Shown here in pieces: positions 1-64,000 of a DNA stretch of 64,000 bases. The DNA is taken from the NCBI GenBank assembly GCA_963819585.1, contig CAWFWP010000015.1, forward strand, positions 20,886 through 84,885. The letters run 5' to 3'. Every line of letters begins with the position of its first letter. Position 1 is the first letter of the stretch. Source of the DNA: an uncultured Alphaproteobacteria bacterium. GTDB lineage: Bacteria; Pseudomonadota; Alphaproteobacteria; Rhodobacterales; Rhodobacteraceae. A model generated the notes under the pieces. The model was given only the letters and a program-made list of their open reading frames with translations, ran no database searches and was not told where the DNA came from. A program made the position numbers and the translations under genes.

Positions 1-834
1 CCCCCGACGGCAACGGCGAAACCCGCAGCATATCCGGCACGCCGCTTGATGACATGCTCTTCGGCGGCGATGCCGACGACGACATCGGCGGGCTTGACGG
101 TGACGACCAGCTTGCCGGTGACGCGGGCGACGACAGCATCGGCGGCGATGACGGCGATGACCTGCTGCTTGGCGGCGCGGGCGATGACCGTCTGAACGGC
201 GGCAGCGGCACCGACACGCTGGCGGGCGACGAAGGCCGCGACACGCTCGATGGCGGCGACGGCGGCGACTTCGCTGTCCGGCGGCGCGGGCGACGATGTC
301 CTGACAGGCGCTGCCGGTGACGACAGCCTGACCGGCGGCGCGGGCCATGATGCGCTCGATGGTGGAGGCGGCGCAGACGTCCTCCAGGGCTGGGACGGTG
401 ACGACACCATGACGGGCGGCGAAGGGTCCGACACGCTGATGGGCGGGCGCGGCAACGACCACCTCGACGGCGGAACCGACGCCGACCCCGACTTCCTGAA
501 CGGGGGCGAAGGTTACGACACGCTCACCGGCGGTGCCGGTGACATCCTTTCCGGCGGCACCGGGGCTGACAGCTTCTCACTGTCCGACTGGCTCGACGAA
601 AATCACCCGCCCGCCGCCCTGACCGACTTTGACGCCGGTCAGGACACGCTTTGCATTGTCTACGACCCCGCAGCCCACCCTGACCCTGAACTCACCCTCG
701 CCGCTTCCAGCGACGATCCTGCCATCAGCCATCTGATGCTCGACGGGCACATCGTCGCCATCCTGCCGGCAGGGTCCGGCCTTGACCCGACCGCAATCCT
801 GCTGATGCCCGCACCGCAGCAACAGGCCGCATAG
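1..834 (+). CDS. RTX-type calcium-binding repeat protein (hemolysin-type GGXGXD nonapeptide repeats), 5'-partial; apparent frameshift near 265-275
   Basis: Translation from base 3 gives [12 protein letters not shown]... with tandem GGxGxDxL repeats. The reading frame switches between ORF 54..320 and ORF 250..834. The C-terminal non-repeat domain ends at 834. Confidence 0.75.
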
Positions 835-998
835 CCGCACAGGCCCCCCAAAATGCACCGGACTCTCGGCACTTCCCTTCCGCCGCCATATCCCCTATAC
901 GCCCGCATCCCCGGGAAATCCGGGGACACAGACTCATGGGCCCTGCTGGACGACATCCCGGCCTGCGCCGTCACCCTGATCCCGAAAGGAGAAGCCCG

Positions 999-1268
999 AT
1001 GTCGATCACTGTCGAAGAAAAGACCCGCGTGATGACCGAATTCGCCACCAAGCCCGGCGACACCGGTTCGCCCGAGGTCCAGGTCGCGATCCTGTCCTCG
1101 CGCATCGCCACCCTGACCGAGCATTTCAAGGCCCACGTCAAGGACAACCATTCCCGCCGCGGACTTCTGATGATGGTCGCCCAGCGCCGCAAGCTGCTGG
1201 ACTATCTGAAGAAGAAGGACGAAGCGCGGTATAACACGCTGATCGAAAAGCTCGGCCTGCGCCGGTAA
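999..1268 (+). CDS. rpsO: 30S ribosomal protein S15
   Basis: [72 protein letters not shown]... is canonical S15, 89 aa. There is an AAGGAG RBS upstream of the ATG at 999. Confidence 0.95.
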
Positions 1269-1286
1269 GCGCCATTCGACTCAGAT

Positions 1287-1323
1287 AATGCGTATGGGCC
1301 GCATCAGCGGCCCATACGCATTT
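1287..1323 (+). terminator. Hairpin downstream of rpsO (AATGCGTATGGGCCGC-loop-GCGGCCCATACGCATTT)
   Basis: A perfect 16-bp inverted repeat sits right after the rpsO stop. The T-run that follows is short (TTT). Confidence 0.55.
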
Positions 1324-1364
1324 GAATGCCGTGGCTAGCGACAGGTACCATTGGTCGCCTGCAG

Positions 1365-1643
1365 TCAGTTGGTTGCCGTCAGCGGGTCGATAATCTGCGG
1401 CACTTCCGTGATCATCGTGACCGGGATGCCGCTCAGGTCTGAATGCTTGCGGATTTCTTCCTCGCTTTCGGCGAGATAGATGCAGAATGTCTTTCCGGCC
1501 GCGACGTAGGAATGCTGCCACTGGATGGCGGGCCCGATCGTTGCCAGCGCCTTGTTCGAAGCACGCGCCGCACCGCAAAGCTCGGTGATGGAAAAGTCGC
1601 CGATGCCCGGAATTTCACGTTCAATCATGAAGCGTTTCAACAT
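1365..1643 (-). CDS. DUF4242 family small protein
   Basis: MLKRFMIEREIPGIGDFSITELCGAARASNKALATIGPAIQWQHSYVAAGKTFCIYLAESEEEIRKHSDLSGIPVTMITEVPQIIDP resembles the DUF4242 pattern (ERxxPG...IQWxxSYV...CxYxAxxEEAIRxH). Confidence 0.65.
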   Translation of the reverse strand: MLKRFMIEREIPGIGDFSITELCGAARASNKALATIGPAIQWQHSYVAAGKTFCIYLAESEEEIRKHSDLSGIPVTMITEVPQIIDPLTATN

Positions 1644-1794
1644 CTGTTGGTCCCCTCTCATTAGCAGATTGCCATCGTGCGGATAGCGTGCGCCCCGTCA
1701 GGGAAATCGCGAAGCGCGATTTTCTTGCATGAATGAAAGGTGAGCTTTAGTAACTCTCAAGAAGGCAGCGTCCGATAAAGGTTATCTTTCACAT

Positions 1795-2724
1795 ATGACC
1801 CGTGTCACTCACCTCAAGTCGCTTCAGGCGCTGGAGATGACCGTCCGCGAAGGGTCTCTGACGGCAGCAGCGAAGCGGCTCGGGATCACCCCGGCGGCAG
1901 TCGGGCAGCGGCTTCGCACGCTGGAAAACTACCTCGGCACCGACCTGCTGATGCGCGGTCGTTCGGGCCTGATACCTGCGCCCGATCTTGACCGCGCGAT
2001 GCCCGACCTTCGGGCGGCCTTCGCGGCACTTGATCGCGTGACCGAGACGCTCGATTTCCAGCGCACCGCCGAGATTCACATCGTGTCAGAGCGCGACTGG
2101 AGCGACCTCTGGATGATGCCACGTCTTCAGCGCTTTCGCGAAGCTTACCCTCATGTCCTGTTCTGCCTCGACGGCATGGGCGACGTTCCGGTGCGCCTCG
2201 GTGCGCCCGATATCCGCGTCTCGTCTGCGGGCGGGCCGGGCGAGCCCCTCTTCCGTGAGATGTTTCTTCCGGTTTCGGGACCCGACAACACCCGCCGAAT
2301 CGCCGGCTACGACAAAGACAACACGATGGAGGGGATGCCGATTCTCCACGTCAAGTCGCATAGCCGCACCGATGGCCCGCCAGGATGGGTCCGTTGGTTC
2401 GAAGCCTTTGGCTTGCGCCGCGAAGGGCCCGACCGTGGCGTCCGATATGACAGCACCTCCAATGCGCTCGAGGCGGTGCGGCAGGATGTGGGGTTCCTCG
2501 TCTGTGGGCTTTCCTTCGTGCTGGACGACATTGATGCGGGCCGGATCGAGCTGCCCTTCCGGACCGACATGCACCTTGCCGCCCCGCACCCCTACTGCAT
2601 GACAGTCCGCCAAGGTGCAGCGAACCACCCGCAACTCGCGCGCTTTCTGGACTTCCTTCGTGCCGAAGCTGCGGAAACCGAACGTCGGATGCGCCAGGTC
2701 GTTGCGGCTTCCAAATCCAGTTGA
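1795..2724 (+). CDS. LysR-family transcriptional regulator
   Basis: There is an N-terminal HTH (LKSLQALEMTVREGSLTAAAKRLGITPAAVGQRLRTLE) followed by a LysR substrate-binding domain; 309 aa. Confidence 0.85.
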   Translation: MTRVTHLKSLQALEMTVREGSLTAAAKRLGITPAAVGQRLRTLENYLGTDLLMRGRSGLIPAPDLDRAMPDLRAAFAALDRVTETLDFQRTAEIHIVSERDWSDLWMMPRLQRFREAYPHVLFCLDGMGDVPVRLGAPDIRVSSAGGPGEPLFREMFLPVSGPDNTRRIAGYDKDNTMEGMPILHVKSHSRTDGPPGWVRWFEAFGLRREGPDRGVRYDSTSNALEAVRQDVGFLVCGLSFVLDDIDAGRIELPFRTDMHLAAPHPYCMTVRQGAANHPQLARFLDFLRAEAAETERRMRQVVAASKSS

Positions 2725-2907
2725 CCGACCCGCCGGGCATTGCGGCTGTGTTGCCTGTTTCCAAAACACAGGCATTCCTATATGGGGACGCAATCTGCGA
2801 CGTGAGGCCATGCCCCCGGCCACATGCGACAGGATACGGGGGGCGGCGGCAATGGGGCCGCCAGACATGAGGGACAGGGCCAGGGGGTCCGTCCCAGAGG
2901 AAACCAG

Positions 2908-5050
2908 ATGTTCAATGTGACCAAGAAATCAATCCAGTGGGGCCTTGAAACGCTCACTCTGGAAACCGGAAAAATTGCGCGGCAGGCCGATGGGTCGGTC
3001 GTCGCCACGCTGGGCGAAACCAGCGTCATGGCCAACGTGACCTACGCGCGGCAGCCGAAGCCGGGGCAGGACTTCTTCCCGCTGACCGTGCACTACCAGG
3101 AAAAAACCTATGCTGCGGGCAAGATCCCGGGCGGCTTCTTCAAGCGCGAAGGGCGTCCTTCCGAAAAGGAAACGCTGACCTCGCGCCTGATCGACCGTCC
3201 GATCCGCCCGCTGTTCGTCGAGGGCTTCAAGAACGAAGTGCTGATCATCTGCACCGTTCTGTCGCATGACCTCGTCAACGATCCCGACATCGTCGCGATG
3301 ATCGCGACATCCGCTGCGCTGACGATTTCGGGCGTGCCCTTCATGGGCCCGATCGCCGCCGCGCGTGTCGGCTTCGCGAACGGTGCCTATGTGCTGAACC
3401 CCGAAGTGGCCGACATGGACCAGCTGCGGAACAACCCGGAACAGCGTCTGGACCTGGTCGTCGCGGGCACCAAGGACGCCGTGATGATGGTGGAATCGGA
3501 AGCCTATGAACTGACCGAGGAAGAAATGCTGGGCGCGGTCGTCTTCGGCCACGAGCAGATGCAGCCGGTCATCGACCTGATCATCGACTTCGCCGAAGAC
3601 GCCGCAAAGGAGCCGATGGATTTCCAGCCGGCGGACTATTCCAAGCTCTACGCCAAGGTGAAGAAGTCGGGCGAAAAGCAGATGCGCGCTGCCTTCGCGA
3701 TCCGCGACAAGCAGGAGCGGACCAACGCGATTTCGGCGGCTGCCGCCACCATCGTCGCATCGCTGACCGAGGAAGAGCAGAAGGACGCGAACCTGGGTTC
3801 GTCGATCAAGAAGCTGGAATCCTCGATCCTGCGCGGCGATGTGGTCAAGTCGGGCACCCGGATTGACGGACGTGACACCAAGACGGTGCGCCCGATCGTC
3901 AGCGAAGTCGGCATTCTGCCGCGCACGCACGGATCGGCGCTGTTCACGCGTGGCGAGACCCAGGGCCTGGTCGTCACCACGCTGGGAACCGGCGAGGATG
4001 AGCAGATCATCGACGCGCTGCACGGCAATTTCCGGTCGAACTTCCTTCTGCACTACAACTTCCCGCCCTATTCGGTCGGCGAAGTCGGCCGCTTCGGCCC
4101 GCCCGGCCGCCGCGAGATCGGCCACGGCAAACTCGCATGGCGTGCGCTGCAGGCCGTCCTGCCGCGCCGCGACGGACTTCCCCTACACGATCCGTCTGGT
4201 GTCCGAGATCACGGAATCGAACGGATCGTCCTCGATGGCCACGGTCTGCGGATCGTCGCTGTCGATGATGGACGCAGGCGTGCCGCTGAAGGCCCCGGTC
4301 GCGGGCGTGGCGATGGGCCTGATCCTGGAAGATGACGGCAAGTATGCGGTCCTGACCGACATCCTGGGCGACGAGGATCACCTCGGCGACATGGACTTCA
4401 AGGTCGCGGGAACGGCGAACGGCATCACGTCGCTGCAGATGGACATCAAGATCGCAGGCATCACGCCCGCAATCATGAAGCAGGCACTGGCGCAGGCCAA
4501 GGACGGACGCCTGCACATCCTCGGCGAAATGGCCAAGGCGCTGACCGAAGGCCGTCACGAATTCTCGGCGCACGCGCCGAGGATCGAGACGATGACGATC
4601 CCGACCGACAAGATCCGCGAAGTGATCGGGTCGGGCGGCAAGGTGATCCGCGAGATCGTCGAAGTGTCCGGTGCCAAGGTCGATATCAACGACGACGGCG
4701 TCATCAAGATCGCGTCGGCCAACGCCGACTCGATCAAGAAGGCCTTCGACATGATCTATTCGATCGTGGCCGAGCCGGAAGAGGGCAAGGTCTACACCGG
4801 CAAGGTCGTCAAGCTGGTCGATTTCGGCGCCTTCGTGAACTTCTTCGGCAAGCGCGACGGTCTGGTGCATGTCAGCCAGATCGCCAACAAGCGTATCCAG
4901 CACCCGAACGAGTATCTGAAGGAAGGCCAGGAGGTGAAGGTCAAGCTTCTGGGCTTCGACGAGCGCGGCAAGGTCCGGCTCGGCATGAAGATGGTCGATC
5001 AGGAGACCGGGGCCGAGATCGTCGAGAAAAAGGAACAGGCGGACGCGTGA
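2908..5050 (+). CDS. pnp: Polynucleotide phosphorylase; one apparent +1 frameshift near 4165-4175
   Basis: [47 protein letters not shown]... continues through the RNase PH, KH and S1 domains and ends ...[18 protein letters not shown]. The frame shifts between [13 protein letters not shown] and [25 protein letters not shown], where ccgcgccgcgacg carries an extra C. Confidence 0.9.
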
Positions 5051-5206
5051 TCGGGTTCCGCCGACCCCACTACACAGATTGCGGCCCGGGGCGAACCATC
5101 GCTCCGGGCCGTTCTCATTCCGCGTCGCCGGGAAGGGCTGCCCGCTTGTCCCCTGCCCGCCCGCCCGCTATGACGCCCCGCAGGCGCACTCCGGCGGGGC
5201 ACGTGA

Positions 5207-5911
5207 ATGGACTACATCTACATCGATCCGCCGAAACCGACGCTGGCGCGCTGGCGGCGGCTTTACCGCGACTTCCCGGGCAACTCCGATCTGCGCGCGA
5301 TGGAGTACGAGACGCTGTCCGCAATGCCGCTGACCGGCCGCGTGCTGGATGTCGGTGGCGGGCGCAAGGCGCGGTACATGCCCGTATCTGCCCGAAGGGA
5401 TCGACGCTCGAATTGGTGAACATCGATACCTGCCATCGACCCGACCCACATCATCGAGCCGGGCCAGCCCTTTCCGCTTCCGGACGACGGCTTCGATGCA
5501 GCGATCTGCCTGAACACGCTTGAACACGTCTATGACGGCCTTGCTGTTCTGCGAGAGATTCACCGCGTCCTGAAACCCGGCGGCACGGTCTACGTCACCG
5601 TGCCCTTCATCTTCCGCATCCACGCACACCCGGACGACTATTTCCGCGCGACCCCCAGCTGGTGGCGGGAAACGTTTGACCGCGCGGGCTTTGCCAGCCT
5701 GTCCTTGAAACCCCTGATCTGGGGCCGGCGCGCCACCGCGTTCAGCATCTCCGGCGGCATCGGACCGGCCCGGCGGCTGAATTTCCACGCGGCGCATTTC
5801 TTCGACTGGCTCTACGCGCGCCTCACGATCCGCGGTTCCACCTATTCCGGCAAACGCGGCGAACGCATCTGCGCCGTGTCTTCCGGCTGGTTCCTGACCG
5901 GTGTCAAATGA
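5207..5911 (+). CDS. Class I SAM-dependent methyltransferase (type-11-like); two closely spaced compensating frameshifts at about 5385 and 5427
   Basis: Motif I VLDVGGG is present, then STLELVNID is read in the neighbouring frame, then PAIDPTHIIEPGQPFPLPDDGFDAAICLNTLEHVYDGLAVLREIHRVLKPGGTVYVTVPFIF. Confidence 0.65.
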
Positions 5912-5951
5912 TACCCTGGGCATCACCGCCGACAGTGCCGGGAACAAGCAA

Positions 5952-6671
5952 GTGACCCAGAAGCCAGTCTTGCGCACGTTCAATCTGGCCCTGCACCGGC
6001 TCCTCAACACCCAGGTCGCGCGGATCGGCACCGTCCGTCTGAACACTGAACCCTGACCGACATTCCACGCGCCCGCTGCGCACAGCCATCTTCAAAGGTC
6101 TTTACGAACTGCCCGAACGGCAGCTGGTCGAAGCGTCCGTGCGGCAGGGGCGACCGCGTGCTGGAAATCGGCTCCGGGCTCGGCTTCATCAGCATCCTCT
6201 GTTCGCAGCGCGCGGGCGAAGGTCTTGTCCTGTCCTACGAGGCGAACCCTGCCCTGCAAACGGCCATCGAGGGCAACTACCGTCTGAACGGCCTGACCCC
6301 GAACCTGAGGATGCGGGCCGTGACGGTGGAAGGTCAGCCGATCAGCTTTTTCCAGAATGCTAATGTCATCTCCTCCTCGCTGCTTGACCGGGAAAACGAC
6401 GCCCGGAAAATCACCGTCGAAAGCGACCCGATCAACGGCGTGATCGCCGTGCACAGCCCGGATGTCATCGTCATGGATGTCGAAGGGGCAGAGGTTGATC
6501 TTCTGGAGGCCGCCGACCTGTCAGGCGTTCGCGCCATCGTGGTCGAGACGCATGAGCATATCGTCGGTGCGGACAAGATCGCCGCAATGATCACGGCGCT
6601 TGCTGCCAAGGGGCTTCGTTGTTCGGCAGACGATCCACAAGAACGTCCTTCTGATGCGTCAGGGGATATGA
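5952..6671 (+). CDS. FkbM-family methyltransferase; frameshifts near 6050 and 6150, ends uncertain
   Basis: ...IFKGLYELPERQLVEASVRQG is followed after a frame shift by DRVLEIGSGLGFISILCS...NYRLNGLTPNLRMRAVTVEG...MDVEGAEVDLL...IVVETHEH. Start and stop were inferred by stitching frames. Confidence 0.5.
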
Positions 6672-6677
6672 CAGGCC

Positions 6678-7437
6678 ATGTGGCCGGCGTTTGTCATCAA
6701 TCTCGCCCGCAACACCGTCCGGATGGAGAACGCCGCGAGGTCCCTGACGGCGCAGGGCATCCCTTTCGCCCGTCTCGACGCGGTGAACGGCTTCAACCTG
6801 ACGCCGGACGAGGTTGCGCGCGTTTATGACGCGGACGCCAACCGTAGGCGCGGCCGCGCGCCGCTCGTCGGGGCCGAGATCGGCTGCTACCTGTCGCACA
6901 TCGAGGCCTGGCGGCAGATCGCGGCGGGCGACGCACCGGGCGGATTTCATCTTCGAAGATGACTTCGACGCGGGCCCCGATCTGGCAGAGGTGCTGCGCC
7001 TTCTGTCGGACGATGGCGGGCGCGACTGGGACATGGTCAAGCTGTTCTCCTTCGATGCCGATCCGGCCCGGCCATCGCCGACCGCGCGCTCGGGCACGGC
7101 GCACAGGATCGTCATCCCCGACCGCGTGCCGACCTGCCTGATCGGCTATGGCGTGACCCGAGCGGCGGCAGCACATCTCGCAGCGCGGGCGATCCCGTTC
7201 TTCCGCCCTGTGGACGAGGATCAGAAGTTCTTCTGGGAAACCGGGATGCGCAACGCGCTGGTGCTACCGCCCCCGGTCCGCGTCGGCGACCAGCAGACTG
7301 TGACGGGCACGATCGGCGTCGCACGCCGCACCGCCGCGAAAGCCATCCCACGCCGGCCGTTCCACACCCTGCGCTATCAGATCGGCTATCGGATGGCGCT
7401 CGCCCGCGCGAACCGCAACCGCCGGCGCGGATCATGA
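6678..7437 (+). CDS. Glycosyltransferase family 25 (LPS/LOS biosynthesis); frameshift near 6940
   Basis: MWPAFVINLARNTVRMENAARSLTAQGIPFARLDAVNG...GAEIGCYLSHIEAWRQIAAGDAP then shifts frame into ADFIFEDDFDAGPDLAEVLRLL... Confidence 0.7.
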
Positions 7438-8504
7438 CCGGGTCACCCGCGCCCGCCCGGCCGCCGCGCGTCCTGCACATGCATTTCGGCAAGGACGGCG
7501 GGGCGGAACGCTTCTTCGTGAACCTTGTCGCGGCCCTCGGACGGCGCGGGGTCGAGCAGCGCTTCGTCGTGCGGCCCGACCGCATCTGGAAGGGCGAGAT
7601 CGAACCCTACGGAACCCTTATCGAAAACCACTATCGCCGTTTGTCACTCAGCGCGCCGATGCTGGAATGGCGGGTCCGCTGGCTCTGCAACCGCTGGAAA
7701 CCCGACGCCGTGATGGCCTGGATGCCCCGCGCCGCGCGGCTGATGCCGAAAGTCGCGGGGCCCGTCCGCATCGCGCGGATGGGCGACTTCCCCCGGCACC
7801 TCGACCACTTCGGCAATTGCGACGTGCTGGTCGGCAACCTGCCCGGCATCGGCGACCGCTGCCGCGAACTGGGCTGGACGAAACCCGCGATCACCATCTC
7901 GAACTTCCCGCGCGCAGTGACACCCATCCCGGTCGCGCGCGACACGCTGGACACGCCCGCCGATGCCTTCCTGCTGGTCGCGGGCGGGCGTTTTGTGCCG
8001 CGCAAAGGGATGGACCTCGCGATCCGCGCCGCCGCCCGCATCCCCGGGGCCTGGCTCTGGCTGATCGGCGACGGCGAAAAGCGCGCCGAGCTTGAGACGC
8101 TGGCAGCCGAGACCGGGATGACCGACCGGCTGCGGTGGGTCGGCTGGGTCAAGGAACCGATCCACTATCTTGCCGCTGCGGATGTCTTCCTGATGCCTTC
8201 GCGCCATGAACCCCTCGGCAACATGCTGCTTGAAGCCTGGCAGGCAGGCGTGCCTTCGGTCTCGACCCGGTCCGAAGGCCCGGACTGGTACATGCGCGAC
8301 GGGGTGGACGGGATCGTGACGCCGATTGACGACGTGGACGCGATGGTCGCCGCAGTGGAACGCCTGCGCGCCGATCCGGCACTGGGCCGGACGTTCGCCG
8401 CCAACGCGCGCGACCGTCTGGCAGCGATGTTCAGCGAAAAGGGCGTCGTCGATGCCTATCTTCGGCTCTTCTCCGGCGACCTGACCGACCCTGCCCGGCG
8501 ATGA
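7434..8504 (+). CDS. Glycosyltransferase family 4 (GT1 fold, group 1)
   Basis: 356 aa with EPLGNMLLEAWQAGVPSVSTRSEGPDWYMRDGVDGIV (the E-X7-E region). It overlaps its neighbours in ATGA fashion. Confidence 0.85.
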   Translation: MTGSPAPARPPRVLHMHFGKDGGAERFFVNLVAALGRRGVEQRFVVRPDRIWKGEIEPYGTLIENHYRRLSLSAPMLEWRVRWLCNRWKPDAVMAWMPRAARLMPKVAGPVRIARMGDFPRHLDHFGNCDVLVGNLPGIGDRCRELGWTKPAITISNFPRAVTPIPVARDTLDTPADAFLLVAGGRFVPRKGMDLAIRAAARIPGAWLWLIGDGEKRAELETLAAETGMTDRLRWVGWVKEPIHYLAAADVFLMPSRHEPLGNMLLEAWQAGVPSVSTRSEGPDWYMRDGVDGIVTPIDDVDAMVAAVERLRADPALGRTFAANARDRLAAMFSEKGVVDAYLRLFSGDLTDPARR

Positions 8505-9280
8505 GGGCTTTCGTCATCAACCTCGACCGCGCGGCGGATCGGCTGGCGTTCCAGATGGCGCAACTCGACCGTCTTGGCATCCCATGGGACCGCTTCCCTG
8601 CGATCACGCCCGCTACACTGTCGCCTCCATCCGACCACCCGCAATGGCAGCGCTGGCAGAGACCCTTGAGCAGCGCCGAAAAAGCTGCCTCTGCCTCGCA
8701 CCGTGCGGTGTGGGAGATCATCGCCCAGGGTACTGTCCCGGCATTGGTGCTGGAGGACGACGCGCTGCTTATGCCCGGCGTCCCCGCGCTCCTGCCAGGT
8801 CTTGAAGCCGCCACGGGACTCGACCATGTCACGCTGGAAACCCGCGGCCGCGCCAAGCTGATCGGCCAGCCGCATCCCGGTCTGCCGCTGGTCCGTCTCT
8901 GGCAGGATTACACCGGTGCAGCAGCCTATGTTCTCTGGCCATCCGGTGCACGCAAACTCATCGCAAGGGCAGATCGCAGCGCCGGGATCGCCGATGCGAT
9001 CATCTGCGCCGCCTATGACATGGCGTCGTGGCAGGCCGACCCCGCACTCGCCATACAGATCGACCAGTGCGCGACGCATGGGATCGCCGCGCCGATACCG
9101 GTCTCCACCAGCATCGGGCGCATCGACCGCAGCATCTATGACGGCCTCACCCGCCCCGCCTACCGCGCCTTCCGCCGCCGCCGGATCGCCGCGCAGGTCC
9201 GCATGGGGGTCCGGCGGATGGCGCATCTGTTTACCGCCTCGCGCCGGGTCGTACCGTTGTCCGGCAACCGGCCCGGCTGA
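8501..9280 (+). CDS. Glycosyltransferase family 25 (second copy)
   Basis: MRAFVINLDRAADRLAFQMAQLDRLGIPWDRFPAI...LEDDALL, 259 aa. The start overlaps the previous stop (ATGA). Confidence 0.8.
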   Translation: MRAFVINLDRAADRLAFQMAQLDRLGIPWDRFPAITPATLSPPSDHPQWQRWQRPLSSAEKAASASHRAVWEIIAQGTVPALVLEDDALLMPGVPALLPGLEAATGLDHVTLETRGRAKLIGQPHPGLPLVRLWQDYTGAAAYVLWPSGARKLIARADRSAGIADAIICAAYDMASWQADPALAIQIDQCATHGIAAPIPVSTSIGRIDRSIYDGLTRPAYRAFRRRRIAAQVRMGVRRMAHLFTASRRVVPLSGNRPG

Positions 9281-9284
9281 CCCC

Positions 9285-9938
9285 CTACCCCGGCACCTTG
9301 GTATACCGCAGATACGGCAGCACTGTCCGGAACGCCCCGAACTTCGCCGTAGCGTCCGCGTCGTTGACGGACGCCGGAATGATCACGTCCTGCCCGACCT
9401 CCCAGTTCGCCGGTGTCGCGACTCCCTTGCTCGTCGAGGTCTGAAGCGCGTCCAGCGCGCGCAGCACTTCCGCAAAGTTCCGCCCGACCGTCATCGGATA
9501 CACCATGCTCAGCTTCAGCTTCTTGTCCGGCCCGATGATATAGACCGCCCGCACCGTCGCCGTGTCGTTCGGCGTCCGGCCGTCCGGCAGCACCGCCTCG
9601 GCCGGCAGCATGTCGAAGGCCTTGGCGATCTCCAGCCCGCTGTCCGCCAGGATCGGGAACCCCGGCGCGGCACCGCCCGCTGTTTCGATGTCGGCTTTCC
9701 AGCGCTTGTGCTCGGCCACGCCGTCCACCGAAATGCCGATCACCTTCGTGCCACGCTTCTTCCACTCCGCGTCCAGCCGCGCCACCGCGCCGAATTCCGT
9801 CGTGCAGACCGGCGTGAAATCCTTCGGGTGGCTGAACAGGATCGCCCAGCTGTCGCCGATCCAGTCATGGAACCGGATCGTGCCCTGATCCGTCTCGGCC
9901 GTGAAGTCGGGAACCGTATCGTTGATGCGCAGGCTCAT
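9285..9938 (-). CDS. 1-Cys peroxiredoxin (Prx6-like, AhpC/TSA family)
   Basis: MSLRINDTVPDFTAETDQGTIRFHDWIGDSWAILFSHPKDFTPVCTTEFG... shows the FTPVCTTE peroxidatic-cysteine motif. Confidence 0.9.
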   Translation of the reverse strand: MSLRINDTVPDFTAETDQGTIRFHDWIGDSWAILFSHPKDFTPVCTTEFGAVARLDAEWKKRGTKVIGISVDGVAEHKRWKADIETAGGAAPGFPILADSGLEIAKAFDMLPAEAVLPDGRTPNDTATVRAVYIIGPDKKLKLSMVYPMTVGRNFAEVLRALDALQTSTSKGVATPANWEVGQDVIIPASVNDADATAKFGAFRTVLPYLRYTKVPG

Positions 9939-10060
9939 CACCCTGTCTCCTTTGCATAGGGAATCCTAAGGTTAAATCTAGTCGAAGCGGAACAAAGTTT
10001 CATCCCCAAAGCCCTGCAGCCCGCAAATCAGGACATGTTCTTTGCCCACGGCTCCCGAAC

Positions 10061-10075
10061 CGGAACAATGTTCCG
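10061..10075. promoter_or_regulatory. Perfect palindrome CGGAACA-A-TGTTCCG in the prx/aldh intergenic region
   Basis: 7-1-7 inverted repeat; candidate operator, regulator unknown. Confidence 0.3.
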
Positions 10076-10271
10076 TCGCCCACTAATTCTGTCGCTCTGC
10101 CCGTCCGCCCGCGCCGCTCGCGGATGGTCGGTTCGTCTAACCTTACCTTTCCGGCAGAATGACGAACTGGGCGGACAGAACGTCGCGTCTATTTGCGACA
10201 TTCCCGGTCGCCCTGCGCTTGCCCCCGGCAGGTCCCGATGAGACAACGGGTCAGCAGTTCCGGAGGTTCCC

Positions 10272-11730
10272 ATGATCGACGCGCACAGATTCTACATCAA
10301 CGGCCACTGGGTCGCGCCCGCGAAGCCCCGCGACTGCGAGGTCATCGACCCTTCGACGGAAGAGGTCTGCGCCGTGATCTCGCTGGGTGACGCGGCCGAT
10401 ACCAACGCTGCCGTCGCCGCCGCCAAGGCCGCCTTGCCCGCGTGGGCTGCCACGCCTCCTGCCGAACGTGCCCGCCTCGTCGAGGGCATCCTCGCGCAGT
10501 ACGAACGCCGCAAGGATGAAATGGCCCGCGCCATCAGCCTCGAGATGGGCTCGCCCATCGACCACGCCTTGAACGAACAGGCGGCGAGCCTGCCCTGGCA
10601 CCTGAGGAACTTCCTGACCGCGTTCAAGGATTTCCAGTTCATCCGCCCCCTCGGCCCGCATGCGCCCAACGACCGCATCGCGCTGGAACCCGTGGGCGTC
10701 GTCGGTCTGATCACCCCGTGGAACTGGCCGATGAACCAGGTCACTCTCAAGGCCATCCCGGCGATGCTCGCCGGCTGCACGATGGTGCTGAAGCCCTCGG
10801 AAATTGCACCCTTGTCGTCGCTTCTGTTCGCGGAGTTCGTCCATGATGCCGGTTTCCCGCCGGGCGCGTTCAACCTCGTGAACGGCGACGGGCCGGGCGT
10901 GGGCACGCAGCTCTCGTCCCACCCGGATGTCGAGATGATCTCGTTCACGGGATCGCCCCGTGCCGGCGCGCTCATCAGCAGGGCCGCCGCCGACACCTTC
11001 AAGCGCGTCACGCTGGAGCTCGGCGGCAAGGGTGCGAACCTCGTCTTCGCGGATGCGGACGAAAAGGCCGTCCGGCGCGGCGTGCTGCACCTGATGGACA
11101 ACTCCGGCCAGTCCTGCAACGCGCCCAGCCGCATGCTGGTCGAACGGTCCTACTACGATACCGCCGTCGAAATCGCGAAATCGGTGGCCGAATCGCCTCC
11201 GCGTCGCTTCGGCGCATGAGGCGGGCGGGCATATCGGCCCGGTCGTCAGCCAGATGCAATACGACAAGATCCAAGGGATGATCGAGGCGGGCATCAAGGA
11301 AGGCGCGCGCCTTGTCACCGGCGGCCTCGGCCGCCCCGAGGGCCTGAACCGGGGCTATTTCGTACGGCCCACGATCTTCGCCGACGTAAAGCCCGGCATG
11401 ACCATCGAGAAAGAAGAAATCTTCGGCCCAGTCCTGTCGATGATCCCCTTCGACACCGAGGAAGAGGCCGTGGCCATCGCCAACGACACGATCTACGGCC
11501 TGACGAACTACGTCCAATCCCAGGACGGCGCGCGCCGCAACCGCCTCGCCCGCCGCCTCAAATCCGGCATGGTCCAGATGAACGGCAAGTCGCGCGGTGC
11601 CGGATCGCCCTTCGGCGGGGTCAAGGCCTCCGGGCGCGCCCGCGAGGGCGGACACTGGGGCATCGAGGAATTTCTCGACGTCAAGGCGATCTCGGACTGG
11701 GACAGCACACAGGACATGGCGGCGGAATAG
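10272..11730 (+). CDS. NAD(P)-dependent aldehyde dehydrogenase; +1 frameshift near 11196 (extra C in tcgcctcc)
   Basis: MIDAHRFYINGHWVAPAK...VVGLITPWNWP...ELGGKGANLVF... reads in the first frame. After the shift it continues ...LRVASAHEAGGHIGPVVSQMQYDKIQGMIEAG...EEIFGPVLSMIPF... Confidence 0.85.
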
Positions 11731-12456
11731 ATGCGCCTCGCCGTCCTGTCGGACATCCACAGCAATGCGGGCGCCCTGCAGGCGGTGATCGACGATCTGG
11801 TGCGCCAGTCACCCGACCTGACGCTCAACCTCGGCGACTGCCTGTCCGGCCCGCTCGAGGCTGACCGCACCGCCGACCTACTGATGGACGCTGGCTGGCC
11901 CACCGTGCGCGGCAACCATGACCGCTGGCTGACCGACCCGCCCGATCCCGATCCGCAATGGGACGCCGATGCCCGGCCGCTGCTGTCGTCGGCGCATCTC
12001 GGCTGGCTACGCGCTCTGCCCACCACCCTGACCATCGGCGACGTCTTCCTCTGCCATGCCACCCCGCAGGATGACGTAACGCGCTGGCTGAACCAAGTCA
12101 CACCGCAGGGCCATGTCGCCCCGAACCCGCTGGCCGACATCGCCGCCCGTGCCGAGGGCATCCCGCAGTCGCTCCTTCTCTGCGGCCATTCCCATGTGGC
12201 CGAGGCCATGCGTCTGCCCGATGGCCGCCTGATCGTGAACCCCGGCAGCGTCGGCGTCCCCGGCTTCAACGATCACGGCCACCGCATCGTCACCGGCGCA
12301 CCCCACGCCCGATACGCGATTCTCGACCAAACGCCCCACGGCTGGTCCGTCACCTTCCGCATGGTGCCCTACGACACCGCCCCCGCCGTCGCGCTGGCCC
12401 GCGCAAGGGGCCGCGCCGACTGGGCAGAGGTGCTGGAAACCGGCTGGATCACCTGA
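11731..12456 (+). CDS. Metallophosphoesterase family protein
   Basis: MRLAVLSDIHSNAGALQAV...LGDCLSGP...GNHD...CGHSH carries the calcineurin-like phosphoesterase motifs. Confidence 0.8.
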   Translation: MRLAVLSDIHSNAGALQAVIDDLVRQSPDLTLNLGDCLSGPLEADRTADLLMDAGWPTVRGNHDRWLTDPPDPDPQWDADARPLLSSAHLGWLRALPTTLTIGDVFLCHATPQDDVTRWLNQVTPQGHVAPNPLADIAARAEGIPQSLLLCGHSHVAEAMRLPDGRLIVNPGSVGVPGFNDHGHRIVTGAPHARYAILDQTPHGWSVTFRMVPYDTAPAVALARARGRADWAEVLETGWIT

Positions 12457-12492
12457 CCGCGCCGCCCCCTTGCGCCGCATCGTCCCGCAAAA

Positions 12493-12520
12493 GCGACATT
12501 TCCACCCCATGGAATGTCGC
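12493..12520. promoter_or_regulatory. Near-perfect inverted repeat GCGACATTTCCA-N4-TGGAATGTCGC upstream of the MttB-family gene
   Basis: 12-bp arms with one mismatch, about 70 bp upstream of the ATG at 12591. Confidence 0.3.
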
Positions 12521-12590
12521 CCGTCAGGCTAACGGGTCCGCCCCCTCCGACCCTAGCATTCCCCATCCAGCCGTCCGGGGAGATGCCGAA

Positions 12591-14132
12591 ATGACCATCG
12601 AGGAAGTCACCCGCACCCGCTCCGGACGCGATGCCCGCCGCAAGGACCGTGCCGCCGGGCGCACCGGCCTTCACCGCCCCTATATCACCCGCAACATCCC
12701 GACCTACGACATCCTGTCGGAACAAAACCTGATCCGCATCGAGGCCGCCGCCGACCGAATCCTCGCCGAGGTCGGCATCGAATTCCGCGATGATCCCGTC
12801 GTGCTCGACCATTGGCGGCGCGCCGGGGCCAAACTCGACGGCGTTCTCGTCAAGTTCCCCCCGGGTCTCCTGCGCGAGGTTCTGAAAACCGCCCCTGCCG
12901 CGTTCACTCAGCACGCCCGCAACCCCGCCAATTCGGTCGTCATCGGCGGCAAGTCGGTCGTCTTCTCCCCGGCCTACGGATCGCCATTCGTCATGGACCT
13001 CGACAACGGCCGCCGCTTCGGCACCATCGAGGATTTCCGCAACTTCATCAAACTCGCCCAAGGCTCGCCCTGGTTCCACCATTCCGGCGGCACGATCTGC
13101 GAACCCACCGACGTGCCGGTGAACAAGCGCCACCTCGACATGGTCTATTCGCACATCAAATACTCCGACCGGGCCTTCATGGGGTCGGTGACGGCCGAGG
13201 AGCGCAGCGAAGACAACATCGAAATGGCCCGCATCCTGTTCGGCGCGGGCTTCGTCGAGGACAACTGCGTCATCCTCGGCAACGTCAACGTGAACTCGCC
13301 GCTGGTCTGGGACGGGACGATGACGCGCAGCTTGCGCGCCTATGCCCGCGCCAACCAGTGCGCCGTCGTCGTGCCTTTCATCCTCGGCGGCGCGATGGGG
13401 CCTGTCACCAATGCCGGTGCCATCGCGCAGTCCCTTGCCGAAACCATGGCGGGCTGCGCCCTGACCCAGCTGGAACGGCCCGGCGCGCCCGTTATCTTCG
13501 GCAACTTCCTCTCCTCCACCGCGCTGCGCTCCGGCTCGCCCACCTTCGGCACGCCCGAACCCGCCATCGGCAGCATGGTCATCGGCCAGCTCGCGCGTCG
13601 CCTGAACCTGCCGCTGCGCTGCTCGGGCAACTTCACGACCTCCAAGCTTCCCGATGCCCATGCCATGACCGAAGGCACCATGTCGATGCTCGCCGCGATC
13701 CACTGCGGCGCGAACTTCATCCTGCATTCCGCAGGCTTTCTCGACGGCCTCCTGTCCATGTCCTACGAGAAATTCATGCTCGACGCCGACCTCTGCGGGG
13801 CTTTGCACACCTATCTTGACGGCGTGACGGTGGACGAGAATTCGCTTGCGATGGGCGCATTTCAGGAAGTCGGCCCGGGCAGCCACTTCTTCGGTTCCCA
13901 GCACACGCTGGCGAACTACGAGACCGCCTACTGGGACAGCGACATCGCCGACAACGAACCCTTCGAGAAATGGGAGGCGGCGGGGTCGGCGGACGCAGCC
14001 ACACGGGCCAACCGGCTGTGGAAGAAGCGGCTTGCGGAATATCAGGCCCCGCCTTTGGACGTGGCCATCGACGATGCCCTGCAGGACTTCATCGCGCGGC
14101 GGAAGGCGTCGATGCCGGACGCCTGGTACTGA
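12591..14132 (+). CDS. Trimethylamine methyltransferase (MttB) superfamily protein, non-pyrrolysine type (quaternary amine/betaine:corrinoid methyltransferase-like)
   Basis: 513 aa with an MttB-like TIM barrel (…HSGGTICEPTDVPVNKRHLDMVYSHIKYSDRAFMGSV…). RBS GGGGAGA upstream. Confidence 0.85.
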   Translation: MTIEEVTRTRSGRDARRKDRAAGRTGLHRPYITRNIPTYDILSEQNLIRIEAAADRILAEVGIEFRDDPVVLDHWRRAGAKLDGVLVKFPPGLLREVLKTAPAAFTQHARNPANSVVIGGKSVVFSPAYGSPFVMDLDNGRRFGTIEDFRNFIKLAQGSPWFHHSGGTICEPTDVPVNKRHLDMVYSHIKYSDRAFMGSVTAEERSEDNIEMARILFGAGFVEDNCVILGNVNVNSPLVWDGTMTRSLRAYARANQCAVVVPFILGGAMGPVTNAGAIAQSLAETMAGCALTQLERPGAPVIFGNFLSSTALRSGSPTFGTPEPAIGSMVIGQLARRLNLPLRCSGNFTTSKLPDAHAMTEGTMSMLAAIHCGANFILHSAGFLDGLLSMSYEKFMLDADLCGALHTYLDGVTVDENSLAMGAFQEVGPGSHFFGSQHTLANYETAYWDSDIADNEPFEKWEAAGSADAATRANRLWKKRLAEYQAPPLDVAIDDALQDFIARRKASMPDAWY

Positions 14133-16119
14133 TGACTGCCCACCCGCGCCTCCTGTCCCCCGATCCAGCTGCGCGGCCACACTCTCCGCAACCGCATCGT
14201 CTTCGGCGCGCATACCGCCAACATGTCCGATGCCGGACTGCCCGGCCCCCGCTTCGCCGCCTACCTCCTCGAACGCGCCCTCGGCGGCGCCGCGATGATC
14301 GTCGCCGAACCGATGCCGGTCCACCGCACCGGCGTGCTGACGCGCGGCAACTTCCTGCACGGCACCGACGACGTCATCCCGCATTTCCGCAAAGTGACCG
14401 AGCCGGTCAGGGAAGCGGGCGCCGTCATCCTCCAGCAACTCTACCACATCGGCGCGCACGGCGATTCCGACCTCTCCTTCGCGCCGCACTGGTCGCCCTC
14501 CGGCGGCCCCAGCTATCACGACACCGACGGCAGCCACCGGATGACCGAAGCCGAGATCGAGGAGCTGATCGACGCCCATATCGCCGCCGCCGTCCGCTGC
14601 CAAAAATCCGGCTTTCAGGGGGTGGAGGTCTGGGCCGCCTACCATTCCCTTCTCGACCAGTTCTGGACGCCGTGGTGCAACACCCGCGACGACCAGTGGG
14701 GCGGCTCCCTGGAAAACCGCACCCGCTTCTCACGCCGCATCATCGACGGCATCCGCCGCGCCTGCGGCGAGGATTTCATCATCGGCCTGGCCGTCAGCCA
14801 CGTCGGATGCCTACAGCGTCACGCTCCAGAACGAAGCCCTCGCCGAAATCGCAGCCCTCCACGATGCCACCGGCCAGATCGACTATGTCACCGTCGGCTC
14901 CGGCAGCTATCTCGACTTCGAAAGCATCATCCCGCCCTTCACGATGGGCGAAAAGCTGACGACGCCGCTGACCGAAATGCTGAAACAGGCCCTGAACCAC
15001 GCCAAGGTCACGTCCGAGGCGCATATCCGCACACCCGAAAACGGCGAGGCCATCATCGCCAGCGGTCAGGCCGATCTCGTCTCCATCGTGCGCGGCCAGA
15101 TCGCCGACCCGCACCTCGCCCGCAAGACGACCGAAGGGCGCGCCGAAGACGTGCGCGGCTGCATTTCCTGCAACCAGATGTGCTGGGGCCGCCGGTCGCG
15201 CGACTACTGGATTTCCTGCCTCATCAACCCATCGGCAGGCCGCGAATGGGAATGGGGCGGCGACCGCTTCACCCCCGCCGTCACGCCGAAACACGTCGTC
15301 GTCGTCGGTGCCGGTCCTGCCGGGCTGGAGGCCGCCCGCGCCGCCGCCGAACGCGGCCATCGCGTCACGCTGATGGAGGCAGCACCGCAGATCGGCGGCC
15401 AGTTCCGCCTTGCCGGTCTGCAACCAAGGCGCGGCCAGATCACCGACCTGATGGGCTGGTACGAACGCCAGCTTGCACAGCTGCAGGTCCGCGTCATGCT
15501 GAACACCTATGCCGACGCCGACGACATCCGCGCCCTTGAAACCCGACGCCATCATCCTCGCCACCGGATCGCTGCCCGATCCCGACGGGTTCCAGCGCTG
15601 GATACCCCAGCATGCCCGCCTGCCGGGCATCGACCTCGGCAACGTCTATTCCCCCGAAGACATCCTGCGCCGCGACGCGCAGGATCGGCGACACCGTCAT
15701 CCTCTATGACGAAGGCGGCACATGGCGCGGCGCGGGCACCGCCTGGGCGCTGGCCGAACAGGGCAAGCGCCGTCACCATCGTCACCCCCGAAGCCCATGA
15801 TCGGCCGCGAGATCGCCCGCACGGCAGCCGACAGGCCCGCTCCGCCGCGCCTCGGCGCGCCTGGACGTCCGCATGCCTGACCGAATCCTGCATCGCCGAA
15901 TGGCACGGCAACGCCGCCACCGTCCGCAGCTCTCCTCACCGGCCACGACCGAACGCATCCCCGCCACGGCCCTCGTCATGTCCACCACCAACCGCGCCTT
16001 CGACCCGCTTTCGGCCAGACCTCGCCGACCTGAACCCCATCCTCATCGGCGACGCCGCCGCCCCGCGTCAGGCCCCTTACGCCTTCCACGAGGGGCGCAA
16101 GGCCGCGCTGGCGATCTGA
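14132..16119 (+). pseudogene. N-methylproline/dimethylglycine demethylase-like flavoprotein (StcD/DgcA family: OYE-like domain plus FAD/NAD domain); at least 7 frameshifts
   Basis: MTAHPRLLSP... shifts at the ccccc run into IQLRGHTLRNRIVFGAHTANM...OYE domain. Further shifts occur at about 14800, 15545 and 15680, and several more between 15780 and 16030. The final frame ends ...APYAFHEGRKAALAI. Confidence 0.7.
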
Positions 16120-16130
16120 ATTTCTGCCCT

Positions 16131-16162
16131 GCCGGGAATTATCCGCCCACCCCGCGCGTAAT
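16131..16162 (+). promoter_or_regulatory. Candidate ECF-type promoter GGAATT-N16-CGTAAT upstream of the ECF sigma gene
   Basis: GGAAT/CGT architecture about 130 bp upstream of 16291. This is speculative. Confidence 0.2.
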
Positions 16163-16290
16163 CCTCCCGCGAATTCCCGCCCGACGTCCTGGCCCCGCCA
16201 AATCACATGGTTGCATCTGCCCTTCTCTCCCGTGACACTCGCGCCGTTATGCCCTTCGGCGTCATTGATTTTGCATGGACGTCCCACCCG

Positions 16291-16824
16291 ATGCCCTCTG
16301 CCGCAGCTTCGTCCGACCAGACCCTCCGCCGCGACCTTGTCGCGCTGCTGCCCCGCCTGCGCCGCTTCGCCCTTTCGCTCACCCGCAATGCCGCCGATGC
16401 CGACGACCTTGTGCAGGATGCCTGCCTGCGCGCCATGTCCCGCGCCGCTGACTGGGACGCAGCGCAGGGGCTCGACCGCTGGGTCTTCCGCATCCTCCGC
16501 AACGCCTTCATCAGCGACACCCGCCGCGCCCGGACGCGGCAAGGTCAGGGCCAGGTCGACGCGACCGAGGCCACCGAACTGCGCACCCACGCCACCGCCG
16601 AACACGACCTTGCCGCGACCCAGATCATGGGCCGCCTCGCCGCCCTGCCCGAAGGCTATGCCGCGACGCTCCTCCTCGTCGCCGTCGAAGGCTACAGCTA
16701 TGCCGAGGCTGCGGCACTTCTCGACATTCCGCCCGGCACGGTGATGAGCCGCGTTTCGCGCGCCCGCCAGATGCTCGCCGAACGCCTCGCCGACCACACT
16801 GCCGACGGGGGGGTCGTATCGTGA
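16291..16824 (+). CDS. ECF-subfamily RNA polymerase sigma-70 factor
   Basis: Regions 2 and 4 are present (LVQDACLRAMSRAADWD...; ...EGYSYAEAAALLDIPPGTVMSRVSRARQMLAE). Confidence 0.8.
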   Translation: MPSAAASSDQTLRRDLVALLPRLRRFALSLTRNAADADDLVQDACLRAMSRAADWDAAQGLDRWVFRILRNAFISDTRRARTRQGQGQVDATEATELRTHATAEHDLAATQIMGRLAALPEGYAATLLLVAVEGYSYAEAAALLDIPPGTVMSRVSRARQMLAERLADHTADGGVVS

Positions 16825-17582
16825 CCGTCATCAGCACAGACCAGCTCAGCGCACGCCTCGACAACGCGCTGCCCGCGCCCGAAGCGGCCGCCATCGACCG
16901 CGCGCTTGCCGCCGACCCCGCGCTGCGCGCCCGCTACGATGCGCTTGCCGCCGCCGATGCCGCCGCCCGCGCCGATTTCGCCGCCATGCTGTCGGCCCCG
17001 CTGCCGCTGTCGCTCGCCCGCGCCGTGGGCACCGCCCCCGCCGCCGGTCCGGCCCCGGCAGCACCTACGCGCCGCCCCGTCTGGACGCTTCTCGCCGCCT
17101 CGCTCGCCTGTCTCGCCATCGGCGCGGGCGGCGGCTGGCTGGCCGCGCGCCAGACCGTGCCCGCCCGCGACTGGATCGCCGATGTCGCTGATTATCACGC
17201 CGTCTATGCCGCCCAGACCCGCCACCTGGCCGAGGTTCCGGCGTCCGAGGCCGACCATATCGTCACCTGGCTGACCACCCAGGTCGGCCACGACGCCCGC
17301 ATCCCCGACCTTGCCGCACAGGGCCTGACATTCGAAGGCGCGCGCCTGCTGGTCGCCGACGGCAAACCCGTCGCCCAGCTCATGTACCGCGATGCCGACG
17401 GTCAGGTCGTGGCGCTCTGCTGGATCGCCAGCGACAAGCCCCCCACAGATGCCGCCACCCCCCGCGCGCTGGGCGCTTTCGACGCCCTTGTCTGGGGCGA
17501 ACCCGGCGCGCGCTACATCCTGATCGGGCCGAAGGGATATCCGGCGCTTCCAGCGATCGCCGAGACGGCACGCGCGGCCTGA
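16821..17582 (+). CDS. Anti-sigma factor, single-pass membrane protein with a periplasmic domain
   Basis: It overlaps the sigma gene stop. A TM segment VWTLLAASLACLAIGAGGGWLAA is present; 253 aa. Confidence 0.65.
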   Translation: MTVISTDQLSARLDNALPAPEAAAIDRALAADPALRARYDALAAADAAARADFAAMLSAPLPLSLARAVGTAPAAGPAPAAPTRRPVWTLLAASLACLAIGAGGGWLAARQTVPARDWIADVADYHAVYAAQTRHLAEVPASEADHIVTWLTTQVGHDARIPDLAAQGLTFEGARLLVADGKPVAQLMYRDADGQVVALCWIASDKPPTDAATPRALGAFDALVWGEPGARYILIGPKGYPALPAIAETARAA

Positions 17583-17598
17583 CGGCCCGAAGCCCGCG

Positions 17599-17628
17599 AA
17601 AAAAGGCGGGGCACCGGAATGCCCCGCC
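17599..17628 (-). terminator. Rho-independent terminator (GGCGGGGCA-ccggaa-TGCCCCGCC followed by T6 on the minus strand)
   Basis: 9-bp GC stem with a T-tract on the minus strand, downstream of the 17713..18081 gene. It also follows the plus-strand anti-sigma gene. Confidence 0.6.
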
Positions 17629-17712
17629 CGAACACATCAAATCGTCAACACCAAACTCTGCCGTTCAAATCGTCCCGTCCAGAAACGTCTTGTCTCAAAT
17701 CCCGCCGTCTGC

Positions 17713-18081
17713 TCAGGGCCGCGCCACGCTCCAGACGCCGCCCACGCCGTCACCCGTTGTGTCGCCCGCCGCCTTGTCGTTCACCCAGAAATACAGCGGC
17801 ATTCCGTTCAGCGCCCATTGATAGGTCTCGTCCTTGCGCTCGATCACGCTGAACGGGGCCTTGGCCACGTCTTCGTCCTCTTCCGTCGCCATGTAGGGCG
17901 GCCACTTCACCGCACAGTCGCCGTCGCAGTTCGACACGCCAGCGGCGTCCTTGGCGAAGGTGTACAGCGTCATGCCGTTGTCGCCTGTGAGCACGTCGCC
18001 CGAGGTTGACTTGCCCGTCATCGGTGCCGCAAAGGCCCCCGTCGCGGCCATCGACAGAACCGCAGCGATTGCAATTCTCAT
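17713..18081 (-). CDS. Secreted/lipoprotein of the COG4315 Yx(FWY)xxD-motif family
   Basis: Signal peptide MRIAIAAVLSMAATGAFA and a duplicated GxTLYTFxxD/...LYFWVNDK motif. RBS AAGGGAG. Confidence 0.7.
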   Translation of the reverse strand: MRIAIAAVLSMAATGAFAAPMTGKSTSGDVLTGDNGMTLYTFAKDAAGVSNCDGDCAVKWPPYMATEEDEDVAKAPFSVIERKDETYQWALNGMPLYFWVNDKAAGDTTGDGVGGVWSVARP

Positions 18082-18271
18082 GATGAAACTCCCTTGTTGC
18101 GATGCAGTGATCCGGCAGCACGTTCCCCGTGCGACCCGGATGCCTTACGCATGGAAGGGGCGGGATATTCCGAGCGGTCTTGACCGGACGCACACAAACG
18201 CGTGACATCACACACGGGCGACCGCATCCACGAAAACCAGATCGGGCACCGGCCGCACATCGCCTGACCGG

Positions 18272-19441
18272 TTACTGTCCGCTGGCCATAGTCAGCACCT
18301 CATCGCCCCTTACCCCAAGCGACCGGTGGGCAAACGTCGCCCTGATCCGTGCATATGCCTCCTGCGGCAGCGGCAATGCCGGAACCGCGCTGGCCGTGGC
18401 GGTTCCGGCATGGGAATCCGCGTCAAACGCCGCAAGCCCCCGCGCGACCGCCGACACGCTCAATCCGCAATGCGCGAATATCCGGTTCAGGGCGCCCGTC
18501 CGGTCCGCCCCGAAATCCTCATACCGCACCGGCAGCATCGGCATGCCTGCAGCCATTGCCTGTCGGCACGCCTTGATATGCAGTGCCCAGGCAACGGCCG
18601 AAAAGCGATCAAGCGTCACTTCCGCTGCCGTCATATCCACAATGCCCTCCAGCCGTGCCGGATCCACATTGCCCGATATGATCCACCACCCGAACGCGCG
18701 CCGCTCGGGCGGCACCACCAATGGCATGCCCACGATCCTCTGCGCAAAGCCGTAAACCGAATTGCACCAGCTTTCGCCGTCCCGATACAGAAACAGGTGC
18801 GATGCCGCTGGCTCGGCATCGTGGCAGGCCGCGAAAATAGTCGTCGCCTGGCTGAAGTGTTTCACTGCCAGTCTGTCCGCATCGGCTGCACCGGGAAAGC
18901 GCCGCAGGAATGACAGCCCCGCGCGCATCAGATCCCGCAGCGCGGCCGCACTCAGATCGTGACGGCGCATCGCCAGGTCAAAGGTGAACAGTGGCTCCGA
19001 AACGCACCATGCAGCACCCGAGCGGTTGAACACATGATGCAGCAGCGTTGATCCGCAATGCCCGATATTGAACAGCTGGATCAGCGGCGCGCCTTTAGGC
19101 ACCTGACGCGAAAGGCTCTCGAAAGCCGCGAACGGCAAACGCATGAGCCGCCGTGCCGCCCCGTACTGGGCCTGATAGCAGAAGGGCGCGGACACAAGGT
19201 CGGCCGTCGCGCCGACATCGACGAACACGGCTTCCGAGGTTTCGAAATCAAGACTGAAGAGCGTCCATCCCGGTTCGGTCAGAACCAGTCCGTCCGGCGC
19301 ATCGGCAAAACGGCCGACAGTCAGATTGGCGACCATGTCCCCCATGAACACACGGTCGCCGCCTCGTCCGGTTACGCTGGCCAGCCGACCCATCTTATCT
19401 CCCTTGAATGAAATCATGCGGGCACGGACCCGCAGGGGCAA
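18272..19441 (-). CDS. Sulfotransferase-like protein (Sulfotransfer_3-type P-loop GHCGSTLL); start uncertain (M1 or M17)
   Basis: FNIGHCGSTLLHHVFN resembles the RSGSTLL 5'-PSB motif. It is a paralog of 30270..31404. Confidence 0.55.
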   Translation of the reverse strand: MPLRVRARMISFKGDKMGRLASVTGRGGDRVFMGDMVANLTVGRFADAPDGLVLTEPGWTLFSLDFETSEAVFVDVGATADLVSAPFCYQAQYGAARRLMRLPFAAFESLSRQVPKGAPLIQLFNIGHCGSTLLHHVFNRSGAAWCVSEPLFTFDLAMRRHDLSAAALRDLMRAGLSFLRRFPGAADADRLAVKHFSQATTIFAACHDAEPAASHLFLYRDGESWCNSVYGFAQRIVGMPLVVPPERRAFGWWIISGNVDPARLEGIVDMTAAEVTLDRFSAVAWALHIKACRQAMAAGMPMLPVRYEDFGADRTGALNRIFAHCGLSVSAVARGLAAFDADSHAGTATASAVPALPLPQEAYARIRATFAHRSLGVRGDEVLTMASGQ

Positions 19442-19552
19442 GGTTTTATGCCGCGATCAGTGAACCACCATATCCCGTTGCCGGTCTTGCCTTGACCGCC
19501 TGACGCGGCGGCCCACGATCGACCTGCCTGCGCCCGCAGTGATCGCGTCCGG

Positions 19553-19963
19553 CTAGAAGAACCCGCTCAGGAACACCGCCGTCTGATCCGATATCCCGCC
19601 GATCTTGTTCGTCGCCTGACGATAGAATTTGAAATTGAGTTCGGTCTCGGGCCGTCCGTCGGACCAATCGGTGAATTGCCTCAGGATGGCTCGCCCAAGC
19701 GGCCGCTTTGCAACCGCCACTCGCGTGATCGTCAGGTTCACACGCGGTGTCTGCCGGGCGATGCCGGGCCGTCTCGCGACGGCTTCGGCAGACGTGACCA
19801 CGCCGCGCGCGATCAGTCCCTGCCCGCCCTCGGTCTCGCTTGCGAACACGAATATCGTATCGTTCGCAGCGATGTTCTTGCCGCCATACATCGTCTTCTG
19901 CCGTGCAAGCCGGAATTCCATGACCGCCGGATCAGGGACTTCGACCTTTATCACGAAAGCCAT
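19553..19963 (-). CDS. Hypothetical protein (136 aa)
   Basis: This is an intact ORF, MAFVIKVEVPDPAVMEFRLARQKTMYGGKNIAANDTIFVFASETEGGQGLIARGVV..., and I do not recognise its family. Confidence 0.45.
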   Translation of the reverse strand: MAFVIKVEVPDPAVMEFRLARQKTMYGGKNIAANDTIFVFASETEGGQGLIARGVVTSAEAVARRPGIARQTPRVNLTITRVAVAKRPLGRAILRQFTDWSDGRPETELNFKFYRQATNKIGGISDQTAVFLSGFF

Positions 19964-20125
19964 GCTGGTCTTCCTGCGCTGCGGGCCAAGGGCAACGCCG
20001 GATCATCCTACCGCGGGCCATGCACGACAAGACCAATGTTCAGGCAAGGCGGCGGCCAGATCCTGCAACGATGGCACGCTTTCGCCCGAACCGCAGGAAA
20101 GGGGGGGCCGAAGCCTCCGTCCGCC

Positions 20126-20335
20126 TCAAGGCAGCTTCACATCCTCGGATCGTTGCCGCCCCGACCAGCTGACCCGCTCGCCGACGATCAACCCGTCCGC
20201 TCCGGCATTCACATGCACCGCCGCGCCGTCCCTGATGTTCCCCGCCAGCAGCATCCCGGCCAGCGCGTCCTGGATCACCCGTTTCAGCAGCCACGCTCCG
20301 AAGGGTGCGTCCGGCAACCGAGATTGTCGATCCTG
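20126..20335 (-). pseudogene. Diverged fragment of a clpB 3' end (last ~70 codons)
   Basis: …[61 protein letters not shown] compares with the genuine ClpB C-terminus …[65 protein letters not shown] at 21527. DNA identity is about 80% over about 200 bp. Confidence 0.6.
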
Positions 20336-20480
20336 ACCGCAAACAATGGCGCTTCGCGCTCCCGGGGCCGACCTGAGCAGCAGCATGCGGGATCAAAGGC
20401 AAACGCGACCCTCGGTTGCCGCCATCCCCCAGAATGCGATGCTCAGGCAGCGTCGGCAGGACGCCGCCGGAATGACGACG

Positions 20481-20996
20481 TCATGACCGTCCCGCGCCCA
20501 AGGTCACAAGAAGCGCATCCAGTTGCTCGAACTGCTCGGTCAGGCCACCTTCCATACCTTCGATGGAATGGTCGAGAGCTTCTTTCGTCGGATAGAGTTC
20601 GTGGAAGGTCAGCAGCGTCATGCTACCGGTTTCCTCGAAGGTCACCGTGGTCACGGCACCGGCATCGCTTTCGTCATTTGTCCAGACGAGGCGCGAATGC
20701 GGTGTCACCTCGATGTATCTTCCGAAGAATGCCATGGGCTTCTCGAAGGCTGCATGGCCGAACTCGACCCGGTACCCGCCTCCGACACGGACATCCATCT
20801 CGCACGACAGCAGTGACATGCCCGTAGATTTCGGTGCCCACCACCGCTTGAACAGTTCGGGCTTGGTCCACGCCTCGAACGCGATGCGCGCCGTTGCATC
20901 GAAGCTTCGCGTGACGACGAGCTCGCGCTCGGACTTCCGTTCCACCGTCGTCCGATTTTTCATATCGGAGGGCTCACTCTCTCTATTTGCGTCCAT
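20481..20996 (-). CDS. SRPBCC-superfamily protein (AHSA1/activator-of-Hsp90-ATPase-like)
   Basis: …LVVTRSFDATARIAFEAWTKPELFKRWWAP…GGYRVEF… These are commonly paired with ArsR regulators. Confidence 0.75.
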   Translation of the reverse strand: MDANRESEPSDMKNRTTVERKSERELVVTRSFDATARIAFEAWTKPELFKRWWAPKSTGMSLLSCEMDVRVGGGYRVEFGHAAFEKPMAFFGRYIEVTPHSRLVWTNDESDAGAVTTVTFEETGSMTLLTFHELYPTKEALDHSIEGMEGGLTEQFEQLDALLVTLGAGRS

Positions 20997-21312
20997 CGAC
21001 TTTCTCCTTGCGTTTCAATTCCTCGACAACCTTGTCCAGCTCGTCGAAGCGTGCATCCCAGAGCTGGCGGTACCTCTCGATCCATGCCGCCTCTTCCTCC
21101 AGTCGGCGCAGGCCGAGCCTGCAGGTCCGCACGCGCCCGACCTTTTCCGTGGTGACAAGCCCCGCCTGCTCCAGGACACCGACATGCTTCTTCATGCCCG
21201 TGAGGGTCATGCGGAACGTCGAGGCAAGGTCCGAGACCGAAGCGTCTGCACGCCCGAGCTGCTCCAGAACACCGCGTCGGGTGGCATCCGAGAGCGCGGA
21301 GAACGAAGTCAT
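20983..21312 (-). CDS. ArsR/SmtB-family transcriptional regulator
   Basis: MTSFSALSDATRRGVLEQLGRADASVSDLASTFRMTLTGMKKHVGVLEQAGLVTTEKVGRVRTCRL is a winged HTH. Confidence 0.85.
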   Translation of the reverse strand: MTSFSALSDATRRGVLEQLGRADASVSDLASTFRMTLTGMKKHVGVLEQAGLVTTEKVGRVRTCRLGLRRLEEEAAWIERYRQLWDARFDELDKVVEELKRKEKVDGRK

Positions 21313-21330
21313 CGAATCGGGTCTGGATAT

Positions 21331-21350
21331 ACTGAACCATTTGGTTCAGT
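21331..21350. promoter_or_regulatory. ArsR-type operator ACTGAACCA-TT-TGGTTCAGT just upstream of the arsR-like gene
   Basis: Perfect 9-2-9 palindrome about 20 bp upstream of the arsR-like start codon. Confidence 0.5.
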
Positions 21351-21493
21351 TTTTATAGCTTGGATTTGCGGCATGCAAGTGGGGTCCGAACGCCCGCTGC
21401 GTTACCATCCGGCGGTCAGGTTCTGTCCTCGGTTCCACAAGGCTCGCTGACCGCTCCGACCCGCACGACGGGGCAGCCATCAACCGCTCGCCG

Positions 21494-21519
21494 AACGAAA
21501 AGGGGGCCACAGGCCCCCC
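21494..21519 (-). terminator. clpB terminator (GGGGGCC-aca-GGCCCCC plus TTTTCGTT on the minus strand)
   Basis: GC hairpin and a T-tract immediately downstream of the clpB stop at 21527. Confidence 0.55.
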
Positions 21520-21526
21520 GTCGCTC

Positions 21527-24146
<2,620 letters not shown>

Positions 24147-24222
24147 CGGTCCGTCTCCTTCCAAAAAGCCCCCGGTCCGCCTCGCCCGCCTCTGCGGCAC
24201 GAACACTCCGGGTCTTGACCTT

Positions 24223-24252
24223 CACTTGGTTTCTCGCCGGAGCCTTTTCAAG
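24223..24252 (-). promoter_or_regulatory. Candidate sigma32-type heat-shock promoter for clpB (CTTGAAA-N16-CCAAGTG)
   Basis: The -35 matches TTGAAA, the -10 is weak, and the position is about 75 nt upstream of the clpB ATG. Confidence 0.2.
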
Positions 24253-24318
24253 CCATGAACGTTTCCTCAACCATGCCGCCGCATAGTCCGCCACGACCTG
24301 TCCAGAACGGAGGTTCCC

Positions 24319-24573
24319 ATGCGCATCCTGTCCGCCCGTGTCCTGCGCGCCCGACGCGACCGCGCGATCGCCCGGGTCGAGGCCATCGTCACCCTCACCG
24401 CGCTCGCGCTTGACGCCCTATCCCCCGAAACTGTCCATATCGCCGTGTCAGCCCCCGCAACCGCCGAAGATGCACCACCCCTGCGTCAGCGCCTCATCGC
24501 CGCCGCCAAGCTGACCCACGCCGCCGCGCCCCGCGCGATGCGCGCGCGCACATGGCACCGTCACGCGGCGTAG
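24319..24573 (+). CDS. Hypothetical small protein (84 aa)
   Basis: GGAGG RBS 7 nt upstream of the ATG. No family recognised. Confidence 0.35.
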   Translation: MRILSARVLRARRDRAIARVEAIVTLTALALDALSPETVHIAVSAPATAEDAPPLRQRLIAAAKLTHAAAPRAMRARTWHRHAA

Positions 24574-25283
24574 GCCGCGGCCCTCAGCGCCCGCACCTCG
24601 TCCGCATCCGTCACGATCCGCTCCGGCACCCCGAAGCCCAGTGCCACCGCCCTCAGATCAAGCTGCACATACCCCTCGCAGGCCGAATGCACCTCGCTGA
24701 CCGGCACGGCCCGCAGCAGCGCCGCCACATTCCCGGATGTGATCCCCGCCCCCGGCATGATCCCGATCCGCCCCCGCGCCATGCCCACGATCCTCGCCAG
24801 CGCCTCTACCCCCTCCGGCGCGCCCACCGCCCCGCCCGAGGTCAGGATACGATTGAACCCGAGGCGCACCGCCATCTCCACCGCCTCGCTAAAATCCGGC
24901 ACGAGGTCGAACGCCCGGTGCAGCGTCACGCTCATCGGCCCCGCCGCCGCACGCAACCGCGCCAGCGCGCCCTCGTCCAGCCGCCCGTCCCGCAGCGACG
25001 CCCCGATCACCACCCCCGCCAGCCCAGCCGCCTTCGCCGCTGCAATGTCATCGACCATCGTCGCCACTTCGTCCGCACCGAAACAGAAATCCCCCGCCCG
25101 GCTCCGGATCAGCGCATGCACCGGCACACCCACCGATGCCGCCCGCCGCATCTGCCCGAAGGACGGCGTCAGCCCGCCCACCTCCAGCGCCGAACACAGC
25201 TCCACGCGGTCCGCACCCCCAGCGACCGCTGCCAGCATCCCGTCAGTCGAGTCGGTGCAGACCTCCAGAAGCACTCCCGCCAT
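24561..25283 (-). CDS. cutC: Copper homeostasis protein CutC
   Basis: MAGVLLEVCTDSTDGMLAAVAGGADRVELCSALEVGGLTPS... is TIM-barrel CutC, 240 aa. Confidence 0.85.
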   Translation of the reverse strand: MAGVLLEVCTDSTDGMLAAVAGGADRVELCSALEVGGLTPSFGQMRRAASVGVPVHALIRSRAGDFCFGADEVATMVDDIAAAKAAGLAGVVIGASLRDGRLDEGALARLRAAAGPMSVTLHRAFDLVPDFSEAVEMAVRLGFNRILTSGGAVGAPEGVEALARIVGMARGRIGIMPGAGITSGNVAALLRAVPVSEVHSACEGYVQLDLRAVALGFGVPERIVTDADEVRALRAAAYAA

Positions 25284-25338
25284 TCCGAACCCTCCCGTAT
25301 CGCGTCAGGTCCTGCATAGCGCCCGGTCGCGATCCGAT

Positions 25339-25756
25339 CTACAACGCCCTGATCCGGTTGTTGCGCGGATTGTGCTCCACTTCCGCCAGCCCCAGCACCT
25401 CAAGCACCGGTGCCACGTAGTTCCCGAACCGACCGCGATACCCTTTCCGCAGCCCGTAATAGCCACCGACCGGGTTGCCTTCGTCGCGCGCCCAGCCCTC
25501 CAGCGACCCGTCCTGCGACGGGTTTGCCCTCATCCGCGTTCCCGATCGCAACCCAGTCACCCCGTGACTTCAGCATCGCCACCGCATCCCCGATTCCACG
25601 CAGCGCATACGACAGCCGCGTCGTGCCCACCTGCACGACCAGCGCAGGCGGGTTCAGGCTCTCGTCCCGCCACGCCTGAAACTCCGACGTCTGCGGCGGT
25701 GTCTTCAGAACCCAGGGGTCCGCCGCCGTCCCGTTTCCATACGTCACCGTGTTCAT
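25339..25756 (-). CDS. Conserved hypothetical protein; frameshift near 25550
   Basis: MNTVTYGNGTAADPWVLKTPPQTSEFQAWRDE...GDWVAIGNADE continues in another frame as ...SLEGWARDEGNPVGGYYGLRKGYRGRFGNYVAPVLEVLGLAEV. Confidence 0.4.
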
Positions 25757-25757
25757 C

Positions 25758-26174
25758 TCATGCTCCCTCCGTCAGACGTTTCAATCCATCAGCAAACTCA
25801 TCGAAGCTTGGCTGCATGTCCGGCATGCTCCGCCAGATCAGCGGCAGCATCAGACCCTTGTAAACCTCCGCCATATGAAATGACGTGCCGTCCCGCCCGG
25901 GGGTCAGCGTGAAAGTCCTCGTCCCGTTGAAAATCAGCGGCGCTCCGCTTGTCCATACCATCCGGCGAGGTGCCTCGGCCTCCGTCACTTTCAGGTTGAA
26001 AACCCGTCCGGGCGCAATCCTGCTTTCCAGCTTGATCGTCTGGCCGGCCGCGATCCGCCCCTGAAGACGTACAACGCCCAGACCGCCCTCCATCAGCCGC
26101 GTCGGGTCGGTCAGAACCGCCCAGACTGCCTCTGCGCTCGCCGCAATCTGTCGGCGCACTTCGATCACCTTCAT
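25758..26174 (-). CDS. SRPBCC-superfamily (polyketide cyclase/dehydrase-like) protein
   Basis: MKVIEVRRQIAASAEAVWAVLTDPTRL..., 138 aa. Confidence 0.65.
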   Translation of the reverse strand: MKVIEVRRQIAASAEAVWAVLTDPTRLMEGGLGVVRLQGRIAAGQTIKLESRIAPGRVFNLKVTEAEAPRRMVWTSGAPLIFNGTRTFTLTPGRDGTSFHMAEVYKGLMLPLIWRSMPDMQPSFDEFADGLKRLTEGA

Positions 26175-26253
26175 GACTATTACCTTCTGTCAGACCACAA
26201 GAACCGCTATAGACCACCAAACCAGACATCTTGTGTCATATTCAAATCGCCCC

Positions 26254-26940
26254 ATGCGTGCCTCGCGCCTTCTCCGCATCCTTCTCCTGCTTCAGAACCG
26301 CGGCCGCATGACCTCGGCCCGGCTGGCAGCCGAATTAGAGGTCGCGCCCCGCACCATCCTGCGCGACGTCGATGCGATGACCGAGGCAGGGCTGCCCATC
26401 GTCGTCCATCAGGGCAATCAGGGCGGGATCGAGCTTGGGTTCAACTACCGCACGCGCCTGACCGGCCTTGACCGCGACGAGGCCCGCGCGCTCGGCCTGA
26501 TCCTCGCGACGGCCAATCCGGTCATCGCTACGCTCGGCCTCACATCCGCCGCCGACCGCGCCCGCACCAAGCTTCTTGAAAGCCTCCCCGACACCGTTCG
26601 TGACGAGGCGACCGGCGCAGCCGCGCGTTTCCTCTATGACCCGCCCGCCGATCACTCCGATCCACGCATGTCCGCCATGGCCCGCGCTGTCCAGAACCGC
26701 CTTGCCGTCCGCCTGCGCACGGAAACCCTCGCGCCGGTCCGCATCCATCCGGCGGCTCTTGCCTTCGGTGCCAACGGCTGGACCGTCAGCGACGCGCTGT
26801 CCGGCAGCAGGATCCCTCTGACCGACTGGGGCGACATCAATATCTCCGGCGTCCCCTTTGGCGGCTTGACGCCCGGCCTCCCCGGCTCCATGAAGCCGGG
26901 CGCGCCCAAGCGGAGGAAATCCGATGCCCGCACGATTTGA
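26254..26940 (+). CDS. YafY-family transcriptional regulator (HTH plus WYL domain)
   Basis: MRASRLLRILLLLQNRGRMTSARLAAELEVAPRTILRDVDAMTEAGLPIV... is a DeoR-like HTH with a WYL-type C-terminal domain. Confidence 0.75.
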   Translation: MRASRLLRILLLLQNRGRMTSARLAAELEVAPRTILRDVDAMTEAGLPIVVHQGNQGGIELGFNYRTRLTGLDRDEARALGLILATANPVIATLGLTSAADRARTKLLESLPDTVRDEATGAAARFLYDPPADHSDPRMSAMARAVQNRLAVRLRTETLAPVRIHPAALAFGANGWTVSDALSGSRIPLTDWGDINISGVPFGGLTPGLPGSMKPGAPKRRKSDARTI

Positions 26941-27625
26941 CGACCGCCTGATCGTCGCGCTTGACGTGCCGACAGCACTTGCGGGCCTCGAACTCGCCCG
27001 CCGCCTCGGTCCTGCCGTCCACTTCTACAAGATCGGCCTCGGCATGCTCACCGGCGGCGGCCTCGCCCTTGCCAATGAACTCAAGCAGGACTTCGGCAAG
27101 CGCATCTTCCTCGACATGAAACTCTTCGACATCGGCGCGACCGTCGAAGCTGCCGTGCGCGGCCTTGCACAGTACGAGATCGACTTTCTGACCGTCCACG
27201 GCGACCCGTATGTGGTCCGCGCCGCCAAAGAGGGGGCTGGGGGCAAGGACCTGAAAATCCTGGCCGTCACCATCCTGACCTCGCTCGACCGCGCCGACCT
27301 CGACGCCGCCTTGATCCGCCCCGGCCCGATGGAAGAGATTGTCCTCGCCCGCGCTGCCGCTGCCCTCGATGCGGGCGCGGACGGCGTCATCGCCTCGCCG
27401 CAGGAGGCCGCCGCGATCCGTGCGCTGCCGCAGGCGAAGGGCAAGCTGATCGTCACGCCCGGCGTGCGACCTCCCGGTGCCGACATGGGCGACCAGAAGC
27501 GCACCGCAACCCCGGCCGAGGCGCTGGCCGCCGGGGCTGATCACATCGTCGTCGGCCGCCCCGTCTGGTCCGCGCCGGACCCGAGGCGCGCGGTGGAGGC
27601 GATATTGGCAACAATCGCCCAATAG
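26924..27625 (+). CDS. pyrF: Orotidine-5'-phosphate decarboxylase
   Basis: …RLIVALDVPTALAGLELARRLGPAVHFYKIGLGM…DMKLFDIGATV…. Confidence 0.9.
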   Translation: MPARFDDRLIVALDVPTALAGLELARRLGPAVHFYKIGLGMLTGGGLALANELKQDFGKRIFLDMKLFDIGATVEAAVRGLAQYEIDFLTVHGDPYVVRAAKEGAGGKDLKILAVTILTSLDRADLDAALIRPGPMEEIVLARAAAALDAGADGVIASPQEAAAIRALPQAKGKLIVTPGVRPPGADMGDQKRTATPAEALAAGADHIVVGRPVWSAPDPRRAVEAILATIAQ

Positions 27626-27750
27626 GCCGGGACTGATCCAAATGGAGCGAGCGTTGAACCGCTGACATCACGGCATGGTTGTGTCCGCTCCGCGAACCCG
27701 ACAACATCGCCCCCACTCGCAACTGCTATGCACCACAGGGGGTCCTCGAT

Positions 27751-28190
27751 TGCCTAAGCGCCTTTTACTTGCTGCCCTGATCGCAGCCACCGTTTCGATG
27801 TCCGGCATGACAGCGGCAAAGACACCGGAAGTCGACCCGGCCAACGACTTTGCCGGAATATCCTACGGTATCACTTCGAGCGGCAAAGCTGTCGTCTTTG
27901 CCGGGGTCAGAGAGATTGGCGGCAAGGTTGCGGTCTGCGGAATCGTCTTCTTCGAAAAAGCGACCGGCACAACAAAAAGCATCGAGCCTGACTTCACGCA
28001 GCAGATCTCATTTTCTATCAGCGGCAAGTCCCTCAGGGTCCAGACGAGTCTGTTTTCGCGCTTCCCCAGCGAAGCAGAGGCCATCAAGGGCAAGGCCCGG
28101 TGCTCGGTCACAAATCGCGCCTGGGACCCCGGTTACGCCAAAACCAAACTCAAAATGGATCTCTCGAGCATGGCCCAAGTCCGGCACTAA
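27751..28190 (+). CDS. Secreted hypothetical protein; TTG/other start uncertain
   Basis: Signal peptide LPKRLLLAALIAATVSMSGMTAA. No family recognised. Confidence 0.4.
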
Positions 28191-28292
28191 CTCTGCCGCT
28201 TGTCCGACAAGGTATCCGGCCATGCAACGACTGGGCCAGCGATTGTGCGCCCGGTCCTAAGGGTTGGCGGGCCGAAACCTGTCGGCCCGTCC

Positions 28293-28427
28293 TCACACCA
28301 CCAGCCACATAAACCCGCCCACGAACACCACCAATAACCCCCCGAACACGGCCCATCCGCCCAGACCGCTTTTCTTCTGTTTCCGCCTGAAATCCAGCCG
28401 CTCTTGAGAGCTGTTGGTGAACTGCAT
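28293..28427 (-). CDS. Putative 44-aa small membrane protein
   Basis: MQFTNSSQERLDFRRKQKKSGLGGWAVFGGLLVVFVGGFMWLVV has a basic N-terminus and a single hydrophobic helix. It is not in the ORF track because it is under 60 aa. Confidence 0.3.
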   Translation of the reverse strand: MQFTNSSQERLDFRRKQKKSGLGGWAVFGGLLVVFVGGFMWLVV

Positions 28428-28692
28428 CGGCGTCTGCTGATATGTTGCCACGGTGTTTTCCTTTCCGGATCAGGGGCTTGACGCCCACTACACCTTCCCG
28501 GACCGGACCCTAGCACACAGCCCCACCCACTTTGCACCCCACCCCCGACGGGCCAGCGGTAGCCTGCCAAACGGCCACGCCGCATCGGCGGAAACCCCCA
28601 AATCACGCCCCGGAACACACGATTTCGCGGCATCTGTGCCCTTCGCGCATCACGCCGTCCGGCACCTCGCCCCGCACCAAACCAGCGCTGGG

Positions 28693-28724
28693 AAAAAGGG
28701 CCGCGCCCTTCCTGGACGCGGCCC
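28693..28724 (-). terminator. Rho-independent terminator (GGGCCGCG-loop-CGCGGCCC plus T5 on the minus strand) downstream of the DUF892 gene
   Basis: 8-bp GC stem with A5 on the plus strand (T5 on the minus strand), 35 bp after the stop at 28759. Confidence 0.55.
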
Positions 28725-28758
28725 CCGACACACTCTTCCGTGGCGGGCTTGAACCCGG

Positions 28759-29256
28759 TCAGGCGGCCTTCGACGCCGGACGCCCGGCATTGACCGTCGT
28801 CACGGCCAGCCCCGTCAGCTTCGCGTTCGCCGCCTTTTCCATGTCCAGGATCTGGCCCAGCAGATCATGCGCTTCGGTATGGCCCAAGACCTTCGCCCAC
28901 TCCCGAAGCGCGCCATAACGCGCGATCTCGTAATGCTCAACCGCCTGCGCCGCCGCGATCAGCGCCGCGTCAAGCGCGACGCCCGACGCTTCCTTGATGA
29001 TGCCCTCGGTCTCCTTGATCAGGCCTTCGATGGCATCGCATTTCTCGCCCTTGGCGGGCTGGCCGAGGCTGGCAAAGACCTTGTCCAGCAGTTTGATCTG
29101 CTCCCTGGTCTCGGCCAGATGCATCGTCACCGCCTCTTTCAGCGCGGCACTGCCCGCCGCAGCTGCGACCTTCGGCAGCGCCTTGGTCAGCGCCGTCTCG
29201 GCATAGTAGATGTCCTGCAGGGTATGGGTGAAGGCGTCATCAAGCGTTTTCATCAT
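28759..29256 (-). CDS. Ferritin-like DUF892 (YciE/YciF family) protein
   Basis: MMKTLDDAFTHTLQDIYYAETALTKALPK…EHYEIARYGAL…. Confidence 0.8.
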   Translation of the reverse strand: MMKTLDDAFTHTLQDIYYAETALTKALPKVAAAAGSAALKEAVTMHLAETREQIKLLDKVFASLGQPAKGEKCDAIEGLIKETEGIIKEASGVALDAALIAAAQAVEHYEIARYGALREWAKVLGHTEAHDLLGQILDMEKAANAKLTGLAVTTVNAGRPASKAA

Positions 29257-29343
29257 CGTCTCCTTGAATGGGTTCTGCTTCGGCGTCAGGTCCGCGTGCG
29301 GGGTCGCACGCGGACCTCCGTGCCGCCGTTTCGGCTCACAGGC

Positions 29344-29724
29344 TTACGGCGCGGGTGCCGGCGTCGCGGGTGCCGGGGTCGCCGGGGCGGGCGGATCGGT
29401 CCCATCCGGCGCTGCCGCCGGATCGGCCGTTGTCGCATCCGCTGCCGGGGCGGGCGCGGCGGCCGGGTCCGTCGCCGCCGGTGCCGTGGCCGCAGGTTCC
29501 GCCGCCACGGGAGCCGTCGTGTCAGTCGCCGTGCGGTCAGGCCCCAGAACGGCCCAGCCGACCAGTGCCGCGATCACGATGGCAACGATCACGCCGACCG
29601 TGGTGCCGGTCGACATGCCGCTCGGGCCGGTCTGGTTGACATAGGTGTTGCCGGGCCGTGTCGATGTGCCGTCGGCGCGATAGGCCGGATCGCCCGGAGT
29701 TGGATTGGTGCGCATATCGGTCAT
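29344..29724 (-). CDS. Membrane-anchored protein with a Pro/Ala/Thr-rich low-complexity tail
   Basis: AAAGGA RBS before the ATG at 29724. TM segment VGVIVAIVIAALVGWAVL. The tail is PAPATPAPATPAPAP. Confidence 0.45.
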   Translation of the reverse strand: MTDMRTNPTPGDPAYRADGTSTRPGNTYVNQTGPSGMSTGTTVGVIVAIVIAALVGWAVLGPDRTATDTTAPVAAEPAATAPAATDPAAAPAPAADATTADPAAAPDGTDPPAPATPAPATPAPAP

Positions 29725-29816
29725 GGGATCAGTCCTTTCGGTTGATGCGATGCCGGTCAACGCGCGTGCTCCCGCATCGTTCCCTGACAGCACAGCACCC
29801 GGCGAAATCCCGCGTC

Positions 29817-30230
29817 TCAGCTCAGCGCAGCCAGAAACTCCGCCAGCCTGTCCCGCAGCGACGGCACCGCGCGTTCATGCGCCATGAAGGCCGCCACCTC
29901 CATCATCTCCCAGCGCTGCCCCTCGCTGCCGAACCGCACCGCCTCCACTTCCGCGGCCGTCACCCGCCCGCCGAAGAACACCCCCCGTCGCCCCGGCAGA
30001 TGCGCCGACGGATAGTCCCGCCGCCATGTCAGCCGCTCTTCCCCCAGCCGCAGCCCGAACTCCTCCTCAAGCTCGCGCAGCACGCAATCCTCCGCCGTCT
30101 CGCCCCCCTCGCGCCCGCCCCCCGGCAGGTCCCAGAACCCCGGATACGGCAGGCCCGCGAAGTCATCCCGCAGATAGCACAGCACCCGGCTGCCCAGGAT
30201 CAGCGCCAGCTTCGCCCCTGCGAACTCCAT
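29817..30230 (-). CDS. NUDIX hydrolase
   Basis: The Nudix box GGGREGGETAEDCVLRELEEEFG is present. Confidence 0.8.
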   Translation of the reverse strand: MEFAGAKLALILGSRVLCYLRDDFAGLPYPGFWDLPGGGREGGETAEDCVLRELEEEFGLRLGEERLTWRRDYPSAHLPGRRGVFFGGRVTAAEVEAVRFGSEGQRWEMMEVAAFMAHERAVPSLRDRLAEFLAALS

Positions 30231-30269
30231 CGCCCGGCACCTCTCTTCCGCTCCTGCGGCGGCCCGCGA

Positions 30270-31404
30270 TCAGGCCCGTCCCGCAGAATATATGTCCGCC
30301 AGCCGCAGGTCCGGGTCGGCGAACGCCCCGCAGCGCGTCAGGATATCCCGCAGCCGCGCTATGCGCTCCGCGCTCAGCCGCGCAGTCGTGACCTCGCGCG
30401 CGACATGCGTCCCTGCCTGCGAATCCGCCTCGAAGGCCGCCAGCGCGCCCTCCGCGTAAACCTCCGGCAGCCCGCAATGGCTCAGGATGCGCCGGACCGA
30501 CTCCAGCCGGTCGCGGTTGAACTCATTGTAGCGCATCGCCAGAAACCGCACCCCGCCGTCCAGCTGCCGCGTGTATTCCGCCATCAGGTCGGCCCAGACC
30601 GGCGCAAGCGGCAGCTCCAGCGGAATATCCGGCGCATCGGTGCCGATCAGGTCGGCAAGTCCCGCGGGCTCCTTCGCCCCCGTGAAAATGCTCCATGCCG
30701 CTGTCCGGCCCGCGCCCGACGCCATGTCGGGATAGCCGTATTGCCGCAGCATCCCATAGACCGAATTCGCCCAGCCCAGCGCGTCGCGGTAAAGGAAGAT
30801 ATGCGCGGCGTCCGGCAGGGCCTCCCGGTAAAGATCAGCCTGATAGAGCGACTGGTTGCGGAACTTCACCGCGAAGACCTCCGCCCCCCGCCCCGACAGG
30901 CGGCCGGCATTGGACCTTGGTGATCGCCCGGATCAGCCGCACCACCCGGTCGCGCGGAAACGCTGCGCGCCTCAGCGAATGATAGTGCTGCATCACCAGC
31001 GTCGAATAGGCGTCCGGCTCCGACAGGCACCAGACGCCCGGCACCGCGTTCAGCGCGTGGCTCAGCAGTGTCGATCCGCAGCGCCCCGTCGAGAACACCA
31101 GAACCGTCCGCCCCGGCAGCGGCAGCCTCTCCGCCGCCGCCTCGAACTCTGCCAGCGGCAGCGCCGCCACCCGCTGCGCCAGCCGGTGCTGCGTTAGATA
31201 GGCGAACGGGCTTCCCGCCAGATCGGTCCCCGGCGGCAGGTCCGTGAAGACCGCGAGGTCCCGCGCCTCGTCCAGACCATACAGCGACCAGCCCATCACC
31301 TTCGCCGGGTCCGCCGTCACCCCCGGCCCCAGCTCAAAATCATCAAGGTTCGCCCAGCCCGCCATGTCGCGCCGCCCCAGAACCTCGTGGACCGATGCGC
31401 TCAT
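30270..31404 (-). CDS. Sulfotransferase-like protein (paralog of 18272..19441; P-loop GRCGSTLL); frameshift near 30880
   Basis: The N-terminal part is ORF 30835..31404 (…LVFSTGRCGSTLLSHALN…). The C-terminal part is ORF 30270..30869 (…HIFLYRDALGWANSVYG…). The two halves are collinear with the intact paralog. Confidence 0.55.
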
Positions 31405-31426
31405 GGTGGTCTCTCCCGCCTGACCC

Positions 31427-31696
31427 TCAGTCGTTCACGTCCTTCTTCCAGACCTTCACCTGGCCCTCATGCCGCCCGAACACCGCCCTTAAGCCCAGCC
31501 ACGCCCCCAATGAGGCCACCGCGAACACCGCCAGCATCAGGCTCAGCGACCCGCCCAACACCCCCACCAGCACCAGCAGCCCGGTGATCGCCGCCCCGCC
31601 CGCAAATCCCAGGAACACGAACGCCGGCACCACCAGCTCCAGGATCGCCAGCAGCCCCGCCGCCACCATCCAGACCCACCATTCCTGCCACCACAT
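31427..31696 (-). CDS. NfeD-like short membrane protein
   Basis: MWWQEWWVWMVAAGLLAILELVVPAFVFLGFAGG…VKVWKK; its ATG overlaps the SPFH stop (TGATG). Confidence 0.6.
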   Translation of the reverse strand: MWWQEWWVWMVAAGLLAILELVVPAFVFLGFAGGAAITGLLVLVGVLGGSLSLMLAVFAVASLGAWLGLRAVFGRHEGQVKVWKKDVND

Positions 31697-32575
31697 CACG
31701 TCCGCCCCTTCAGCATCCTGAACGCGTCGCCGAACGCATCCAGCGCCTGCGCCGGCACGATGATCGTCTGCTTGCCCGCCCCCTGGCCCACCGCCGTCAG
31801 CGCCTCGACCTGCTTCAGCGCCACCTGATACTGCGCCGCCTCCAGCCCGTTCTCCTTGATCGCCACCGCGATCACCCCCGTCGCATAGGCCTCCGCATCC
31901 GCCAGAACCCGCCGCGCCTTCGCCCCCTGCTCCGCCGCGTAAAGCTCCGCATCCGCGTTCAGCTCCACCGCCCGCTTGCGCCCCTCGGCTTCCGTCACAT
32001 TCGCCCGCCGCGCCCGCTCCGCGTTCAGCTGCTGCAGCATCGCCGCCCGCGTCGCCTCGTCCAGGTTCACGTCCAGCAGTCTCCGCCCGCGTCACCTCGA
32101 TGCCCCAGTCATCCACCATCGCGCGCACCTGCTCGCGGATGTTCGCCGTCAGCGCCGTCCGGTTCGACTGCACCTGATCCAGCTCCATCTTGCCGATCTC
32201 GCTCCGCACGATCCCCGCCACCGTCGTCGCGATCGCCGCATCCACGTCGCGGATCCGGTACACCGTCTTTTCCGGCTCGGTGATCCGGTAGAACACGCTC
32301 GTCTCGACCTTCACCAGCACGTTGTCCGTCGTGATCGCGTCCTGCTGCGCCGTCGGCAGCTGCCGCTCCAGAATGCTGATCTTGTGCGCCACCCGGTCGA
32401 GGAACGGCACGATGAAGTTGATCCCCGGCCCCAGCACCGCGCGCAGCCGCCCGAAGCGTTCGACCACATGCTTCTCCGACTGCGGCACGATCCGCACGCC
32501 GAGGAAGATGCAGAGGATGAGGAAGGCGGCAAGGACAAGCCAGACGGAATTGCCGTTGAGAAGGTCGGCGGGCAT
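31696..32575 (-). CDS. SPFH/band-7 (stomatin/slipin-like) protein; frameshift near 32090
   Basis: MPADLLNGNSVWLVLAAFLILCIFLGVRIVPQSEKHVVERFGRL… continues in a second frame: …NLDEATRAAMLQQLNAERARRANVTEAEGRKRA… RBS AAGGAG. Confidence 0.8.
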
Positions 32576-32796
32576 GGGGGCTCCTTAAGGGGCGCTACGG
32601 TCGGCGCGGAGTATGCCGGGGGGAGGAGGCGGGGGGAAGGGGGGAGGGTGAGGATGGAAGAGGGTATCTCCCGATCCCAGAATGTATTGGGGTCCCAAGG
32701 TACTTGGCGCCACTCTACGGCTGCGAAATTCAACTTGCCGGCTTGTCAAGGATCAGTTAGCTTTGCGCCATTAAGATAGAGCAATTGGTTGCCCTC

Positions 32797-33333
32797 ATGG
32801 TTAGAAGCACACCCCGTTCTAATCGACCCTCAGAAACTCCTGCTGGAAACTCTCTACCATCTCGTCTTTGGCAGGAATTGTCGAATAAAATCATAGTTGC
32901 GATCTGCACATTGGCTGCCGCCGGCATTGGTAGCGCACTTTATCTGAGCTGGGATTCTATAAAAATAAAGCTGGGACAATCGGTCATCAATATCGTTGGC
33001 TCTGAACTTTCAAAAAAGAGCAGCAATATGTCAATCCTAGTTGGAGAAATCGTAGCCTCTGAGCTTTCCAAGAAGGACAGCGGCATCTCAAAATTAGTGG
33101 AAGCACGCGCCAAAGCTGCAATTAACCGAACATTTGGGGCCGTAAGCGCCGGCCAAGCATCAATAAATGCACAGTATAACGACCATATACTTTATGTATA
33201 TTGCCCGCCCTCCCACGAAGGTCAGTTAATTGTGTCGGTTGAGGGCATTGATACTGGTGAGCGGATAATTGTTACAATGGCAGAGCAGCCTCCAATTACC
33301 ATTGATAATAACGTCGACGAATCGCCCGTTTGA
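32797..33333 (+). CDS. Low-GC islet ORF A: single-pass membrane protein with internal SELSKK repeats
   Basis: TM segment IIVAICTLAAAGIGSALYLSW. The repeats are GSELSKKSSNMS and ASELSKKDSGIS. Codon usage is AT-rich, unlike the host. Confidence 0.45.
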   Translation: MVRSTPRSNRPSETPAGNSLPSRLWQELSNKIIVAICTLAAAGIGSALYLSWDSIKIKLGQSVINIVGSELSKKSSNMSILVGEIVASELSKKDSGISKLVEARAKAAINRTFGAVSAGQASINAQYNDHILYVYCPPSHEGQLIVSVEGIDTGERIIVTMAEQPPITIDNNVDESPV

Positions 33334-33412
33334 AATAGTGACCCCGTCATTAATGAAGCGAGACTCAAGTGGCGCAGGCCCGCAAACCATTATGACGGTA
33401 AACGAGGGTATT

Positions 33413-33568
33413 ATGAAGTATGCCTATCCAGTCAAATTTACATTGGCCGCAGATCCGGTAGCTGATGGGTCAATAGATGACTATCGGTCACCCGACGAAT
33501 TGACCTCACGAGTTTCGGTTAAATACCTTCTCCTTATTTCTCCTCCAATAGAGAAGAGCAATGGCTAA
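33413..33568 (+). CDS. Low-GC islet small ORF B (51 aa; alternative start at 33353)
   Basis: GAGGG SD 4-5 nt before the ATG at 33413: MKYAYPVKFTLAADPVADGSIDDYRSPDEL…. Confidence 0.2.
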   Translation: MKYAYPVKFTLAADPVADGSIDDYRSPDELTSRVSVKYLLLISPPIEKSNG

Positions 33569-34364
33569 AGCACTACAGATGCTCGGCAAACTTTTTTCAG
33601 TCCTATTTGTGGCCCTTATTGTCGGCGCGCTCGTATCCAGTTCTGTATCCGCAAACAGTTTGTTCGAGAGGGAGATCGAAATAAATGGCAGGAAAGGCCA
33701 CCTTATATACGTTAATCCAACTAGTTCAATAGTAAGAGTTATCTCGCCAAGATCGACTGCCTATGTCAAGTCTGATCAGACTCCCTCAATTCGAGATGGT
33801 TTGTTTTTGCTCGACTTAGTTAAGCGGCATAGACCTTTGGCAATTCTATCTGGCGGATACCTTAGTTCTTTCTCGCCCCCGAGAGCACTGGGCTTACTTA
33901 AGGTGGCAGGAAAGAGAATTTCGGGCGGGCACCGGAGTTGGCTGACAACCGGTATGTTCTGCACGTCAGGCGACCGCTACAAAATTCTGCCTGCAACTGG
34001 GTTAGAAGTCGCTGAACTATTTCCAGATTGTGTTCAGGCGGGGCCGTATCTGGTTAGGGACGGAGTTAATCGTTATAAGTCCCTTGACATGGTTGGTTCT
34101 GGGGAGAGAGAGGTTGCGCTTGCTCAGCAGAGTCAAGTTTTTTTATGTATTACTCGCAACGACAATTTAATTCTGGGGTTTGTAGATGGGGGGAATTCTG
34201 TTGGAGTTGCATCCTTTGCTCATGCGGACTTGGGTTGCGTCGATGCACTAAGACTAAGTGGAGGTATAACAGCAGGACTGTGGAGTGTTGATGTGGGGTT
34301 TTTGGGAAATAACGAAGTTCAACTCACGGATGCGATAGCAATATTTGCACGTGACGTCCCATAG
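33561..34364 (+). CDS. Low-GC islet ORF C: secreted phosphodiester glycosidase-like (DUF2233/NAGPA-like) protein
   Basis: Signal peptide MAKALQMLGKLFSVLFVALIVGALVSSSVSANS. Motifs …VQAGPYLVRDG… and …ALRLSGGITAGLW… resemble DUF2233 (…sGPlLv.dG…, …NLDGGGS…). The family assignment is made from memory. Confidence 0.5.
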   Translation: MAKALQMLGKLFSVLFVALIVGALVSSSVSANSLFEREIEINGRKGHLIYVNPTSSIVRVISPRSTAYVKSDQTPSIRDGLFLLDLVKRHRPLAILSGGYLSSFSPPRALGLLKVAGKRISGGHRSWLTTGMFCTSGDRYKILPATGLEVAELFPDCVQAGPYLVRDGVNRYKSLDMVGSGEREVALAQQSQVFLCITRNDNLILGFVDGGNSVGVASFAHADLGCVDALRLSGGITAGLWSVDVGFLGNNEVQLTDAIAIFARDVP

Positions 34365-34597
34365 ATCGGCCTCTCTGCCTATCAATGCACCGTGCTCACC
34401 TTAGCTCTGTCGCTCTGCAAACCCCCTCAAACCCCCGTAATCTCCTTCCGCGCCGAACTCCCCAGAAACGCCGACCGGCTCATCCGCCGCCCCTTCGCCG
34501 TCTCGTCGATGGCCCGTGAGCTACCCCCGGTCCAGCGAAATATTCGCCCGCAACTGCGCCCCCTCGGGGCCGATGTATGGCACAGTCAGCCGCATCG

Positions 34598-34632
34598 CCC
34601 CCTTCACTCATCCTTGTTCCGACTGTCGAGCA
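34598..34632. repeat. Imperfect direct repeat copy 1 (CTCACTCATCCTTGTTCCGaCTGTCGAGC) of the 3' end of the gene at 35028..35534
   Basis: 29 of 31 bases match 35022..35056. The reverse complement encodes …RLLDSRNKDE*, compared with …YQLDRRNKDE* at the gene end. Confidence 0.6.
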
Positions 34633-34639
34633 AACGTAG

Positions 34640-35001
34640 GGTGCGTGCTCGCACGCACCACTCCGTCCTCCACCACACCCCCTTCCCGATTTGACCCGTG
34701 ACAAATCGGGACGCGCCTGCCTGCCCGTGGCAGGCGCGTTACCGCGCCCGCCCAGTCAGGCGCGCCCCGATTGCAACCCACCGCGCCCTGCGGCACCCCT
34801 CTTGGCCGTCGCGGCGTTCCGCCGCTTTGGGCCAACCGGCATGGCCGACCTGCCACTGGCAGGTCGTCTGGTCATGCCGGACGGCGCGTGACTCCAACCT
34901 GTCATCCCCGCGAAAGCGGGGACCCAGCCCTTCGTCCCGGCGCAGGCCGGGACCCCGATGAACCGGGCGCGCTGCCAGCGAGGCCCCGGCCTCCGCCGGG
35001 G
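34640..35001. repeat. Cluster of at least 8 GC-rich hairpins (REP-like palindromes) in 360 bp of noncoding DNA
   Basis: Stems at 34640-59, 34685-710, 34712-38, 34811-25, 34847-65, 34901-23, 34934-53 and 34984-35001. Two have GNRA-like loops (TCCCCGC-GAAA-GCGGGGA; GTCCCGGC-GCAG-GCCGGGAC). Confidence 0.5.
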
Positions 35002-35021
35002 CGGGCGGGAAAAGGCCAATG

Positions 35022-35056
35022 CCCCCCTCACTCATCCTTGTTCCGCCTGTCGAGCT
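35022..35056. repeat. Direct repeat copy 2 (native 3' end of the brnA-like gene)
   Basis: See copy 1. Confidence 0.6.
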
Positions 35057-35534
35057 GATAGATCATCTCCTCGACCTGCTGCCATGTCGGTATCCGCTCC
35101 GTCTGCCGGGGCGGGGCTGCGTCCTCGAAGCGCTCTCCCAGCAGCTCCAGCGCCTCGCCGAAGGGCGGGCGCGGGCCGTCATGCACCTCCTCGCGGTGCT
35201 TGAAATGGTTCAGCGTCTCGGCCCCGCGCACGAAACCGGCCAGCCGCGCATGCATGAAGATTTTCAGCACGTCGGCCATCCGGCCCAGATGCCCGGTTCC
35301 GGTCGCGCGGAAGAAGCGGACAACATCCTCCTCGATCCGCATCGTCACCTTGATCCGTTTGCGGTCCGGTGTCGCCTTGGCGATGTCGTGCCAGTCCCTG
35401 GGGATGAACCCGCTCCGGTCGATGGCGTTGTGCAGGTCCCATTCGATGCGTCGCCCGACATCGATCATGTAGGTCGCGTGCGCCCGCTGCTTCGCGGTCT
35501 GTCTGGAATAGTCCGTCCTGATCTCGTCGGTCAT
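35028..35534 (-). CDS. BrnA-antitoxin-like (DUF4415) protein with a 68-aa C-terminal extension; no BrnT partner seen
   Basis: …DRKRIKVTMRIEEDVVRFFRATGTGHLGRMADVLKIFM… matches BrnA K..V.lRLD.DVv.fFKa.G.G.l.RmnavLR. RBS GAGGGGGG. Confidence 0.55.
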   Translation of the reverse strand: MTDEIRTDYSRQTAKQRAHATYMIDVGRRIEWDLHNAIDRSGFIPRDWHDIAKATPDRKRIKVTMRIEEDVVRFFRATGTGHLGRMADVLKIFMHARLAGFVRGAETLNHFKHREEVHDGPRPPFGEALELLGERFEDAAPPRQTERIPTWQQVEEMIYQLDRRNKDE

Positions 35535-35607
35535 GTGGCCCCCCTCGAACAGCTCCGATTGTCGTACGGGGGCGGTTAACAGGGGCAGACCGGGGCGCGC
35601 GCCGCGT

Positions 35608-35660
35608 ATGGCAGGGTGCTGGCACGTTGCTGGCAGGTTGCTGGCACCCTCGCTGGCGGC
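35608..35660 (+). repeat. About 3.5 tandem copies of an 11-bp unit (TGCTGGCAnnn) immediately upstream of dinB
   Basis: The units are tgctggcacgt, tgctggcaggt, tgctggcaccc and tcgctggcggc. Confidence 0.4.
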
Positions 35661-35684
35661 ATTCCGGGGTGCTATCCTGCCCCC

Positions 35685-36950
35685 ATGCCCGCCCTCTGCC
35701 GCGACTGTCTGACCGCCCTCGACCCCGCCCCGGCGGACCTGTCCCGCTGCCCGTCCTGCCGCTCCCCGCGCCTGCTGAACCACCCCGAGCTGTTCACCCT
35801 CTCCATCGCCCACATGGACTGCGACGCCTTCTACGCCAGCGTTGAAAAACGCGACAACCCGGCCCTCGCCGCCCGCCCCGTCATCGTCGGCGGCGGCCAT
35901 CGCGGGGTTGTCTCAACCTGTTGTTATATCGCACGAATCAAGGGCGTGCGGTCGGCCATGCCGATGTTCCAGGCGCTGAAACTCTGCCCCGAAGCGGTGG
36001 TGATCCGCCCGCGTTTCGACGCCTACGTGACCGCCTCCCGCGCGATCCGCGCGATGATGGAGGCGCTGACCCCCCAGATCGAACCCCTGTCGCTGGACGA
36101 GGCGTTCCTCGACCTCACCGGCACCGCCCGCCTCCACCACGCGCCCCCCGCCGTCCTGCTGGCGCGTCTGATTAAGCGGATGGAAACCGAACTCGGGTTA
36201 AGCGGCTCCGTGGGCCTCTCCCACAACAAGTTCCTCGCCAAAGTCGCCTGCGATCTGGACAAACCGCGCGGCTTCTCGGTGATCGGCCAGGCCGAAACCG
36301 CTGATTTCCTTCGGGAAAAGCCGGTCCGCCTGATCTGGGGCGTGGGGGCGGCGACGCAAGCCGCGCTCGACCGCCACGGCATCCGGACCTTTAACGATCT
36401 GTTAAGATGGGACCGCAAGGACCTCGGCCACCGCTTCGGCCAGATGGGCGACCGGCTGTATTTCCTGGCACGGGGAGAGGACCGCCGCCGGGTGAACCCG
36501 CACGACCTGCCGAAGTCGATCTCCAACGAGACGACCTTCAACGAAGACACCTCCGACCGCGACCTGCTCGACGGTCATATCTGGCGGCTGGCCGAGAAAG
36601 CCTCCGACCGCGCCAAGGCGAAGAACCTTGCGGGACGGACAGTTACGCTGAAACTCCGGCGGACGGATTTCACCATCCTGACCCGCCGCCACGCCCTGCG
36701 CGAACCGACCCAGATGGCCGACACCCTCTACCGCGCCGCCGCTGACCTTCTGAACGCGGTGACCGAACCGGGCCCGTTCCGCCTGATCGGCGTCGGCCTG
36801 TCGGACATCGCGCCCGACACCGCCGCCGACCTGACCCCCGATCTTCTCGACCCCCAAGCCGCCCGCCGCGCCAAAGCCGAACGCGCGGCCGATGCGATCC
36901 GCGAAAAGTTCGGCAAGGACGCCATCGTCAAGGGCCGCGCTCTGCGCTGA
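35685..36950 (+). CDS. dinB: DNA polymerase IV with an N-terminal Cys4 zinc-ribbon-like extension
   Basis: …LSIAHMDCDAFYASVEKRDNPAL…VVSTCCYIARIKGVRSAMP… is preceded by CRDC-x13-CPSC. Confidence 0.9.
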   Translation: MPALCRDCLTALDPAPADLSRCPSCRSPRLLNHPELFTLSIAHMDCDAFYASVEKRDNPALAARPVIVGGGHRGVVSTCCYIARIKGVRSAMPMFQALKLCPEAVVIRPRFDAYVTASRAIRAMMEALTPQIEPLSLDEAFLDLTGTARLHHAPPAVLLARLIKRMETELGLSGSVGLSHNKFLAKVACDLDKPRGFSVIGQAETADFLREKPVRLIWGVGAATQAALDRHGIRTFNDLLRWDRKDLGHRFGQMGDRLYFLARGEDRRRVNPHDLPKSISNETTFNEDTSDRDLLDGHIWRLAEKASDRAKAKNLAGRTVTLKLRRTDFTILTRRHALREPTQMADTLYRAAADLLNAVTEPGPFRLIGVGLSDIAPDTAADLTPDLLDPQAARRAKAERAADAIREKFGKDAIVKGRALR

Positions 36951-37817
36951 CTATTCCGCCGCCAGCGGCATCTCGCTGCGACCGATATCGGCGATCTCGG
37001 ACAGGATGCCCGTCAGCAGCCGCTTGAAGCCACTGAAATTCCCGTTCGGGCGGATGTCGCGCTCATTCATGTAAAGCGCCCGGTCCACCTCGATCTGCAC
37101 GGCATGCTGGCGGCGCGACGGGCGGCCGTAGGCCTGCGTGATATAGGCCCCCGCAAACGGCGCGTTGCGGATCACCCGCAGCCCCGCGCCCTCGAACGCC
37201 GCCTCGATCCGGTCCACCACCGCCGCGCCCGCCGCCGCGCCATAGCGGTCGCCGATGACGATTTCCGGTCGACGCGAGCCGTGACCCGGCACCTGCTCGA
37301 TCGCCTCATGCGGCATCGAATGCATGTCGATCAGCACCGCCTCGCCGAACTTCGCGCGGGCCTGATCGACCAAACTCTGCAGGCAGCGGTGATAGGGCGT
37401 CCACCAGTCGGCGATCCGCGCCTCGGCCTCGGCCAGCGGCATCTTCCCGCGATAGATCGCCCGGCCCCCTGAGACGACGCGCGGGATCACACCAAGGCCC
37501 GACGACACGCGCGGATTGTGGGACGTTATCCGCACGCCTTCGATCAGTGCCGGGTCCAGTTCGTCTGACGCCCGGTTCAGGTCGATGAAGGCGCGCGGCG
37601 CGACCGCCGCCAGCAGCGGGGCGCCCAGCCCCGGCACGCCGTCCAACAGCTGATCGATAAAAGCATCCTCCGATGTCCGGATGCTGCGTTCGTCCAGCAG
37701 CGTCGCACGCATGAAGGACGGCGGATAGACCCGTCCGCTGTGCGGCGAGGCGAAGACAACCGAGGTTGTCAGCCGCACTGGCATCGACAGGGTATAGGCC
37801 AGCGACGGCATCCGCAC
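36951..37817 (-). CDS. N-formylglutamate amidohydrolase family protein
   Basis: …[16 protein letters not shown]… has the FGase fold, 288 aa. Confidence 0.75.
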
Positions 37818-37964
37818 TCCGATCTCAATCCTCTGACTATAGGGGCAAAAGACGGCTTGCCGATACCCCCTTGAAAGGGGGAATGAGTCCTTTTATAGAC
37901 CCCCGGACTGACGCGGTTCCGCCCGCGTCCTTGTTTTTTGGGCTGGGCGGAACGGCAGCGGCAC

Positions 37965-38040
<76 letters not shown>

Positions 38041-38110
38041 TCACCGCCCCGGACCTGTCCGGGGCACTTGTTTCAAAGGCGCAACGGGCGCCGCGAAGGG
38101 GAGAAGACCG

Positions 38111-38236
38111 ATGAAGGTCCGCAACTCGCTGCGTTCGCTCAAGACGCGGCACCGCGACTGTCAGGTCGTGCGCCGCAAGGGCCGCGTCTATGTGATCAAC
38201 AAGACGCAGAAGCGCTTCAAGGCCCGCCAGGGCTGA
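38111..38236 (+). CDS. rpmJ: 50S ribosomal protein L36
   Basis: [41 protein letters not shown], 41 aa. Confidence 0.9.
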
Positions 38237-38261
38237 AGCCGCAGCACCAGACCGACGATCC

Positions 38262-38298
38262 GGCCGCCGCGCAGTGTCGCAGGCGGCCTTTTCGTTTT
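38262..38298 (+). terminator. Rho-independent terminator after rpmJ (GGCCGCC-loop-GGCGGCC-TTTTCGTTTT)
   Basis: 7-bp GC stem plus a T-rich tract. Confidence 0.6.
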
Positions 38299-38498
38299 GG
38301 GCCACCGCTGGCTGCAGTGGTCGTGCCGGAACCGGCGTCAATCCTGCCGGACGGCAGCATCGTTGCCCGCCTGTCATCCTGATCGGGCGAATCGTCTTCG
38401 CACTCAGTCGCGCCGCGTCAGCCAGTTTCCCCTGTTCCGGGGCATTGCACTTTGCCCCGCTTCATCGGACACAGCGGTCCGGAACACGGGGGAATTCG

Positions 38499-39563
38499 AT
38501 GACGCATCTCTGGGTCAGAGCGGAACAGCGCCCGCACGAGGAACGCGTGGGCATCACACCTGCAGGCGTGGCAAAGCTCATCTCTGCCGGGATCCGTGTC
38601 ACCGTCGAGGACAGCCAGACCCGTGCCATTCCGATCCACGGCTATTTCGAGGCCGGGGCACAGATCGTGGCCGAGAACCTGTGGCCTGCCGCCCCTGAAG
38701 ACGCGATCATCTTCGGATTGAAGGAACTGCCCGACGACGGCACGCCGCTCCGCCACCGCCACATTCTGTTCGGCCATGCCTTCAAGGGTCAGCCCGCAGG
38801 GCAGGTTCTGCTGCGGCGGTTCCGTGCCGGGGACGGGGCGCTTTATGATCTGGAATATCTGGTCGATGCCGCGGGCCGCCGGGTTGCCGCGTTCGGCTAC
38901 TGGGCGGGGTTTGCGGGTGCTGCGGTCGCGCTGAAAACCTGGGCGGAGCAGTCGCGTGGTAACATCTGCGGCCCCGTGGCTACCTACGCCGACAAGTCGG
39001 CACTGCTGCATGAACTATCGCACGACATGTCCGGAATGCCGCGCCCCCGCGCCCTGGTGATCGGGGCGCTGGGCCGCGTCGGCACCGGGGCGTCCGATCT
39101 CTGCGACGCTATGGGCGTGTCCGTCACGAAATGGGATATGGCCGAGACGGCGTCCGGCGGTCCGTTCCCGGAGGTGCTGGCGCATGAGATTTTCCTCAAC
39201 TGCATTCTTGCGCGCCCGGGCTGCCCTGTCTTTGTCCCCGCCTCGGCCCGAACCGATCCGCGCGCGCTGCGGGTGATCGGCGATATCGCCTGCGATCCGA
39301 CGTCGGATTTCAGTCCGATCAAGGTCTATGACCGCGTGACCGACTGGGACGCCCCGGCGCTGCGCGTGGCCGACAACCCGCCGCTGGACGTCACCGCCAT
39401 CGACAACCTGCCCTCGCTGCTGCCCGTCGAATCGAGCGAGGACTTCGCGGCGCAGCTCTTGCCGTCGTTGCTGACCCTCGGCAGTCTGGACGCGGGCGTG
39501 TGGGGGGGGGCGAAGGCAATCTTCGACGCACATATGGCAAAACTGGAGGGGGTCACGGCATGA
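38499..39563 (+). CDS. Saccharopine dehydrogenase (NAD+, L-lysine-forming), Lys1-like
   Basis: MTHLWVRAEQRPHEERVGITPAGVAKLISAGIRVTVE… is an AlaDH/PNT-type fold with a LYS1-like layout. Confidence 0.8.
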   Translation: MTHLWVRAEQRPHEERVGITPAGVAKLISAGIRVTVEDSQTRAIPIHGYFEAGAQIVAENLWPAAPEDAIIFGLKELPDDGTPLRHRHILFGHAFKGQPAGQVLLRRFRAGDGALYDLEYLVDAAGRRVAAFGYWAGFAGAAVALKTWAEQSRGNICGPVATYADKSALLHELSHDMSGMPRPRALVIGALGRVGTGASDLCDAMGVSVTKWDMAETASGGPFPEVLAHEIFLNCILARPGCPVFVPASARTDPRALRVIGDIACDPTSDFSPIKVYDRVTDWDAPALRVADNPPLDVTAIDNLPSLLPVESSEDFAAQLLPSLLTLGSLDAGVWGGAKAIFDAHMAKLEGVTA

Positions 39564-40705
39564 CGATCCACTGGTGCGGAACGGGCCTGTCGGCGGTGCC
39601 GGGGCTGCGACGTCTGATCGAGGCGGGCCATCCGGTGGCGGTCTGGAACCGCACGGTGGAAAAGGCGCGCGAGGCGGTCGGCGACATCGCCCGCGACATC
39701 CGTGCCTATGACATCGGGGCGCTGGACGCGGCGATCGCCAAGGGCGATCTGGTTGTGTCGATGCTGCCTGCCGACCAGCATCCCGCCATCGCCCGCCTGT
39801 GCGTGGGGCACGGCGCGCATTTCGTCTCGTCGTCCTACATCGCGCCCGAGATGCGGGCGCTGGACGAACCCGCCCGCCACGCGGGCGTGGCTCTGGTGAA
39901 CGAGGTCGGCCTCGACCCCGGCATCGACCATCTGATGGCGCACGATCTCGTCGCCGCCTACCGCGCATCAAAGGCCTATGACGCCAGGAACGTGCTGTCC
40001 TTCACCTCATACTGCGGCGGCATCCCGAAGGTGCCGAACGCCTTCCGCTACAAGTTCAGCTGGTCGCCCTTGGGCGTTCTGAAGGCGCTGCGCTCGCCTT
40101 CGCGCTCGATCCGCGATTTCAGCGAACTGCGCGTCGCGCGACCCTGGGATGCGATCACCTCCTACGCGGCCCCGCTGCCGGTGCCGGAGACCTTCGAGGT
40201 CTATCCGAACCGTGACTCGGTGCCGTTCATCGAAGACTACCGCTTCGACAAGGAATGGCAGGTCCGCGACTTTGTGCGCGGGACGATCCGCCTGAACGGC
40301 TGGGCGGATGCATGGGCACCGGTGTTCCGCGAAATCGAGACACTGTCCGGCCCGGCAGGTGACGCGCGGCTGAAGGCGATGTCGGACCAGTTCTGGCGCG
40401 AGAATTCCTATGGCGGCGAGGATGATCCGGACCGCGTGGTGCTGTTTGTCTCGCTGCGGGCCGAAAAGGCGGGCCGCCCCGTATTCCACCGCACCTGGGC
40501 GCTGGACGCCTGGGGCGACGTGCGCGGCACGGCAATGTCGCGGCTGGTCTCGGTGCCGGTCGCTTTGGCCGTCGAGAGCGTCCTGAACCGCGAAATCGCG
40601 GCCGGCGTCCACGCCGCCCCGCACGACCCGCGTCTGGTGACGCGCTGGCTGGGCGAGGTTGGGCATCTGGCGCAGTACATGCGGAAGGTGGATCATCTGG
40701 GGTGA
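39560..40705 (+). CDS. Saccharopine dehydrogenase (NADP+, L-glutamate-forming)/saccharopine reductase, Lys9-like
   Basis: MTIHWCGTGLSAVPGLRRLIEAGHPVAVWNRT… has an N-terminal Rossmann fold. It overlaps the upstream gene in ATGA fashion. Confidence 0.8.
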   Translation: MTIHWCGTGLSAVPGLRRLIEAGHPVAVWNRTVEKAREAVGDIARDIRAYDIGALDAAIAKGDLVVSMLPADQHPAIARLCVGHGAHFVSSSYIAPEMRALDEPARHAGVALVNEVGLDPGIDHLMAHDLVAAYRASKAYDARNVLSFTSYCGGIPKVPNAFRYKFSWSPLGVLKALRSPSRSIRDFSELRVARPWDAITSYAAPLPVPETFEVYPNRDSVPFIEDYRFDKEWQVRDFVRGTIRLNGWADAWAPVFREIETLSGPAGDARLKAMSDQFWRENSYGGEDDPDRVVLFVSLRAEKAGRPVFHRTWALDAWGDVRGTAMSRLVSVPVALAVESVLNREIAAGVHAAPHDPRLVTRWLGEVGHLAQYMRKVDHLG

Positions 40706-40761
40706 GGGTCGGCGCGGTCAATGCAGCCTTTGACTATTGAGACCCGTCTGCCGGAGCTGGC

Positions 40762-41499
40762 CTACCCGCGCCCCATCAGCCTGTAGTACAGCCAGTCCGG
40801 CAGGAACTGCGCGCCCCGGAAGACCAGCGAGAACAGCGTCGGGAAATTCGCGCTGAAGGTCCGGCGGTTCATCTGCGCGAAGAACCGCTTCGCCGCCTCT
40901 TCCGGCTCCATGATGAACGGCATCTTGAAGTCGTTCATCTCCGTCAGCCGCGTCTTGATGAACCCAGGGTTCACCAGCTGCACCTCGACGCCGGTCCCCT
41001 GAAGGTCAGCCCGCATCGTCTCGGCCAGATGCATGACCCCCGATTTCGACGCGCCATAGCCGATGGCCCCCGGCAGGCCCCGGAACCCTGACAGCGACCC
41101 GGTCAGCACGATCTGACCCTTGCCCCGCTTGACCATGCCGGGCACGACCGCGCCCATCACCCGCGCGGCACCGGTGAAGTTCACGTCGCACATCGCCTCG
41201 ACTTTGTCCGCGTCCCAGTCCTGTGCCGTCATCGGCCAGTAGACCGCAGCCATGTGGACGATGCCGTCCACCGGTCCCGCCTCGACCGCCGCCGCGCGCA
41301 CCGAGGCGCTGTCCGACACGTCGATGGTGACAGCCCGCGCCTTGCCGGGCAGCGATGCCACGACCTCTGCCAGTTTTTCCGCACTCCGCGCCGACAGGAT
41401 CAGCTCGGCCCCGGCTTTGGACATTTCATGCGCCAGCGCCCGGCCCAGACCCTCGCTGGCCCCGACGATCCACCAGCGCTGGCCCGTCCAGTTTCTCAT
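40762..41499 (-). CDS. Short-chain dehydrogenase/reductase (SDR)
   Basis: WIVGASEGLGRALA… with the YGASKSGV catalytic motif. It lies in the same frame as the upstream DUF3833 ORF. An ATGA-type overlap is visible in the -1 frame, which suggests a hidden frameshift. Confidence 0.75.
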   Translation of the reverse strand: MRNWTGQRWWIVGASEGLGRALAHEMSKAGAELILSARSAEKLAEVVASLPGKARAVTIDVSDSASVRAAAVEAGPVDGIVHMAAVYWPMTAQDWDADKVEAMCDVNFTGAARVMGAVVPGMVKRGKGQIVLTGSLSGFRGLPGAIGYGASKSGVMHLAETMRADLQGTGVEVQLVNPGFIKTRLTEMNDFKMPFIMEPEEAAKRFFAQMNRRTFSANFPTLFSLVFRGAQFLPDWLYYRLMGRG

Positions 41500-42058
41500 G
41501 CGGTGACGCTGGCGCATTGTGGCGACAAGCTCGGCCACCTTGATGCCGAATTTCCGGAACTGGCTGCGGTTGATGATCGTGCCGTTCGGCGTCAGATACA
41601 TCCAGTCGGTGACGTTCAGGACATGCCCGCCCGCATCTTCCGGCAGGCGGATGCGGTAGTTCAGCAGGACGGAATTGCCCTCCTGCCGCCCCATTCCGGT
41701 GCCGACCACATCCGGTGCCTCGGCCTTGATCGTTCCGTCATTCGACAGTGTCAGCGTCCATTCGCGGTTCTGGTGGCGACCGCTTTCATAGCGGAATGCT
41801 TCGGTCATGACGCAGCGGTTGCCATCCCATGTCGCGCCCATGTCGGCCACGAACCGCGACGACACGCGCCCCGTCGGGCCCATAGATGACGCCTTCGCAG
41901 AGGATGTCGCCGACCAGCCGGTCGCGGATATTGAAGGCGGGATCCTGCCCGGCATAGTCGGAGGGTTTCTGCGCGCCAAAGCCGATCCAGCGCGACGGCA
42001 TACCTGTTGCGGCCAGCGCGGCGGCGGCCCCGAGGCCGAAGATGACCAGGTCATTCAT
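41496..42058 (-). CDS. DUF3833 lipoprotein-like protein; frameshift near 41875, 3' end uncertain
   Basis: MNDLVIFGLGAAAALAATG…KPSDYAGQDPAFNIRDRLVGDILCEGVIYGP then TGRVSSRFVADMGATWDGNRCVMTEAF… reads in the second frame. Confidence 0.55.
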
Positions 42059-43319
42059 GGGCTAATCCTTGGGCAGGGGAGTCGCGAGCAAGAAGCGCGA
42101 TGGCCGCGAGTTTCAGGACGCAGGGCACAAGGGCATACAGCACGGTCAGCGTCCGCAGGGCAGATTCCGGATTGGCCCCGCCGGTGGTGAAGCCCGCGCT
42201 TTCGAGAAGCGGCAGCAGGATCGCTGCGGCGAAGGCAAGCGTCAGCTTGGACGCAAACGACCAGAGGCCGAATCCCTGCCCGGCCTCGGGCGCGATCTCG
42301 GCCATGCGGCGGGCGAAGAGGGCGGGCAGGATCACGGTATCGGCCCCCAGCATCGCGCCGGATCCGACGCAGACCACGGCGAAGGGCAGCACATCGCCCG
42401 ATCCGAGGGTTGCGGCAAAGCCGAACGACAGGATCGACAGGACCATCGCGGTCAGCAGCACGGGGCGCGCGCCATAGGTCGCGGCGGATCGCGCCCAGAG
42501 CGGGGCGGCGGCGGCGGCAGAGAGGAAGAACAGGATCAGCAGCGGGCCTTCCCAGCCGGGGGCGGCAAGGCGGCTTTCGACAAAGAACAGGAACAGGGTG
42601 GCGGTGACAGCCAAGGGCGCCGCGTTGACGGCGGCAAGGATCAGCAGGCGCAGTGCGGTCGGGTCGCGGAGCACGGCCCCGAAGCCAAGCGGCGACGGCT
42701 CGGCTGCCCCCTGCCATTCCGCCCGCATCGCCCAGGTCGCGGCGAGCGCCAACACCACGAAGGACAGCGCAAAGACCGCATAGGGGGCCGGCGTCAGGGG
42801 AACCAGCAGCGCGGGAGCCATCGCGGCAAGGGTCACGCCGGTCAGCGCACCGCCTTCCCGCCACCCGGCAATCCGCAGATGACCGGACGCGCCCAAGCCC
42901 TTCGCCCGCTCGACGCCACGGGCGTAGAAGGCGATGGTCAGGAAGGAATAGGCGGTGAACATCAGGGCCAGCGTCAGGGCGAACCAGATCACCGGACTGA
43001 ACGGCGGTGCGACCGCGAAGAGGCCGAGCATGGCAAGTGCCATCACGGCGGCCGCAAGCGCCACGGCCATCCCCCGCCAGCGACCGAGCCGGGCGACGAC
43101 CCAGCCCAGCGCCGGATCCTGCACCACATCGAACAGGCGCAGAGCAAACAGCACCGCACCGAGCAGCCCGAGGCCGATGCCGTAGTCCTCGGCATAGACC
43201 TTTGGCGCGTGGATGTAGATCGGCAGCCCCGCCGCCGCCAGCATCGCCGCGAACAGCGCGTAGGACCCCAGCGGTGCCGCCTCGCGGGCCGCTGGCAGGG
43301 GCACTGCGGCCGCAATCAT
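42051..43319 (-). CDS. MFS transporter
   Basis: 12 predicted TM helices, 422 aa. Confidence 0.8.
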   Translation of the reverse strand: MIAAAVPLPAAREAAPLGSYALFAAMLAAAGLPIYIHAPKVYAEDYGIGLGLLGAVLFALRLFDVVQDPALGWVVARLGRWRGMAVALAAAVMALAMLGLFAVAPPFSPVIWFALTLALMFTAYSFLTIAFYARGVERAKGLGASGHLRIAGWREGGALTGVTLAAMAPALLVPLTPAPYAVFALSFVVLALAATWAMRAEWQGAAEPSPLGFGAVLRDPTALRLLILAAVNAAPLAVTATLFLFFVESRLAAPGWEGPLLILFFLSAAAAAPLWARSAATYGARPVLLTAMVLSILSFGFAATLGSGDVLPFAVVCVGSGAMLGADTVILPALFARRMAEIAPEAGQGFGLWSFASKLTLAFAAAILLPLLESAGFTTGGANPESALRTLTVLYALVPCVLKLAAIALLARDSPAQGLAHE

Positions 43320-44076
43320 CGGCTGACCTCGGTCGGCGGCGGGGCCGGCCGTGGACTATACCGCGCCCCCTTCCACCACAGCTTCAGCGCCTGCCAGTGG
43401 ATCAGCCCCAGCACGCGGCGCGAACCGAACGGGTCGGCGCAGACAGGCCGTCAGAATGCCCGCATTTGTCAGCGGCGCGCGCCGTCCGGTCAGCGTGGCC
43501 AGCACGCCCGCCGCCCGGCGTGTCATAATCGATGCGGATCATCAGCCGGTCTGGGCGGATGTCGAAGCGGAACTCATAGCGCCCCGCGACTGGCTGGAAC
43601 GGCGAAACGTGCATAAGCTTGGTCGCCTCGATCCGATCCTCGGGCGTTATCGGCCCCAGATCCGGGCGGTGGCACAGATAGGAATGCCGGTCGCCGAACG
43701 TATTGGTGACTTCCGCGATCACGACACGCAGCGCGTCCGCCCCGTCGCGGCACAGCCAGAAGCTGACGGGGTTGAAGACATGCCCCAGAAAGCGGGGCTG
43801 TGCCAGCAGCGCGATCGACAGGCCAGGAAGCACGATCTGATGCGCCGCAAGGACATCGCGCACCCAGGCCGCACCCCGGCCCTGGCCGGGGGGACCGCCA
43901 TGATCGGCGTCATGCAGCGAGACGAGATTGCGGGCGTTCCGTGAAAACAGCCGCGGCCCGCCCGGCAGCGCTTCGGCATCCGTCAGCACATAGTCGATGC
44001 CATAGGTGAAGGCGTTGGCGACCGCACCGCGCCGACCGTGAAAGGTCGTGCCCCGGATATGGTCGATGCCTGTCAT
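43316..44076 (-). CDS. DUF1365 family protein; frameshift near the 3' end
   Basis: MTGIDHIRGTTFHGRRGAVANAFTYGIDYVLTD… is typical DUF1365. The ORF loses frame after …IRIDYDT. Confidence 0.65.
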
Positions 44077-45368
44077 GCGGCCACCGGAAGCGCGCGGCGC
44101 GCGGCCATCGCTGCGACAACGTCGGCGGCGCTCTGAAATCCGTCCTCGTGGAAGCCGTTGCGCATCCAGGCACCGCAGAACCAGGTGTTCGCGGTCCCGT
44201 TCATCGCGCGGATGTCGGTCTGCGCGGCCAGCGCGCCCAGATCGTAAACCGGATGCCGGAACGTCACCGTGTCATAGATAAGGTCCTGCCGGATCGGTCG
44301 GGCAGAGTTCAGCGTGACGAACATCGGGTCGTCATGCGGGATCGGTTGCAGCGAGTTCATCCAGTAGGTCAGGTCGATCCGGTCAGTCGGCTTGTTCTTC
44401 TGCTCGGAATAGACCCAGCTGGCCCAGGCCAGACGGCGGCGCGGCATCACGGATGTGTCGGCATGCAGCACCGCCTCGTTCGGCTGGTAGCGGATCGCGG
44501 AAAGGGCCGCACGCTCGGCACGTGTCGCATCGGACAGAAGCGCCAGCGCGTCGTCGGAATGGCTGGCGAAGATGACTTCGTCAAATCCCTCCCAGTCGCC
44601 GTTTTCGCAGCGAATTTCGACACCCGGCGCAGTCCGGCGCACGGCAGCCACGGGGGCGGACAGGCGGATCGTCACGCCTGCACGCCGCAACGCGGCCTCC
44701 AGCCGGGTGACATAGGCGACAGACCCTCCCTTGACCGTCAGCCACTGATGCTGGCCGGTATAGGACAAGAGCGCGTGGTTCTCGAAAAACCGGATCAGCG
44801 CCTGGGCGGGAAAGGACAGGATGCCGCGCGTCGGGGTGGACCAGATCGCACCCGACAGGGGCGCGATGTAATAGTCGCGGAACCAGTTGCCCGTCCCGAT
44901 CTTCTCCAGAAGGTCGCCGATGGTCATTGCCGGATCGTCCGCGTCCCGCACCGCCCGGGCGTTGAACCGCAGGATGTCCCGGATCATCCGCATGAATTCA
45001 GGCCGGAACACGTTGCGCCGCTGGGCAAAGACCGCACGCAGGTTGCGCAGCCCGTATTCGATGCGCCCGCCGTCGATGGACGCGCCAAAGCTCATGTCCG
45101 ACGGCGCTATGGGCACGTCGAGATCGGTGAACAGTTTGGTCAGCAGCGGATAGTTCACGCGGTTGAACACGATGAAGCCGGTATCGACAGGCTGGTCGCC
45201 GCGCCTTCCTGCGATAACGGTGCGCGCATGCCCGCCCAGACGCGGCGCAGCCTCGATCAGCGTGACATGGTGGTCGGGTGCCAGAAGGTGGGCGGCTGCC
45301 ATGCCCGATATCCCGCCGCCGATGACCGCGATCCGCCGGGGCGACCGGTCCATCCGTTCCATCAGCAT
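44073..45368 (-). CDS. FAD-dependent amine-oxidase-like oxidoreductase
   Basis: RIAVIGGGISGMAAAHLLA… is a Rossmann GxGxxG motif, 431 aa. This is the first gene of the sigmaE-dependent operon. Confidence 0.8.
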   Translation of the reverse strand: MLMERMDRSPRRIAVIGGGISGMAAAHLLAPDHHVTLIEAAPRLGGHARTVIAGRRGDQPVDTGFIVFNRVNYPLLTKLFTDLDVPIAPSDMSFGASIDGGRIEYGLRNLRAVFAQRRNVFRPEFMRMIRDILRFNARAVRDADDPAMTIGDLLEKIGTGNWFRDYYIAPLSGAIWSTPTRGILSFPAQALIRFFENHALLSYTGQHQWLTVKGGSVAYVTRLEAALRRAGVTIRLSAPVAAVRRTAPGVEIRCENGDWEGFDEVIFASHSDDALALLSDATRAERAALSAIRYQPNEAVLHADTSVMPRRRLAWASWVYSEQKNKPTDRIDLTYWMNSLQPIPHDDPMFVTLNSARPIRQDLIYDTVTFRHPVYDLGALAAQTDIRAMNGTANTWFCGAWMRNGFHEDGFQSAADVVAAMAARRALPVAA

Positions 45369-45401
45369 TCCGAGAAGCCCTTCCCTGTCGTCGATCAGAT
45401 T

Positions 45402-45427
45402 ACGTGACTGACGCAGGTTCGGATCAG
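45402..45427 (-). promoter_or_regulatory. SigmaE-type promoter (TGATCC-N16-CGTAAT) reading into the oxidoreductase–DUF1365–MFS–DUF3833–SDR operon
   Basis: On the minus strand: ggcTGATCCgaacctgcgtcagtcaCGTAat, about 30 nt upstream of the ATG at 45368. Confidence 0.5.
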
Positions 45428-45455
45428 CCTTGCCAGAAGTTGCATAAGCGCGCGT

Positions 45456-45481
45456 GATCCGATTTCAGGCGCGTGTCGTAG
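45456..45481 (+). promoter_or_regulatory. SigmaE-type autoregulatory promoter (TGATCC-N16-CGTAGA) for rpoE-chrR
   Basis: cgTGATCCgatttcaggcgcgtgtCGTAgaaacacc lies just before the ORF. The sigmaE consensus is recalled from the Rhodobacter literature. Confidence 0.5.
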
Positions 45482-45488
45482 AAACACC

Positions 45489-46154
45489 ATGTTGACCGCG
45501 ACCGACGCTCTGAGGTTTCTGGACGTGCCGCCGAAAAAGATGTCGCCTGCCCGGACGGCGGGTGTGGCGGAGCGGAGGCTTTCGGGAAAGAGGGTGCCTT
45601 TGGGTGTCGATACGCAGGGGACTGACTGGGCCGAGGCCATGCTGCGGGTGCGCGACGGGCGTGACCAGGCGGCCTTTGCCGCGCTGTTCCGTTTCTATGC
45701 GCCACGGGTCAAGGCATTTCTGATGAAGGCGGGCGCGTCGGCGGCCCATGCCGAGGAATACATGCAGGACGTGATGGCGACGGTCTGGAACAAGGCGCAT
45801 CTCTACGATCCGACCCGCGCCAGCGTGGCGACGTGGATCTACACAATCGCGCGCAACCGCCGCATCGACGCGCTTCGCAAGTCGCGCCGCCCTGAACCCG
45901 AAGACTTGGACTGGGGCCCAGAGGCGGAGCCGGACCACGTCGATGTGATGACGTTCCAGCAGGAAACGGCGCGCCTGGGCGCGGCACTCGCGGCGCTGCC
46001 CGAAGCGCAGAGAAAACTGATCGAACGCGCCTACTACGGCGACCTTAGCCACAGCGAGATCGCCTCGGAAACGGGACTCCCGCTGGGCACCATCAAATCG
46101 CGCATACGCCTGGCACTGGACCGGCTGCGCCACGACATGAGTGTGAAGAGATGA
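45489..46154 (+). CDS. rpoE: ECF sigma factor RpoE (sigmaE); true start may be downstream (45541 ATG or about 45601 TTG)
   Basis: …TDWAEAMLRVRDGRDQAAFAALFRFYAPRVKAFLMKAGASAAHAEEYMQDVMATVWNKAHLYDPTRASVATWIYTIARNRRIDALRK… closely resembles R. sphaeroides RpoE. Confidence 0.85.
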   Translation: MLTATDALRFLDVPPKKMSPARTAGVAERRLSGKRVPLGVDTQGTDWAEAMLRVRDGRDQAAFAALFRFYAPRVKAFLMKAGASAAHAEEYMQDVMATVWNKAHLYDPTRASVATWIYTIARNRRIDALRKSRRPEPEDLDWGPEAEPDHVDVMTFQQETARLGAALAALPEAQRKLIERAYYGDLSHSEIASETGLPLGTIKSRIRLALDRLRHDMSVKR

Positions 46155-46798
46155 CCGAACCGATCAAGCACCACCTGACCGACGACTTGCTTATGGCCTA
46201 TTCCACGGGCGAACTGCCCGAGGCGTTCAGCCTGGTTGTGGCGACCCATGTGTCGCTCTGCGATGAGTGCCGCGCACGGCTAGGCAGCTTTGAGGCGGTC
46301 GGCGGCGAGGTTCTGGAAGCGATGCAAGGCGCGTCCGTCTCCGAGGCCAGCTTCGAGGCCGCGCTAGCGCGCATCACCGGTCAGCCGGTCGAGGCGCCGC
46401 GGCCGATCCGTGCCAAGGGACTATTCCCTTCACCCTTGCAGGACTACGTGGGCGGCGATCTGGCGGCGGTGAGGTGGAAATCGGTCGGCATGGGCGTGCG
46501 GCAAGCGATCCTGCCCGTGGCGCGCGGCGCGACTGTGCGTCTGCTGCACATCCCCGCAGGCGGGGCGATGCCGGATCATGGCCACAAAGGGCGCGAGATG
46601 ACGCTGGTCCTGCAGGGCGCGTTCAGCGACGCGGACGGTCGCTATGGCCGGGGCGACGTGGAAATCGCGGATGACGCGGTGCAGCATACGCCCGTCGCCG
46701 AAGCGGGCCAGGACTGCATCTGCCTTGCGGCAACCGAGGCCCCGCTGCGCTTCCGCAGTCTGATCCCGCGTCTGGTCCAGCCGTTCTTCCGCATCTGA
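46151..46798 (+). CDS. chrR: Anti-sigmaE factor ChrR (zinc anti-sigma plus cupin)
   Basis: MTEPIKHHLTDDLLMAYSTGELPEAFSLVVATHVSLCDECRARL… is an N-terminal zinc-binding anti-sigma domain, followed by a C-terminal cupin (HIPAGGAMPDHGHKG). Confidence 0.85.
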   Translation: MTEPIKHHLTDDLLMAYSTGELPEAFSLVVATHVSLCDECRARLGSFEAVGGEVLEAMQGASVSEASFEAALARITGQPVEAPRPIRAKGLFPSPLQDYVGGDLAAVRWKSVGMGVRQAILPVARGATVRLLHIPAGGAMPDHGHKGREMTLVLQGAFSDADGRYGRGDVEIADDAVQHTPVAEAGQDCICLAATEAPLRFRSLIPRLVQPFFRI

Positions 46799-46804
46799 CG
46801 CGCC

Positions 46805-48590
46805 TCAGCGCCGCCCGAACAGCCGCTCGATATCGGCCAGCGCCAGGCTGACATAGGTCGGTCGCCCGTGGTTGCACTGGCCGGATGCGGGCGTCGCCTC
46901 CATCTCGCGCAGCAGTGCGTTCATTTCCTCCGGGCGCAGCTGGCGGCCTGACCTGACCGATCCGTGGCAGGACATCCGCGACAGGATCGCGTCGATGCGC
47001 GAGCGCACCAGCGCACTGGCACCAGCATCCCTCAATTCGTCGATGATGTCGCGCAGCAGGGCTTGTGCGTTCACCGCGCCGAGGATGGCCGGGGTTTCGC
47101 GGACGACGACAGCACTGCCGCCGAAGGGCTCGACCGACAGACCGAGGCCATGCAGATCGTCCGCGTGATCCAGAATCAGGGCGGCATCAGCGGCGGTCAG
47201 ATCGACGATGTCGGGGATCAGCAGCGCCTGCGCGGCGATGCCGTGATCGTTCAGCTGAGCTTTCATGCGCTCATAGACCAGCCGCTCATGCGCGGCATGC
47301 TGATCAACGATGACTATACCGTCGGCCGTCTGGGCAATGATGTAATTCTCGTGCACCTGCGCGCGCGCCGCGCCGAGAGGGCGATCCGCATCCGACAGAT
47401 CGGCGTCCGTCACGCGCGCAAATGTCGTCGCCTGTTCGGCGAAGCCCGTCATCGGGGCCTGCATCGCAAGGGCGGCGGACAGCGCGCGTGGACCAGGGCG
47501 GTCCATCTGGTAGATGCGGGGCTCCGGGCGGATCGCGGCGAGCGTAGCGTCGCCTACCGTCGAGGACGCCCGGCGCGCGCCCTCGGCCAGCGTTTGCCGC
47601 AGCGCCGTGACGATCAGCGACCGGGCGGCGGCCGGGTCGCGGAACCGGACCTCGGCCTTGGCCGGGTGGACGTTCACATCCACAAGCTCCGGCGCGCAGG
47701 TCAGGGTCAGGACCGCGGCGGGATGCCGGTCACGCGACAGAAAGTCGAAATAGGCGGCACGCAGTGCCCCGGTCAGCAGCTTGTCGCGGACCGGGCGACC
47801 ATTCACGAACAGGAACTGTTCGACCGCAGCCCCCCGCGAATAGGTCGGCAACGCTGCATAGCCCGTCAACCGCAGACCGTCCCGCACCGCATCGACCGCC
47901 AGCGCGTTGGCGGTGAACTCCGCCCCCAGAATGCAGGTCAGACGCCGCGCCAGCGCGTCGTGGTTGTTGTCCGTTTCGGCATCCGCGCGCAGGATCGTCC
48001 GGTCATCGCCGCCGGTCTGGTCGGTCAGAGTGAAGGCGACGCCCGGGGCTGCCATCGCCAGCCTGCGCATCACGTCTCCGATCAGCCTGCGCCTCGGCCC
48101 GGTCCGTGCGCAGGAATTTCAGCCGGGCGGGCGTCGCGTAGAAAATGTCGCGCAGCTCCACGACCGTACCACGCTTCAGTGCCACAGGCCGGACGGGCGA
48201 CATGCGGCCCGCGTCCACCGTCAGCGTTGCAGCCTCTTCGCCCTGCACACGGCTGGTCAGCGTCAGCCGACCGACCGCGCCGAGCGACGCCAGCGCTTCG
48301 CCCCGGAATCCGAAGGACCGTATGTCGGTCAGATCGGATCCGTCGATCTTCGATGTCGCATGGCGCGCGACCGCCAGCGGCAGGTCGGCAGCAGTCATGC
48401 CGCAGCCGTCATCCGTAACGCGGATCAGGGTCTTGCCGCCGTCAGCGAAAGCGACCGATATGCGGGTCGCCCCAGCGTCCAGGGCGTTCTCGACCAGTTC
48501 CTTGACGGCGCTAGCCGGGCGCTCCACCACCTCGCCCGCCGCGATGCGGTTCACCGCAGCCTCATCCAACGCGCGGATCACGGGGCGCAT
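46805..48590 (-). CDS. mutL: DNA mismatch repair protein MutL; frameshift near 48040-48075; start could be 48623
   Basis: [41 protein letters not shown]… is the GHKL ATPase. The C-terminal dimerisation domain ends …[20 protein letters not shown]. Confidence 0.85.
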
Positions 48591-48771
48591 TGGGGGGCGT
48601 ATATGGGGGGTCGGCGCATTCATGCCGCTAGGGTTAGCACGCGCCAGGGGATTCGGCCAGTTCGACCAACGGACCTGAACGGCGGCCCGGCTGAAAACCC
48701 CTGCTGCTTCCACCGCCGTCTGGCAGCTATCCTGGGCTTCCGTTATCAGGGGTCGGATGCAGGGAGGGGCG

Positions 48772-49827
48772 ATGCCGGCCAATATCCGCGAGACCGACGT
48801 GATCGCGCCGAACCTGAAGCGTCGGCTGTCGGGCGTTACCGCGACCATCGCGCGTCTGGTTCCGGTGCAGGCGGGCATGATCGGAATCGCGGCAACCGGC
48901 CCGGGCCTGCCCGACAATGTGCCGCATATCCCGCTCTGGCGGTGCGCGATCCTGCCGCGCGACCGCTGGCGCGTCTGGCATGCGCGCCGAAACACCGAAA
49001 TGCTCGCAGGGCTGTTCCTGCGGCATGTCTGTTTCCGGCGTCTGCGACTGCTGTTCACCTCGGCCTCGCAGCGCAGACACTCTGCCTATACCAAATGGCT
49101 GATTTCGCGGATGGACGCGGTGGTAGCCACCTCTCGCCGGACGGCGGCCTTTCTGGAACGTCCTGCGGACGTTGTGATGCACGGGATCGATGCGTCGGCG
49201 TTCTTCCCGGCGGATGGGCCGACGAGAGCCGATCTGCGCCGCAGGCTTGGCCTGCCGACAGACGGCATTCTGGTCGGATGCTATGGCCGGATACGGGCGC
49301 AGAAGGGAACCGGCGACTTTGTCGCGGCAATGTCGCGTCTGCTGCCGGATCGGCCGGAGGTGACGGCGCTGGTGATGGGGCGCGCCACGGACACGCATGC
49401 GGCGTTTCTTCGCGATCTGGTGGCCGGGGTCGGGGCGGGGGGACTGACCGGGCGCATCCGCTTTCTGCCGGAGGTGCCGGTGGATGGCATCGCGGATTGG
49501 TACCGCGTGCTCGATCTTTTTGTCGCGCCGCAGAGGTGGGAGGGATTCGGTCTGACGCCGATCGAGGCTATGGCGTGTGGCGTGCCGGTGGTCGCCACCC
49601 GGGTCGGGGCCTTCGAGGAAATCGTAGAGGACGGCGTGACGGGAACTCTTTGTGATCCGGGCGACCCCGAAGGCCTCGCATCAGGTGTCGCCCGGTGGCT
49701 CGATGATCCGGCGGGGCGCGCGACTGCAGGCGCGGCCGCGCGCGGCCGGGTCCTTGCACGGTTCCGGATCGAGGATGAAGCGGCGGCCCTGGTGAAAATC
49801 TACCGACGGTTGCTGGTATGGGCCTGA
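48772..49827 (+). CDS. Glycosyltransferase family 4 (GT1 fold)
   Basis: …[42 protein letters not shown]… is the E-X7-E region. Confidence 0.75.
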
Positions 49828-50432
49828 TCGGTTTCCTCATCGCGCGGACTCTGCGGCGCGAGGCCCCGATAGCCCGCAGGTCCGTGGCTCTGGACGTCTT
49901 GCTGCGCGAAGTTGATGGCCGCAGCGTCGCCCTTGTCGGCAACGCCCGGTCGCTGTCATCCGGCAATTCCGGCCATGCCATCGACGCCGCCGACATCGTC
50001 ATCCGCATCAACCGCGCGCCGATGCCCGCGACCCGCACGCATGGCAGCCGCACCGACTGGCTGGCGCTCGCAACCTCGATCTCCGCCGCCGACCTCGACC
50101 GCATCCGCCCGAAGCGCATCCTGTGGATGTCGCCCAAGCGCAAGCGCCTGGCCTATGACGTCGCCAAATCGCCCGGCTTCTACCTGCATCCGCTGCCGCG
50201 CATCGCCGCCCTTGCCGCGACCTTGGGCGCGCCGCCCACCACCGGCCTGATGATGATCGACCTCCTGGCTGCCAGCGGCCTTGCGCGCCTCGACCTCTAC
50301 GGCTTCGATTTCTTCGCCTCGCTGTCCCTGACCGGCAGCCGCACCGCCGATCAGGTGCCGCATGACTTCGCCGCCGAGCGCCGGTTCGTCGAGGCGCTGG
50401 CGGCGCGCGACCCGCGCATCCGCCTCGCCTGA
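49818..50432 (+). CDS. Glycosyltransferase-like protein with sialyltransferase (GT29)-like L and S motifs
   Basis: VALVGNARSLSSGNSGHAIDAADIVIRINRAP resembles the L-motif. PTTGLMMIDLLAASGLARLDLYGFDFF resembles the S-motif. 204 aa. Confidence 0.45.
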   Translation: MGLIGFLIARTLRREAPIARRSVALDVLLREVDGRSVALVGNARSLSSGNSGHAIDAADIVIRINRAPMPATRTHGSRTDWLALATSISAADLDRIRPKRILWMSPKRKRLAYDVAKSPGFYLHPLPRIAALAATLGAPPTTGLMMIDLLAASGLARLDLYGFDFFASLSLTGSRTADQVPHDFAAERRFVEALAARDPRIRLA

Positions 50433-50525
50433 CCATCACCATTGGTGATACCGCGCTCCCGGCCCTTCCCCCGCGCGGGCCTTTCCGCTATGCGGCCCCC
50501 CGTTGATCGTCGGGAGATTGGCCGG

Positions 50526-51548
50526 ATGGGCTATCGTGTCGTTGTCGCAGGGGCCACCGGGAACGTGGGCCGCGAAATGCTGAACATCCTCGCCGAACGG
50601 GAATTCCCGGTCGATGAGATCGCAGCGCTTGCATCGCGCAAGTCGCTGGGGACCGAGATCAGCTTCGGAGACAAGACACTCAAGACCAGAGACCTAGACA
50701 CCTTCGACTTCACCGGCTGGGACATCGCGCTCTTCGCCGTCGGCTCTGATGCGACGAAGGTCTATGCGCCCAAGGCCGCTGCGGCGGGCTGCATCGTCAT
50801 CGATAACTCGTCGCTCTACCGCTATGACCCCGACGTGCCGCTGATCGTCCCTGAGGTGAACGCCGACGCGATCATGGGCTATGCCAAGAAGAACATCATC
50901 GCCAACCCCAACTGCTCGACCGCCCAGATGGTCGTCGCGCTGAAGCCCCTGCATGACCGCGCCCGGATCAAGCGTGTCGTCGTCAGCACCTATCAGTCGG
51001 TGTCGGGTGCCGGGAAGGAAGGCATCGACGAGCTCTGGGACCAGACCAAGGCGATCTACAACCCGACCGCGCATGTGCCGCCGAAGAAATTCCCCCGGCA
51101 GATCGCGTTCAACGTGATCCCGCAGATCGACGTCTTCCTTGATGACGGCTTCACCAAGGAAGAATGGAAGATGGTCGCCGAGACCAAGAAGATCCTCGAC
51201 AAGAAGATCAAGGTCACGGCCACCTGCGTCCGCGTCCCGGTCTTTGTCGGCCATTCGGAATCGGTGAACATCGAGTTCGAGGAGTTCCTCGACTGGGAAG
51301 AAGCGACCGACATCCTGCGCGAGGCGCCGGGCATCATGGTCGTCGATAAGCGCGAACCCGGCGGCTACATCACCCCCATCGAATGCGTCGGCGACTACGC
51401 CACCTTCGTCAGCCGCATCCGCCAGGACAGCACCATCGACAACGGCCTGTCGATGTGGATCGTGTCCGACAACCTGCGCAAGGGGGCCGCGCTCAACGCG
51501 GTGCAGATCGCGGAAGTGCTGGGAAACCGGGTGCTGAAGAAGGGGTGA
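50526..51548 (+). CDS. asd: Aspartate-semialdehyde dehydrogenase
   Basis: MGYRVVVAGATGNVGREMLNILAEREFPVDEIAALASRKS…NCSTAQMVVALKPL…, 340 aa. Confidence 0.9.
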   Translation: MGYRVVVAGATGNVGREMLNILAEREFPVDEIAALASRKSLGTEISFGDKTLKTRDLDTFDFTGWDIALFAVGSDATKVYAPKAAAAGCIVIDNSSLYRYDPDVPLIVPEVNADAIMGYAKKNIIANPNCSTAQMVVALKPLHDRARIKRVVVSTYQSVSGAGKEGIDELWDQTKAIYNPTAHVPPKKFPRQIAFNVIPQIDVFLDDGFTKEEWKMVAETKKILDKKIKVTATCVRVPVFVGHSESVNIEFEEFLDWEEATDILREAPGIMVVDKREPGGYITPIECVGDYATFVSRIRQDSTIDNGLSMWIVSDNLRKGAALNAVQIAEVLGNRVLKKG

Positions 51549-51618
51549 GGCGAGCACGTCGTTCTCTCAATTTCAACTGGCCGGAGAGAAAGCAGCCGTC
51601 TGCAGCGTCGGATAGGGC

Positions 51619-52113
51619 TTACTCCAGTGGCAGAATGCTGAGCTCCTTTGACGACTCGACCAAAATCGCCTCGCCCTTCGGAGTATTGACCAGGATCCAA
51701 GGCACTATTCGCAGGTAGCGCCTTGGAAAGCGGAGCTCTCTCGGCAATTCAGAACGGATTGCCGTCATCCTAGACTGCTCGTCTACAATAATGAATAAGG
51801 CGGCCAGCGGTGGGGAGGCATCGCAGGCTTGGTCAGCGCGCCTCACGACAACCGCGTCGCACAGTTTGCCGGCGCCGGAATGCTTCCCATCCCGGCACTG
51901 ACCCAAAAAACGATAGACATCATGATAGTCTAGACGGAGGACCTCGATCACAGCATCGTCTGGCACACTCATCTCGCATGCCTTTGCCAAAGCACTCTTT
52001 TCTTCGTCGGTGGCCTTGCCCCTTTGGACAGTCGGAAAAGTAGACAAAGCAGCCTCAGCAGTGGCGATCAGAATAGCGGTCGCCAAGAGCAAGCGTTGCA
52101 ACTCAGCTTTCAT
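51619..52113 (-). CDS. Secreted hypothetical protein carried in a lower-GC insert next to asd
   Basis: Signal peptide MKAELQRLLLATAILIATAEAA and four Cys residues. No family recognised. Confidence 0.4.
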   Translation of the reverse strand: MKAELQRLLLATAILIATAEAALSTFPTVQRGKATDEEKSALAKACEMSVPDDAVIEVLRLDYHDVYRFLGQCRDGKHSGAGKLCDAVVVRRADQACDASPPLAALFIIVDEQSRMTAIRSELPRELRFPRRYLRIVPWILVNTPKGEAILVESSKELSILPLE

Positions 52114-52239
52114 GCTTCACCTTTTTCTTGCGTCGCCACTACCCAACTTCTGAGCCGGTCGAGACAGTAGGGTTTTGCAAACTTAAGGCAGCGGTGAGCG
52201 GAATGCCAAGTAACCGTGTAGAATGCTTCTTCGAGAGTG

Positions 52240-52388
52240 TAATCTACGTGTCGCGCATCCTGCCGCACAGCACCATCGAGAACGGACTGGGCATGTGGAT
52301 CATCTCCGACAACCTGCCGAAGTGCGTGGCGCTGAACGCCGTCCAGATCGCGGAAGTGCTGGGCAATCGGGTGTTGAAGAAGGGGTGA
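52240..52388 (+). pseudogene. Diverged duplicate of the asd 3' end (last ~48 codons)
   Basis: …YVSRILPHSTIENGLGMWIISDNLPKCVALNAVQIAEVLGNRVLKKG* compares with the asd C-terminus …FVSRIRQDSTIDNGLSMWIVSDNLRKGAALNAVQIAEVLGNRVLKKG*. DNA identity is about 85%, and the last about 35 bp are identical. Confidence 0.6.
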
Positions 52389-52414
52389 GGCGAGCGGGGC
52401 GTGTGCGGTCCCAA

Positions 52415-52436
52415 GGGCACCTTCGGGTGCCCTTTT
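52415..52436 (+). terminator. Rho-independent terminator (GGGCACC-ttcg-GGTGCCC-TTTT) after the asd 3' duplicate; convergent with the aminotransferase gene
   Basis: 7-bp GC stem with a GNRA-like loop and T4. Confidence 0.5.
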
Positions 52437-53566
52437 CATTGCCGCGACCGGTAACCGGCCAGCCACGCCCCAACCCGCGCCAGCCCCTCCCGCAGCGCAT
52501 CCGTCGCGCAGGCGTAGCCGATGCGCACATGCCCCTCGATCCCGAAGACATCGCCCGGCACGAACATCACGCCCGTATCCGCCAGCACCTTCGTGCAGAA
52601 CTCCCGCGACGGCATGTCGAGTCCATAGGCCAGCATCGCCGTCGTGCCCGCCTGCGGCTTCACATAGGACATCCCCGGCGTCGCCGCGACCCAGCCGTCG
52701 AGGATCGCCAGATTGGTCCGCACGATCCCCCGGCTGCGCGCCAGCACCTTGCCCGCGTTCTCCAGCGCCAGCCCCGCGAAATGGTCGTCGATCATGCCCA
52801 CACTGATCGTCGTGTAGTCCCGGTGAATGCTGACGGCCTCGATCACCTCGCGCGGGGCCGCGATCCAGCCGAGGCGCAGACCGGCCAGTGAGAACGCCTT
52901 CGACATGCCCGCCGTTCCGATCCCCCTCTCATACAGGTCCGCAAAGGACGGCGTGATCTCCGCCCCCTCTTGTTCCGTCCCGCGATAGACCTCGTCCGCC
53001 AGCAGCCAAGCGCCCGCATCCCGCGCGATGGCGACGATCTCGTCCATCATCGCCTTCGGCATCAGCGATCCGGTCGGGTTGTTCGGGTTGGTCAGCGTCA
53101 AGAGCCGTGTTCCCGGCGTGACCAGCCGCCGGAGGGCCGCAAGGTCCGGCAGATACCCGTCCCCGGCCCGCAGGCGCAGCTCCACGACATCAGCGCCCAA
53201 TGACGCCGGGATCGATGTATGCTGCTGATAGGTCGGAACGACGGACACAACCCGGTCCCCTGCCGACACCATCGCCCGGTGCACCAAATCGTTCGCCCCG
53301 ATGGTCCCATGCGTGACGATGATGTTCTCGCGCGCCTGCCGCGCATACAGTCCGGTGATCGCGTCACGAAGCCGGTCCGACCCCTCGATGGCCCCATAGG
53401 TCATCCGCATCGGCAGCAGCTCGGCCAGATCGCGGTCGTTCCGCCCCGTCAGCGTCAGCAATTCGCCGATTGTCAGAGAATGCACGCAGGTCTCGGCAAG
53501 GTTAAACGCGCAGGTCGTCTCATAGGCGTTCATCCAGATTTCGACGCCGAAGGGTTGGATTTTCAT
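52436..53566 (-). CDS. PLP-dependent aminotransferase (class I/II)
   Basis: MKIQPFGVEIWMNAYETTCAFNLAETCVHS… with the PLP-Lys region …GTAGMSKAFSLAGLRLGW…. Confidence 0.8.
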   Translation of the reverse strand: MKIQPFGVEIWMNAYETTCAFNLAETCVHSLTIGELLTLTGRNDRDLAELLPMRMTYGAIEGSDRLRDAITGLYARQARENIIVTHGTIGANDLVHRAMVSAGDRVVSVVPTYQQHTSIPASLGADVVELRLRAGDGYLPDLAALRRLVTPGTRLLTLTNPNNPTGSLMPKAMMDEIVAIARDAGAWLLADEVYRGTEQEGAEITPSFADLYERGIGTAGMSKAFSLAGLRLGWIAAPREVIEAVSIHRDYTTISVGMIDDHFAGLALENAGKVLARSRGIVRTNLAILDGWVAATPGMSYVKPQAGTTAMLAYGLDMPSREFCTKVLADTGVMFVPGDVFGIEGHVRIGYACATDALREGLARVGAWLAGYRSRQ

Positions 53567-53633
53567 GGGGCTCTCCAAGGCTTCGGGCGACCCTATGCGG
53601 GCCGCCCGGTCGGGCAAAGGGGGTGCGGCCGGT

Positions 53634-54341
53634 CTATTTCCGGATCAGCCCGATCCCCGACGCGATCATCCAGACCGACAGCAGCAGGTAACCCGCCACC
53701 GCCAAAAGGCCGAACGCCCCGCCATCCGCGCCGATGGCCAGCGCCACGCCCTCATACGCCCCGACCGTGATCGCGGCAGTTGCCAGGGCGCCGAGCCCTG
53801 CTGTCACCTTGCGCCCTTCGCGCAGCTGCAGGATCGCCGACGCGCCCACGAACATCGCCGTGAAGAGCTGCCCCAGATGCTCGCCTATGGCGACGCCGCC
53901 ATAGGCATGGATCACCGCAAAGGCCTGCGCGGCTTCCGGATCAGCCGTCATGCCCGGCACCACCATCACCCAGCGCAGCAGACCCATCGCCTGCGTCAGC
54001 CCCGCCAGCGCGCCGAACACGGCGGCCGAAACCGCCAGCCCCGGCAGACGCCCCATGCGCCCGGCGGCGAAGGAATGCGCCAGCGCGACCGGCACGAACA
54101 GCAGCGCGGCGAGGGCGAATGCGTACCAGGTCAGGATCAGGTCGGTGCCGCCAGCGGCAAAGGCCGACAGTATCTCCCCGGCGGGGCGGCGCAGGATGTC
54201 GGGATACTCGAAAATGGCGGCGAGCCGTGCGAAAGGCAGGTTGAAGCCGACGGCCAGCGTGATCATCGCGGCCCCAGTCAGGATGCGGGGATTGCGGTCG
54301 GCGGAGGGCGCGGCGATGGACGAGAGGGTGAGCGTGGTCAT
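53634..54341 (-). CDS. DUF4386 family membrane protein
   Basis: Multi-TM hydrophobic protein, divergent from a TetR gene. The DUF call is tentative. Confidence 0.5.
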   Translation of the reverse strand: MTTLTLSSIAAPSADRNPRILTGAAMITLAVGFNLPFARLAAIFEYPDILRRPAGEILSAFAAGGTDLILTWYAFALAALLFVPVALAHSFAAGRMGRLPGLAVSAAVFGALAGLTQAMGLLRWVMVVPGMTADPEAAQAFAVIHAYGGVAIGEHLGQLFTAMFVGASAILQLREGRKVTAGLGALATAAITVGAYEGVALAIGADGGAFGLLAVAGYLLLSVWMIASGIGLIRK

Positions 54342-54365
54342 GGCGACTTCCTTTGCGGTTGAGCG

Positions 54366-54432
54366 TGTCACTGATCGGTGACATACGGATCGCAGATGAT
54401 TCGCACAAGAAAAATGTCACCGACCGGTGACA
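54366..54432. promoter_or_regulatory. Two TGTCAC-N6-GTGACA palindromes (54366-83, 54415-32) in the TetR/DUF4386 divergent promoter region
   Basis: Candidate TetR operators. Confidence 0.35.
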
Positions 54433-54446
54433 AATCCGGAGACAGC

Positions 54447-55052
54447 ATGACCGAAGCCCCACGCAACCGCGACGACACCCGCCAACGTATCCTTGATGCG
54501 GCGCTCGACATCCTCGCGCAGGAAGGCTTCGGGGCGTTCGGCGTCAACGCCGTCGCGCGCCGGTCGGGGTCGGATAAGAAGCTGATCTACCGCTATTTCG
54601 ACGGGATGGAGGGGCTGACCGAAGCGATGGGCGAGGCTGTCGCCGACGAGTTGACAGCCGCCCTTGCCGCGCATGTCACACCGATGCCCGACAACTATGC
54701 CGCGCTGATTGAACGCTTGGCACTCGCGCTTTTCGACCATCTCTGCGGCAATGCCCGCTACCGGCAGATCAAGGTGGTCGAGATCACCGCCCCCTCCGCC
54801 GCCACCGCAGCCTTCGCAAAGGCGCGCGGCCGCGCGATCCAGGGCTGGGTCATGGCGGCACGCGGCAGCCTTGTCCCACCTGGGGGGCTCGACGCCCCCG
54901 CCCTGAACGCCGCCCTGATCGCCGCGGTCGAGGGGATGACGGTGCTGGGCGCGGCGGGCCTGCCGCTGGACAGTGACACAAACCGCGACCGCGCCCGCAC
55001 CGCGCTGCGGCGGCTGGTGAGGGCGGCATACGCAGCGGCGGACGCGACCTAG
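54447..55052 (+). CDS. TetR-family transcriptional regulator
   Basis: RQRILDAALDILAQEGFGAFGVNAVARRSG is a TetR HTH. Confidence 0.8.
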   Translation: MTEAPRNRDDTRQRILDAALDILAQEGFGAFGVNAVARRSGSDKKLIYRYFDGMEGLTEAMGEAVADELTAALAAHVTPMPDNYAALIERLALALFDHLCGNARYRQIKVVEITAPSAATAAFAKARGRAIQGWVMAARGSLVPPGGLDAPALNAALIAAVEGMTVLGAAGLPLDSDTNRDRARTALRRLVRAAYAAADAT

Positions 55053-55193
55053 AACCGCTCGGCCCGCAGCACTTCGCAATCGGTCACGCTGACCACGCCG
55101 ATATGCCGCTCCAGCACCCGGAACGCCGCCTCTAAAAGCGTGTCCACCCGTTCGGGCGGCAGGATGCAGACCACCGCCCGTGCCGTCAGCCGG

Positions 55194-55637
55194 TCAGGCG
55201 ACCCGCATCAGCCTGGCGGGCCGCTGGCCCATGCGGGGACGTGGCGGATCGACAGCGATCGCGGTCCCGGCAAAACCCGGAAACGGTGCGCCGAAGCGCA
55301 GCGCCAACGCCGCCGGGTCGATCCCCGCCGCTTCGGCCCGGATCAGCGGTCGGTCACGCGGCCAGCCGTGCAGCATGACCGACCCGCCGCCCGCCCGCAG
55401 CATGAACCCGAGCCCGCGCAGGCGCGACTGCAGGTCCGTCCAGCCGGTCGCGCTGCGCACCGCGTCCCGCACTCCGATATCACGCGGTATGCGCGGAATT
55501 GCCCGCGCGGCCAGCGCCCGCACCAGCGCACCGCGCAGGATGTCGGCGGGCGAACACCCCTCTGCCCGCGCGGCCTCGGTCAGCGACGCCAGCAGGTCGT
55601 CGGGAAGGCGCATGGTCACAAGATGATCCCTGGGCAT
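55194..55637 (-). CDS. Ribbon-helix-helix (CopG-like) domain protein
   Basis: MPRDHLVTMRLPDDLLASLTEAARAEGCSPADILRGALVRALA has an RHH signature at the N-terminus. Confidence 0.4.
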   Translation of the reverse strand: MPRDHLVTMRLPDDLLASLTEAARAEGCSPADILRGALVRALAARAIPRIPRDIGVRDAVRSATGWTDLQSRLRGLGFMLRAGGGSVMLHGWPRDRPLIRAEAAGIDPAALALRFGAPFPGFAGTAIAVDPPRPRMGQRPARLMRVA

Positions 55638-55701
55638 CGCCAAGGCTTGCGCGATTCTGGTTAAGGGAAGGTTTGCGCCCGCCGGACCCCGCGTCCGCGC
55701 C

Positions 55702-56349
55702 TCAGACCTCGACGAACTGCCCGTCTTCCGGCTCATACTGCCGCAGCTCACCGCCGCCCGTATCCGTCCACAGGCCATGCAGCGTCATCTCGTCGGCTTC
55801 CACCGCCGCCTTGACGAAGGGAAAGGTCATCAGATTCTCAAGGCTGACGAGCACTGCCTGTTTTTCCAGCGCGACGCGGCGTTCGGTATCGTCGGCGATG
55901 TCCTTCACCCGCTCATATCCCGGGCGCAGGATGTCCATCCACCGCCCGACGAAGCTCGCCGTCGTCGTCACCGGCATGTGGCCCCGGCAGATGTCATGGC
56001 AGCGGTTCACGCCGCCGCAGTTGGAATGCCCCAGCACGATCAGATGCGCGACCTTCAGTTCCGCCACCGCGAACTCCACTGCCGCCGAGGTCCCGTGGTA
56101 TTCGTTGTCCGGGTTATAGGGCGGGACCAGATTGGCGATGTTCCGGTGAATGAAGAATTCACCCTGATCCGCCCCGAAGATCGAGGTGACATGCACGCGG
56201 CTGTCGCAGCACGAAATCACCATCGCGCGCGGGCGCTGGCCGTCCTCAGCCAGTCGCTTGTACCAGGCCCGATTCTCTGCATAGGTCGTGGCGCGCCAGC
56301 CGTGAAAGCGCTGTATCAGATAGCTCGGCAGCGGCCGCGCAAGGTCCAT
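55702..56349 (-). CDS. Beta-class carbonic anhydrase
   Basis: …VISCCDSRV…HSNCGGV… carries the zinc ligands. Confidence 0.85.
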   Translation of the reverse strand: MDLARPLPSYLIQRFHGWRATTYAENRAWYKRLAEDGQRPRAMVISCCDSRVHVTSIFGADQGEFFIHRNIANLVPPYNPDNEYHGTSAAVEFAVAELKVAHLIVLGHSNCGGVNRCHDICRGHMPVTTTASFVGRWMDILRPGYERVKDIADDTERRVALEKQAVLVSLENLMTFPFVKAAVEADEMTLHGLWTDTGGGELRQYEPEDGQFVEV

Positions 56350-56584
56350 CCGGTGTGTCCCGTCGTTTCGTCTGGCACCCGTGTTAGCCGCATGGTCCGG
56401 CGAATTCGAGCAGTTTCTTGTGCCGCAGGCCATCACCCATCAACCGATTTCTAAGGCCGCCCTGTCAGGGTCATTCCGCGCATGGGGTGTGCGTCGCGGG
56501 AAACTTACGGGGTGGGATGTGGCGGTGTTTTCTGTCCTGCGGCATGAGGAAGCGATCCGGCTCGACCCGGCATGCCTGATCGAG

Positions 56585-56899
56585 ATGTACGCCAGACTGG
56601 GCGAGGACTGCGCCGAACGCATGATCGGCCTGACGATGGAGGAACTGGCGGGGAACCTGACCGAGGTGGACCGCCACGCGCTGGCAGGTGATTTGCCGGC
56701 CCTGATCCGCTGCGCCGAACGCCTGTCGCTGGCGGCGCGCGACATCGGAATGACGACGCTGGCCCGCGTGGCAGGCGATGTGATCCGCGCGACGATTGCG
56801 GGCGATGCCGCTGGCCGGTCAGCAACGGTCGCGCGGCTGGCCCGCATCGGCGACCGGTCGTTCGCCGCAATCTGGGACATCCGCGACGTGTCGCTGTAG
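56585..56899 (+). CDS. Hypothetical protein (start uncertain; ORF is open from 56381)
   Basis: Alpha-helical protein with no recognised family. Confidence 0.25.
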   Translation: MYARLGEDCAERMIGLTMEELAGNLTEVDRHALAGDLPALIRCAERLSLAARDIGMTTLARVAGDVIRATIAGDAAGRSATVARLARIGDRSFAAIWDIRDVSL

Positions 56900-56994
56900 C
56901 CGCGCAGGGTCGCACGCGGGCTTGCGGAGGGCCGGACAGCCGCTAGGGTTGCCCGGATCCGCCGACGCGACCGACCCTAAGGACACTCCCCGCA

Positions 56995-58378
56995 ATGACG
57001 ACAGGCTTCGCCCCGGCTGATGCGCCTTCCCTGCCGCTCTACCTTGTCGATGATGCCGGGCTTGCCGCCTTTCTGGGCGGACTGGCGGCGGAGCATCGCG
57101 CATGGCTGCAAGCGGCGGGGTTCAAGGCCACCCTCGGACAGCTTGTCATCCTGCCGGGGCAGGATGGTTCGCCCGCCGGGGCGGCCTTTGGTCTCGGGTC
57201 CGCCGCGGCCCGCCGCAGGGGTCGGTTCCATGTGGCCAAGGCCGTTGCCGACCTGCCGGAGGGTACCTGGCATCTCGATGGACCGTCAGCCGCCCTTGCG
57301 CCCGAAGAAACGGCGCTCGGCTGGCTGCTCGCGTCCTATCGCTTCAGCCGCTACAAAGCCGCGACACCCCCAGGGCCGCGCCTGAAAGCCCCGCCCGGCA
57401 TCGACGCCACCCGGATCGAAACCATCGCGGCCTCCGAGGCGCTGACCCGCGACCTGATCAATACGCCCGCGTCCGACATGGGTCCGGACGAGCTTGAGGC
57501 GGCGATCCGCGCAGTCGCCTCTGTGTTCGGCGCAAAGATCGAGGTGACGCAGGGCGACGATCTGCTGACAGGCTTCCCGATGATCCACGCAGTTGGCCGC
57601 GCATCCCCTCGCGCGCCGCGCCTGATCGACCTGACCTGGGGCAGCACCGGGCCGAAACTCACACTCGTCGGCAAGGGCGTCTGCTTTGACACCGGTGGGC
57701 TCGACCTGAAGCCCGCCGCAGGCATGGGTCTGATGAAAAAGGACATGGGCGGGGCCGCCACCGCCCTCGGCCTCGCCCGCAGCATCATGGCGCTGAACCT
57801 GCCGCTGCGCCTGCGCTTGCTGGTGCCCGCCGTCGAAAACAGCGTCGCGGGCAACGCATTCCGACCGCAGGACATCCTGACCAGCCGCAAGGGCCTGACG
57901 GTCGAGATCAACAACACCGATGCCGAGGGGCGTCTGATCCTTGCCGATGCCTTGGCCCTCGCCGATGAGGGCGCACCCGACCTGATCGTCTCGATGGCCA
58001 CGCTGACCGGGGCCGCCCGCACCGCCGTGGGGCCGGATCTCGCGCCCTTCTACTGCGATGACGACCGCATCGCCGCCGCCCTGTCCGCCGCAGGCACCCG
58101 CATCGCCGACCCGCTCTGGCGCATGCCCTTCTGGGACCCTTACGAGATCCATGATCGAACCCGGCATCGCCGACCTCGACAATGCACCCTCGGGCGGCAT
58201 GGCCGGGTCGGTCACCGCCGCCCTGTTCCTCCGCCGCTTCGTCACCGCGACCCCGGCCTACGTGCATTTCGACATCTACGGCTGGCAGCCTGTCGCCGCC
58301 CCCGCCCGCCCCAAGGGCGGCGTCGGTCAGGGCGCGCGCGCCATTCTCGACGCGCTCCCTGCGCTGATGGGTTTCTGA
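56995..58378 (+). CDS. M17 leucyl aminopeptidase family protein; frameshift near 58150
   Basis: …NTDAEGRLILADAL… with the conserved NTDAEGRL motif. The C-terminus continues in a second frame: …MIEPGIADLDNAPSGGMAGS…. Confidence 0.8.
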
Positions 58379-59202
58379 TGGACCGCCGCCTCACCCCCTC
58401 GAACGGCCGCGTCGCGCATGTCTCGCTGCAGGGCCATATCCTTGCCAAGCGCTACACCGAAGGCGACCATGCCCGTATCGCCTTGCCCCTGACCGATCTG
58501 CTGTCCGAACCGGACGGCCCGCGCGACCGCCAGCTTGTCATGGGCGATCATCTCCTCGTCCTCGAAATCCGCGACGACTTCGCCTTTGTCCAGTCGCAGA
58601 AAGACGGCTATTGCGGATATGTCGCCGCATCCGCCCTCGGCCCCGCACGGCCCGTCACCCACTGGGTCTCGGTCCCTGCCACCCATCTGTACTCGGCGCC
58701 AGACCTGAAAAGCCCCGAACAGGCCGCCCTCAGCATCGGCGCGCATCTTTGCCTGACTGCCTTCGACCACCCCCGCTTTGCCGAAACCATCGACGGCCTC
58801 TATGTCCCGCGTGTTCATGTACGCGCCTTGGGCGACTGGGCCACCGACCCGGTCGCCGTTGCGGAAAGCCTGCTCGGGACGCCCTATCTCTGGGGCGGCA
58901 ACAGCCGTGGCGGGCTCGATTGTTCCGGTCTGGTACAGGCGGCACTGCTTGCCTGCGGAATTCCCTGCCCCGGCGACAGCGGGTTGCAGGAGGCTGCAGT
59001 CGGCACGCCCGTCCCCGAAGGATCCGCCCATCGGCGTGGCGATCTCTTCTTCTGGAAGGGTCATGTCGCCATGGCCGCCGGGGCCGGGCGGCTGATCCAT
59101 GCCAGCGGGCATCACATGGCCGTCGTCTACGAACCCATCGCCGACGCCCTGCCCCGCATCGCCGCCCAAGGCGAGGCGCTCCGCGTCGTCAAGCGGCTCT
59201 GA
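58378..59202 (+). CDS. NlpC/P60 (C40) peptidase with an N-terminal SH3b-like domain
   Basis: …GLDCSGLVQAALLACGI… is the catalytic Cys, with …GDLFFWKGHVAMAAG… downstream. The TGATG start overlaps the previous stop. Confidence 0.8.
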   Translation: MDRRLTPSNGRVAHVSLQGHILAKRYTEGDHARIALPLTDLLSEPDGPRDRQLVMGDHLLVLEIRDDFAFVQSQKDGYCGYVAASALGPARPVTHWVSVPATHLYSAPDLKSPEQAALSIGAHLCLTAFDHPRFAETIDGLYVPRVHVRALGDWATDPVAVAESLLGTPYLWGGNSRGGLDCSGLVQAALLACGIPCPGDSGLQEAAVGTPVPEGSAHRRGDLFFWKGHVAMAAGAGRLIHASGHHMAVVYEPIADALPRIAAQGEALRVVKRL

Positions 59203-59208
59203 CCCGCC

Positions 59209-60319
59209 TCAGACCGACGCGTCCAGCGCCGCAAGGATCGCGTCGCCCATGCCTGTCGTCGTGACCGGCGTGCCGCCGTCCGGCCCCATCAGGTCCGCCG
59301 TCCGCACCCCGTCGGCCAGCACCTGTTCCACCGCCGCCTCGACCCGCGCCGCCTCGTCCTTGGCGTCGAAGGAATAGCGCAGCGCCATGGCGAAACTCAG
59401 GATGCAGGCGATGGGGTTGGCCTTGCCGGTGCCCGCGATGTCGGGGGCGGAGCCGTGGACGGGTTCATAGAGCGCCTTCGGGCGGCCGTTCTTCATCGGC
59501 GCGCCGAGGCTGGCCGAGGGAAGCATCCCCAGTGAACCGGTCAGCATGGCGGCACAGTCGGACAGCACGTCGCCGAACAGGTTGTCGGTCACGATGACGT
59601 CGAACTGCTTCGGCCAGCGCACCAGCTGCATCGCGCCGTTGTCGGCATACATGTGCGACAGGGCGACATCCGGGTATTCGTTGTCATGCACCCACTGCAC
59701 CTCTTCCCGCCAGAGGATGCCCAACTCCATCACGTTGGCCTTCTCCATCGAGCAGACCTTGTTGCCCCGCCGCCGCGCCAGCTCGAACGCCGCCCGCGCG
59801 ACGCGGCGGATTTCGTTCGTGGTGTAGCGCTGGGTGTTGATGCCGACGCGGCCGCCTTCGTTGTCGGGGAAGATGCCGCGCGGTTCGCCGAAATAGACGC
59901 CGGAGGTCAGCTCGCGCACGATCATGATGTCGAGGCCCGCGACGACGTCTTTCTTGAGCGACGAGAAGTCGGCCAGCGCGTCGAAGCACTGCGCCGGGCG
60001 GAGGTTGGCGAAGAGGTCCATTTCCTTGCGGAGCCGCAGGAGGCCGCGTTCGGGTTTCACGCGAGAAGTCGAGGCCGTCGTATTTCGGCCCGCCGACCGC
60101 GCCCAGAAGGACCGCGTCCGCCGCCTGGGCCGCCGCCATCGTCGCGTCGGACAGGGGCACGCCGTGGACGTCATAGGCCGCGCCGCCGACGAGGTCTTCG
60201 GACACATTGAAGCGCAGCCCCCGCCGGTCGCCCATCCAGCCGATGATCCGGCGCACCTCGGCCATCACCTCGGGGCCGATCCCGTCGCCGGGCAGGATGA
60301 GAAGGGACGGGTTCGCCAT
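59209..60319 (-). CDS. leuB: 3-isopropylmalate dehydrogenase; frameshift near 60060
   Basis: [22 protein letters not shown]… continues …[44 protein letters not shown]…. Confidence 0.9.
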
Positions 60320-60410
60320 GACGGGGCCTTTCGGGATGCAGGTCGGGAGGCGGGGTAGCCGAGGGGCAGCGGGGCGGTCAAGATGGGGCAGCCGGGGGTC
60401 CGCAGGGCGT

Positions 60411-60424
60411 GTCCACATGTGGAC
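60411..60424. promoter_or_regulatory. Perfect 14-bp palindrome GTCCACATGTGGAC upstream of leuB, at the low-GC boundary
   Basis: Candidate operator; function unknown. Confidence 0.25.
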
Positions 60425-60538
60425 AAACCTGCAACATGCTGAATTAAAACAGTAATATCTGATCTTGTTTACCCTTTCTTAACCGTTGACCACACAGCCC
60501 GATGCCCGCATTGTCGGCCCCGGCAGGCAGGGAATTTC

Positions 60539-63500
60539 ATGAGCCGGATTCAGATCAATGCCTATCTTGCCGAACTTGACCGCACCAAGAAATTTTCCGG
60601 GTCCCTGACCGAAGAGGTCATCCGCGAGGCGTTCAAGGGTCTGCTGAAGGGCTGGGCGCGCGACAGGAACCTGTTCCTGCAGGTCGAATACGTCATGCAG
60701 GGACCCGCGAAGAACACCATCAAGCTGGATGGCGCGATCCTGCACGAGCTGCGCGTGCCGCTGGGCTACTGGGAGGCGAAGGACACTGGCGACGATCTGG
60801 ACCGCGAGATCGAGAAGAAGTTCCGCAAGGGCTATCCGCAGGACAACATCGTGTTCGAGAATTCGCATACCGCAGTGCTGTTCCAGAACCGGCGTCGAGG
60901 TGATGCGCTGCGGCATGACCGATCTGGACGCGCTGGAGAAACTCCTGCGCCTTTTCTTCGCCTATGAACGCCCCGAAATCGCCGATTTCCGCGAAAGCCG
61001 TCGCGCAGTTCTCGGTCGATCTGCCCGCCATCCTTGACGGGCTGCGCGCCAGGATCGAGTGACGCCTACCGCGACAACCCGGCCTTTGCGGTCAGGCGGC
61101 GGCTTTCCTGGCCCATGCCAAGGAAACCATCAACCCCGCCCTGACCGAGGCGGACGTGCGCGAGATGCTGATCCAGCACGTCCTGACCGAAGAGATATTC
61201 ACGCAGGTCTTCAACGACGGCCAGTATCACCGGGAAAACAACATCGCCCAGCGAACTGACCAAGCTGGAGGATGCGTTCTTCACCGGCGGGATAAAGCGC
61301 GACGCCCTGCGGGCGCTGCAGCCCTATTACGCGGCGATCAGGGCCAACGCCGCGCAGATCACCGCGCACCGGAAAAGCAGACGTTCCTGAAGGTCGATCT
61401 ACGAGACAGTTCTACAAGGTCTACAACCCCAAGGCCGCCGACCGGCTGGGCGTCGTCTATACCCCGAACGAGATCGTGCGCTTCATGATCGAGGGCGCGG
61501 ACTGGCTGTGCGAGAAGCACTTCGGCAAGACCCTGATCGAGCCGGGGGTGGAAATCCTCGACCCCGCCACCGGCACCGGGACCTTCATCTGCGAGCTGAT
61601 CGAGCATTTCCGCGGCCAGCCGCAGACGCTGCACCGCAAGTACAAGGAAGAGCTTCACGCCAACGAGGTGGCGATCCTGCCGTATTACGTCGCCAACCTG
61701 AACATCGAGGCAACCTATGCGGCGGTGGCGGGGCAGTACGCCGAGTTTCCGAACCTGTGCTTCGTGGACACGCTGGACAATGTGGCGGGGCTGGGCATCA
61801 AGTCCGGCTATCAGCACGACCTGTTCGGCGGGCTGTCGGACGAGAACATCAAGCGCGTCCGCGACCAGAACAAGCGCAAGATTTCCGTCGTCATCGGCAA
61901 CCCGCCCTACAACGCGAACCAGCAGAACGAGAACGACAACAACAAGAACCGCGCCTATCCGAAGATCGACGACCTGATAAAGCGGTCCTTCGTGAAACTG
62001 TCCACCGCGCAGAAGACCAAAGTCTATGACATGTATGCCCGGTTCTTCCGCTGGGCGTTCGACCGGGTGCATGACGACGGGATCATCGCATTCATCACCA
62101 ACCGCAGCTTCATCGACAGCCGCACCTTCGACGGCTTCCGGCGCTATGTGCGGAGAAGTTCGCCGAGATCTTGGATCGTCGATCTGGGCGGCGACGTGCG
62201 GGCCAACCCGAAGATTTCGGGGACCAAGAACAACGTCTTCGGCATCCAGACCGGGGTGGCGATTTCATTTCTGGTGAAACGCAAGGGGGCGAAGCAGTGC
62301 GTGATCCGTTACGTGCGGCGGCCTGAATTCGACACGGCTGAGGACAAGCTGGCGTGGCTGGGGTCATCACGCCTGTCGTCGATGGCGACGGACCGCGTGG
62401 TGCCGGACAAGTCCGCGAACTGGATCAACCTGAGCGACAACGACTGGGACAGCCTGATCCCTGTGGCGGACAAGAAGACCAAGGCCGCCAAGGTGAAGGG
62501 GCAGGAGCAGGCGGTGTTCAAGTTGTTTAGCTTCGGCCTCGTCACCAATCGCGATGAGTGGATTTATGGACGAGACGGAGAGCAAGTCTGGAAAAGGCCG
62601 AATTTCTAGTTGAGCACTATGAGAAGCAACGTGCCAATCTCCATGCCATAGCGCGCGATGACAGAGGCGTCGACTCACCACGGGGTGCAGATCAAATGGA
62701 CCCGTTCCGTAAAGAGAAGTTTGGAGGCGAACCGCGTTTCGATCTTAAAGCGGCAAGAATGGTGCCTTGCCTATATCGGCCCTTCGACAAGCAAGAGCTG
62801 GCATTCTACCCGCCTCTGATTGAGATGCTGAATCAGACGCGAGCCATTTTCGGCGATGATTGCGGCGCGACGAACATGGTCATCATGTTCACTGATCCGA
62901 CATCGCAAAAGCCCTACATGACCATGGCAACCAATGTGGCAGTTGATATGCACGCGGTAGGTGCCGCTTCGGGGGCGTCGTGTCTCCCCCGCTACCGCTA
63001 CACCCAGTCCGGCGAGCAGATCGACAACATCACTGACTGGGCGCTCAAGACCTTCACTGACCATTACGGCAAGGCGGCGGGCGTCACCCGCGATGCGATC
63101 TTTGCCTATGTCTATGCGGCGCTGCACGACCCCCTCTGGCGCGAAACCTATGCGATCAACCTGAAGCGCGAGTTCCCCCGCATTCCCCTGCACCCGCATT
63201 TCGGCCGCTGGGCCGGCGTGGGGACAGCGGCTGCTGGACCTGCATATCGGGTATGAGGGGGTGGAGCCGTGGCCGGTGACCCGCCGCGACGTGCCGGACG
63301 CCAAGAGCCGCGCGGCGGGGGTCAGCCCCCGCGTGATCCTGAAGTCGGACCGGGAGGCGGGGACGGTGACGCTTGATTCCGAGACGGTGATCTCGGGGAT
63401 ACCGGCGGTGGCGTGGGACTATCGCCTCGGCAACCGGACCGCCATCGACTGGGTGCTGGACCAGCACAAGGAAAAGTCGCCGAAGGACCCGACGATCCGC

Positions 63501-63671
63501 GCGAAGTTCAACACCTACCGCTTTGCCGACCACAAGGAGCGCGTGGCAGACCTGATCGGGCGGGTGGCGCGGGTGAGCGTGGAGACGATGGGGATCGTGG
63601 AGGAGATCCAGAGCGGCGGGGCGGTGAACTCCGAGGCCCCGGCCTTCGCCGGGGCGGTTGTCAGCCCGTAG
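60539..63671 (+). pseudogene. MmeI-like type IIL/IIG restriction-modification fusion enzyme (N-terminal PD-EXK-type nuclease, gamma-class N6-adenine MTase, C-terminal target-recognition region); at least 8 frameshifts
   Basis: The N-terminus …LDGAILHELRVPLGYWEAKDTGDDLD has D…EAK. MTase motif I is VEILDPATGTGTF and motif IV is VVIGNPPYNANQQ. The conserved C-terminus is …YRLGNRTAIDWVLDQHKEKSPKDPTIRAKFNTYRFADHKE… Seven listed ORFs in three frames tile the gene. Confidence 0.65.
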
Positions 63672-63739
63672 GGCTGCCAGCCGTTGCCCCGCCCCCGCTC
63701 CCGTCCTAGAAGGGGCGCGATCCAAGGACGGAGCCCGCG

Positions 63740-64000
63740 ATGACCGTGCCGAAACCTGTCGTGCTCTGCATCCTCGACGGCTGGGGCCTGCGGCCCGAGC
63801 GCGAGGGCAACGCGGTCGCGCTGGCGTCGCTGCCTGCCTATAACGGCCTGATGGCGACCTGCCCGAATGCGACGCTGGTCACGCATGGCCGCGATGTGGG
63901 GCTGCCGACGCGGGCAGATGGGCAATTCCGAGGTCGGGCACACGAATATCGGCGCGGGGCGCGTGGTGGCGATGGACCTCGGCGCAGATCGACCTGGCCA
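63740..64000 (+). CDS. gpmI: 2,3-bisphosphoglycerate-independent phosphoglycerate mutase, 5' part (3'-partial); frameshift near 63915
   Basis: [29 protein letters not shown]…[19 protein letters not shown] then shifts frame to …[36 protein letters not shown]. Confidence 0.8.

Follow-up and report, generated by a model that had tools for sequence, protein, structure and literature searches.

The described systems closest to the locus analysed here are proteins of the NAGPA/DUF2233 family, for whose bacterial members we know of no established function. The DGGGS loop of NAGPA was reported to be strictly conserved and its Asp (D286 in the human enzyme) to be essential, and the phosphate-binding Arg (human R316) lies before the last β-strand; D286A and R316 substitutions abolish NAGPA activity, and stalk-mediated membrane tethering raises it (PMC13474241). 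NAGPA domains have also been reported together with TelC, a lipid II phosphatase, in polymorphic toxin-like proteins of Bacillota (bioRxiv 10.1101/2025.01.14.632903).

In the current study, a protein of this fold was found in a low-GC islet of the window, namely the whole 64-kb stretch of Paracoccaceae chromosome that was analysed. Our preferred explanation, to which we give a probability of roughly 55% as a whole, is that the islet is a self-contained, horizontally acquired two-gene cassette with its own upstream region, encoding a membrane-tethered NAGPA-fold protein with altered chemistry or ligand binding.

The islet spans 32660..34400 (no strand assigned), has a GC content of ~47%, and consists of the cassette with ~135 bp of DNA upstream and ~35 bp downstream. 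With a GC fraction of 0.471 against 0.662 and 0.665 in the two flanks, the segment 32700-34380 is the lowest-GC 1.7-kb stretch in the 64 kb. The earlier note was right about the sharp compositional drop and wrong about its depth, having given 35-40% GC where ~47% was measured (flanks ~66%). Codon and k-mer usage, as well as composition profiles, mark the islet as foreign: GC3 is 0.42-0.44 in the three islet ORFs (A, B and C) against 0.86-0.93 in the host DinB and SPFH genes, and the tetranucleotide correlation between the islet and the whole window is -0.11 (median 0.94), making it the strongest outlier in the window. Rfam gave no RNA family within or around the islet, and scanning for promoters and terminators revealed no convincing signal upstream of the first gene.

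The islet is located in the intergenic spot between the divergent SPFH and DinB genes. On the left flank (31427..32575) are an NfeD-like gene called as an ORF (31427-31690, minus strand) and the SPFH/band-7 gene (31696-32575, minus strand), for which three-frame translation revealed a frameshift near 32075 and which is a contiguous single ORF in relatives. On the right lies the gene for DinB, DNA polymerase IV (35685..36950, plus strand), whose conserved start, ATGCCCGCC, is at 35685; matches in relatives begin at query residues 8-26, mostly 15-24. DinB served as the synteny anchor for gathering 80 related Paracoccaceae loci (69-78% identity). The spacing between SPFH and DinB was 82-367 bp in 13 of these and 0.5-7 kb in 20 more, giving a range of ~0.08-7 kb in 33 relatives. 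ORFs A, B and C were absent from all 80 loci. Therefore, horizontal acquisition, as the earlier note had proposed, is supported both by this absence and by a spot of only 80-370 bp in 13 relatives.

The two features between which the islet had been placed, a G-rich tract and a dense hairpin cluster, are both present. The G-rich tract (32615..32662, plus strand; repeat family D1) forms the left border within the upstream region of SPFH and is probably host DNA; G-runs occur at the equivalent place upstream of SPFH in a relative (L005). The GC-rich, REP-like hairpin cluster (34632..35020, no strand assigned), recognised by its inverted repeats and a fold z-score of -8.2, is outside the low-GC cassette. 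It was considered as an end structure of the islet and rejected, as it has host-type GC, its own bracketing 35-nt repeat, and partial conservation upstream of DinB in an Albidovulum metagenome-assembled genome (L004), where a site is 76% similar to one hairpin unit; another of its palindromes is also present in an unrelated contig (L090). The 35-nt direct repeat (34597..34631, plus strand, and 35021-35055; family D2, 94% identity) occurs in two copies only in the window and duplicates the 3' end of an orphan BrnA-antitoxin-domain gene (35028..35540, minus strand; Pfam BrnA_antitoxin E 1.5e-8, with a PHROG antitoxin match). This BrnA-like gene has a host-like GC content, lies within the variable gap between SPFH and DinB, and has no counterpart in the 80 relatives.

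No integrase, transposase or recombinase family of Pfam was present among the ORFs tested at 24.5-39.5 kb, which agrees with the earlier claim that the islet has no mobility gene, and none was present in metagenome contig L002, where a second low-GC islet of the same cassette type, flanked by GH42 and GNAT genes, occupies an unrelated site. A comparison of the window islet with the L002 islet found no shared end sequences. A repeat search found no flanking direct repeats (att) bracketing 32660-34400, and the only tRNA gene is a Val tRNA at 37965. The locus therefore shows two hallmarks of a classical genomic island, namely deviant composition and absence from relatives, and lacks the integrase and the att/tRNA target. 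The marks of an integron gene cassette, an attC-type imperfect palindrome directly 3' of the ORF and a neighbouring integrase, were also looked for: a general search for inverted repeats found none within 230 bp past the ORF C stop, and there is no integrase. Hairpins begin only at 34632, have host-type GC, and have relatives in other Paracoccaceae.

The islet had been described as holding three genes; we found two. ORF A (32797..33333, plus strand) and the "tiny ORF" (33305..33568, plus strand, in a frame open from 33269 to 33568) correspond to the two ends, N- and C-terminal respectively, of single proteins of 239-272 aa, as revealed by alignments and by tblastn of the upstream proteins of loci L001 and L002, with the frame of the tiny ORF recovered as a second tblastn segment with 44% identity to the L002 protein. 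We refer to this single gene as the partner gene; its homologues elsewhere are intact ORFs immediately upstream of a gene for a NAGPA-like protein. Three-frame translation located a +1 frame change within the overlap of the two open frames (33269..33333, plus strand). The C-terminus carries the family motif SRVxVxYxxLISPPI, and the stop codon overlaps the start of ORF C (ATGGCTAA). A programmed frameshift was considered and rejected, as all homologous loci have a single ORF.

An indel introduced during assembly, a single-base frame error, most likely accounts for the split, since frameshifts of this type affect five or more housekeeping genes of the window (among them pnp, clpB, SPFH, and one Iso_dh and one Oxidored_FMN gene), with breaks near 4170, 14760, 22950, 32075 and 60260. 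A genuine frameshift would leave the cassette inactive in this strain. We consider such a decaying relic, with a truly broken partner gene and a non-functional cassette, quite unlikely: the frame change does stand in the sequence as given, but breaks of the same kind in so many conserved genes within 64 kb fit indel errors better than mass pseudogenisation, and ORF C is intact and keeps the motifs of its clade. As a practical point, when a tiny ORF adjoins a truncated gene in a draft assembly, it may owe its existence to an indel artefact.

The second gene, ORF C (33561..34364, plus strand), encodes a 267-aa protein of the NAGPA/DUF2233 fold, an assignment drawn from Pfam, an AF2 model, Foldseek, alignments, and an hhalign comparison with E. 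coli YigE. Its match to Pfam NAGPA (PF09992) has an E-value of 9.4e-9; the score of 36.1 bits exceeds the gathering score of 25, and residues 96-245 align with positions 7-147 of the 169-position profile. The homologue at L091 reaches 38.1 bits. Neither ORF C alone nor a clade profile retrieved a DUF2233 entry from the PDB by sequence, and a search by fold was therefore needed. With the AF2 model (pLDDT 78, pTM 0.77), Foldseek returned PDB matches at E-values from 1.7e-12 (6u11) to 1.4e-9 (3ohg) and TM ~0.6, and all significant matches were NAGPA/DUF2233-type chains (6u11, 6pki, 6pku, 6pky, 3ohg, 5h3k and 6ozd). A profile match above the gathering score together with the predicted fold, the three-subdomain α/β type of the solved NAGPA and DUF2233 structures, confirms that ORF C belongs to the PF09992 fold family, so that the resemblance first noticed from the sequence was upheld. 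An NCBIfam scan of the islet ORFs gave nothing. The N-terminus has a signal-like hydrophobic segment (...SSSVSA|NS), in line with the signal peptide ascribed to it before, and the protein has four conserved Cys.

The partner protein has ~250 aa, with one transmembrane helix (aa 30-52) and an N-terminal tail of net positive charge according to hydropathy and topology heuristics, matching its earlier description as a single-pass membrane protein. After the helix come a helical stalk with the two previously noticed SELSKK units, ~20 aa apart, and a predicted β-sandwich (β-rich domain), which begins within ORF A. The topology would be N-in/C-out, in which a short positive cytoplasmic tail and the transmembrane helix are followed by a stalk, built of one or two 20-aa SELSKK-type units, and a β-sandwich domain that would lie in the periplasm. 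The family comprises 76 cluster representatives, nearly all of 130-350 aa, with no Pfam match and no PDB relative, and is an undescribed one.

The partner and NAGPA-like genes are adjacent, abutting or overlapping, in 12 independent loci (the window, L001, L002, L083/L084, L085, L086, L087, L088, L090, L091, L092 and L093). Between L001 and L083, dN/dS is 0.28 for the partner gene and 0.37 for the NAGPA-like gene. The only conserved neighbour of the NAGPA-like gene is the partner gene; glycan-synthesis or polysaccharide genes are not conserved around any of the 12 loci, of which six have usable flanks. Among these, toxin-antitoxin genes are near the pair in the window, L001 and L083, and housekeeping genes adjoin it in L088 (ribosomal protein, Pth and ACIII genes) and L091 (polA). 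A metagenome scan yielded only three further loci. The cassette is accessory, rare and foreign.

In ORF C, the DGGGS loop reads S233-G-G-I-T. The hhalign alignment sets its ALRLSGGITA against the YigE segment LLYLDGTISH, with S233 opposite the YigE Asp, and the catalytic Asp position is Ser or Thr in all nine clade sequences reaching the motif (SGGIT, SGSIT, SGSVT, SGQNS, SGHVT, SGHIT and TGHAT). The phosphate-binding Arg position appears to be Glu, Gln or Asn in the clade, as judged from a MAFFT alignment of the YigE Arg (WQRYPF) with E252 of ORF C and from a spacing argument. The family motifs SGGY and QxGP and the Gly after the Asp position are retained, and H124, S126, W127, D156 and E182 are invariant in the clade. 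Because the Asp is replaced by Ser or Thr, and apparently the Arg by Glu, Gln or Asn, amid invariant surrounding pocket motifs, the sequences suggest that the clade most likely does not perform canonical GlcNAc-1-phosphodiester cleavage, and that the NAGPA-like protein is most likely a re-tooled enzyme or a ligand-binding pseudoenzyme.

These residues bear directly on the possibility that ORF C is an active canonical phosphodiester glycosidase, which would trim envelope polymers linked through sugar-1-phosphate (EPS, capsule, or teichoic-acid-like) and have the upstream gene as its accessory. The Pfam match, the confirmed fold, the retained motifs and the extracytoplasmic nature of both proteins are consistent with such an enzyme. 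Further, the E. coli YigE loop reads DGTIS, so that bacteria do show variation in the DGGGS loop and activity of a Ser variant is conceivable. Nevertheless, the essential Asp of the loop is missing from every clade member reaching the motif, the Arg position appears to be acidic or amide, substitutions at both positions abolish the activity of NAGPA (PMC13474241), and polysaccharide genes are not conserved around the pair. The canonical reading, raised in the earlier note as a possible glycan-modifying module, is therefore doubtful, and we regard it as improbable.

The other suggestion of that note, a cell-envelope module, is reasonable, since both products are extracytoplasmic (a transmembrane helix with a positive tail, and a signal peptide). 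Under our preferred explanation of a tethered NAGPA-fold protein with altered chemistry or binding, the second gene would be translationally coupled to the first, and its product would be Sec-exported and stabilised by the conserved cysteines. The partner may dock this soluble protein on the periplasmic side of the inner membrane, an arrangement that would be a split form of the membrane-tethered catalytic-core-plus-stalk layout of eukaryotic NAGPA. Once docked, the complex might process a glycoconjugate of the envelope or bind to it. The anatomy, foreign origin, conserved pairing, fold and motif change are observed, whereas the formation of a complex, its tethering in the periplasm and the substrate class are inferred. 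The proposed function is that of a periplasmic complex, tethered to the membrane, whose chemistry or binding is non-canonical.

A bolder and more tentative version, which we consider possible but unlikely, is that the pair forms a previously undescribed two-component periplasmic system. In it, the stalk-plus-β-sandwich anchor would present a re-tooled Ser/Glu NAGPA fold for new chemistry on, or specific recognition of, a glycoconjugate of the envelope, such as a sugar linked to lipid or a glycan linked otherwise than by phosphate, and the pair would spread among high-GC alphaproteobacteria as a minimal promoter-bearing cassette without a mobility gene.

It is very unlikely that the islet is a small mobile element whose genes act against phages or in exclusion, by abortive infection, receptor masking or superinfection exclusion. 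Such a role might be suggested by the accessory, rare and foreign nature of the cassette, by the toxin-antitoxin genes near L001, L083 and the window (BrnA-like), and by the NAGPA-fold domains of phage lysin-like proteins. However, the latter belong to Gram-positive phages and match by fold only, at 10-16% identity, and the loci at L088 and L091 lie among housekeeping genes. None of ORFs A, B and C and the BrnA-like protein matched PADLOC-DB at E-values up to 1, PHROGs gave nothing significant for the islet ORFs, and ORF C had no match in plasmid and phage collections (tblastn) or in a viral-contig scan, so that the abortive infection or receptor masking raised earlier gained no positive evidence. 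Also very unlikely is a bacteriocin-like secreted effector with a membrane-anchored immunity protein, targeting lipid- or phosphodiester-linked cell-wall precursors: the compact, translationally coupled and horizontally mobile two-gene unit, the periplasm-facing partner, which resembles some immunity proteins, and the association of NAGPA domains with TelC in Bacillota toxin-like proteins (bioRxiv 10.1101/2025.01.14.632903) would fit it, but domains for delivery or receptor binding are absent from the 267-aa protein, whose catalytic residues are altered, the candidate immunity gene sits upstream, and no secretion-system genes are nearby.

With its obligatory membrane partner and a catalytic loop that is altered throughout, the clade can readily be set against the canonical enzymes, since only two small genes and clear point changes (S233D and E252R) are involved, and it could show what else the fold does. 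The locus also indicates that compositional islets of less than 2 kb can move between unrelated sites without recognisable mobility machinery. Should its function turn out to be ordinary, the cassette is one more accessory envelope gene pair.

Concerning known systems, ORF C shares with the NAGPA/DUF2233 family (the human uncovering enzyme; 6PKU, which has GlcNAc and M6P bound, and 6U11; 3OHG, which is BACOVA_00430) its fold, several loop motifs, and an extracytoplasmic, disulfide-containing character, but it is only 15-18% identical to these structures. Its clade has S/T-G-x-x-T/S/A in place of DGGGS and apparently Glu, Gln or Asn at the Arg316 position, and its chain carries no EGF stalk or transmembrane helix; instead, a membrane-anchored partner is always encoded by a gene of its own. 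E. coli YigE is likewise a single-domain exported protein of ~250-270 aa (hhalign probability 78%, E 1.8e-5), and its DGTIS loop is closer to the SGGIT of the clade than DGGGS is. Unlike ORF C, however, YigE keeps the Asp and Arg and is a core E. coli gene rather than part of an islet, with uvrD, ysgD and corA as neighbours and no upstream partner gene. The NAGPA modules of Gram-positive phage lysin-like proteins and Bacillota toxins share the fold (BFVD E 2e-10 to 1e-6) and act on the envelope, but they belong to large proteins with several domains, where CHAP, amidase or TelC is fused to them, whereas ORF C is stand-alone, alphaproteobacterial, and accompanied by a separate partner. Like integrase-less genomic islets, the islet of the window is foreign in composition, absent from relatives, and located at a recurrently variable spot; it differs from them in having no flanking direct repeats, tRNA gene, integrase or transposase, and in the occurrence of the same cassette type at an unrelated site in L002.

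The islet between the SPFH and DinB genes stood apart from its surroundings in composition. Positions 32700-34380, with 47.1% GC, formed the lowest-GC 1.7-kb window of the 64 kb (mean 65.8%; flanks, 66.2% and 66.5%), and the step in GC was sharp at both the left (~32640-32700) and right (34400-34440) borders. The GC drop described in the earlier note was thus real, although the 35-40% stated there was too low. The comparison with the host in k-mer and codon usage pointed in the same direction, as the islet showed a tetranucleotide correlation of -0.11 with the whole window (median, 0.94), and the GC3 of its ORFs was 0.42-0.44 vs 0.86 in DinB and 0.93 in SPFH. The G-rich tract (~32615-32662) and the GC-rich hairpin cluster (34632-35020; DNA fold z-score -8.2), between which the islet had been placed, were both present in the sequence; the tract is located in the region upstream of SPFH, and the relative L005 has G-runs at the equivalent place.

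For synteny, 80 Paracoccaceae loci were fetched with DinB as the anchor, the best of which (Albidovulum, Ostreiculturibacter, and MAGs) showed 77-78% identity, so that none of them is a close relative. The NfeD-SPFH operon was found upstream of DinB in divergent orientation in 33 of the 80 loci, with an SPFH-to-DinB distance of 82-367 bp in 13, ~550-630 bp in four, and 1.5-7 kb in 16; in the window, this distance is ~3.1 kb (32575 to 35685). No locus among the 80 encoded ORF A, B, or C of the islet or the neighboring BrnA-like protein. Since the distances vary and no locus encodes the cassette genes, the SPFH|DinB gap is recurrently variable and the cassette specific to this lineage, in favor of a foreign origin. 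Within the gap, three layers can be distinguished, namely the low-GC cassette, the hairpin cluster, and an orphan BrnA-domain gene. A repeat search revealed no direct or inverted repeats bracketing the islet, and no tRNA gene adjoins it. The absence of a mobility gene noticed earlier was borne out, with no integrase or transposase found over ~8 kb of upstream and 5 kb of downstream sequence.

The REP-like hairpin cluster (389 bp) has host-type GC and is bracketed by a 35-nt direct repeat (34597-34631 and 35021-35055; 94% identity), in which the final codons and the stop codon of the BrnA-like gene are duplicated. One hairpin unit (34670-34772) is 76% similar to a site preceding the DinB gene of an Albidovulum MAG (L004 2087-2204); therefore, the hairpins were regarded as native-type repeats and rejected as islet ends. 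A GC-rich REP-like palindrome, TGTCATCCCCGCGAAAGCGGGGACCCA (34900-34926), recurs in an unrelated metagenome contig (L090 722-748), and such palindromes may be family-wide extragenic repeat elements. The BrnA-antitoxin-domain orphan (~170 aa, 35028-35540, minus strand) has host-like GC and no room upstream for a BrnT toxin gene; it has no counterpart in any of the 80 related loci and so belongs to the variable gap as well. A second, smaller islet of ~54% GC (51563-52220) encodes a 164-aa signal-peptide protein without a Pfam match (51619-52113, minus strand) and is bracketed by a 182-nt direct repeat (within 51381-52402; 77% identity), derived from a duplication of the 3' end of the aspartate-semialdehyde dehydrogenase gene (asd). 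The arrangement resembles a footprint left by integration at the 3' end of a gene, yet the islet has no integrase. The 35-nt repeat follows the same pattern of a duplicated gene 3' end on a smaller scale.

The comparison with other loci reduced the three genes counted in the earlier note to two. Wherever the DNA was readable (L001, L002, L083/L084, L085, L086, L087, L088, L090, L091, L092, and L093), a gene of 239-272 aa without a Pfam domain lies directly upstream of the NAGPA-like gene, abutting or overlapping it. When the window was queried by tblastn with these upstream proteins, two HSPs in two different frames were obtained: ORF A (32797-33333) matched their N-terminal 140-160 residues, and the tiny ORF (33305-33568) matched their C-terminal 50-70 residues, with 44% identity to L002. 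The combined alignment, with the common motifs YxPxxH and C-terminal SRVxVxYxxLxSPPI, shows both to be parts of one partner gene. As the two frames are jointly open solely at 33269-33333, the frame change must lie within this interval. The tiny-ORF frame ends in a stop codon that overlaps the start of ORF C (ATGGCTAA, 33561-33568), a coupling also found in the other loci.

Whether this break is real bears on the possibility that the pair is a dead relic in this strain, which would hold on condition of a genuine frameshift and which we consider unlikely. A GC3 frame plot was used to pick same-strand frame switches in which the frame left behind remains open over hundreds of bases, and each flagged switch splits one conserved gene according to Pfam: PNPase (~4170, plus strand), an Oxidored_FMN/FAD oxidoreductase (~14760, plus), clpB (~22950, minus), and an isocitrate/isopropylmalate dehydrogenase (~60260, minus; profile positions 3-76 and 78-348 fall in different frames). 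The SPFH/band-7 gene beside the islet is also broken (~32075, minus), although it is a single ORF in all relatives, and the partner gene (~33300, plus) is the sixth. With six breaks in 64 kb, approximately one per 10 kb, and four of them in conserved housekeeping genes, assembly indel errors are probably a better fit than pseudogenization, including for the partner gene; gene calls across the window consequently need caution.

Among 1.84 billion cluster representatives, a profile search retrieved 76 partner-family members at E <=1e-3, nearly all stand-alone proteins of 130-350 aa and most matched over most of their length, with no meaningful Pfam or PDB sequence match. The repaired window partner has an N-terminal tail of net charge +3 and one hydrophobic helix (aa 30-52), followed by a predicted helical region holding SELSKK units (two in the window and the high-GC clade, one in L002 and the cluster protein P0008) and a C-terminal domain predicted to be β-rich. 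The pair is also kept in the distant members P0011 (L088) and P0055 (L090). For P0033, on one short contig, the downstream gene is oriented differently according to the gene call. As far as the libraries and literature searched show, the family and the conserved pair are undescribed.

A cassette of the window type also occurs in the metagenome contig L002, where it forms a 48% GC islet in 62-64% GC surroundings and is flanked by a GH42 β-galactosidase gene and a GNAT gene; it has no mobility gene and no end sequences in common with the window islet. The pairs in L001, L083, and L086 form a second clade, with host-like GC (67-71%). Several toxin-antitoxin pairs (ParD-like, PhD/PIN, PSK/PIN, and RelB/ParE) flank cassettes of this clade (L001 3613-5018 and 12799-13436; L083 1771-2302), and the L001 contig may be a plasmid or chromid because it has a ParB-like gene at its end. 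In MAG contig L091, the pair lies next to polA in a patchwork variable region, and a separate 49-55% GC stretch (6000-7600), ~1.2 kb upstream, holds ORFs without Pfam matches.

In a set of 5.8 billion clustered proteins, ORF C (33561-34364, 267 aa) has just four to five relatives. The DUF2233 assignment was right, since its Pfam NAGPA score (36.1 bits; threshold, 25) agrees with its fold: an AlphaFold model from five sequences (pLDDT 78, pTM 0.77) significantly matched only the catalytic domains of vertebrate NAGPA, the Bacteroides DUF2233 structure 3OHG, and two other chains from bacteria in the PDB (E 1.7e-12 to ~1e-5; TM ~0.6). The signal-peptide-like N-terminus and four cysteines invariant in the clade fit a periplasmic location. 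In a 2026 structural paper (PMC13474241), the loop 286-DGGGS-290 was reported to be strictly conserved from bacteria to humans, and the D286A, G288A, G289A, S290A, and R316 substitutions to abolish activity. A profile-profile alignment placed the clade ALRLSGGITA opposite LLYLDGTISH of the E. coli DUF2233 protein YigE, so that the catalytic Asp position is S233 in ORF C (among the nine clade sequences reaching the motif, eight have Ser and one has Thr). The YigE Arg, 19 residues after the Asp and before the last strand, corresponds to Glu, Gln, or Asn in clade members, by MAFFT and spacing only. As the neighboring motifs (LSGGY, HxSWL, DCxQxGP, RY, and ALRxSG..AGL) are invariant and dN/dS between L001 and L083 is 0.37, the pocket appears from these alignments to be conserved yet chemically changed.

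The two genes are co-oriented and translationally coupled, their pairing is obligatory in 12 loci, both are under purifying selection, and both products are extracytoplasmic, one having a NAGPA fold with an altered catalytic loop. The NAGPA-fold protein, which is soluble, would be anchored by the partner on the periplasmic side of the inner membrane. Together they would bind an envelope glycoconjugate or process it, by a mechanism unlike canonical GlcNAc-1-phosphodiester cleavage. We give this overall picture a probability of about 55%, its anatomy being secure and its mechanism weak. That ORF C is a canonical phosphodiester glycosidase is doubtful, despite its fold, as the catalytic-loop motif is changed and no glycan genes lie nearby. 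A defense or exclusion module, including the abortive infection or receptor masking suggested earlier, is improbable and without positive evidence: neither PADLOC nor PHROG gave matches, and no relatives occurred among phage, plasmid, or viral sequences. Toxin-antitoxin genes are, however, found near three loci, and Gram-positive phage lysin-like proteins also contain NAGPA folds. An effector-immunity pair is likewise improbable, since ORF C lacks a delivery domain.

Small islets of foreign DNA that code for hypothetical envelope proteins are common; here, an active site re-tooled systematically, together with an obligatory partner, offers a clean, testable lead on the bacterial role of the NAGPA fold. 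Anchoring by the partner would be functionally analogous to the human enzyme, in which a stalk and TM segment hold the catalytic core near the membrane and raise activity (PMC13474241). The invariance of DGGGS is overstated for bacteria, because E. coli K-12 yigE (L089 15293-16057) encodes LDGTIS at this place. YigE keeps the Asp in DGTIS, and the feature that sets the clade apart is the replacement of this Asp by Ser or Thr. ORF C belongs to the DUF2233/NAGPA superfamily by fold and profile, but departs from the canonical phosphodiester glycosidases in its catalytic motif.

What the first reader, a model, noticed from the sequence alone, without database searches (positions are those of the whole stretch)
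34598..35056. 31-bp duplication of a gene's 3' terminus flanking a 390-bp hairpin-dense noncoding block
The last 9 codons plus stop of the brnA-like gene occur twice, with 29 of 31 bases identical, separated by about 390 bp. That interval holds at least 8 GC-rich stem-loops, two with GNRA-like loops, of similar design (TCCCNGC-loop-GCNGGGA). It looks like a miniature non-autonomous element or a REP/BIME-type array inserted exactly at a stop codon, with its own copy of the target. It could also be a structured RNA locus.
Basis: seen in the sequence. Interest (0 to 1): 0.6.

Follow-up and report, generated by a model that had tools for sequence, protein, structure and literature searches.

The report
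Palindromic-repeat mosaic splitting a duplicated gene end
A 389-bp patchwork of dispersed palindromic repeats sits just past a small gene's stop codon, flanked by a 35-bp duplicate of the gene's end. It is mostly ordinary genome litter, but one 200-nt piece belongs to an uncatalogued, structure-conserving repeat family.

Summary
A 35-nt direct repeat (34597-34631 and 35021-35055, 33/35 identical) brackets 389 bp, the most hairpin-dense stretch of the window.

Copy 2 is the live 3' end of a DUF4415/BrnA-like gene. Copy 1 is the displaced older gene end. It still abuts a truncated hicB pseudogene, as in the sister lineage (L002/L086/L087), which has no insert. A 96%-identical relative (L005) carries the gene-proximal part of the block.

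The block is not one mobile element. It is a mosaic:
- one GTAG-tagged REP
- two CGTC-tagged REPs
- one GC hairpin
- one ~200-nt composite unit (34679-34881)

The unit recurs in at least 50 unrelated contexts in Paracoccaceae-type contigs. It usually lies 7-97 nt after the stop of a co-oriented housekeeping gene. It shows strong compensatory base changes but no G-U over A-C excess. It has no Rfam match, no target duplication and no linked transposase.

No other copy of the whole block or of the 35-mer was found. None of about 80 orthologous loci repeats the gene end.

The duplication is best read as the scar of a one-off illegitimate recombination in a hypervariable islet hotspot. Overall this is a REP/BIME-like array. 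The unit family is the only potentially new part.

The parts
35028..35534 (-). DUF4415/BrnA-like gene (168 aa). Its last 8 codons and stop lie in repeat copy 2.
   Evidence: ORF. Pfam PF14384 at E=1.5e-8. 97 homologues, all PF14384, mostly Paracoccaceae.
35021..35055 (.). Direct repeat copy 2, the functional gene terminus. Gene sense: GCTCGACAGGCGGAACAAGGATGAGTGAGGGGGGC.
34597..34631 (.). Direct repeat copy 1, the displaced, non-coding former gene terminus (...AGTCGG...TGAAGGGGGC). It is contiguous with the hicB remnant, as in the empty-site relatives.
   Evidence: The TGA-A-GGGGGC form matches L002. No ORF ends here.
34632..35020 (.). 389-bp inserted mosaic of palindromic repeats.
   Evidence: Hairpin density, folding z-scores. 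Absent in L002/L086/L087. Gene-proximal 90 nt present in L005.
34636..34661 (+). GTAG-tagged REP: GTAG-GGTGCGTG-CTCG-CACGCACC-AC.
   Evidence: Five copies at 96% identity within 8 kb of L059, and single copies in L015, L041 and L118. Visibly related GGTGCGC..GCGCACCCTAC hairpins (a diverged variant that gave no BLAST match) lie right after the orthologous stop in L004, L070 and L080, read by eye. Family definition from PMC3733652.
34679..34881 (+). Composite structured repeat unit of about 200 nt. The 5' half is conserved: hairpin CCCGATTTG..CAAATCGGG, then nested CGCGCCTGCC..GGCAGGCGCG inside AATCGGG.CGCGCCTG..CAGGCGCGCCCCGATT. The 3' half is variable: TTGGCC..GGCCAA 34802-34835, then a long hairpin 34836-34880.
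   Evidence: 69 metagenome loci share its arm. Full-length nhmmer matches in 51 distinct contexts, and one copy in the window. Alignment A6 and covariation.
34900..34926 (+). CGTC-type REP, TGTC variant: TGTC-ATCCCCGC-GAAA-GCGGGGAC-CCA.
   Evidence: 2-3 copies each in L010, L011, L044, L050 and L020, and one in L003. Exact 28-nt match on a Novosphingobium replicon. Definition.
34933..34956 (+). CGTC-type REP: CGTC-CCGGC-GCAG-GCCGG-GAC-CCC. Same orientation as the previous one (head-to-tail).
   Evidence: Conserved in L005.
34983..35002 (.). GC hairpin GCCCCGGC-CTCC-GCCGGGGC, the hairpin closest to the gene stop. No T-run follows it.
   Evidence: Similar hairpins at 38046 and 63636 in the window and in L016 and L066. 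No terminator-like site called.
34427..34585 (-). 5'-truncated, frameshifted remnant of a hicB antitoxin gene (RHH C-terminal part). This is the ancestral neighbour of the gene stop.
   Evidence: 92% identity over 129 nt to L003 9042-9169, inside or after its HicB-like gene. Full hicAB lies downstream of the orthologue in L001 and L006.
32650..34364 (+). Context only: a low-GC (44-50%) islet with a NAGPA-like ORF (33561-34364), lying between the hicB remnant and the Band_7 gene.

Best explanation
Identity of the block. The 389 bp between the repeats is a REP/BIME-like mosaic of independently dispersed palindromic DNA repeats. It holds a GTAG-REP, two CGTC-REPs, a GC hairpin and one ~200-nt composite unit of an uncatalogued family. 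It occupies the 3' intergenic space of the DUF4415/BrnA-like gene.

History of the locus:
1. Shown: the older state of the locus was gene stop, then GGGGGC, then truncated hicB. That junction looks like a microhomology deletion of a hicAB module.
2. Shown: in the lineage of the window, and of its 96% relative L005, this junction was broken open and the mosaic now lies in it.
3. Inferred: the break came from a single illegitimate recombination event. The likely forms are homology-facilitated illegitimate recombination or templated break repair during exchange of the variable islet downstream of this gene. One join lies 25 nt inside the gene end and the other lies 7 nt past the stop, so 35 bp ended up on both sides.

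Consequences. Copy 2 keeps the gene intact and copy 1 is a dead relic. The mosaic itself probably acts only as generic 3'-end hairpins (mRNA 3' protection or termination between convergent transcription units), if it does anything. The two 35-bp copies could mediate precise loss of the insert.
For: Repeat and hairpin density are real.

Empty site:
- L002, L086 and L087 (79% aa identity) have TGA(A)GGGGGC followed by the same hicB fragment that follows copy 1.
- Full hicAB lies downstream of the orthologue in L001, L003 and L006.
- L005 (96% aa identity) has the block's gene-proximal end. The event therefore lies between those two splits.

The block is composite:
- Each part has independent relatives elsewhere, while no locus shares several parts in order.
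- The block's 98-aa spurious ORF has no relative among 5.8 billion proteins.
- The hairpins fit published GTAG and CGTC REP definitions.

The unit family:
- It occurs in 51 distinct contexts.
- A co-oriented gene stops 7-97 nt upstream in 22 of 24 classifiable cases.
- All 10 tested upstream neighbours are housekeeping genes.
- No mobility gene was seen among 114 neighbouring ORFs.
- There is no target-site duplication around the copies.
- The window's copy alone lacks such an upstream gene. This fits a breakpoint at the block/copy-1 junction.

Other support:
- A 3-nt microhomology (GCT) lies at that junction. It is shared with the REP flank in L041.
- Both differences between the copies fit two alleles. 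A after TGA appears in copy 1 and L002; G appears in copy 2 and L005.
- The site is a hotspot. In 30 of 68 orthologous loci GC drops by at least 10 points right after the stop.
- No integrase or transposase was seen among the ten ORFs tested between 26 and 40 kb, or the four tested.
Against: - The recombination mechanism is inferred from anatomy only. No donor-type arrangement (gene, block, other gene, without copy 1) was recovered.
- The left end of the block in L005 is unknown because the contig ends.
- Illegitimate recombination is a permissive explanation that is hard to falsify from one locus.
- A 3-nt microhomology is weak evidence.
- Copy number of the repeats in this genome itself could not be measured. 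Within the 64-kb window none of the hairpins recurs.
- The unit's strong covariation could mean it has a specific function rather than being generic.
Confidence: 0.55

Rival explanations
1. The block is one non-autonomous mobile element (MITE-like) that inserted at the stop codon and generated a 35-bp target-site duplication by a widely staggered cut.
For: Direct repeats immediately flank the insert, and an empty site exists. From my own knowledge, some IS4-like elements (IS1634, IS1549) make very long, variable duplications.
Against: There are no terminal inverted repeats. No other copy of the whole block was found in 156 loci (about 1 Mb) or as an ORF in 5.8 billion proteins. Its components occur separately elsewhere. 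The one discrete repeated unit has no target-site duplication at about 45 other copies. No transposase was seen nearby.
Confidence: 0.07
2. The 35-mers are attL and attR of a site-specific (integrase-mediated) integration into the gene's 3' end. The block is the decayed remnant of that island (a CIME-like element), later colonised by REPs.
For: Integration into gene 3' ends with duplication of the terminus is classic for integrative elements. The gene's stop is the boundary of variable low-GC islets in 30 of 68 species. In L011 a 13-nt copy of the stop region (GCGGTGAGGGGGG) recurs 1.1 kb downstream, on the far side of a low-GC toxin-antitoxin islet. The two mismatches between the copies fit hybrid att sites.
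Against: No integrase or remnant was found in the window region. No repeat of the gene end was found in 80 other orthologous loci at 24 or more of 33 matches, or at 2 or fewer mismatches in 18 nt. Exact repeats of 11 nt or more were no commoner than for a control 37-mer. The C-terminus and its DNA vary between species, so a conserved attP would not match. The content between the repeats is entirely chromosomal repeat families. The L011 13-mer is not significant after testing about 70 loci.
Confidence: 0.12
3. A 35-bp tandem slippage duplication across the stop codon came first and was neutral. REPs and the unit then accumulated one by one between the two copies.
For: The block is made of at least 4 independently dispersed repeat types, so it was assembled in several steps somewhere. 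REPs cluster and often sit right after this gene's stop in other species.
Against: The first insertion would have had to hit exactly the boundary of the two copies. No relative shows adjacent duplicates. The unit is oriented against the only adjacent gene and lacks its usual co-oriented upstream gene. That is unexpected if it had inserted here in the usual way.
Confidence: 0.1
4. The core of the block (34679-34881) is a copy of a functional structured RNA family, such as a 3'-UTR element, terminator/insulator or sRNA. The locus is then essentially an RNA locus.
For: Structure is conserved with compensatory changes: 96.2% of cells paired against 86.4% in shuffles, 175 double changes against 47, and slid controls at 33-41%. 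In the 3' hairpin 15 of 17 pairs covary. Placement is biased to just after stop codons of co-oriented genes. In some copies the 3' hairpin is followed by a T-run.
Against: G-U equals A-C among non-Watson-Crick cells (24 against 23), so there is no strand signature of RNA. The helices are near-perfect palindromes with 1-3-nt centres, typical of DNA repeats. No Rfam hit was found here or at 14 other copies. No promoter-like or terminator-like site was called at the window copy. The window copy is antisense to the adjacent gene.
Confidence: 0.16

Closest known systems
REP sequences of the GTAG- and CGTC-tagged superfamilies (Di Nocera et al. 2013, PMC3733652)
   Same: 34636-34661 has an unpaired GTAG head, an 8-bp GC stem and a 4-nt loop. 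34900-34926 and 34933-34956 have a TGTC or CGTC head, a 7-8-bp stem, a 4-nt loop and a CCA or CCC tail. CGTC repeats are described as predominant in Alphaproteobacteria. All are extragenic, and relatives recur in other genomes.
   Different: The two CGTC units are head-to-tail, whereas head-to-head dimers predominate in the literature. Copy number in this genome is unknown. None recurs in the 64-kb window.
BIMEs of enterobacteria and RIME1/RIME2 of Sinorhizobium (intergenic mosaic elements; recalled from my own knowledge)
   Same: A mosaic of several palindromic units in a 3' intergenic region. The ~200-nt unit, with two or three large palindromes and tens of copies per genome, resembles RIME1 in size and design.
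   Different: There is no regular alternation of inverted REPs with defined linkers as in BIMEs. No sequence relation to RIMEs was tested. Flanking duplication of a gene end is not a feature of either.
REPINs mobilised by RAYT transposases
   Same: The unit's 5' half is built from inverted copies of one 16-nt motif (AATCGGGGCGCGCCTG). It has no target-site duplication, is vertically persistent, and its hairpins keep complementarity.
   Different: The unit is about twice as long and has an appended variable 3' hairpin module. No GTAG tag is evident at its arms. No RAYT was seen near any copy.
Gene-3'-end duplications made by integrative elements (e14 in icd; ICESt1/CIME in fda; recalled from my own knowledge)
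   Same: A displaced pseudo-3'-end and a functional replacement terminus flank the foreign DNA.
   Different: No integrase is present. The insert is only 389 bp of chromosomal repeats. The site is not reused with repeats in 80 relatives.
Homology-facilitated illegitimate recombination (Acinetobacter, pneumococcus, Pseudomonas stutzeri; see PMC3240628 for E. coli)
   Same: One end of the exchange lies in homology and the other at a short GC-rich microhomology. This can duplicate or delete recipient sequence at the illegitimate joint. It would occur here in a hotspot where islets are exchanged.
   Different: This mechanism is inferred, not observed. The donor configuration was not found.

Membership tests
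GTAG-tagged REP | Unpaired GTAG motif at one end, followed by a palindrome (stem 5-13 bp, loop 2-20 nt). | tested here: met
   34636 GTAG, then GGTGCGTG/CACGCACC with loop CTCG. Definition.
GTAG-tagged REP | Many copies per genome. | not testable with these tools
   The source genome was not retrievable. There are no further copies in the 64-kb window, but 5 copies within 8 kb of L059.
GTAG-tagged REP | Association with a RAYT (Y1 transposase) gene in the genome. | not tested
   Only 14 ORFs between 26 and 40 kb of the window were scanned against Pfam, and none matched a transposase. The rest of the window and the rest of the genome were not examined.
CGTC-tagged REP | CGTC (or TGTC/CCTC) head, 8-9-bp stem starting with A-T pairs, 4-5-nt loop, CCA-like tail. 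| tested here: met
   TGTC-ATCCCCGC-GAAA-GCGGGGAC-CCA and CGTC-CCGGC-GCAG-GCCGG-GAC-CCC. The stems are 7-8 bp, the first has one A.C mismatch, and the second lacks the A-T start.
CGTC-tagged REP | Predominantly head-to-head dimers. | tested here: not met
   The two units are head-to-tail, 33 nt apart start to start. Inverted pairs are seen in L010, L011, L044 and L050.
BIME | Regular alternation of inverted REPs of one family, separated by defined linker motifs. | tested here: not met
   Five different palindrome types occur in no alternating order.
MITE / non-autonomous transposon | Terminal inverted repeats. | tested here: not met
   The block ends AAACGTAGGG... and ...AAAAGGCCAAT are not complementary.
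MITE / non-autonomous transposon | Multiple copies of the whole element, each with its own target-site duplication. | tested here: not met
   No second copy of the block was found in the window, in 156 loci, or as an ORF. Genome-wide copy number was not testable.
Integrative element / CIME (att-flanked remnant) | Direct repeats (attL/attR) that include the target gene's end. | tested here: met
   35-nt repeat, 33/35 identical.
Integrative element / CIME (att-flanked remnant) | Integrase gene or its remnant, or recurrence of the same att core at island ends in relatives. | tested here: not met
   No integrase domain was found nearby. No repeat was found in 80 orthologous loci within 4 kb. Islands longer than 4 kb were not covered.
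Rfam RNA family | Covariance-model match at or near the gathering score. | tested here: not met
   Only sub-threshold miRNA-type chance hits at E of about 0.1. Nothing was found at 14 other unit copies.
Structured functional RNA (generic) | Compensatory base changes that support a conserved structure. | tested here: met
   21 of 52 pairs show double changes. Covariation score is 0.244, against 0.074 in shuffles and 0.04-0.05 in slid controls.
Structured functional RNA (generic) | Strand signature: G-U tolerated much more than A-C. | tested here: not met
   G-U 24 against A-C 23 overall, and 11 against 13 in the variable helices.

The most novel reading that the evidence does not exclude
The ~200-nt unit (34679-34881) may define an undescribed family of structure-constrained elements in Paracoccaceae. 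It has a near-invariant 95-nt 5' module and a freely covarying 3' hairpin module. It is placed 7-97 nt after stop codons of co-oriented housekeeping genes, and it has no transposase, no target-site duplication and no Rfam entry. It could be a functional 3'-UTR RNA (an insulator/terminator or a source of sRNA). Alternatively it could be a new kind of ssDNA-mobilised repeat whose hairpins are under selection. In either case the 35-bp duplication here might be a rare footprint of how such units move together with neighbouring DNA.
Probability: 0.2. Interest if true: 0.6.

Novelty: new member of a known kind. Interest (0 to 1): 0.35.

Why it matters
As a locus it matters little. It shows how a variable islet hotspot next to a conserved small gene accumulates toxin-antitoxin remnants, REPs and recombination scars. 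It also shows that a duplicated gene end need not mean a mobile element with a target-site duplication or an att site.

The by-product is more useful. A ~200-nt repeat family with clear compensatory evolution occurs at tens of copies per genome, in a fixed position after stop codons of core genes, in freshwater Rhodobacter/Tabrizicola-type bacteria, and it is absent from Rfam. If it is transcribed and functional, it would be a new 3'-UTR element class in Alphaproteobacteria. If it acts at the DNA level, it extends the REP/REPIN picture to a clade where CGTC-type repeats have no known mobilising enzyme.

Tried and rejected
- **Retrieving the source genome.** This would have allowed counting copies. 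Exact-protein look-ups for the gene and for the block's spurious ORF were not on record. A single-protein scan of GTDB representatives found nothing.
- **Species-level alleles in JGI metagenomes.** A search with a 24-nt gene-end pattern gave 0 hits.
- **Rfam.** The window region gave only chance miRNA-like hits, and 14 other unit copies gave nothing relevant.
- **Plasmid collection.** Three short hits for the block and one for the unit, so these are chromosomal repeats.
- **Viral contigs.** 0 hits for the unit arm.
- **Promoter and terminator scan.** Nothing called.
- **Recurrence of gene-end duplication.** None was found in 80 orthologous loci at three stringencies. The exception is a 13-mer in L011, which is not significant after multiple testing.
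- **Target-site duplication around unit copies.** None found.
- **Mobility genes near units.** None seen among 114 neighbouring ORFs.
- **Literature on Rhodobacter/Paracoccus mosaic repeats.** Nothing relevant found.
- **Tandem duplication of [35-mer + downstream].** Rejected because the sequences following the two copies are unrelated.
- **The block as decayed hicA and 5' hicB.** Rejected because there is no similarity, and copy 1 would then lie inside hicB.

Full report
**1. The observation**

The window contains a 35-nt direct repeat at 34597-34631 and 35021-35055. The copies share 33 of 35 bases and start 424 nt apart. A 29-mer from it, allowing 3 mismatches, occurs only at those two places in 64 kb, with none in 100 shuffles.

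The right-hand copy is the end of a minus-strand gene (35534..35028, 168 aa). That gene matches Pfam BrnA_antitoxin/DUF4415. The copy spans the last 8 codons (LDRRNKDE), the TGA and 7 more bases. The left-hand copy would read LDSRNKDE-TGA, but no ORF runs into it.

The 389 bp between the copies hold eight perfect stems of at least 7 bp. This is by far the most hairpin-dense bin of the window. The interval folds 5.5-6.7 standard deviations better than shuffles. Only two hairpins share the TCCCNGC/GCNGGGA design, and only one loop is GNRA.

**2. Which copy is original**

The gene family is widespread in Paracoccaceae. In more distant relatives a hicA-hicB toxin-antitoxin pair follows the gene (L001, L003 and L006).

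In the window, the DNA just left of copy 1 (34427-34585, minus strand) is the 3' part of hicB. It is 92% identical over 129 nt to L003. It carries a frameshift and lacks its 5' part.

The join reads TGA-A-GGGGGC-GATGC.... It corresponds to a GCGGGGGCGGTGCTG stretch inside intact hicB of L006. It therefore looks like a microhomology deletion between the G-run after the stop and a G-run inside hicB (this is inference).

The sister lineage (L002, L086 and L087; 79% protein identity) has the same arrangement with no insert. There the stop, (A)GGGGGC, one small REP and the same hicB fragment follow each other. Copy 1 plus its flank is therefore the ancestral gene end.

L005 is a metagenomic relative with 96% protein identity and about 94-95% DNA identity. 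It carries the gene-proximal 90 nt of the block directly after its stop. So about 424 bp (389 new plus a 35-bp duplicate) entered after the split from the L002 lineage and before the split from L005. Two mismatches in 35 nt fit that age.

**3. What the insert is made of**

It is not one element. BLAST of the block against 85, and later 156, related or pattern-selected loci gives hits to separate pieces only.

- **34636-34661** is a GTAG-headed REP. L059 has five 96%-identical copies within 8 kb, and single copies occur in L015, L041 and L118. Visibly related GGTGCGC..GCGCACCCTAC hairpins sit immediately after the orthologous stop in L004, L070 and L080 (read by eye; they gave no BLAST match).
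- **34900-34926 and 34933-34956** are CGTC/TGTC-headed REPs. Copies occur in inverted pairs in L010, L011, L044, L050 and L020.
- **34983-35002** is a plain GC hairpin.

These fit the published GTAG and CGTC REP superfamilies. The CGTC type is typical of Alphaproteobacteria and has no known dedicated transposase (PMC3733652).

The block has no terminal inverted repeats. Its 98-aa spurious ORF has no relative among 5.8 billion clustered proteins other than itself. Rfam gives nothing.

**4. The unexpected part: a 200-nt composite unit**

A metagenome scan with one arm of the largest palindrome returned 69 loci. Aligning them with flanks showed that window 34679-34881 is a single unit of 185-205 nt.

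- **The 5' half (about 95 nt)** is nearly invariant. It is built from inverted copies of AATCGGGGCGCGCCTG. Part of this conservation comes from how the copies were selected, because the scan pattern lies in this half.
- **The 3' half** is a TTGCC..GGCAA helix followed by a long hairpin. Its sequence differs from copy to copy while complementarity is kept.

The covariation figures are as follows:

| Measure | Observed | Shuffles | Slid controls |
|---|---|---|---|
| Cells paired | 96.2% | 86.4% | 33-41% |
| Double-change cells | 175 | 47 | not reported here |

In addition, 15 of the 17 pairs in the 3' hairpin carry compensatory changes.

nhmmer finds one copy in the window and full-length copies in 51 distinct contexts. 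At least three lie on one 431-kb contig, and copies occur in L084 and L078.

Its placement is regular:
- With a GC3-based gene filter, the left neighbour is co-oriented, with its stop 7-97 nt before the unit, in 22 of 24 cases.
- The right neighbour is convergent in 19 cases and tandem in 8.
- Ten of ten tested left neighbours are ordinary metabolic genes.
- The 114 neighbouring ORFs spread over 127 Pfam families, with no mobility function apparent.
- There is no target-site duplication, no Rfam match at 14 other copies, no viral copy and almost nothing on plasmids.

**5. RNA or DNA?**

The covariation alone would suggest an RNA. Several points argue against it:
- Among non-Watson-Crick cells, G-U (24) is no commoner than A-C (23).
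- The helices are near-perfect palindromes with 1-3-nt centres.
- No promoter-like or terminator-like site is called at the window copy.

That pattern is what REP/REPIN-type DNA repeats show, or simple terminator hairpins. It is not what a specific folded RNA shows. I therefore file the unit as a RIME/BIME-like composite repeat and give a functional RNA about one chance in six.

**6. How the 35-bp duplication arose**

This section is inference. Four models were weighed.

- **(a) Transposition with a 35-bp staggered cut.** The block is not a repeated entity, has no inverted ends, and its unit never shows a target-site duplication.
- **(b) Integrase att sites.**
  - In favour: the gene stop is a boundary of variable low-GC islets in 30 of 68 species, and L011 has a 13-nt copy of its stop region on the far side of a 1.1-kb toxin-antitoxin islet.
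  - Against: no integrase was found, none of 80 loci repeats its gene end within 4 kb, and the gene's C-terminus is too variable to serve as a conserved attB.
- **(c) Tandem 35-bp slippage followed by REP accretion.** The first insertion would have to fall exactly on the copy boundary. This model also does not explain why the unit here is antisense to the only adjacent gene and lacks its otherwise near-universal co-oriented upstream gene.
- **(d) One illegitimate recombination.** This could be homology-facilitated illegitimate recombination or templated break repair, during exchange of the islet region between strains. It joined a REP-rich 3' intergenic region to a point 25 nt inside the other allele's gene end.

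Model (d) fits the following points:
- the orphaned unit;
- the GCT microhomology at the block/copy-1 joint, a sequence also found beside the same REP in L041;
- the involvement of the G-run that also mediated the hicB deletion;
- the two copy differences, which behave like allelic differences (A after TGA in copy 1 and L002; G in copy 2 and L005).

I prefer (d), but it is permissive and rests on a single locus.

**7. An unexplained detail**

L005 differs from the window at 5 of the last 10 coding bases (AACACCGACAAA against AACAAGGATGAG), while both window copies agree with each other. Two readings are possible. Either L005's terminus was replaced, or the window's copy 2 was converted from copy 1 after the event. 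The data cannot decide between them.

**8. Verdict**

The finding is real, and its REP/BIME-type reading is right in kind. The 'single miniature element with its own target copy' reading is not supported. The locus is a recombination scar inside a hypervariable islet hotspot that is filled with ordinary palindromic repeats. The only part with potential novelty is the 200-nt structure-conserving unit family.

Noticed in passing
window 34679-34881; loci L088-L156, L078 5000-5215, L084 4480-4704: A ~200-nt composite repeat family with strong compensatory changes in its 3' hairpins. It lies 7-97 nt after the stop codons of diverse housekeeping genes, has no Rfam entry, and has at least 3 copies on one 431-kb contig.
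   Followed up: yes
window 35021-35030 and the gene stops of L006-L085: The stop codon of this gene family is followed by a run of 5 or more G in 31 of 68 species. In 30 of 68 the DNA immediately after it drops by at least 10 GC points into species-specific sequence. The gene end is therefore the edge of a hypervariable islet hotspot that often carries toxin-antitoxin modules (hicAB, ParE-like).
   Followed up: partly
L011 4488-4501 and 5613-5625: A 13-nt exact copy of the stop region (GCGGTGAGGGGGG) recurs 1.1 kb downstream, on the far side of a low-GC islet with a ParE/RelE-like pair. This may be a second case of gene-end duplication, but it is not significant after testing about 70 loci.
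   Followed up: partly
window 34427-34585 (minus strand): A truncated, frameshifted hicB remnant, 92% identical to L003 even though the neighbouring BrnA-like proteins are only about 58% identical. This suggests the hicAB module moves horizontally or is unusually conserved.
   Followed up: partly
window 31427-32575 (minus strand), near 32080: The Band_7/SPFH gene is split between two reading frames at residue 166/167 relative to the L001 orthologue, and it runs on into the next small membrane-protein gene. It is either a frameshifted pseudogene or a sequencing error.
   Followed up: partly
window 32650-34364: A low-GC (44-50%) islet in a 67% GC background. It encodes a NAGPA-like phosphodiester glycosidase ORF (33561-34364) and an unassigned 182-aa ORF (32785-33333). 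No flanking repeats were noticed.
   Followed up: no
L002, L086, L087 versus window and L004: The BrnA-like gene with its hicB remnant sits between DUF4170 and grpE in the L002 lineage, but between dinB and the Band_7 region in the window and L004. The small gene and the remnant have therefore moved together between genomic contexts.
   Followed up: no
L005 1030-1045 versus window 35028-35043: Five of the last ten coding bases differ between two otherwise 94-95% identical sequences, while the window's two repeat copies agree with each other. This hints at gene conversion or replacement of the terminus in one lineage.
   Followed up: partly
window 1287-1322 and 29288-29317: Two long perfect palindromes (16-bp and 13-bp stems) lie elsewhere in the window and are unrelated to the block's hairpins.
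   Followed up: no

What the first reader, a model, noticed from the sequence alone, without database searches (positions are those of the whole stretch)
51400..52440. The same signature at asd: lower-GC cargo with a secreted-protein gene, then a diverged copy of the asd 3' end
asd ends at 51548. An insert of about 0.7 kb with visibly lower GC then follows, carrying one signal-peptide ORF. After it, about 150 bp reproduces the asd C-terminal 48 codons at about 85% identity, ending in the identical tail GAAGAAGGGGTGAGGCGAGC followed by a good terminator. Together with the clpB and brnA-like cases, this window holds three independent cargos lodged at gene 3' ends with duplicated targets. That suggests an active or recently active family of 3'-end-targeting integrative islets.
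Basis: seen in the sequence. Interest (0 to 1): 0.7.

Follow-up and report, generated by a model that had tools for sequence, protein, structure and literature searches.

The report
Dead asd tail flanking small insert
Just after the essential gene asd, this bacterium carries one extra small gene followed by a decayed, non-functional second copy of the asd end; this is an old scar left when related foreign DNA was added by recombination inside the gene's tail, and nothing shows that it is a working mobile element.

Summary
The 658 nt between the copies has lower GC (0.55 vs 0.66) and carries one 164-aa signal-peptide gene on the opposite strand. The second copy abuts a strong hairpin shared with a convergent aminotransferase gene.

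The distal copy is a dead fragment, with 12 replacements at residues invariant in 71 relatives. None of 80 related species has it. The closest syntenic relative (L086) has asd and the aminotransferase 108 nt apart. A 98%-identical strain shares the structure.

The event is old. The copy branches about where L086 splits. No recombinase, terminal inverted repeats or motif shared with the clpB islet was found. The cargo's only homolog sits directly behind the orthologous aminotransferase in another organism, so the added DNA looks like ordinary chromosome from a relative.

Best reading: additive recombination in the asd tail stacked two versions of the asd/aminotransferase junction.

The clpB site has a third, more decayed tail copy, so repeated events at gene ends are real here. 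An active family of islets with shared cores is not supported.

The parts
50526..51548 (+). asd, aspartate-semialdehyde dehydrogenase, intact, 340 aa
   Evidence: Both Pfam domains are present. NCBIfam NF011456 scores 519 bits against a cutoff of 223. Identity to relatives is 84-92% aa.
51381..51562 (+). Proximal repeat copy c1: the last 56 codons of asd plus 14 nt after the stop
   Evidence: Its identity to L086 (88%) equals the gene average (89%), so no foreign origin is detectable.
51563..51618 (.). Spacer between the asd stop region and the stop of the convergent cargo gene; no convincing terminator
   Evidence: Its fold is no better than shuffled sequence (z -0.3 and +1.7) and there is no terminator-like site.
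51619..52113 (-). Cargo gene: a 164-aa predicted secreted protein with 4 conserved Cys, from a very rare family
   Evidence: It has an ORF and a ribosome-binding site. It has no Pfam, PHROG or NCBIfam match. The only homolog among 1.84 billion representatives is P0121: 164 aa, 56% identity, E 6e-54. GC3 is 0.62, against 0.85-0.87 for neighbouring genes.
52114..52220 (-). Region upstream of the cargo gene. The last ~40 nt weakly resemble the aminotransferase 3' end/cargo start overlap (ATGA) seen in L090. The novel joint with the asd fragment lies at its right end.
   Evidence: DNA local alignment to L090 gives z = 4.4, but the protein-level comparison is not significant. This is suggestive only.
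52221..52402 (+). Distal repeat copy c2: a non-functional, decaying asd 3' fragment
   Evidence: It has 12 replacements at residues invariant in 71 relatives. It carries 27 private changes spread 8/9/10 over codon positions. Between two 98%-identical strains it shows 4 differences in 175 nt.
52413..52434 (.). Hairpin of 9 bp with a UUCG loop. It is followed by a T run in the asd direction and abuts the aminotransferase stop. It is probably the terminator of the asd/aminotransferase junction.
   Evidence: In relatives a comparable hairpin sits 20-60 nt after the asd stop.
52436..53566 (-). Class I/II aminotransferase (PRK07324 family), convergent with asd and co-oriented with the cargo gene
   Evidence: Its orthologs are 87% identical in L086, 91-92% in L088 and L089, and 75% in L090.
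21491..21693 (-). Context: the true clpB 3' end plus its terminator, the proximal copy of the clpB array
20091..20294 (-). Context: clpB tail copy 2 plus a terminator-like hairpin. It lies distal to the ArsR (20983-21312) and AHSA1/SRPBCC (20481-20996) genes.
   Evidence: It has 36 private changes spread 15/11/10 over codon positions.
19457..19543 (-). Context: clpB tail copy 3, more decayed and in register including the TGA. It lies distal to ORF136 (19553-19963).
   Evidence: It matches the true tail at 54/87 and copy 2 at 52/87. The background maximum is 45/87, with mean 25 and sd 4.5.

Best explanation
The locus is a fossil of one additive recombination event, not a working device.

DNA from a related Paracoccaceae bacterium carried an asd 3' end. 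It recombined with the resident chromosome inside the last ~180 nt of asd. The other end was joined illegitimately, or the fragment entered as a circle through a single crossover. Nothing was replaced, so two alternative versions of the asd/aminotransferase junction now lie in tandem:
- (i) asd tail, 56-nt spacer, cargo gene.
- (ii) truncated asd tail, hairpin terminator, aminotransferase.

One full-length asd survives because the recombining segment included the stop codon. The other tail copy (c2) lost its function at once and has been decaying since.

Which version was resident and which was incoming cannot be decided from the data. No dedicated recombinase is needed.

Shown:
- the repeat and its borders;
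- the non-functionality and age of c2;
- the absence of c2 from relatives;
- an empty arrangement in L086;
- linkage of the cargo family with the aminotransferase in L090;
- the absence of recombinase genes and of a shared core.

Inferred:
- the recombination route, either one-sided homology (homology-facilitated illegitimate recombination, also called 3'-end displacement) or Campbell-type integration of a circle;
- that the added DNA was chromosomal.
For: - Repeat geometry: sharp borders at 51381/52221 and 51562/52402. The left border is a novel joint and the right border is where the two intergenic versions diverge.
- c2 is non-functional and decaying.
- c2 shares the rare M-W-I residues of the window/L086 subclade (present in 7-8 of 71 relatives). 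It is equidistant from c1 and L086 (130/168 each), with 9 private changes each for c1 and L086. It therefore comes from a close relative or an old split.
- c2 bears marks of time spent in a working asd gene. One is a three-base Ser codon switch (AGC to TCG). Another is six purely synonymous differences in the last 20 codons, against 10 nonsynonymous and 3 synonymous codons in codons 9-36 (Fisher p = 0.003).
- L086 has asd and the aminotransferase convergent, 108 nt apart.
- In L090 the cargo homolog overlaps the stop of the orthologous aminotransferase (ATGA) on ordinary chromosome, next to a priA-like gene. In the window the cargo is likewise downstream of and co-oriented with the aminotransferase.
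- No recombinase, terminal inverted repeats or phage families were found. No motif is shared with the clpB islet.
- clpB shows stacked tail copies with increasing decay, as expected from repeated displacement at a conserved gene bordering a variable spot.
- The same logic is published for Rhs and T6SS arrays: C-terminal displacement, with homology-facilitated illegitimate recombination proposed (PMC5361080).
Against: - RecA-type recombination across ~180 nt at 80-90% identity is inefficient. The longest identical runs are only 20-21 nt.
- The gradient of identity along the repeat is not predicted by a single simple event. It needs a mosaic or a later conversion.
- The aminotransferase remnant expected upstream of the cargo gene is only weakly detectable.
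- L086 is not a close relative (89% nt in asd). The two closest aminotransferase orthologs, L088 and L089, are not next to asd at all. The ancestral state is therefore not firmly known.
- Two sites in 64 kb against none in about 1 Mb of relatives hints at a lineage-specific agent that was not identified.
Confidence: 0.5

Rival explanations
1. Decayed site-specific integrative element (a CIME-like remnant). A tyrosine- or serine-integrase island that used the asd 3' end as attB carried its own asd tail in attP. It integrated and later lost its integrase and most of its genes by deletion. What remains is attL (c1), one cargo gene and attR (c2).
For: - Integrative elements typically target the 3' end of a conserved gene, preserve it, and leave a displaced fragment at the far end. 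Tandem arrays arise by repeated integration (PMC7192596; PMC5704250).
- The clpB site has three stacked copies.
- The cargo has lower GC.
- The part of the repeat from about codon 37 to the stop differs only synonymously, while the upstream part is decayed. This is what an attP would show if it must supply a working gene end downstream of the crossover.
Against: - No integrase was found in or near the islet or in the 20 ORFs scanned around the sites.
- The insert is only 658 nt.
- No core is shared between the asd and clpB repeats.
- The only cargo homolog is chromosomal, in an operon-like overlap with the aminotransferase.
- No viral or prophage contig carries an asd relative.
- No paper in the searched library reports asd as an attB.
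Confidence: 0.25
2. Purely local event. A segment of the resident chromosome (asd tail, with or without the terminator) was duplicated in situ next to a native aminotransferase-cargo operon, by illegitimate recombination or by tandem duplication followed by deletion. It then decayed, and no foreign DNA was involved.
For: - The cargo gene is linked to the aminotransferase in L090, so it may be native.
- c2 belongs to the same subclade as c1.
- The private changes of c2 are spread evenly over codon positions.
- For clpB, copy 2 clearly derives from the window lineage: 6 private changes in the proximal copy against 32 in L094.
Against: - c2 is no closer to c1 than to L086 (9 against 9 private changes). 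A duplication younger than half the split time is disfavoured.
- The Ser AGC-to-TCG switch and the all-synonymous last 20 codons are unlikely under neutral decay alone.
- The terminator follows only c2. A tandem-duplication route therefore needs an extra precise deletion.
- The cargo's GC3 (0.62) is far below that of native genes.
Confidence: 0.15
3. The distal copy is functional, for example as the 86-aa ORF 52128-52388 that ends in the Asd C-terminal helix, or as a regulatory or antisense element for the aminotransferase-cargo transcript.
For: - The frame and the stop codon are retained without indels over 56 codons.
- The last 20 residues are identical to Asd despite six nucleotide differences.
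- The clpB copy also sits in an 86-aa ORF.
Against: - There are 12 replacements at invariant residues.
- The sister strain L091 has nonsynonymous changes in c2, including one in the last 20 codons. c2 accumulates differences faster than the cargo gene.
- There is no family hit and no Rfam hit.
Confidence: 0.04
4. Assembly artefact: strain haplotypes collapsed into a false duplication.
For: clpB in the same window carries a frameshift, so the assembly may contain errors.
Against: - Two independent metagenome assemblies (L091, L092) reproduce the order aminotransferase end, hairpin, c2, cargo start at 98% identity.
- The 23% divergence between the copies is far beyond strain variation.
Confidence: 0.01

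Closest known systems
Integrative genetic elements that rebuild the 3' end of their target gene (tRNA-gene islands; e14 and phage 21 in E. coli icd with the displaced icd fragment, from my own knowledge; general principle in Mageeney et al. 2020, PMC7192596)
   Same: The intact target gene is followed by inserted DNA and then a partial copy of the gene's 3' end. Gene function is preserved. Tandem arrays are possible.
   Different: There is no integrase. The insert is 0.66 kb, whereas the TIGER/Islander resolution software of Mageeney et al. applies size limits of 2-200 kb to elements. The copies are 23% diverged, with no defined common core. asd is not a reported target.
CIME (cis-mobilizable elements) and tandem accretion at gene 3' ends, e.g. 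ICESt1/ICESt3 relatives at fda in Streptococcus thermophilus (Guedon et al. 2017, PMC5704250)
   Same: Like a CIME, the islet lacks an integrase and is bounded by att-like repeats that include the end of a housekeeping gene. Successive units can stack up.
   Different: No cognate ICE or IME or integrase is known or found. There is no evidence that the repeats are recombination-competent. The cargo has a chromosomal rather than an ICE-borne homolog.
C-terminal displacement arrays of Rhs, CDI and T6SS effector loci, with homology-facilitated illegitimate recombination proposed (Kirchberger et al. 2017, PMC5361080; Jackson et al. 2009, cited there)
   Same: Incoming DNA is anchored in the conserved part of a gene. 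A new 3' end plus downstream gene(s) is added, and the old 3' end is shifted downstream. Repeated events give strings of orphaned 3' ends, and no integrase is involved.
   Different: Here the genes are housekeeping enzymes whose C-termini are conserved, not polymorphic toxins with immunity genes. There is no obvious selective reason to keep the displaced pieces.
Partial duplications of the 3'-conserved segment in complex class 1 integrons, explained by homologous integration of ISCR1-derived circles (from my own knowledge)
   Same: Campbell-type integration of a small circle produces a direct partial duplication that brackets the captured genes.
   Different: There is no ISCR or rolling-circle transposase here, and the repeats are strongly diverged.

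Membership tests
Integrative genetic element (integrase island) | Encodes its own tyrosine or serine integrase | tested here: not met
   The insert's only ORF (164 aa) has no Pfam, PHROG or NCBIfam hit. The 20 ORFs scanned around both sites contain no recombinase.
Integrative genetic element (integrase island) | Flanked by direct repeats made of the target gene's 3' end, with the target gene left intact | tested here: met
   Repeat 51381-51562 and 52221-52402. asd is full length and scores as an equivalog.
Integrative genetic element (integrase island) | An uninterrupted site exists in related genomes | tested here: met
   In L086 asd and the aminotransferase are 108 nt apart. None of 80 relatives has a second tail. 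Caveat: L086 is only 89% identical in asd.
Integrative genetic element (integrase island) | Evidence of excision or circularisation, or of the same element in other genomes | tested here: not met
   Cargo DNA is absent from plasmids. The metagenome scan gave only chance hits. No asd relative occurs in viral contigs. The single homolog is chromosomal, in a different context. Excision itself is not testable here.
CIME (cis-mobilizable element) | Retains attL and attR recognised by an integrase of a related ICE or IME | not testable with these tools
   Repeats are present, but no cognate integrase or ICE is known. No core is shared with the clpB repeats.
CIME (cis-mobilizable element) | Derived by deletion from an ICE or IME (residual element genes) | tested here: not met
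   No element-type gene is present. The cargo homolog lies in an aminotransferase operon.
C-terminal displacement / HFIR arrays | An intact gene is followed by one or more orphaned, truncated copies of its own 3' end, separated by newly added genes | tested here: met
   asd has one orphan copy. clpB has two orphan copies with increasing decay, 65/87 and 54/87 identical to the true tail.
C-terminal displacement / HFIR arrays | Variable toxin C-terminus with a cognate immunity gene | tested here: not met
   The Asd C-terminus is conserved in 71 relatives. The cargo has no toxin or immunity annotation.
Diversity-generating retroelement (TR/VR pair at a gene's 3' end) | Mismatches confined to adenines of the template repeat, with a reverse transcriptase nearby | tested here: not met
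   Of 38 differences, 17 are C/G swaps, 11 are C>T or G>T, and few involve A. No RT-like ORF is present.
Transposon or MITE with target-site duplication | Terminal inverted repeats and a short, identical target duplication | tested here: not met
   There are no terminal inverted repeats at the insert ends. The repeat is 182 nt long and 23% diverged.

The most novel reading that the evidence does not exclude
This Paracoccaceae lineage may have, or may have had, a recombinase-independent route that adds small gene cassettes at the ends of conserved genes. One candidate route is short homeologous fragments, delivered by a gene transfer agent or by transformation, that are integrated through one-sided homology. 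Such a route would leave stacked and progressively decayed gene-tail copies across the genome. On this reading the asd and clpB sites (three events in 64 kb, none in about 1 Mb of related loci) are the visible part of a genome-wide process.
Probability: 0.2. Interest if true: 0.65.

Novelty: new variant of a known kind. Interest (0 to 1): 0.4.

Why it matters
Displaced gene-tail fragments are the standard landmark used to map integrative elements, and tools that rely on them also require an integrase and a minimum size. This locus has the same landmark on sub-kilobase, integrase-less insertions behind housekeeping genes. The added DNA looks like ordinary chromosome from a relative.

If the pattern holds genome-wide, it would document a little-noticed additive route of gene gain in Rhodobacterales, a group known for gene transfer agents. 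Each event would also carry its own clock, because the decay of the orphan tail dates it.

For annotation, the practical points are these:
- 52221-52402 should be marked as an asd pseudogene fragment.
- asd now lacks a terminator of its own, so its transcripts probably run antisense through the cargo gene.

Tried and rejected
- Exact look-ups of the window's Asd, cargo and aminotransferase proteins found nothing on record.
- The word-indexed protein search found no cargo homolog. Only the exhaustive HMMER scan did.
- blastn of the insert against plasmids gave no match.
- The one metagenome scan, with the 20-nt tail, returned five chance hits, none of them asd.
- tblastx and blastn of the insert against all fetched loci gave nothing.
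- The DGR reading was rejected on the mutation spectrum.
- The transposon or MITE reading was rejected: there are no terminal inverted repeats.
- A search for a shared core between the asd, clpB and brnA sites gave chance-level words only.
- The AlphaFold model of the cargo protein was too poor to use (pLDDT 46), so no fold search was run.
- The aminotransferase remnant upstream of the cargo gene has DNA z = 4.4 against L090 only and is not significant at protein level. It is kept as a hint only.
- No asd relative was found in viral contigs.
- The best clpB-bearing viral contigs have a conserved convergent gene after clpB, so they are not evidence for clpB as an attB.
- Literature searches found no report of asd as an integration site.
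Full report
**1. What is there**

asd runs from 50526 to 51548 and encodes a 340-aa protein. It has both semialdehyde-dehydrogenase Pfam domains. It matches NCBIfam equivalog NF011456 at 519 bits against a cutoff of 223.

Its last 56 codons plus 14 nt after the stop (51381-51562, called c1 here) recur without gaps at 52221-52402 (c2). The spacing is 840 nt and 141 of 182 positions are identical.

- Both borders are sharp. In 20-nt blocks, identity jumps from 6/20 to 12/20 at 51381 and falls from 17/20 to 3/20 after 51560.
- Identity climbs along the repeat, from about 60% at the 5' side to 90% in the last 60 coding nt.
- The longest identical runs are 20 nt (51504-51523) and 21 nt (51535-51555).
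- In a gapless diagonal scan of the whole window the pair scores 68/80. Only the clpB pair scores higher (70/80), and unrelated DNA stays at or below about 48/80.

The 658 nt between the copies has GC 0.549, against 0.658 for the window. It holds one ORF on the minus strand (51619-52113, 164 aa). The ORF has a hydrophobic N-terminus and an AAGGTGA ribosome-binding site.

After c2 comes a 9-bp hairpin with a UUCG loop (52413-52434) and a T run in the asd direction. It sits directly against the stop of a convergent class I/II aminotransferase gene, 52436-53566 on the minus strand. The 56-nt spacer after c1 has no convincing terminator.

**2. The distal copy is a dead fragment**

- Compared with 71 related asd genes, c2 has 12 replacements at invariant residues, including R to P and G to C in the DNLRKGAA motif.
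- In a three-way comparison over 168 nt with the nearest relative L086, c2 has 27 private changes spread 8/9/10 over the three codon positions. That is the pattern of unconstrained DNA. c1 and L086 have 9 private changes each, mostly at third positions.
- The changes in c2 are biased from GC to AT. Its GC has dropped to 0.58, against 0.64 for c1.
- Two independent metagenome contigs (L091, L092) match the window at 98% from the aminotransferase end through the hairpin and c2 into the cargo gene. This shows that the arrangement is not an assembly artefact and that a second strain shares it.
- Between these strains c2 differs at 4 of 175 positions, including two amino-acid changes. The first 149 nt of the cargo gene differ at one synonymous site.
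- In that strain an IS3-family element interrupts the cargo gene at the position equivalent to window 51965.

**3. Distribution**

- Among 80 species-level relatives fetched with Asd (84-92% aa; Cypionkella, Tabrizicola, Rhodobacter, Gemmobacter and others), none has a second asd tail within 6 kb.
- In most of these relatives a hairpin terminator follows the asd stop within 20-60 nt.
- The relative closest in asd is L086 (GCA_965184265.1; asd 89% nt, aminotransferase 87% aa). It has the same upstream genes, and asd and the aminotransferase are convergent, 108 nt apart. It has no cargo gene and no c2.
- This adjacency is seen only in L086 and the window.
- The two closest aminotransferase orthologs (L088 and L089, 91-92% aa) have other neighbours.
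- Both genes therefore border a variable spot, and L086 shows a possible empty state rather than a proven ancestral one.

**4. The cargo**

The word-indexed search of 5.8 billion proteins found no homolog. The exhaustive HMMER scan of 1.84 billion representatives found only two hits.

- P0121: 164 aa, 56% identical, E 6e-54.
- A 53-aa product from the IS-interrupted gene of the sister strain, identical over its first 50 residues.

The two full-length proteins have the same length and share all four cysteines, so the gene is real and conserved, though extremely rare.

In its only other context (L090, a 1.7-kb metagenome contig), the homolog lies immediately downstream of the orthologous aminotransferase (75% aa). 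Its ATG overlaps that gene's stop (ATGA). A convergent priA-like gene follows, and no asd is present.

In the window the cargo gene is also downstream of and co-oriented with the aminotransferase. The two are separated by 322 nt that consist of the hairpin, c2 in antisense, and 107 nt.

The last ~40 nt before the cargo ATG resemble the L090 aminotransferase end, including the ATGA overlap (DNA z = 4.4). The protein-level comparison is not significant, so I treat this as a hint only.

The cargo's GC3 is 0.62, against 0.85-0.87 for its neighbours. It has no Pfam, PHROG or NCBIfam match, and its AlphaFold model is unusable.

**5. Origin and age of c2**

- c2 shares the rare M-W-I residues of the window/L086 subclade (present in 7-8 of 71 relatives), so it comes from a close relative or from the lineage itself.
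- It is equidistant from c1 and L086 (130/168 each). The 9:9 split of private changes places its origin about at the split of these lineages.
- An in-situ duplication younger than half that time would predict about 13.5:4.5. By my own estimate a 9:9 split would then arise with probability of roughly 0.02-0.03 (counts).
- Two features suggest that at least part of c2 spent time inside a working asd gene of another lineage. The first is a three-base switch between serine codon families (AGC to TCG at codon 11).
- The second is that all six differences in the last 20 codons are synonymous, while codons 9-36 show 10 nonsynonymous and 3 synonymous codon differences (Fisher p = 0.003).
- c1 shows no sign of being foreign. 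Its identity to L086 is 88%, against 89% for the whole gene, although the adjacent 255 nt are 94% identical (p = 0.03).
- The event is old in any reading. Its divergence is roughly ten times that between the two strains that share it.

**6. Mobile-element features were sought and not found**

- No recombinase or transposase was found in the insert or in the 20 ORFs scanned around the asd and clpB sites.
- The insert ends have no terminal inverted repeats.
- There are no phage protein families.
- The only tRNA in the window is at 37965-38036.
- There is no plasmid match and no asd relative on viral contigs.
- The asd islet, the clpB islet and the brnA region share no motif beyond chance-level words.
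- The differences between the repeat copies are not adenine-specific, which excludes a DGR template/variable pair.

**7. The other sites**

Downstream of clpB (minus strand, stop at 21527) lie ArsR- and AHSA1/SRPBCC-family genes. After them comes a 203-nt copy of the clpB tail with its terminator (20091-20294, 77% identical).

I also found a third, more decayed copy at 19457-19543, just after a further small gene (ORF136).

- It matches the true tail at 54/87 and copy 2 at 52/87, in register and including the TGA.
- The background has mean 25, sd 4.5 and maximum 45 over both strands.
- With the relative L094, copy 2 has 36 private changes (15/11/10 by codon position), against 6 for the true tail and 32 for L094.
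- In L093 and L094 clpB is followed directly by a terminator and by other genes.

So clpB carries an array of orphan tails with increasing decay. This shows repeated additive events at one gene end.

The same diagonal scan over 1.01 Mb of related loci found only paralog pairs and tandem repeats, and no gene-end duplicate. Two sites in 64 kb is therefore unusual.

The brnA-like case differs in kind. It is a 35-nt repeat (33/35 identical) around 389 nt of GC-rich, hairpin-rich non-coding DNA, and the low-GC block lies outside the repeat.

**8. Interpretation**

The geometry is what one homologous exchange within the asd tail produces when the other end of the incoming DNA is joined non-homologously, or when the DNA enters as a circle. 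One complete asd remains, the added DNA follows, and then comes a truncated asd tail joined to the rest of the chromosome.

The locus can be read as two versions of the asd/aminotransferase junction in tandem, one with the cargo gene and one with the terminator. By symmetry, either the cargo side or the c2/terminator/aminotransferase side may be the incoming part.

This matches the published idea of C-terminal displacement through homology-facilitated illegitimate recombination for Rhs and T6SS arrays (PMC5361080). It also matches Campbell-type capture.

The main rival is a decayed integrase element (CIME-like; PMC5704250; PMC7192596). It explains the array and the synonymous-only 3' portion well. 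It has no recombinase, no core and no element-type cargo to support it.

I put about 0.5 on recombinase-independent additive recombination, 0.25 on a decayed site-specific element and 0.15 on a purely local duplication.

**9. Verdict**

The interpretation as insertion with target duplication at gene 3' ends is supported. The claim of an active or recent family with shared recombination cores is not.

It is a new variant of a known kind of scar. It is of moderate interest, mainly because of its density in this window and because no integrase is present.

Noticed in passing
window 19457-19543 (minus strand): A third, strongly decayed copy of the clpB 3' tail lies distal to ORF136 (19553-19963). 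It matches the true tail at 54/87, in register including the TGA. With it, clpB carries an array of orphan tails with increasing decay.
   Followed up: yes
window about 22930-22950 (minus strand): clpB is split into two reading frames. The N-terminal part lies in the frame of 22581-24206 and the C-terminal part in 21527-22936. This is either a frameshift pseudogene or a sequencing error.
   Followed up: partly
L091 and L092, position equivalent to window 51965: In a 98%-identical strain from two ENA metagenomes, an IS3-family element (transposase C-terminus ...HRPHSALGN...) interrupts the 164-aa cargo gene. The gene is therefore dispensable there.
   Followed up: partly
window 34597-34631 and 35021-35055: A 35-nt direct repeat (33/35 identical) covers the last 8 codons, the stop and 7 nt of a BrnA-antitoxin-like gene. 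It brackets 389 nt of GC-rich, hairpin-rich non-coding DNA. A 26-nt piece of this insert recurs at 63632-63657.
   Followed up: partly
window about 32650-34400: A block with GC of only 45-48% holds two genes for predicted secreted or membrane proteins. One is a 182-aa ORF without family; the other is a 267-aa protein with a NAGPA phosphodiester-glycosidase domain. It is clearly foreign in composition.
   Followed up: no
window 53567-55050 and 55177-55695: Relative to L086, the window has about 1.5 kb extra (DUF4386 membrane protein and a TetR regulator) next to the aminotransferase, and a replaced segment further on. The neighbourhood is a hot spot for indels.
   Followed up: partly
window 39-576: Several overlapping diagonals (offsets 81, 108/109, 136, 163, 190, 217...) indicate a tandem repeat with a period of about 27 nt at the start of the window.
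   Followed up: no
window 29335-29557: Short-period internal repeats (offsets 63, 72, 126) lie in the 29335-29557 region.
   Followed up: no
window 61476-63256: A Type ISP/Eco57I-like restriction-modification protein appears split into two ORFs, a methylase part and a Type_ISP_C specificity part. GC is lower (0.55-0.61) in this region.
   Followed up: no
window 25400-26174 (minus strand): A second SRPBCC/AHSA1-like gene (25758-26174) lies next to a DUF6855 gene, about 2 kb beyond the start of clpB. It belongs to the same superfamily as the clpB-islet cargo.
   Followed up: no
L009 7559-7678 and 7917-8036: In a related Gemmobacter MAG, the start region of a small ORF is duplicated 358 nt apart, about 0.5 kb downstream of asd. 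The core of the duplication, about 40 nt including the ATG, is identical. This is a possible 5'-end counterpart of the phenomenon.
   Followed up: no
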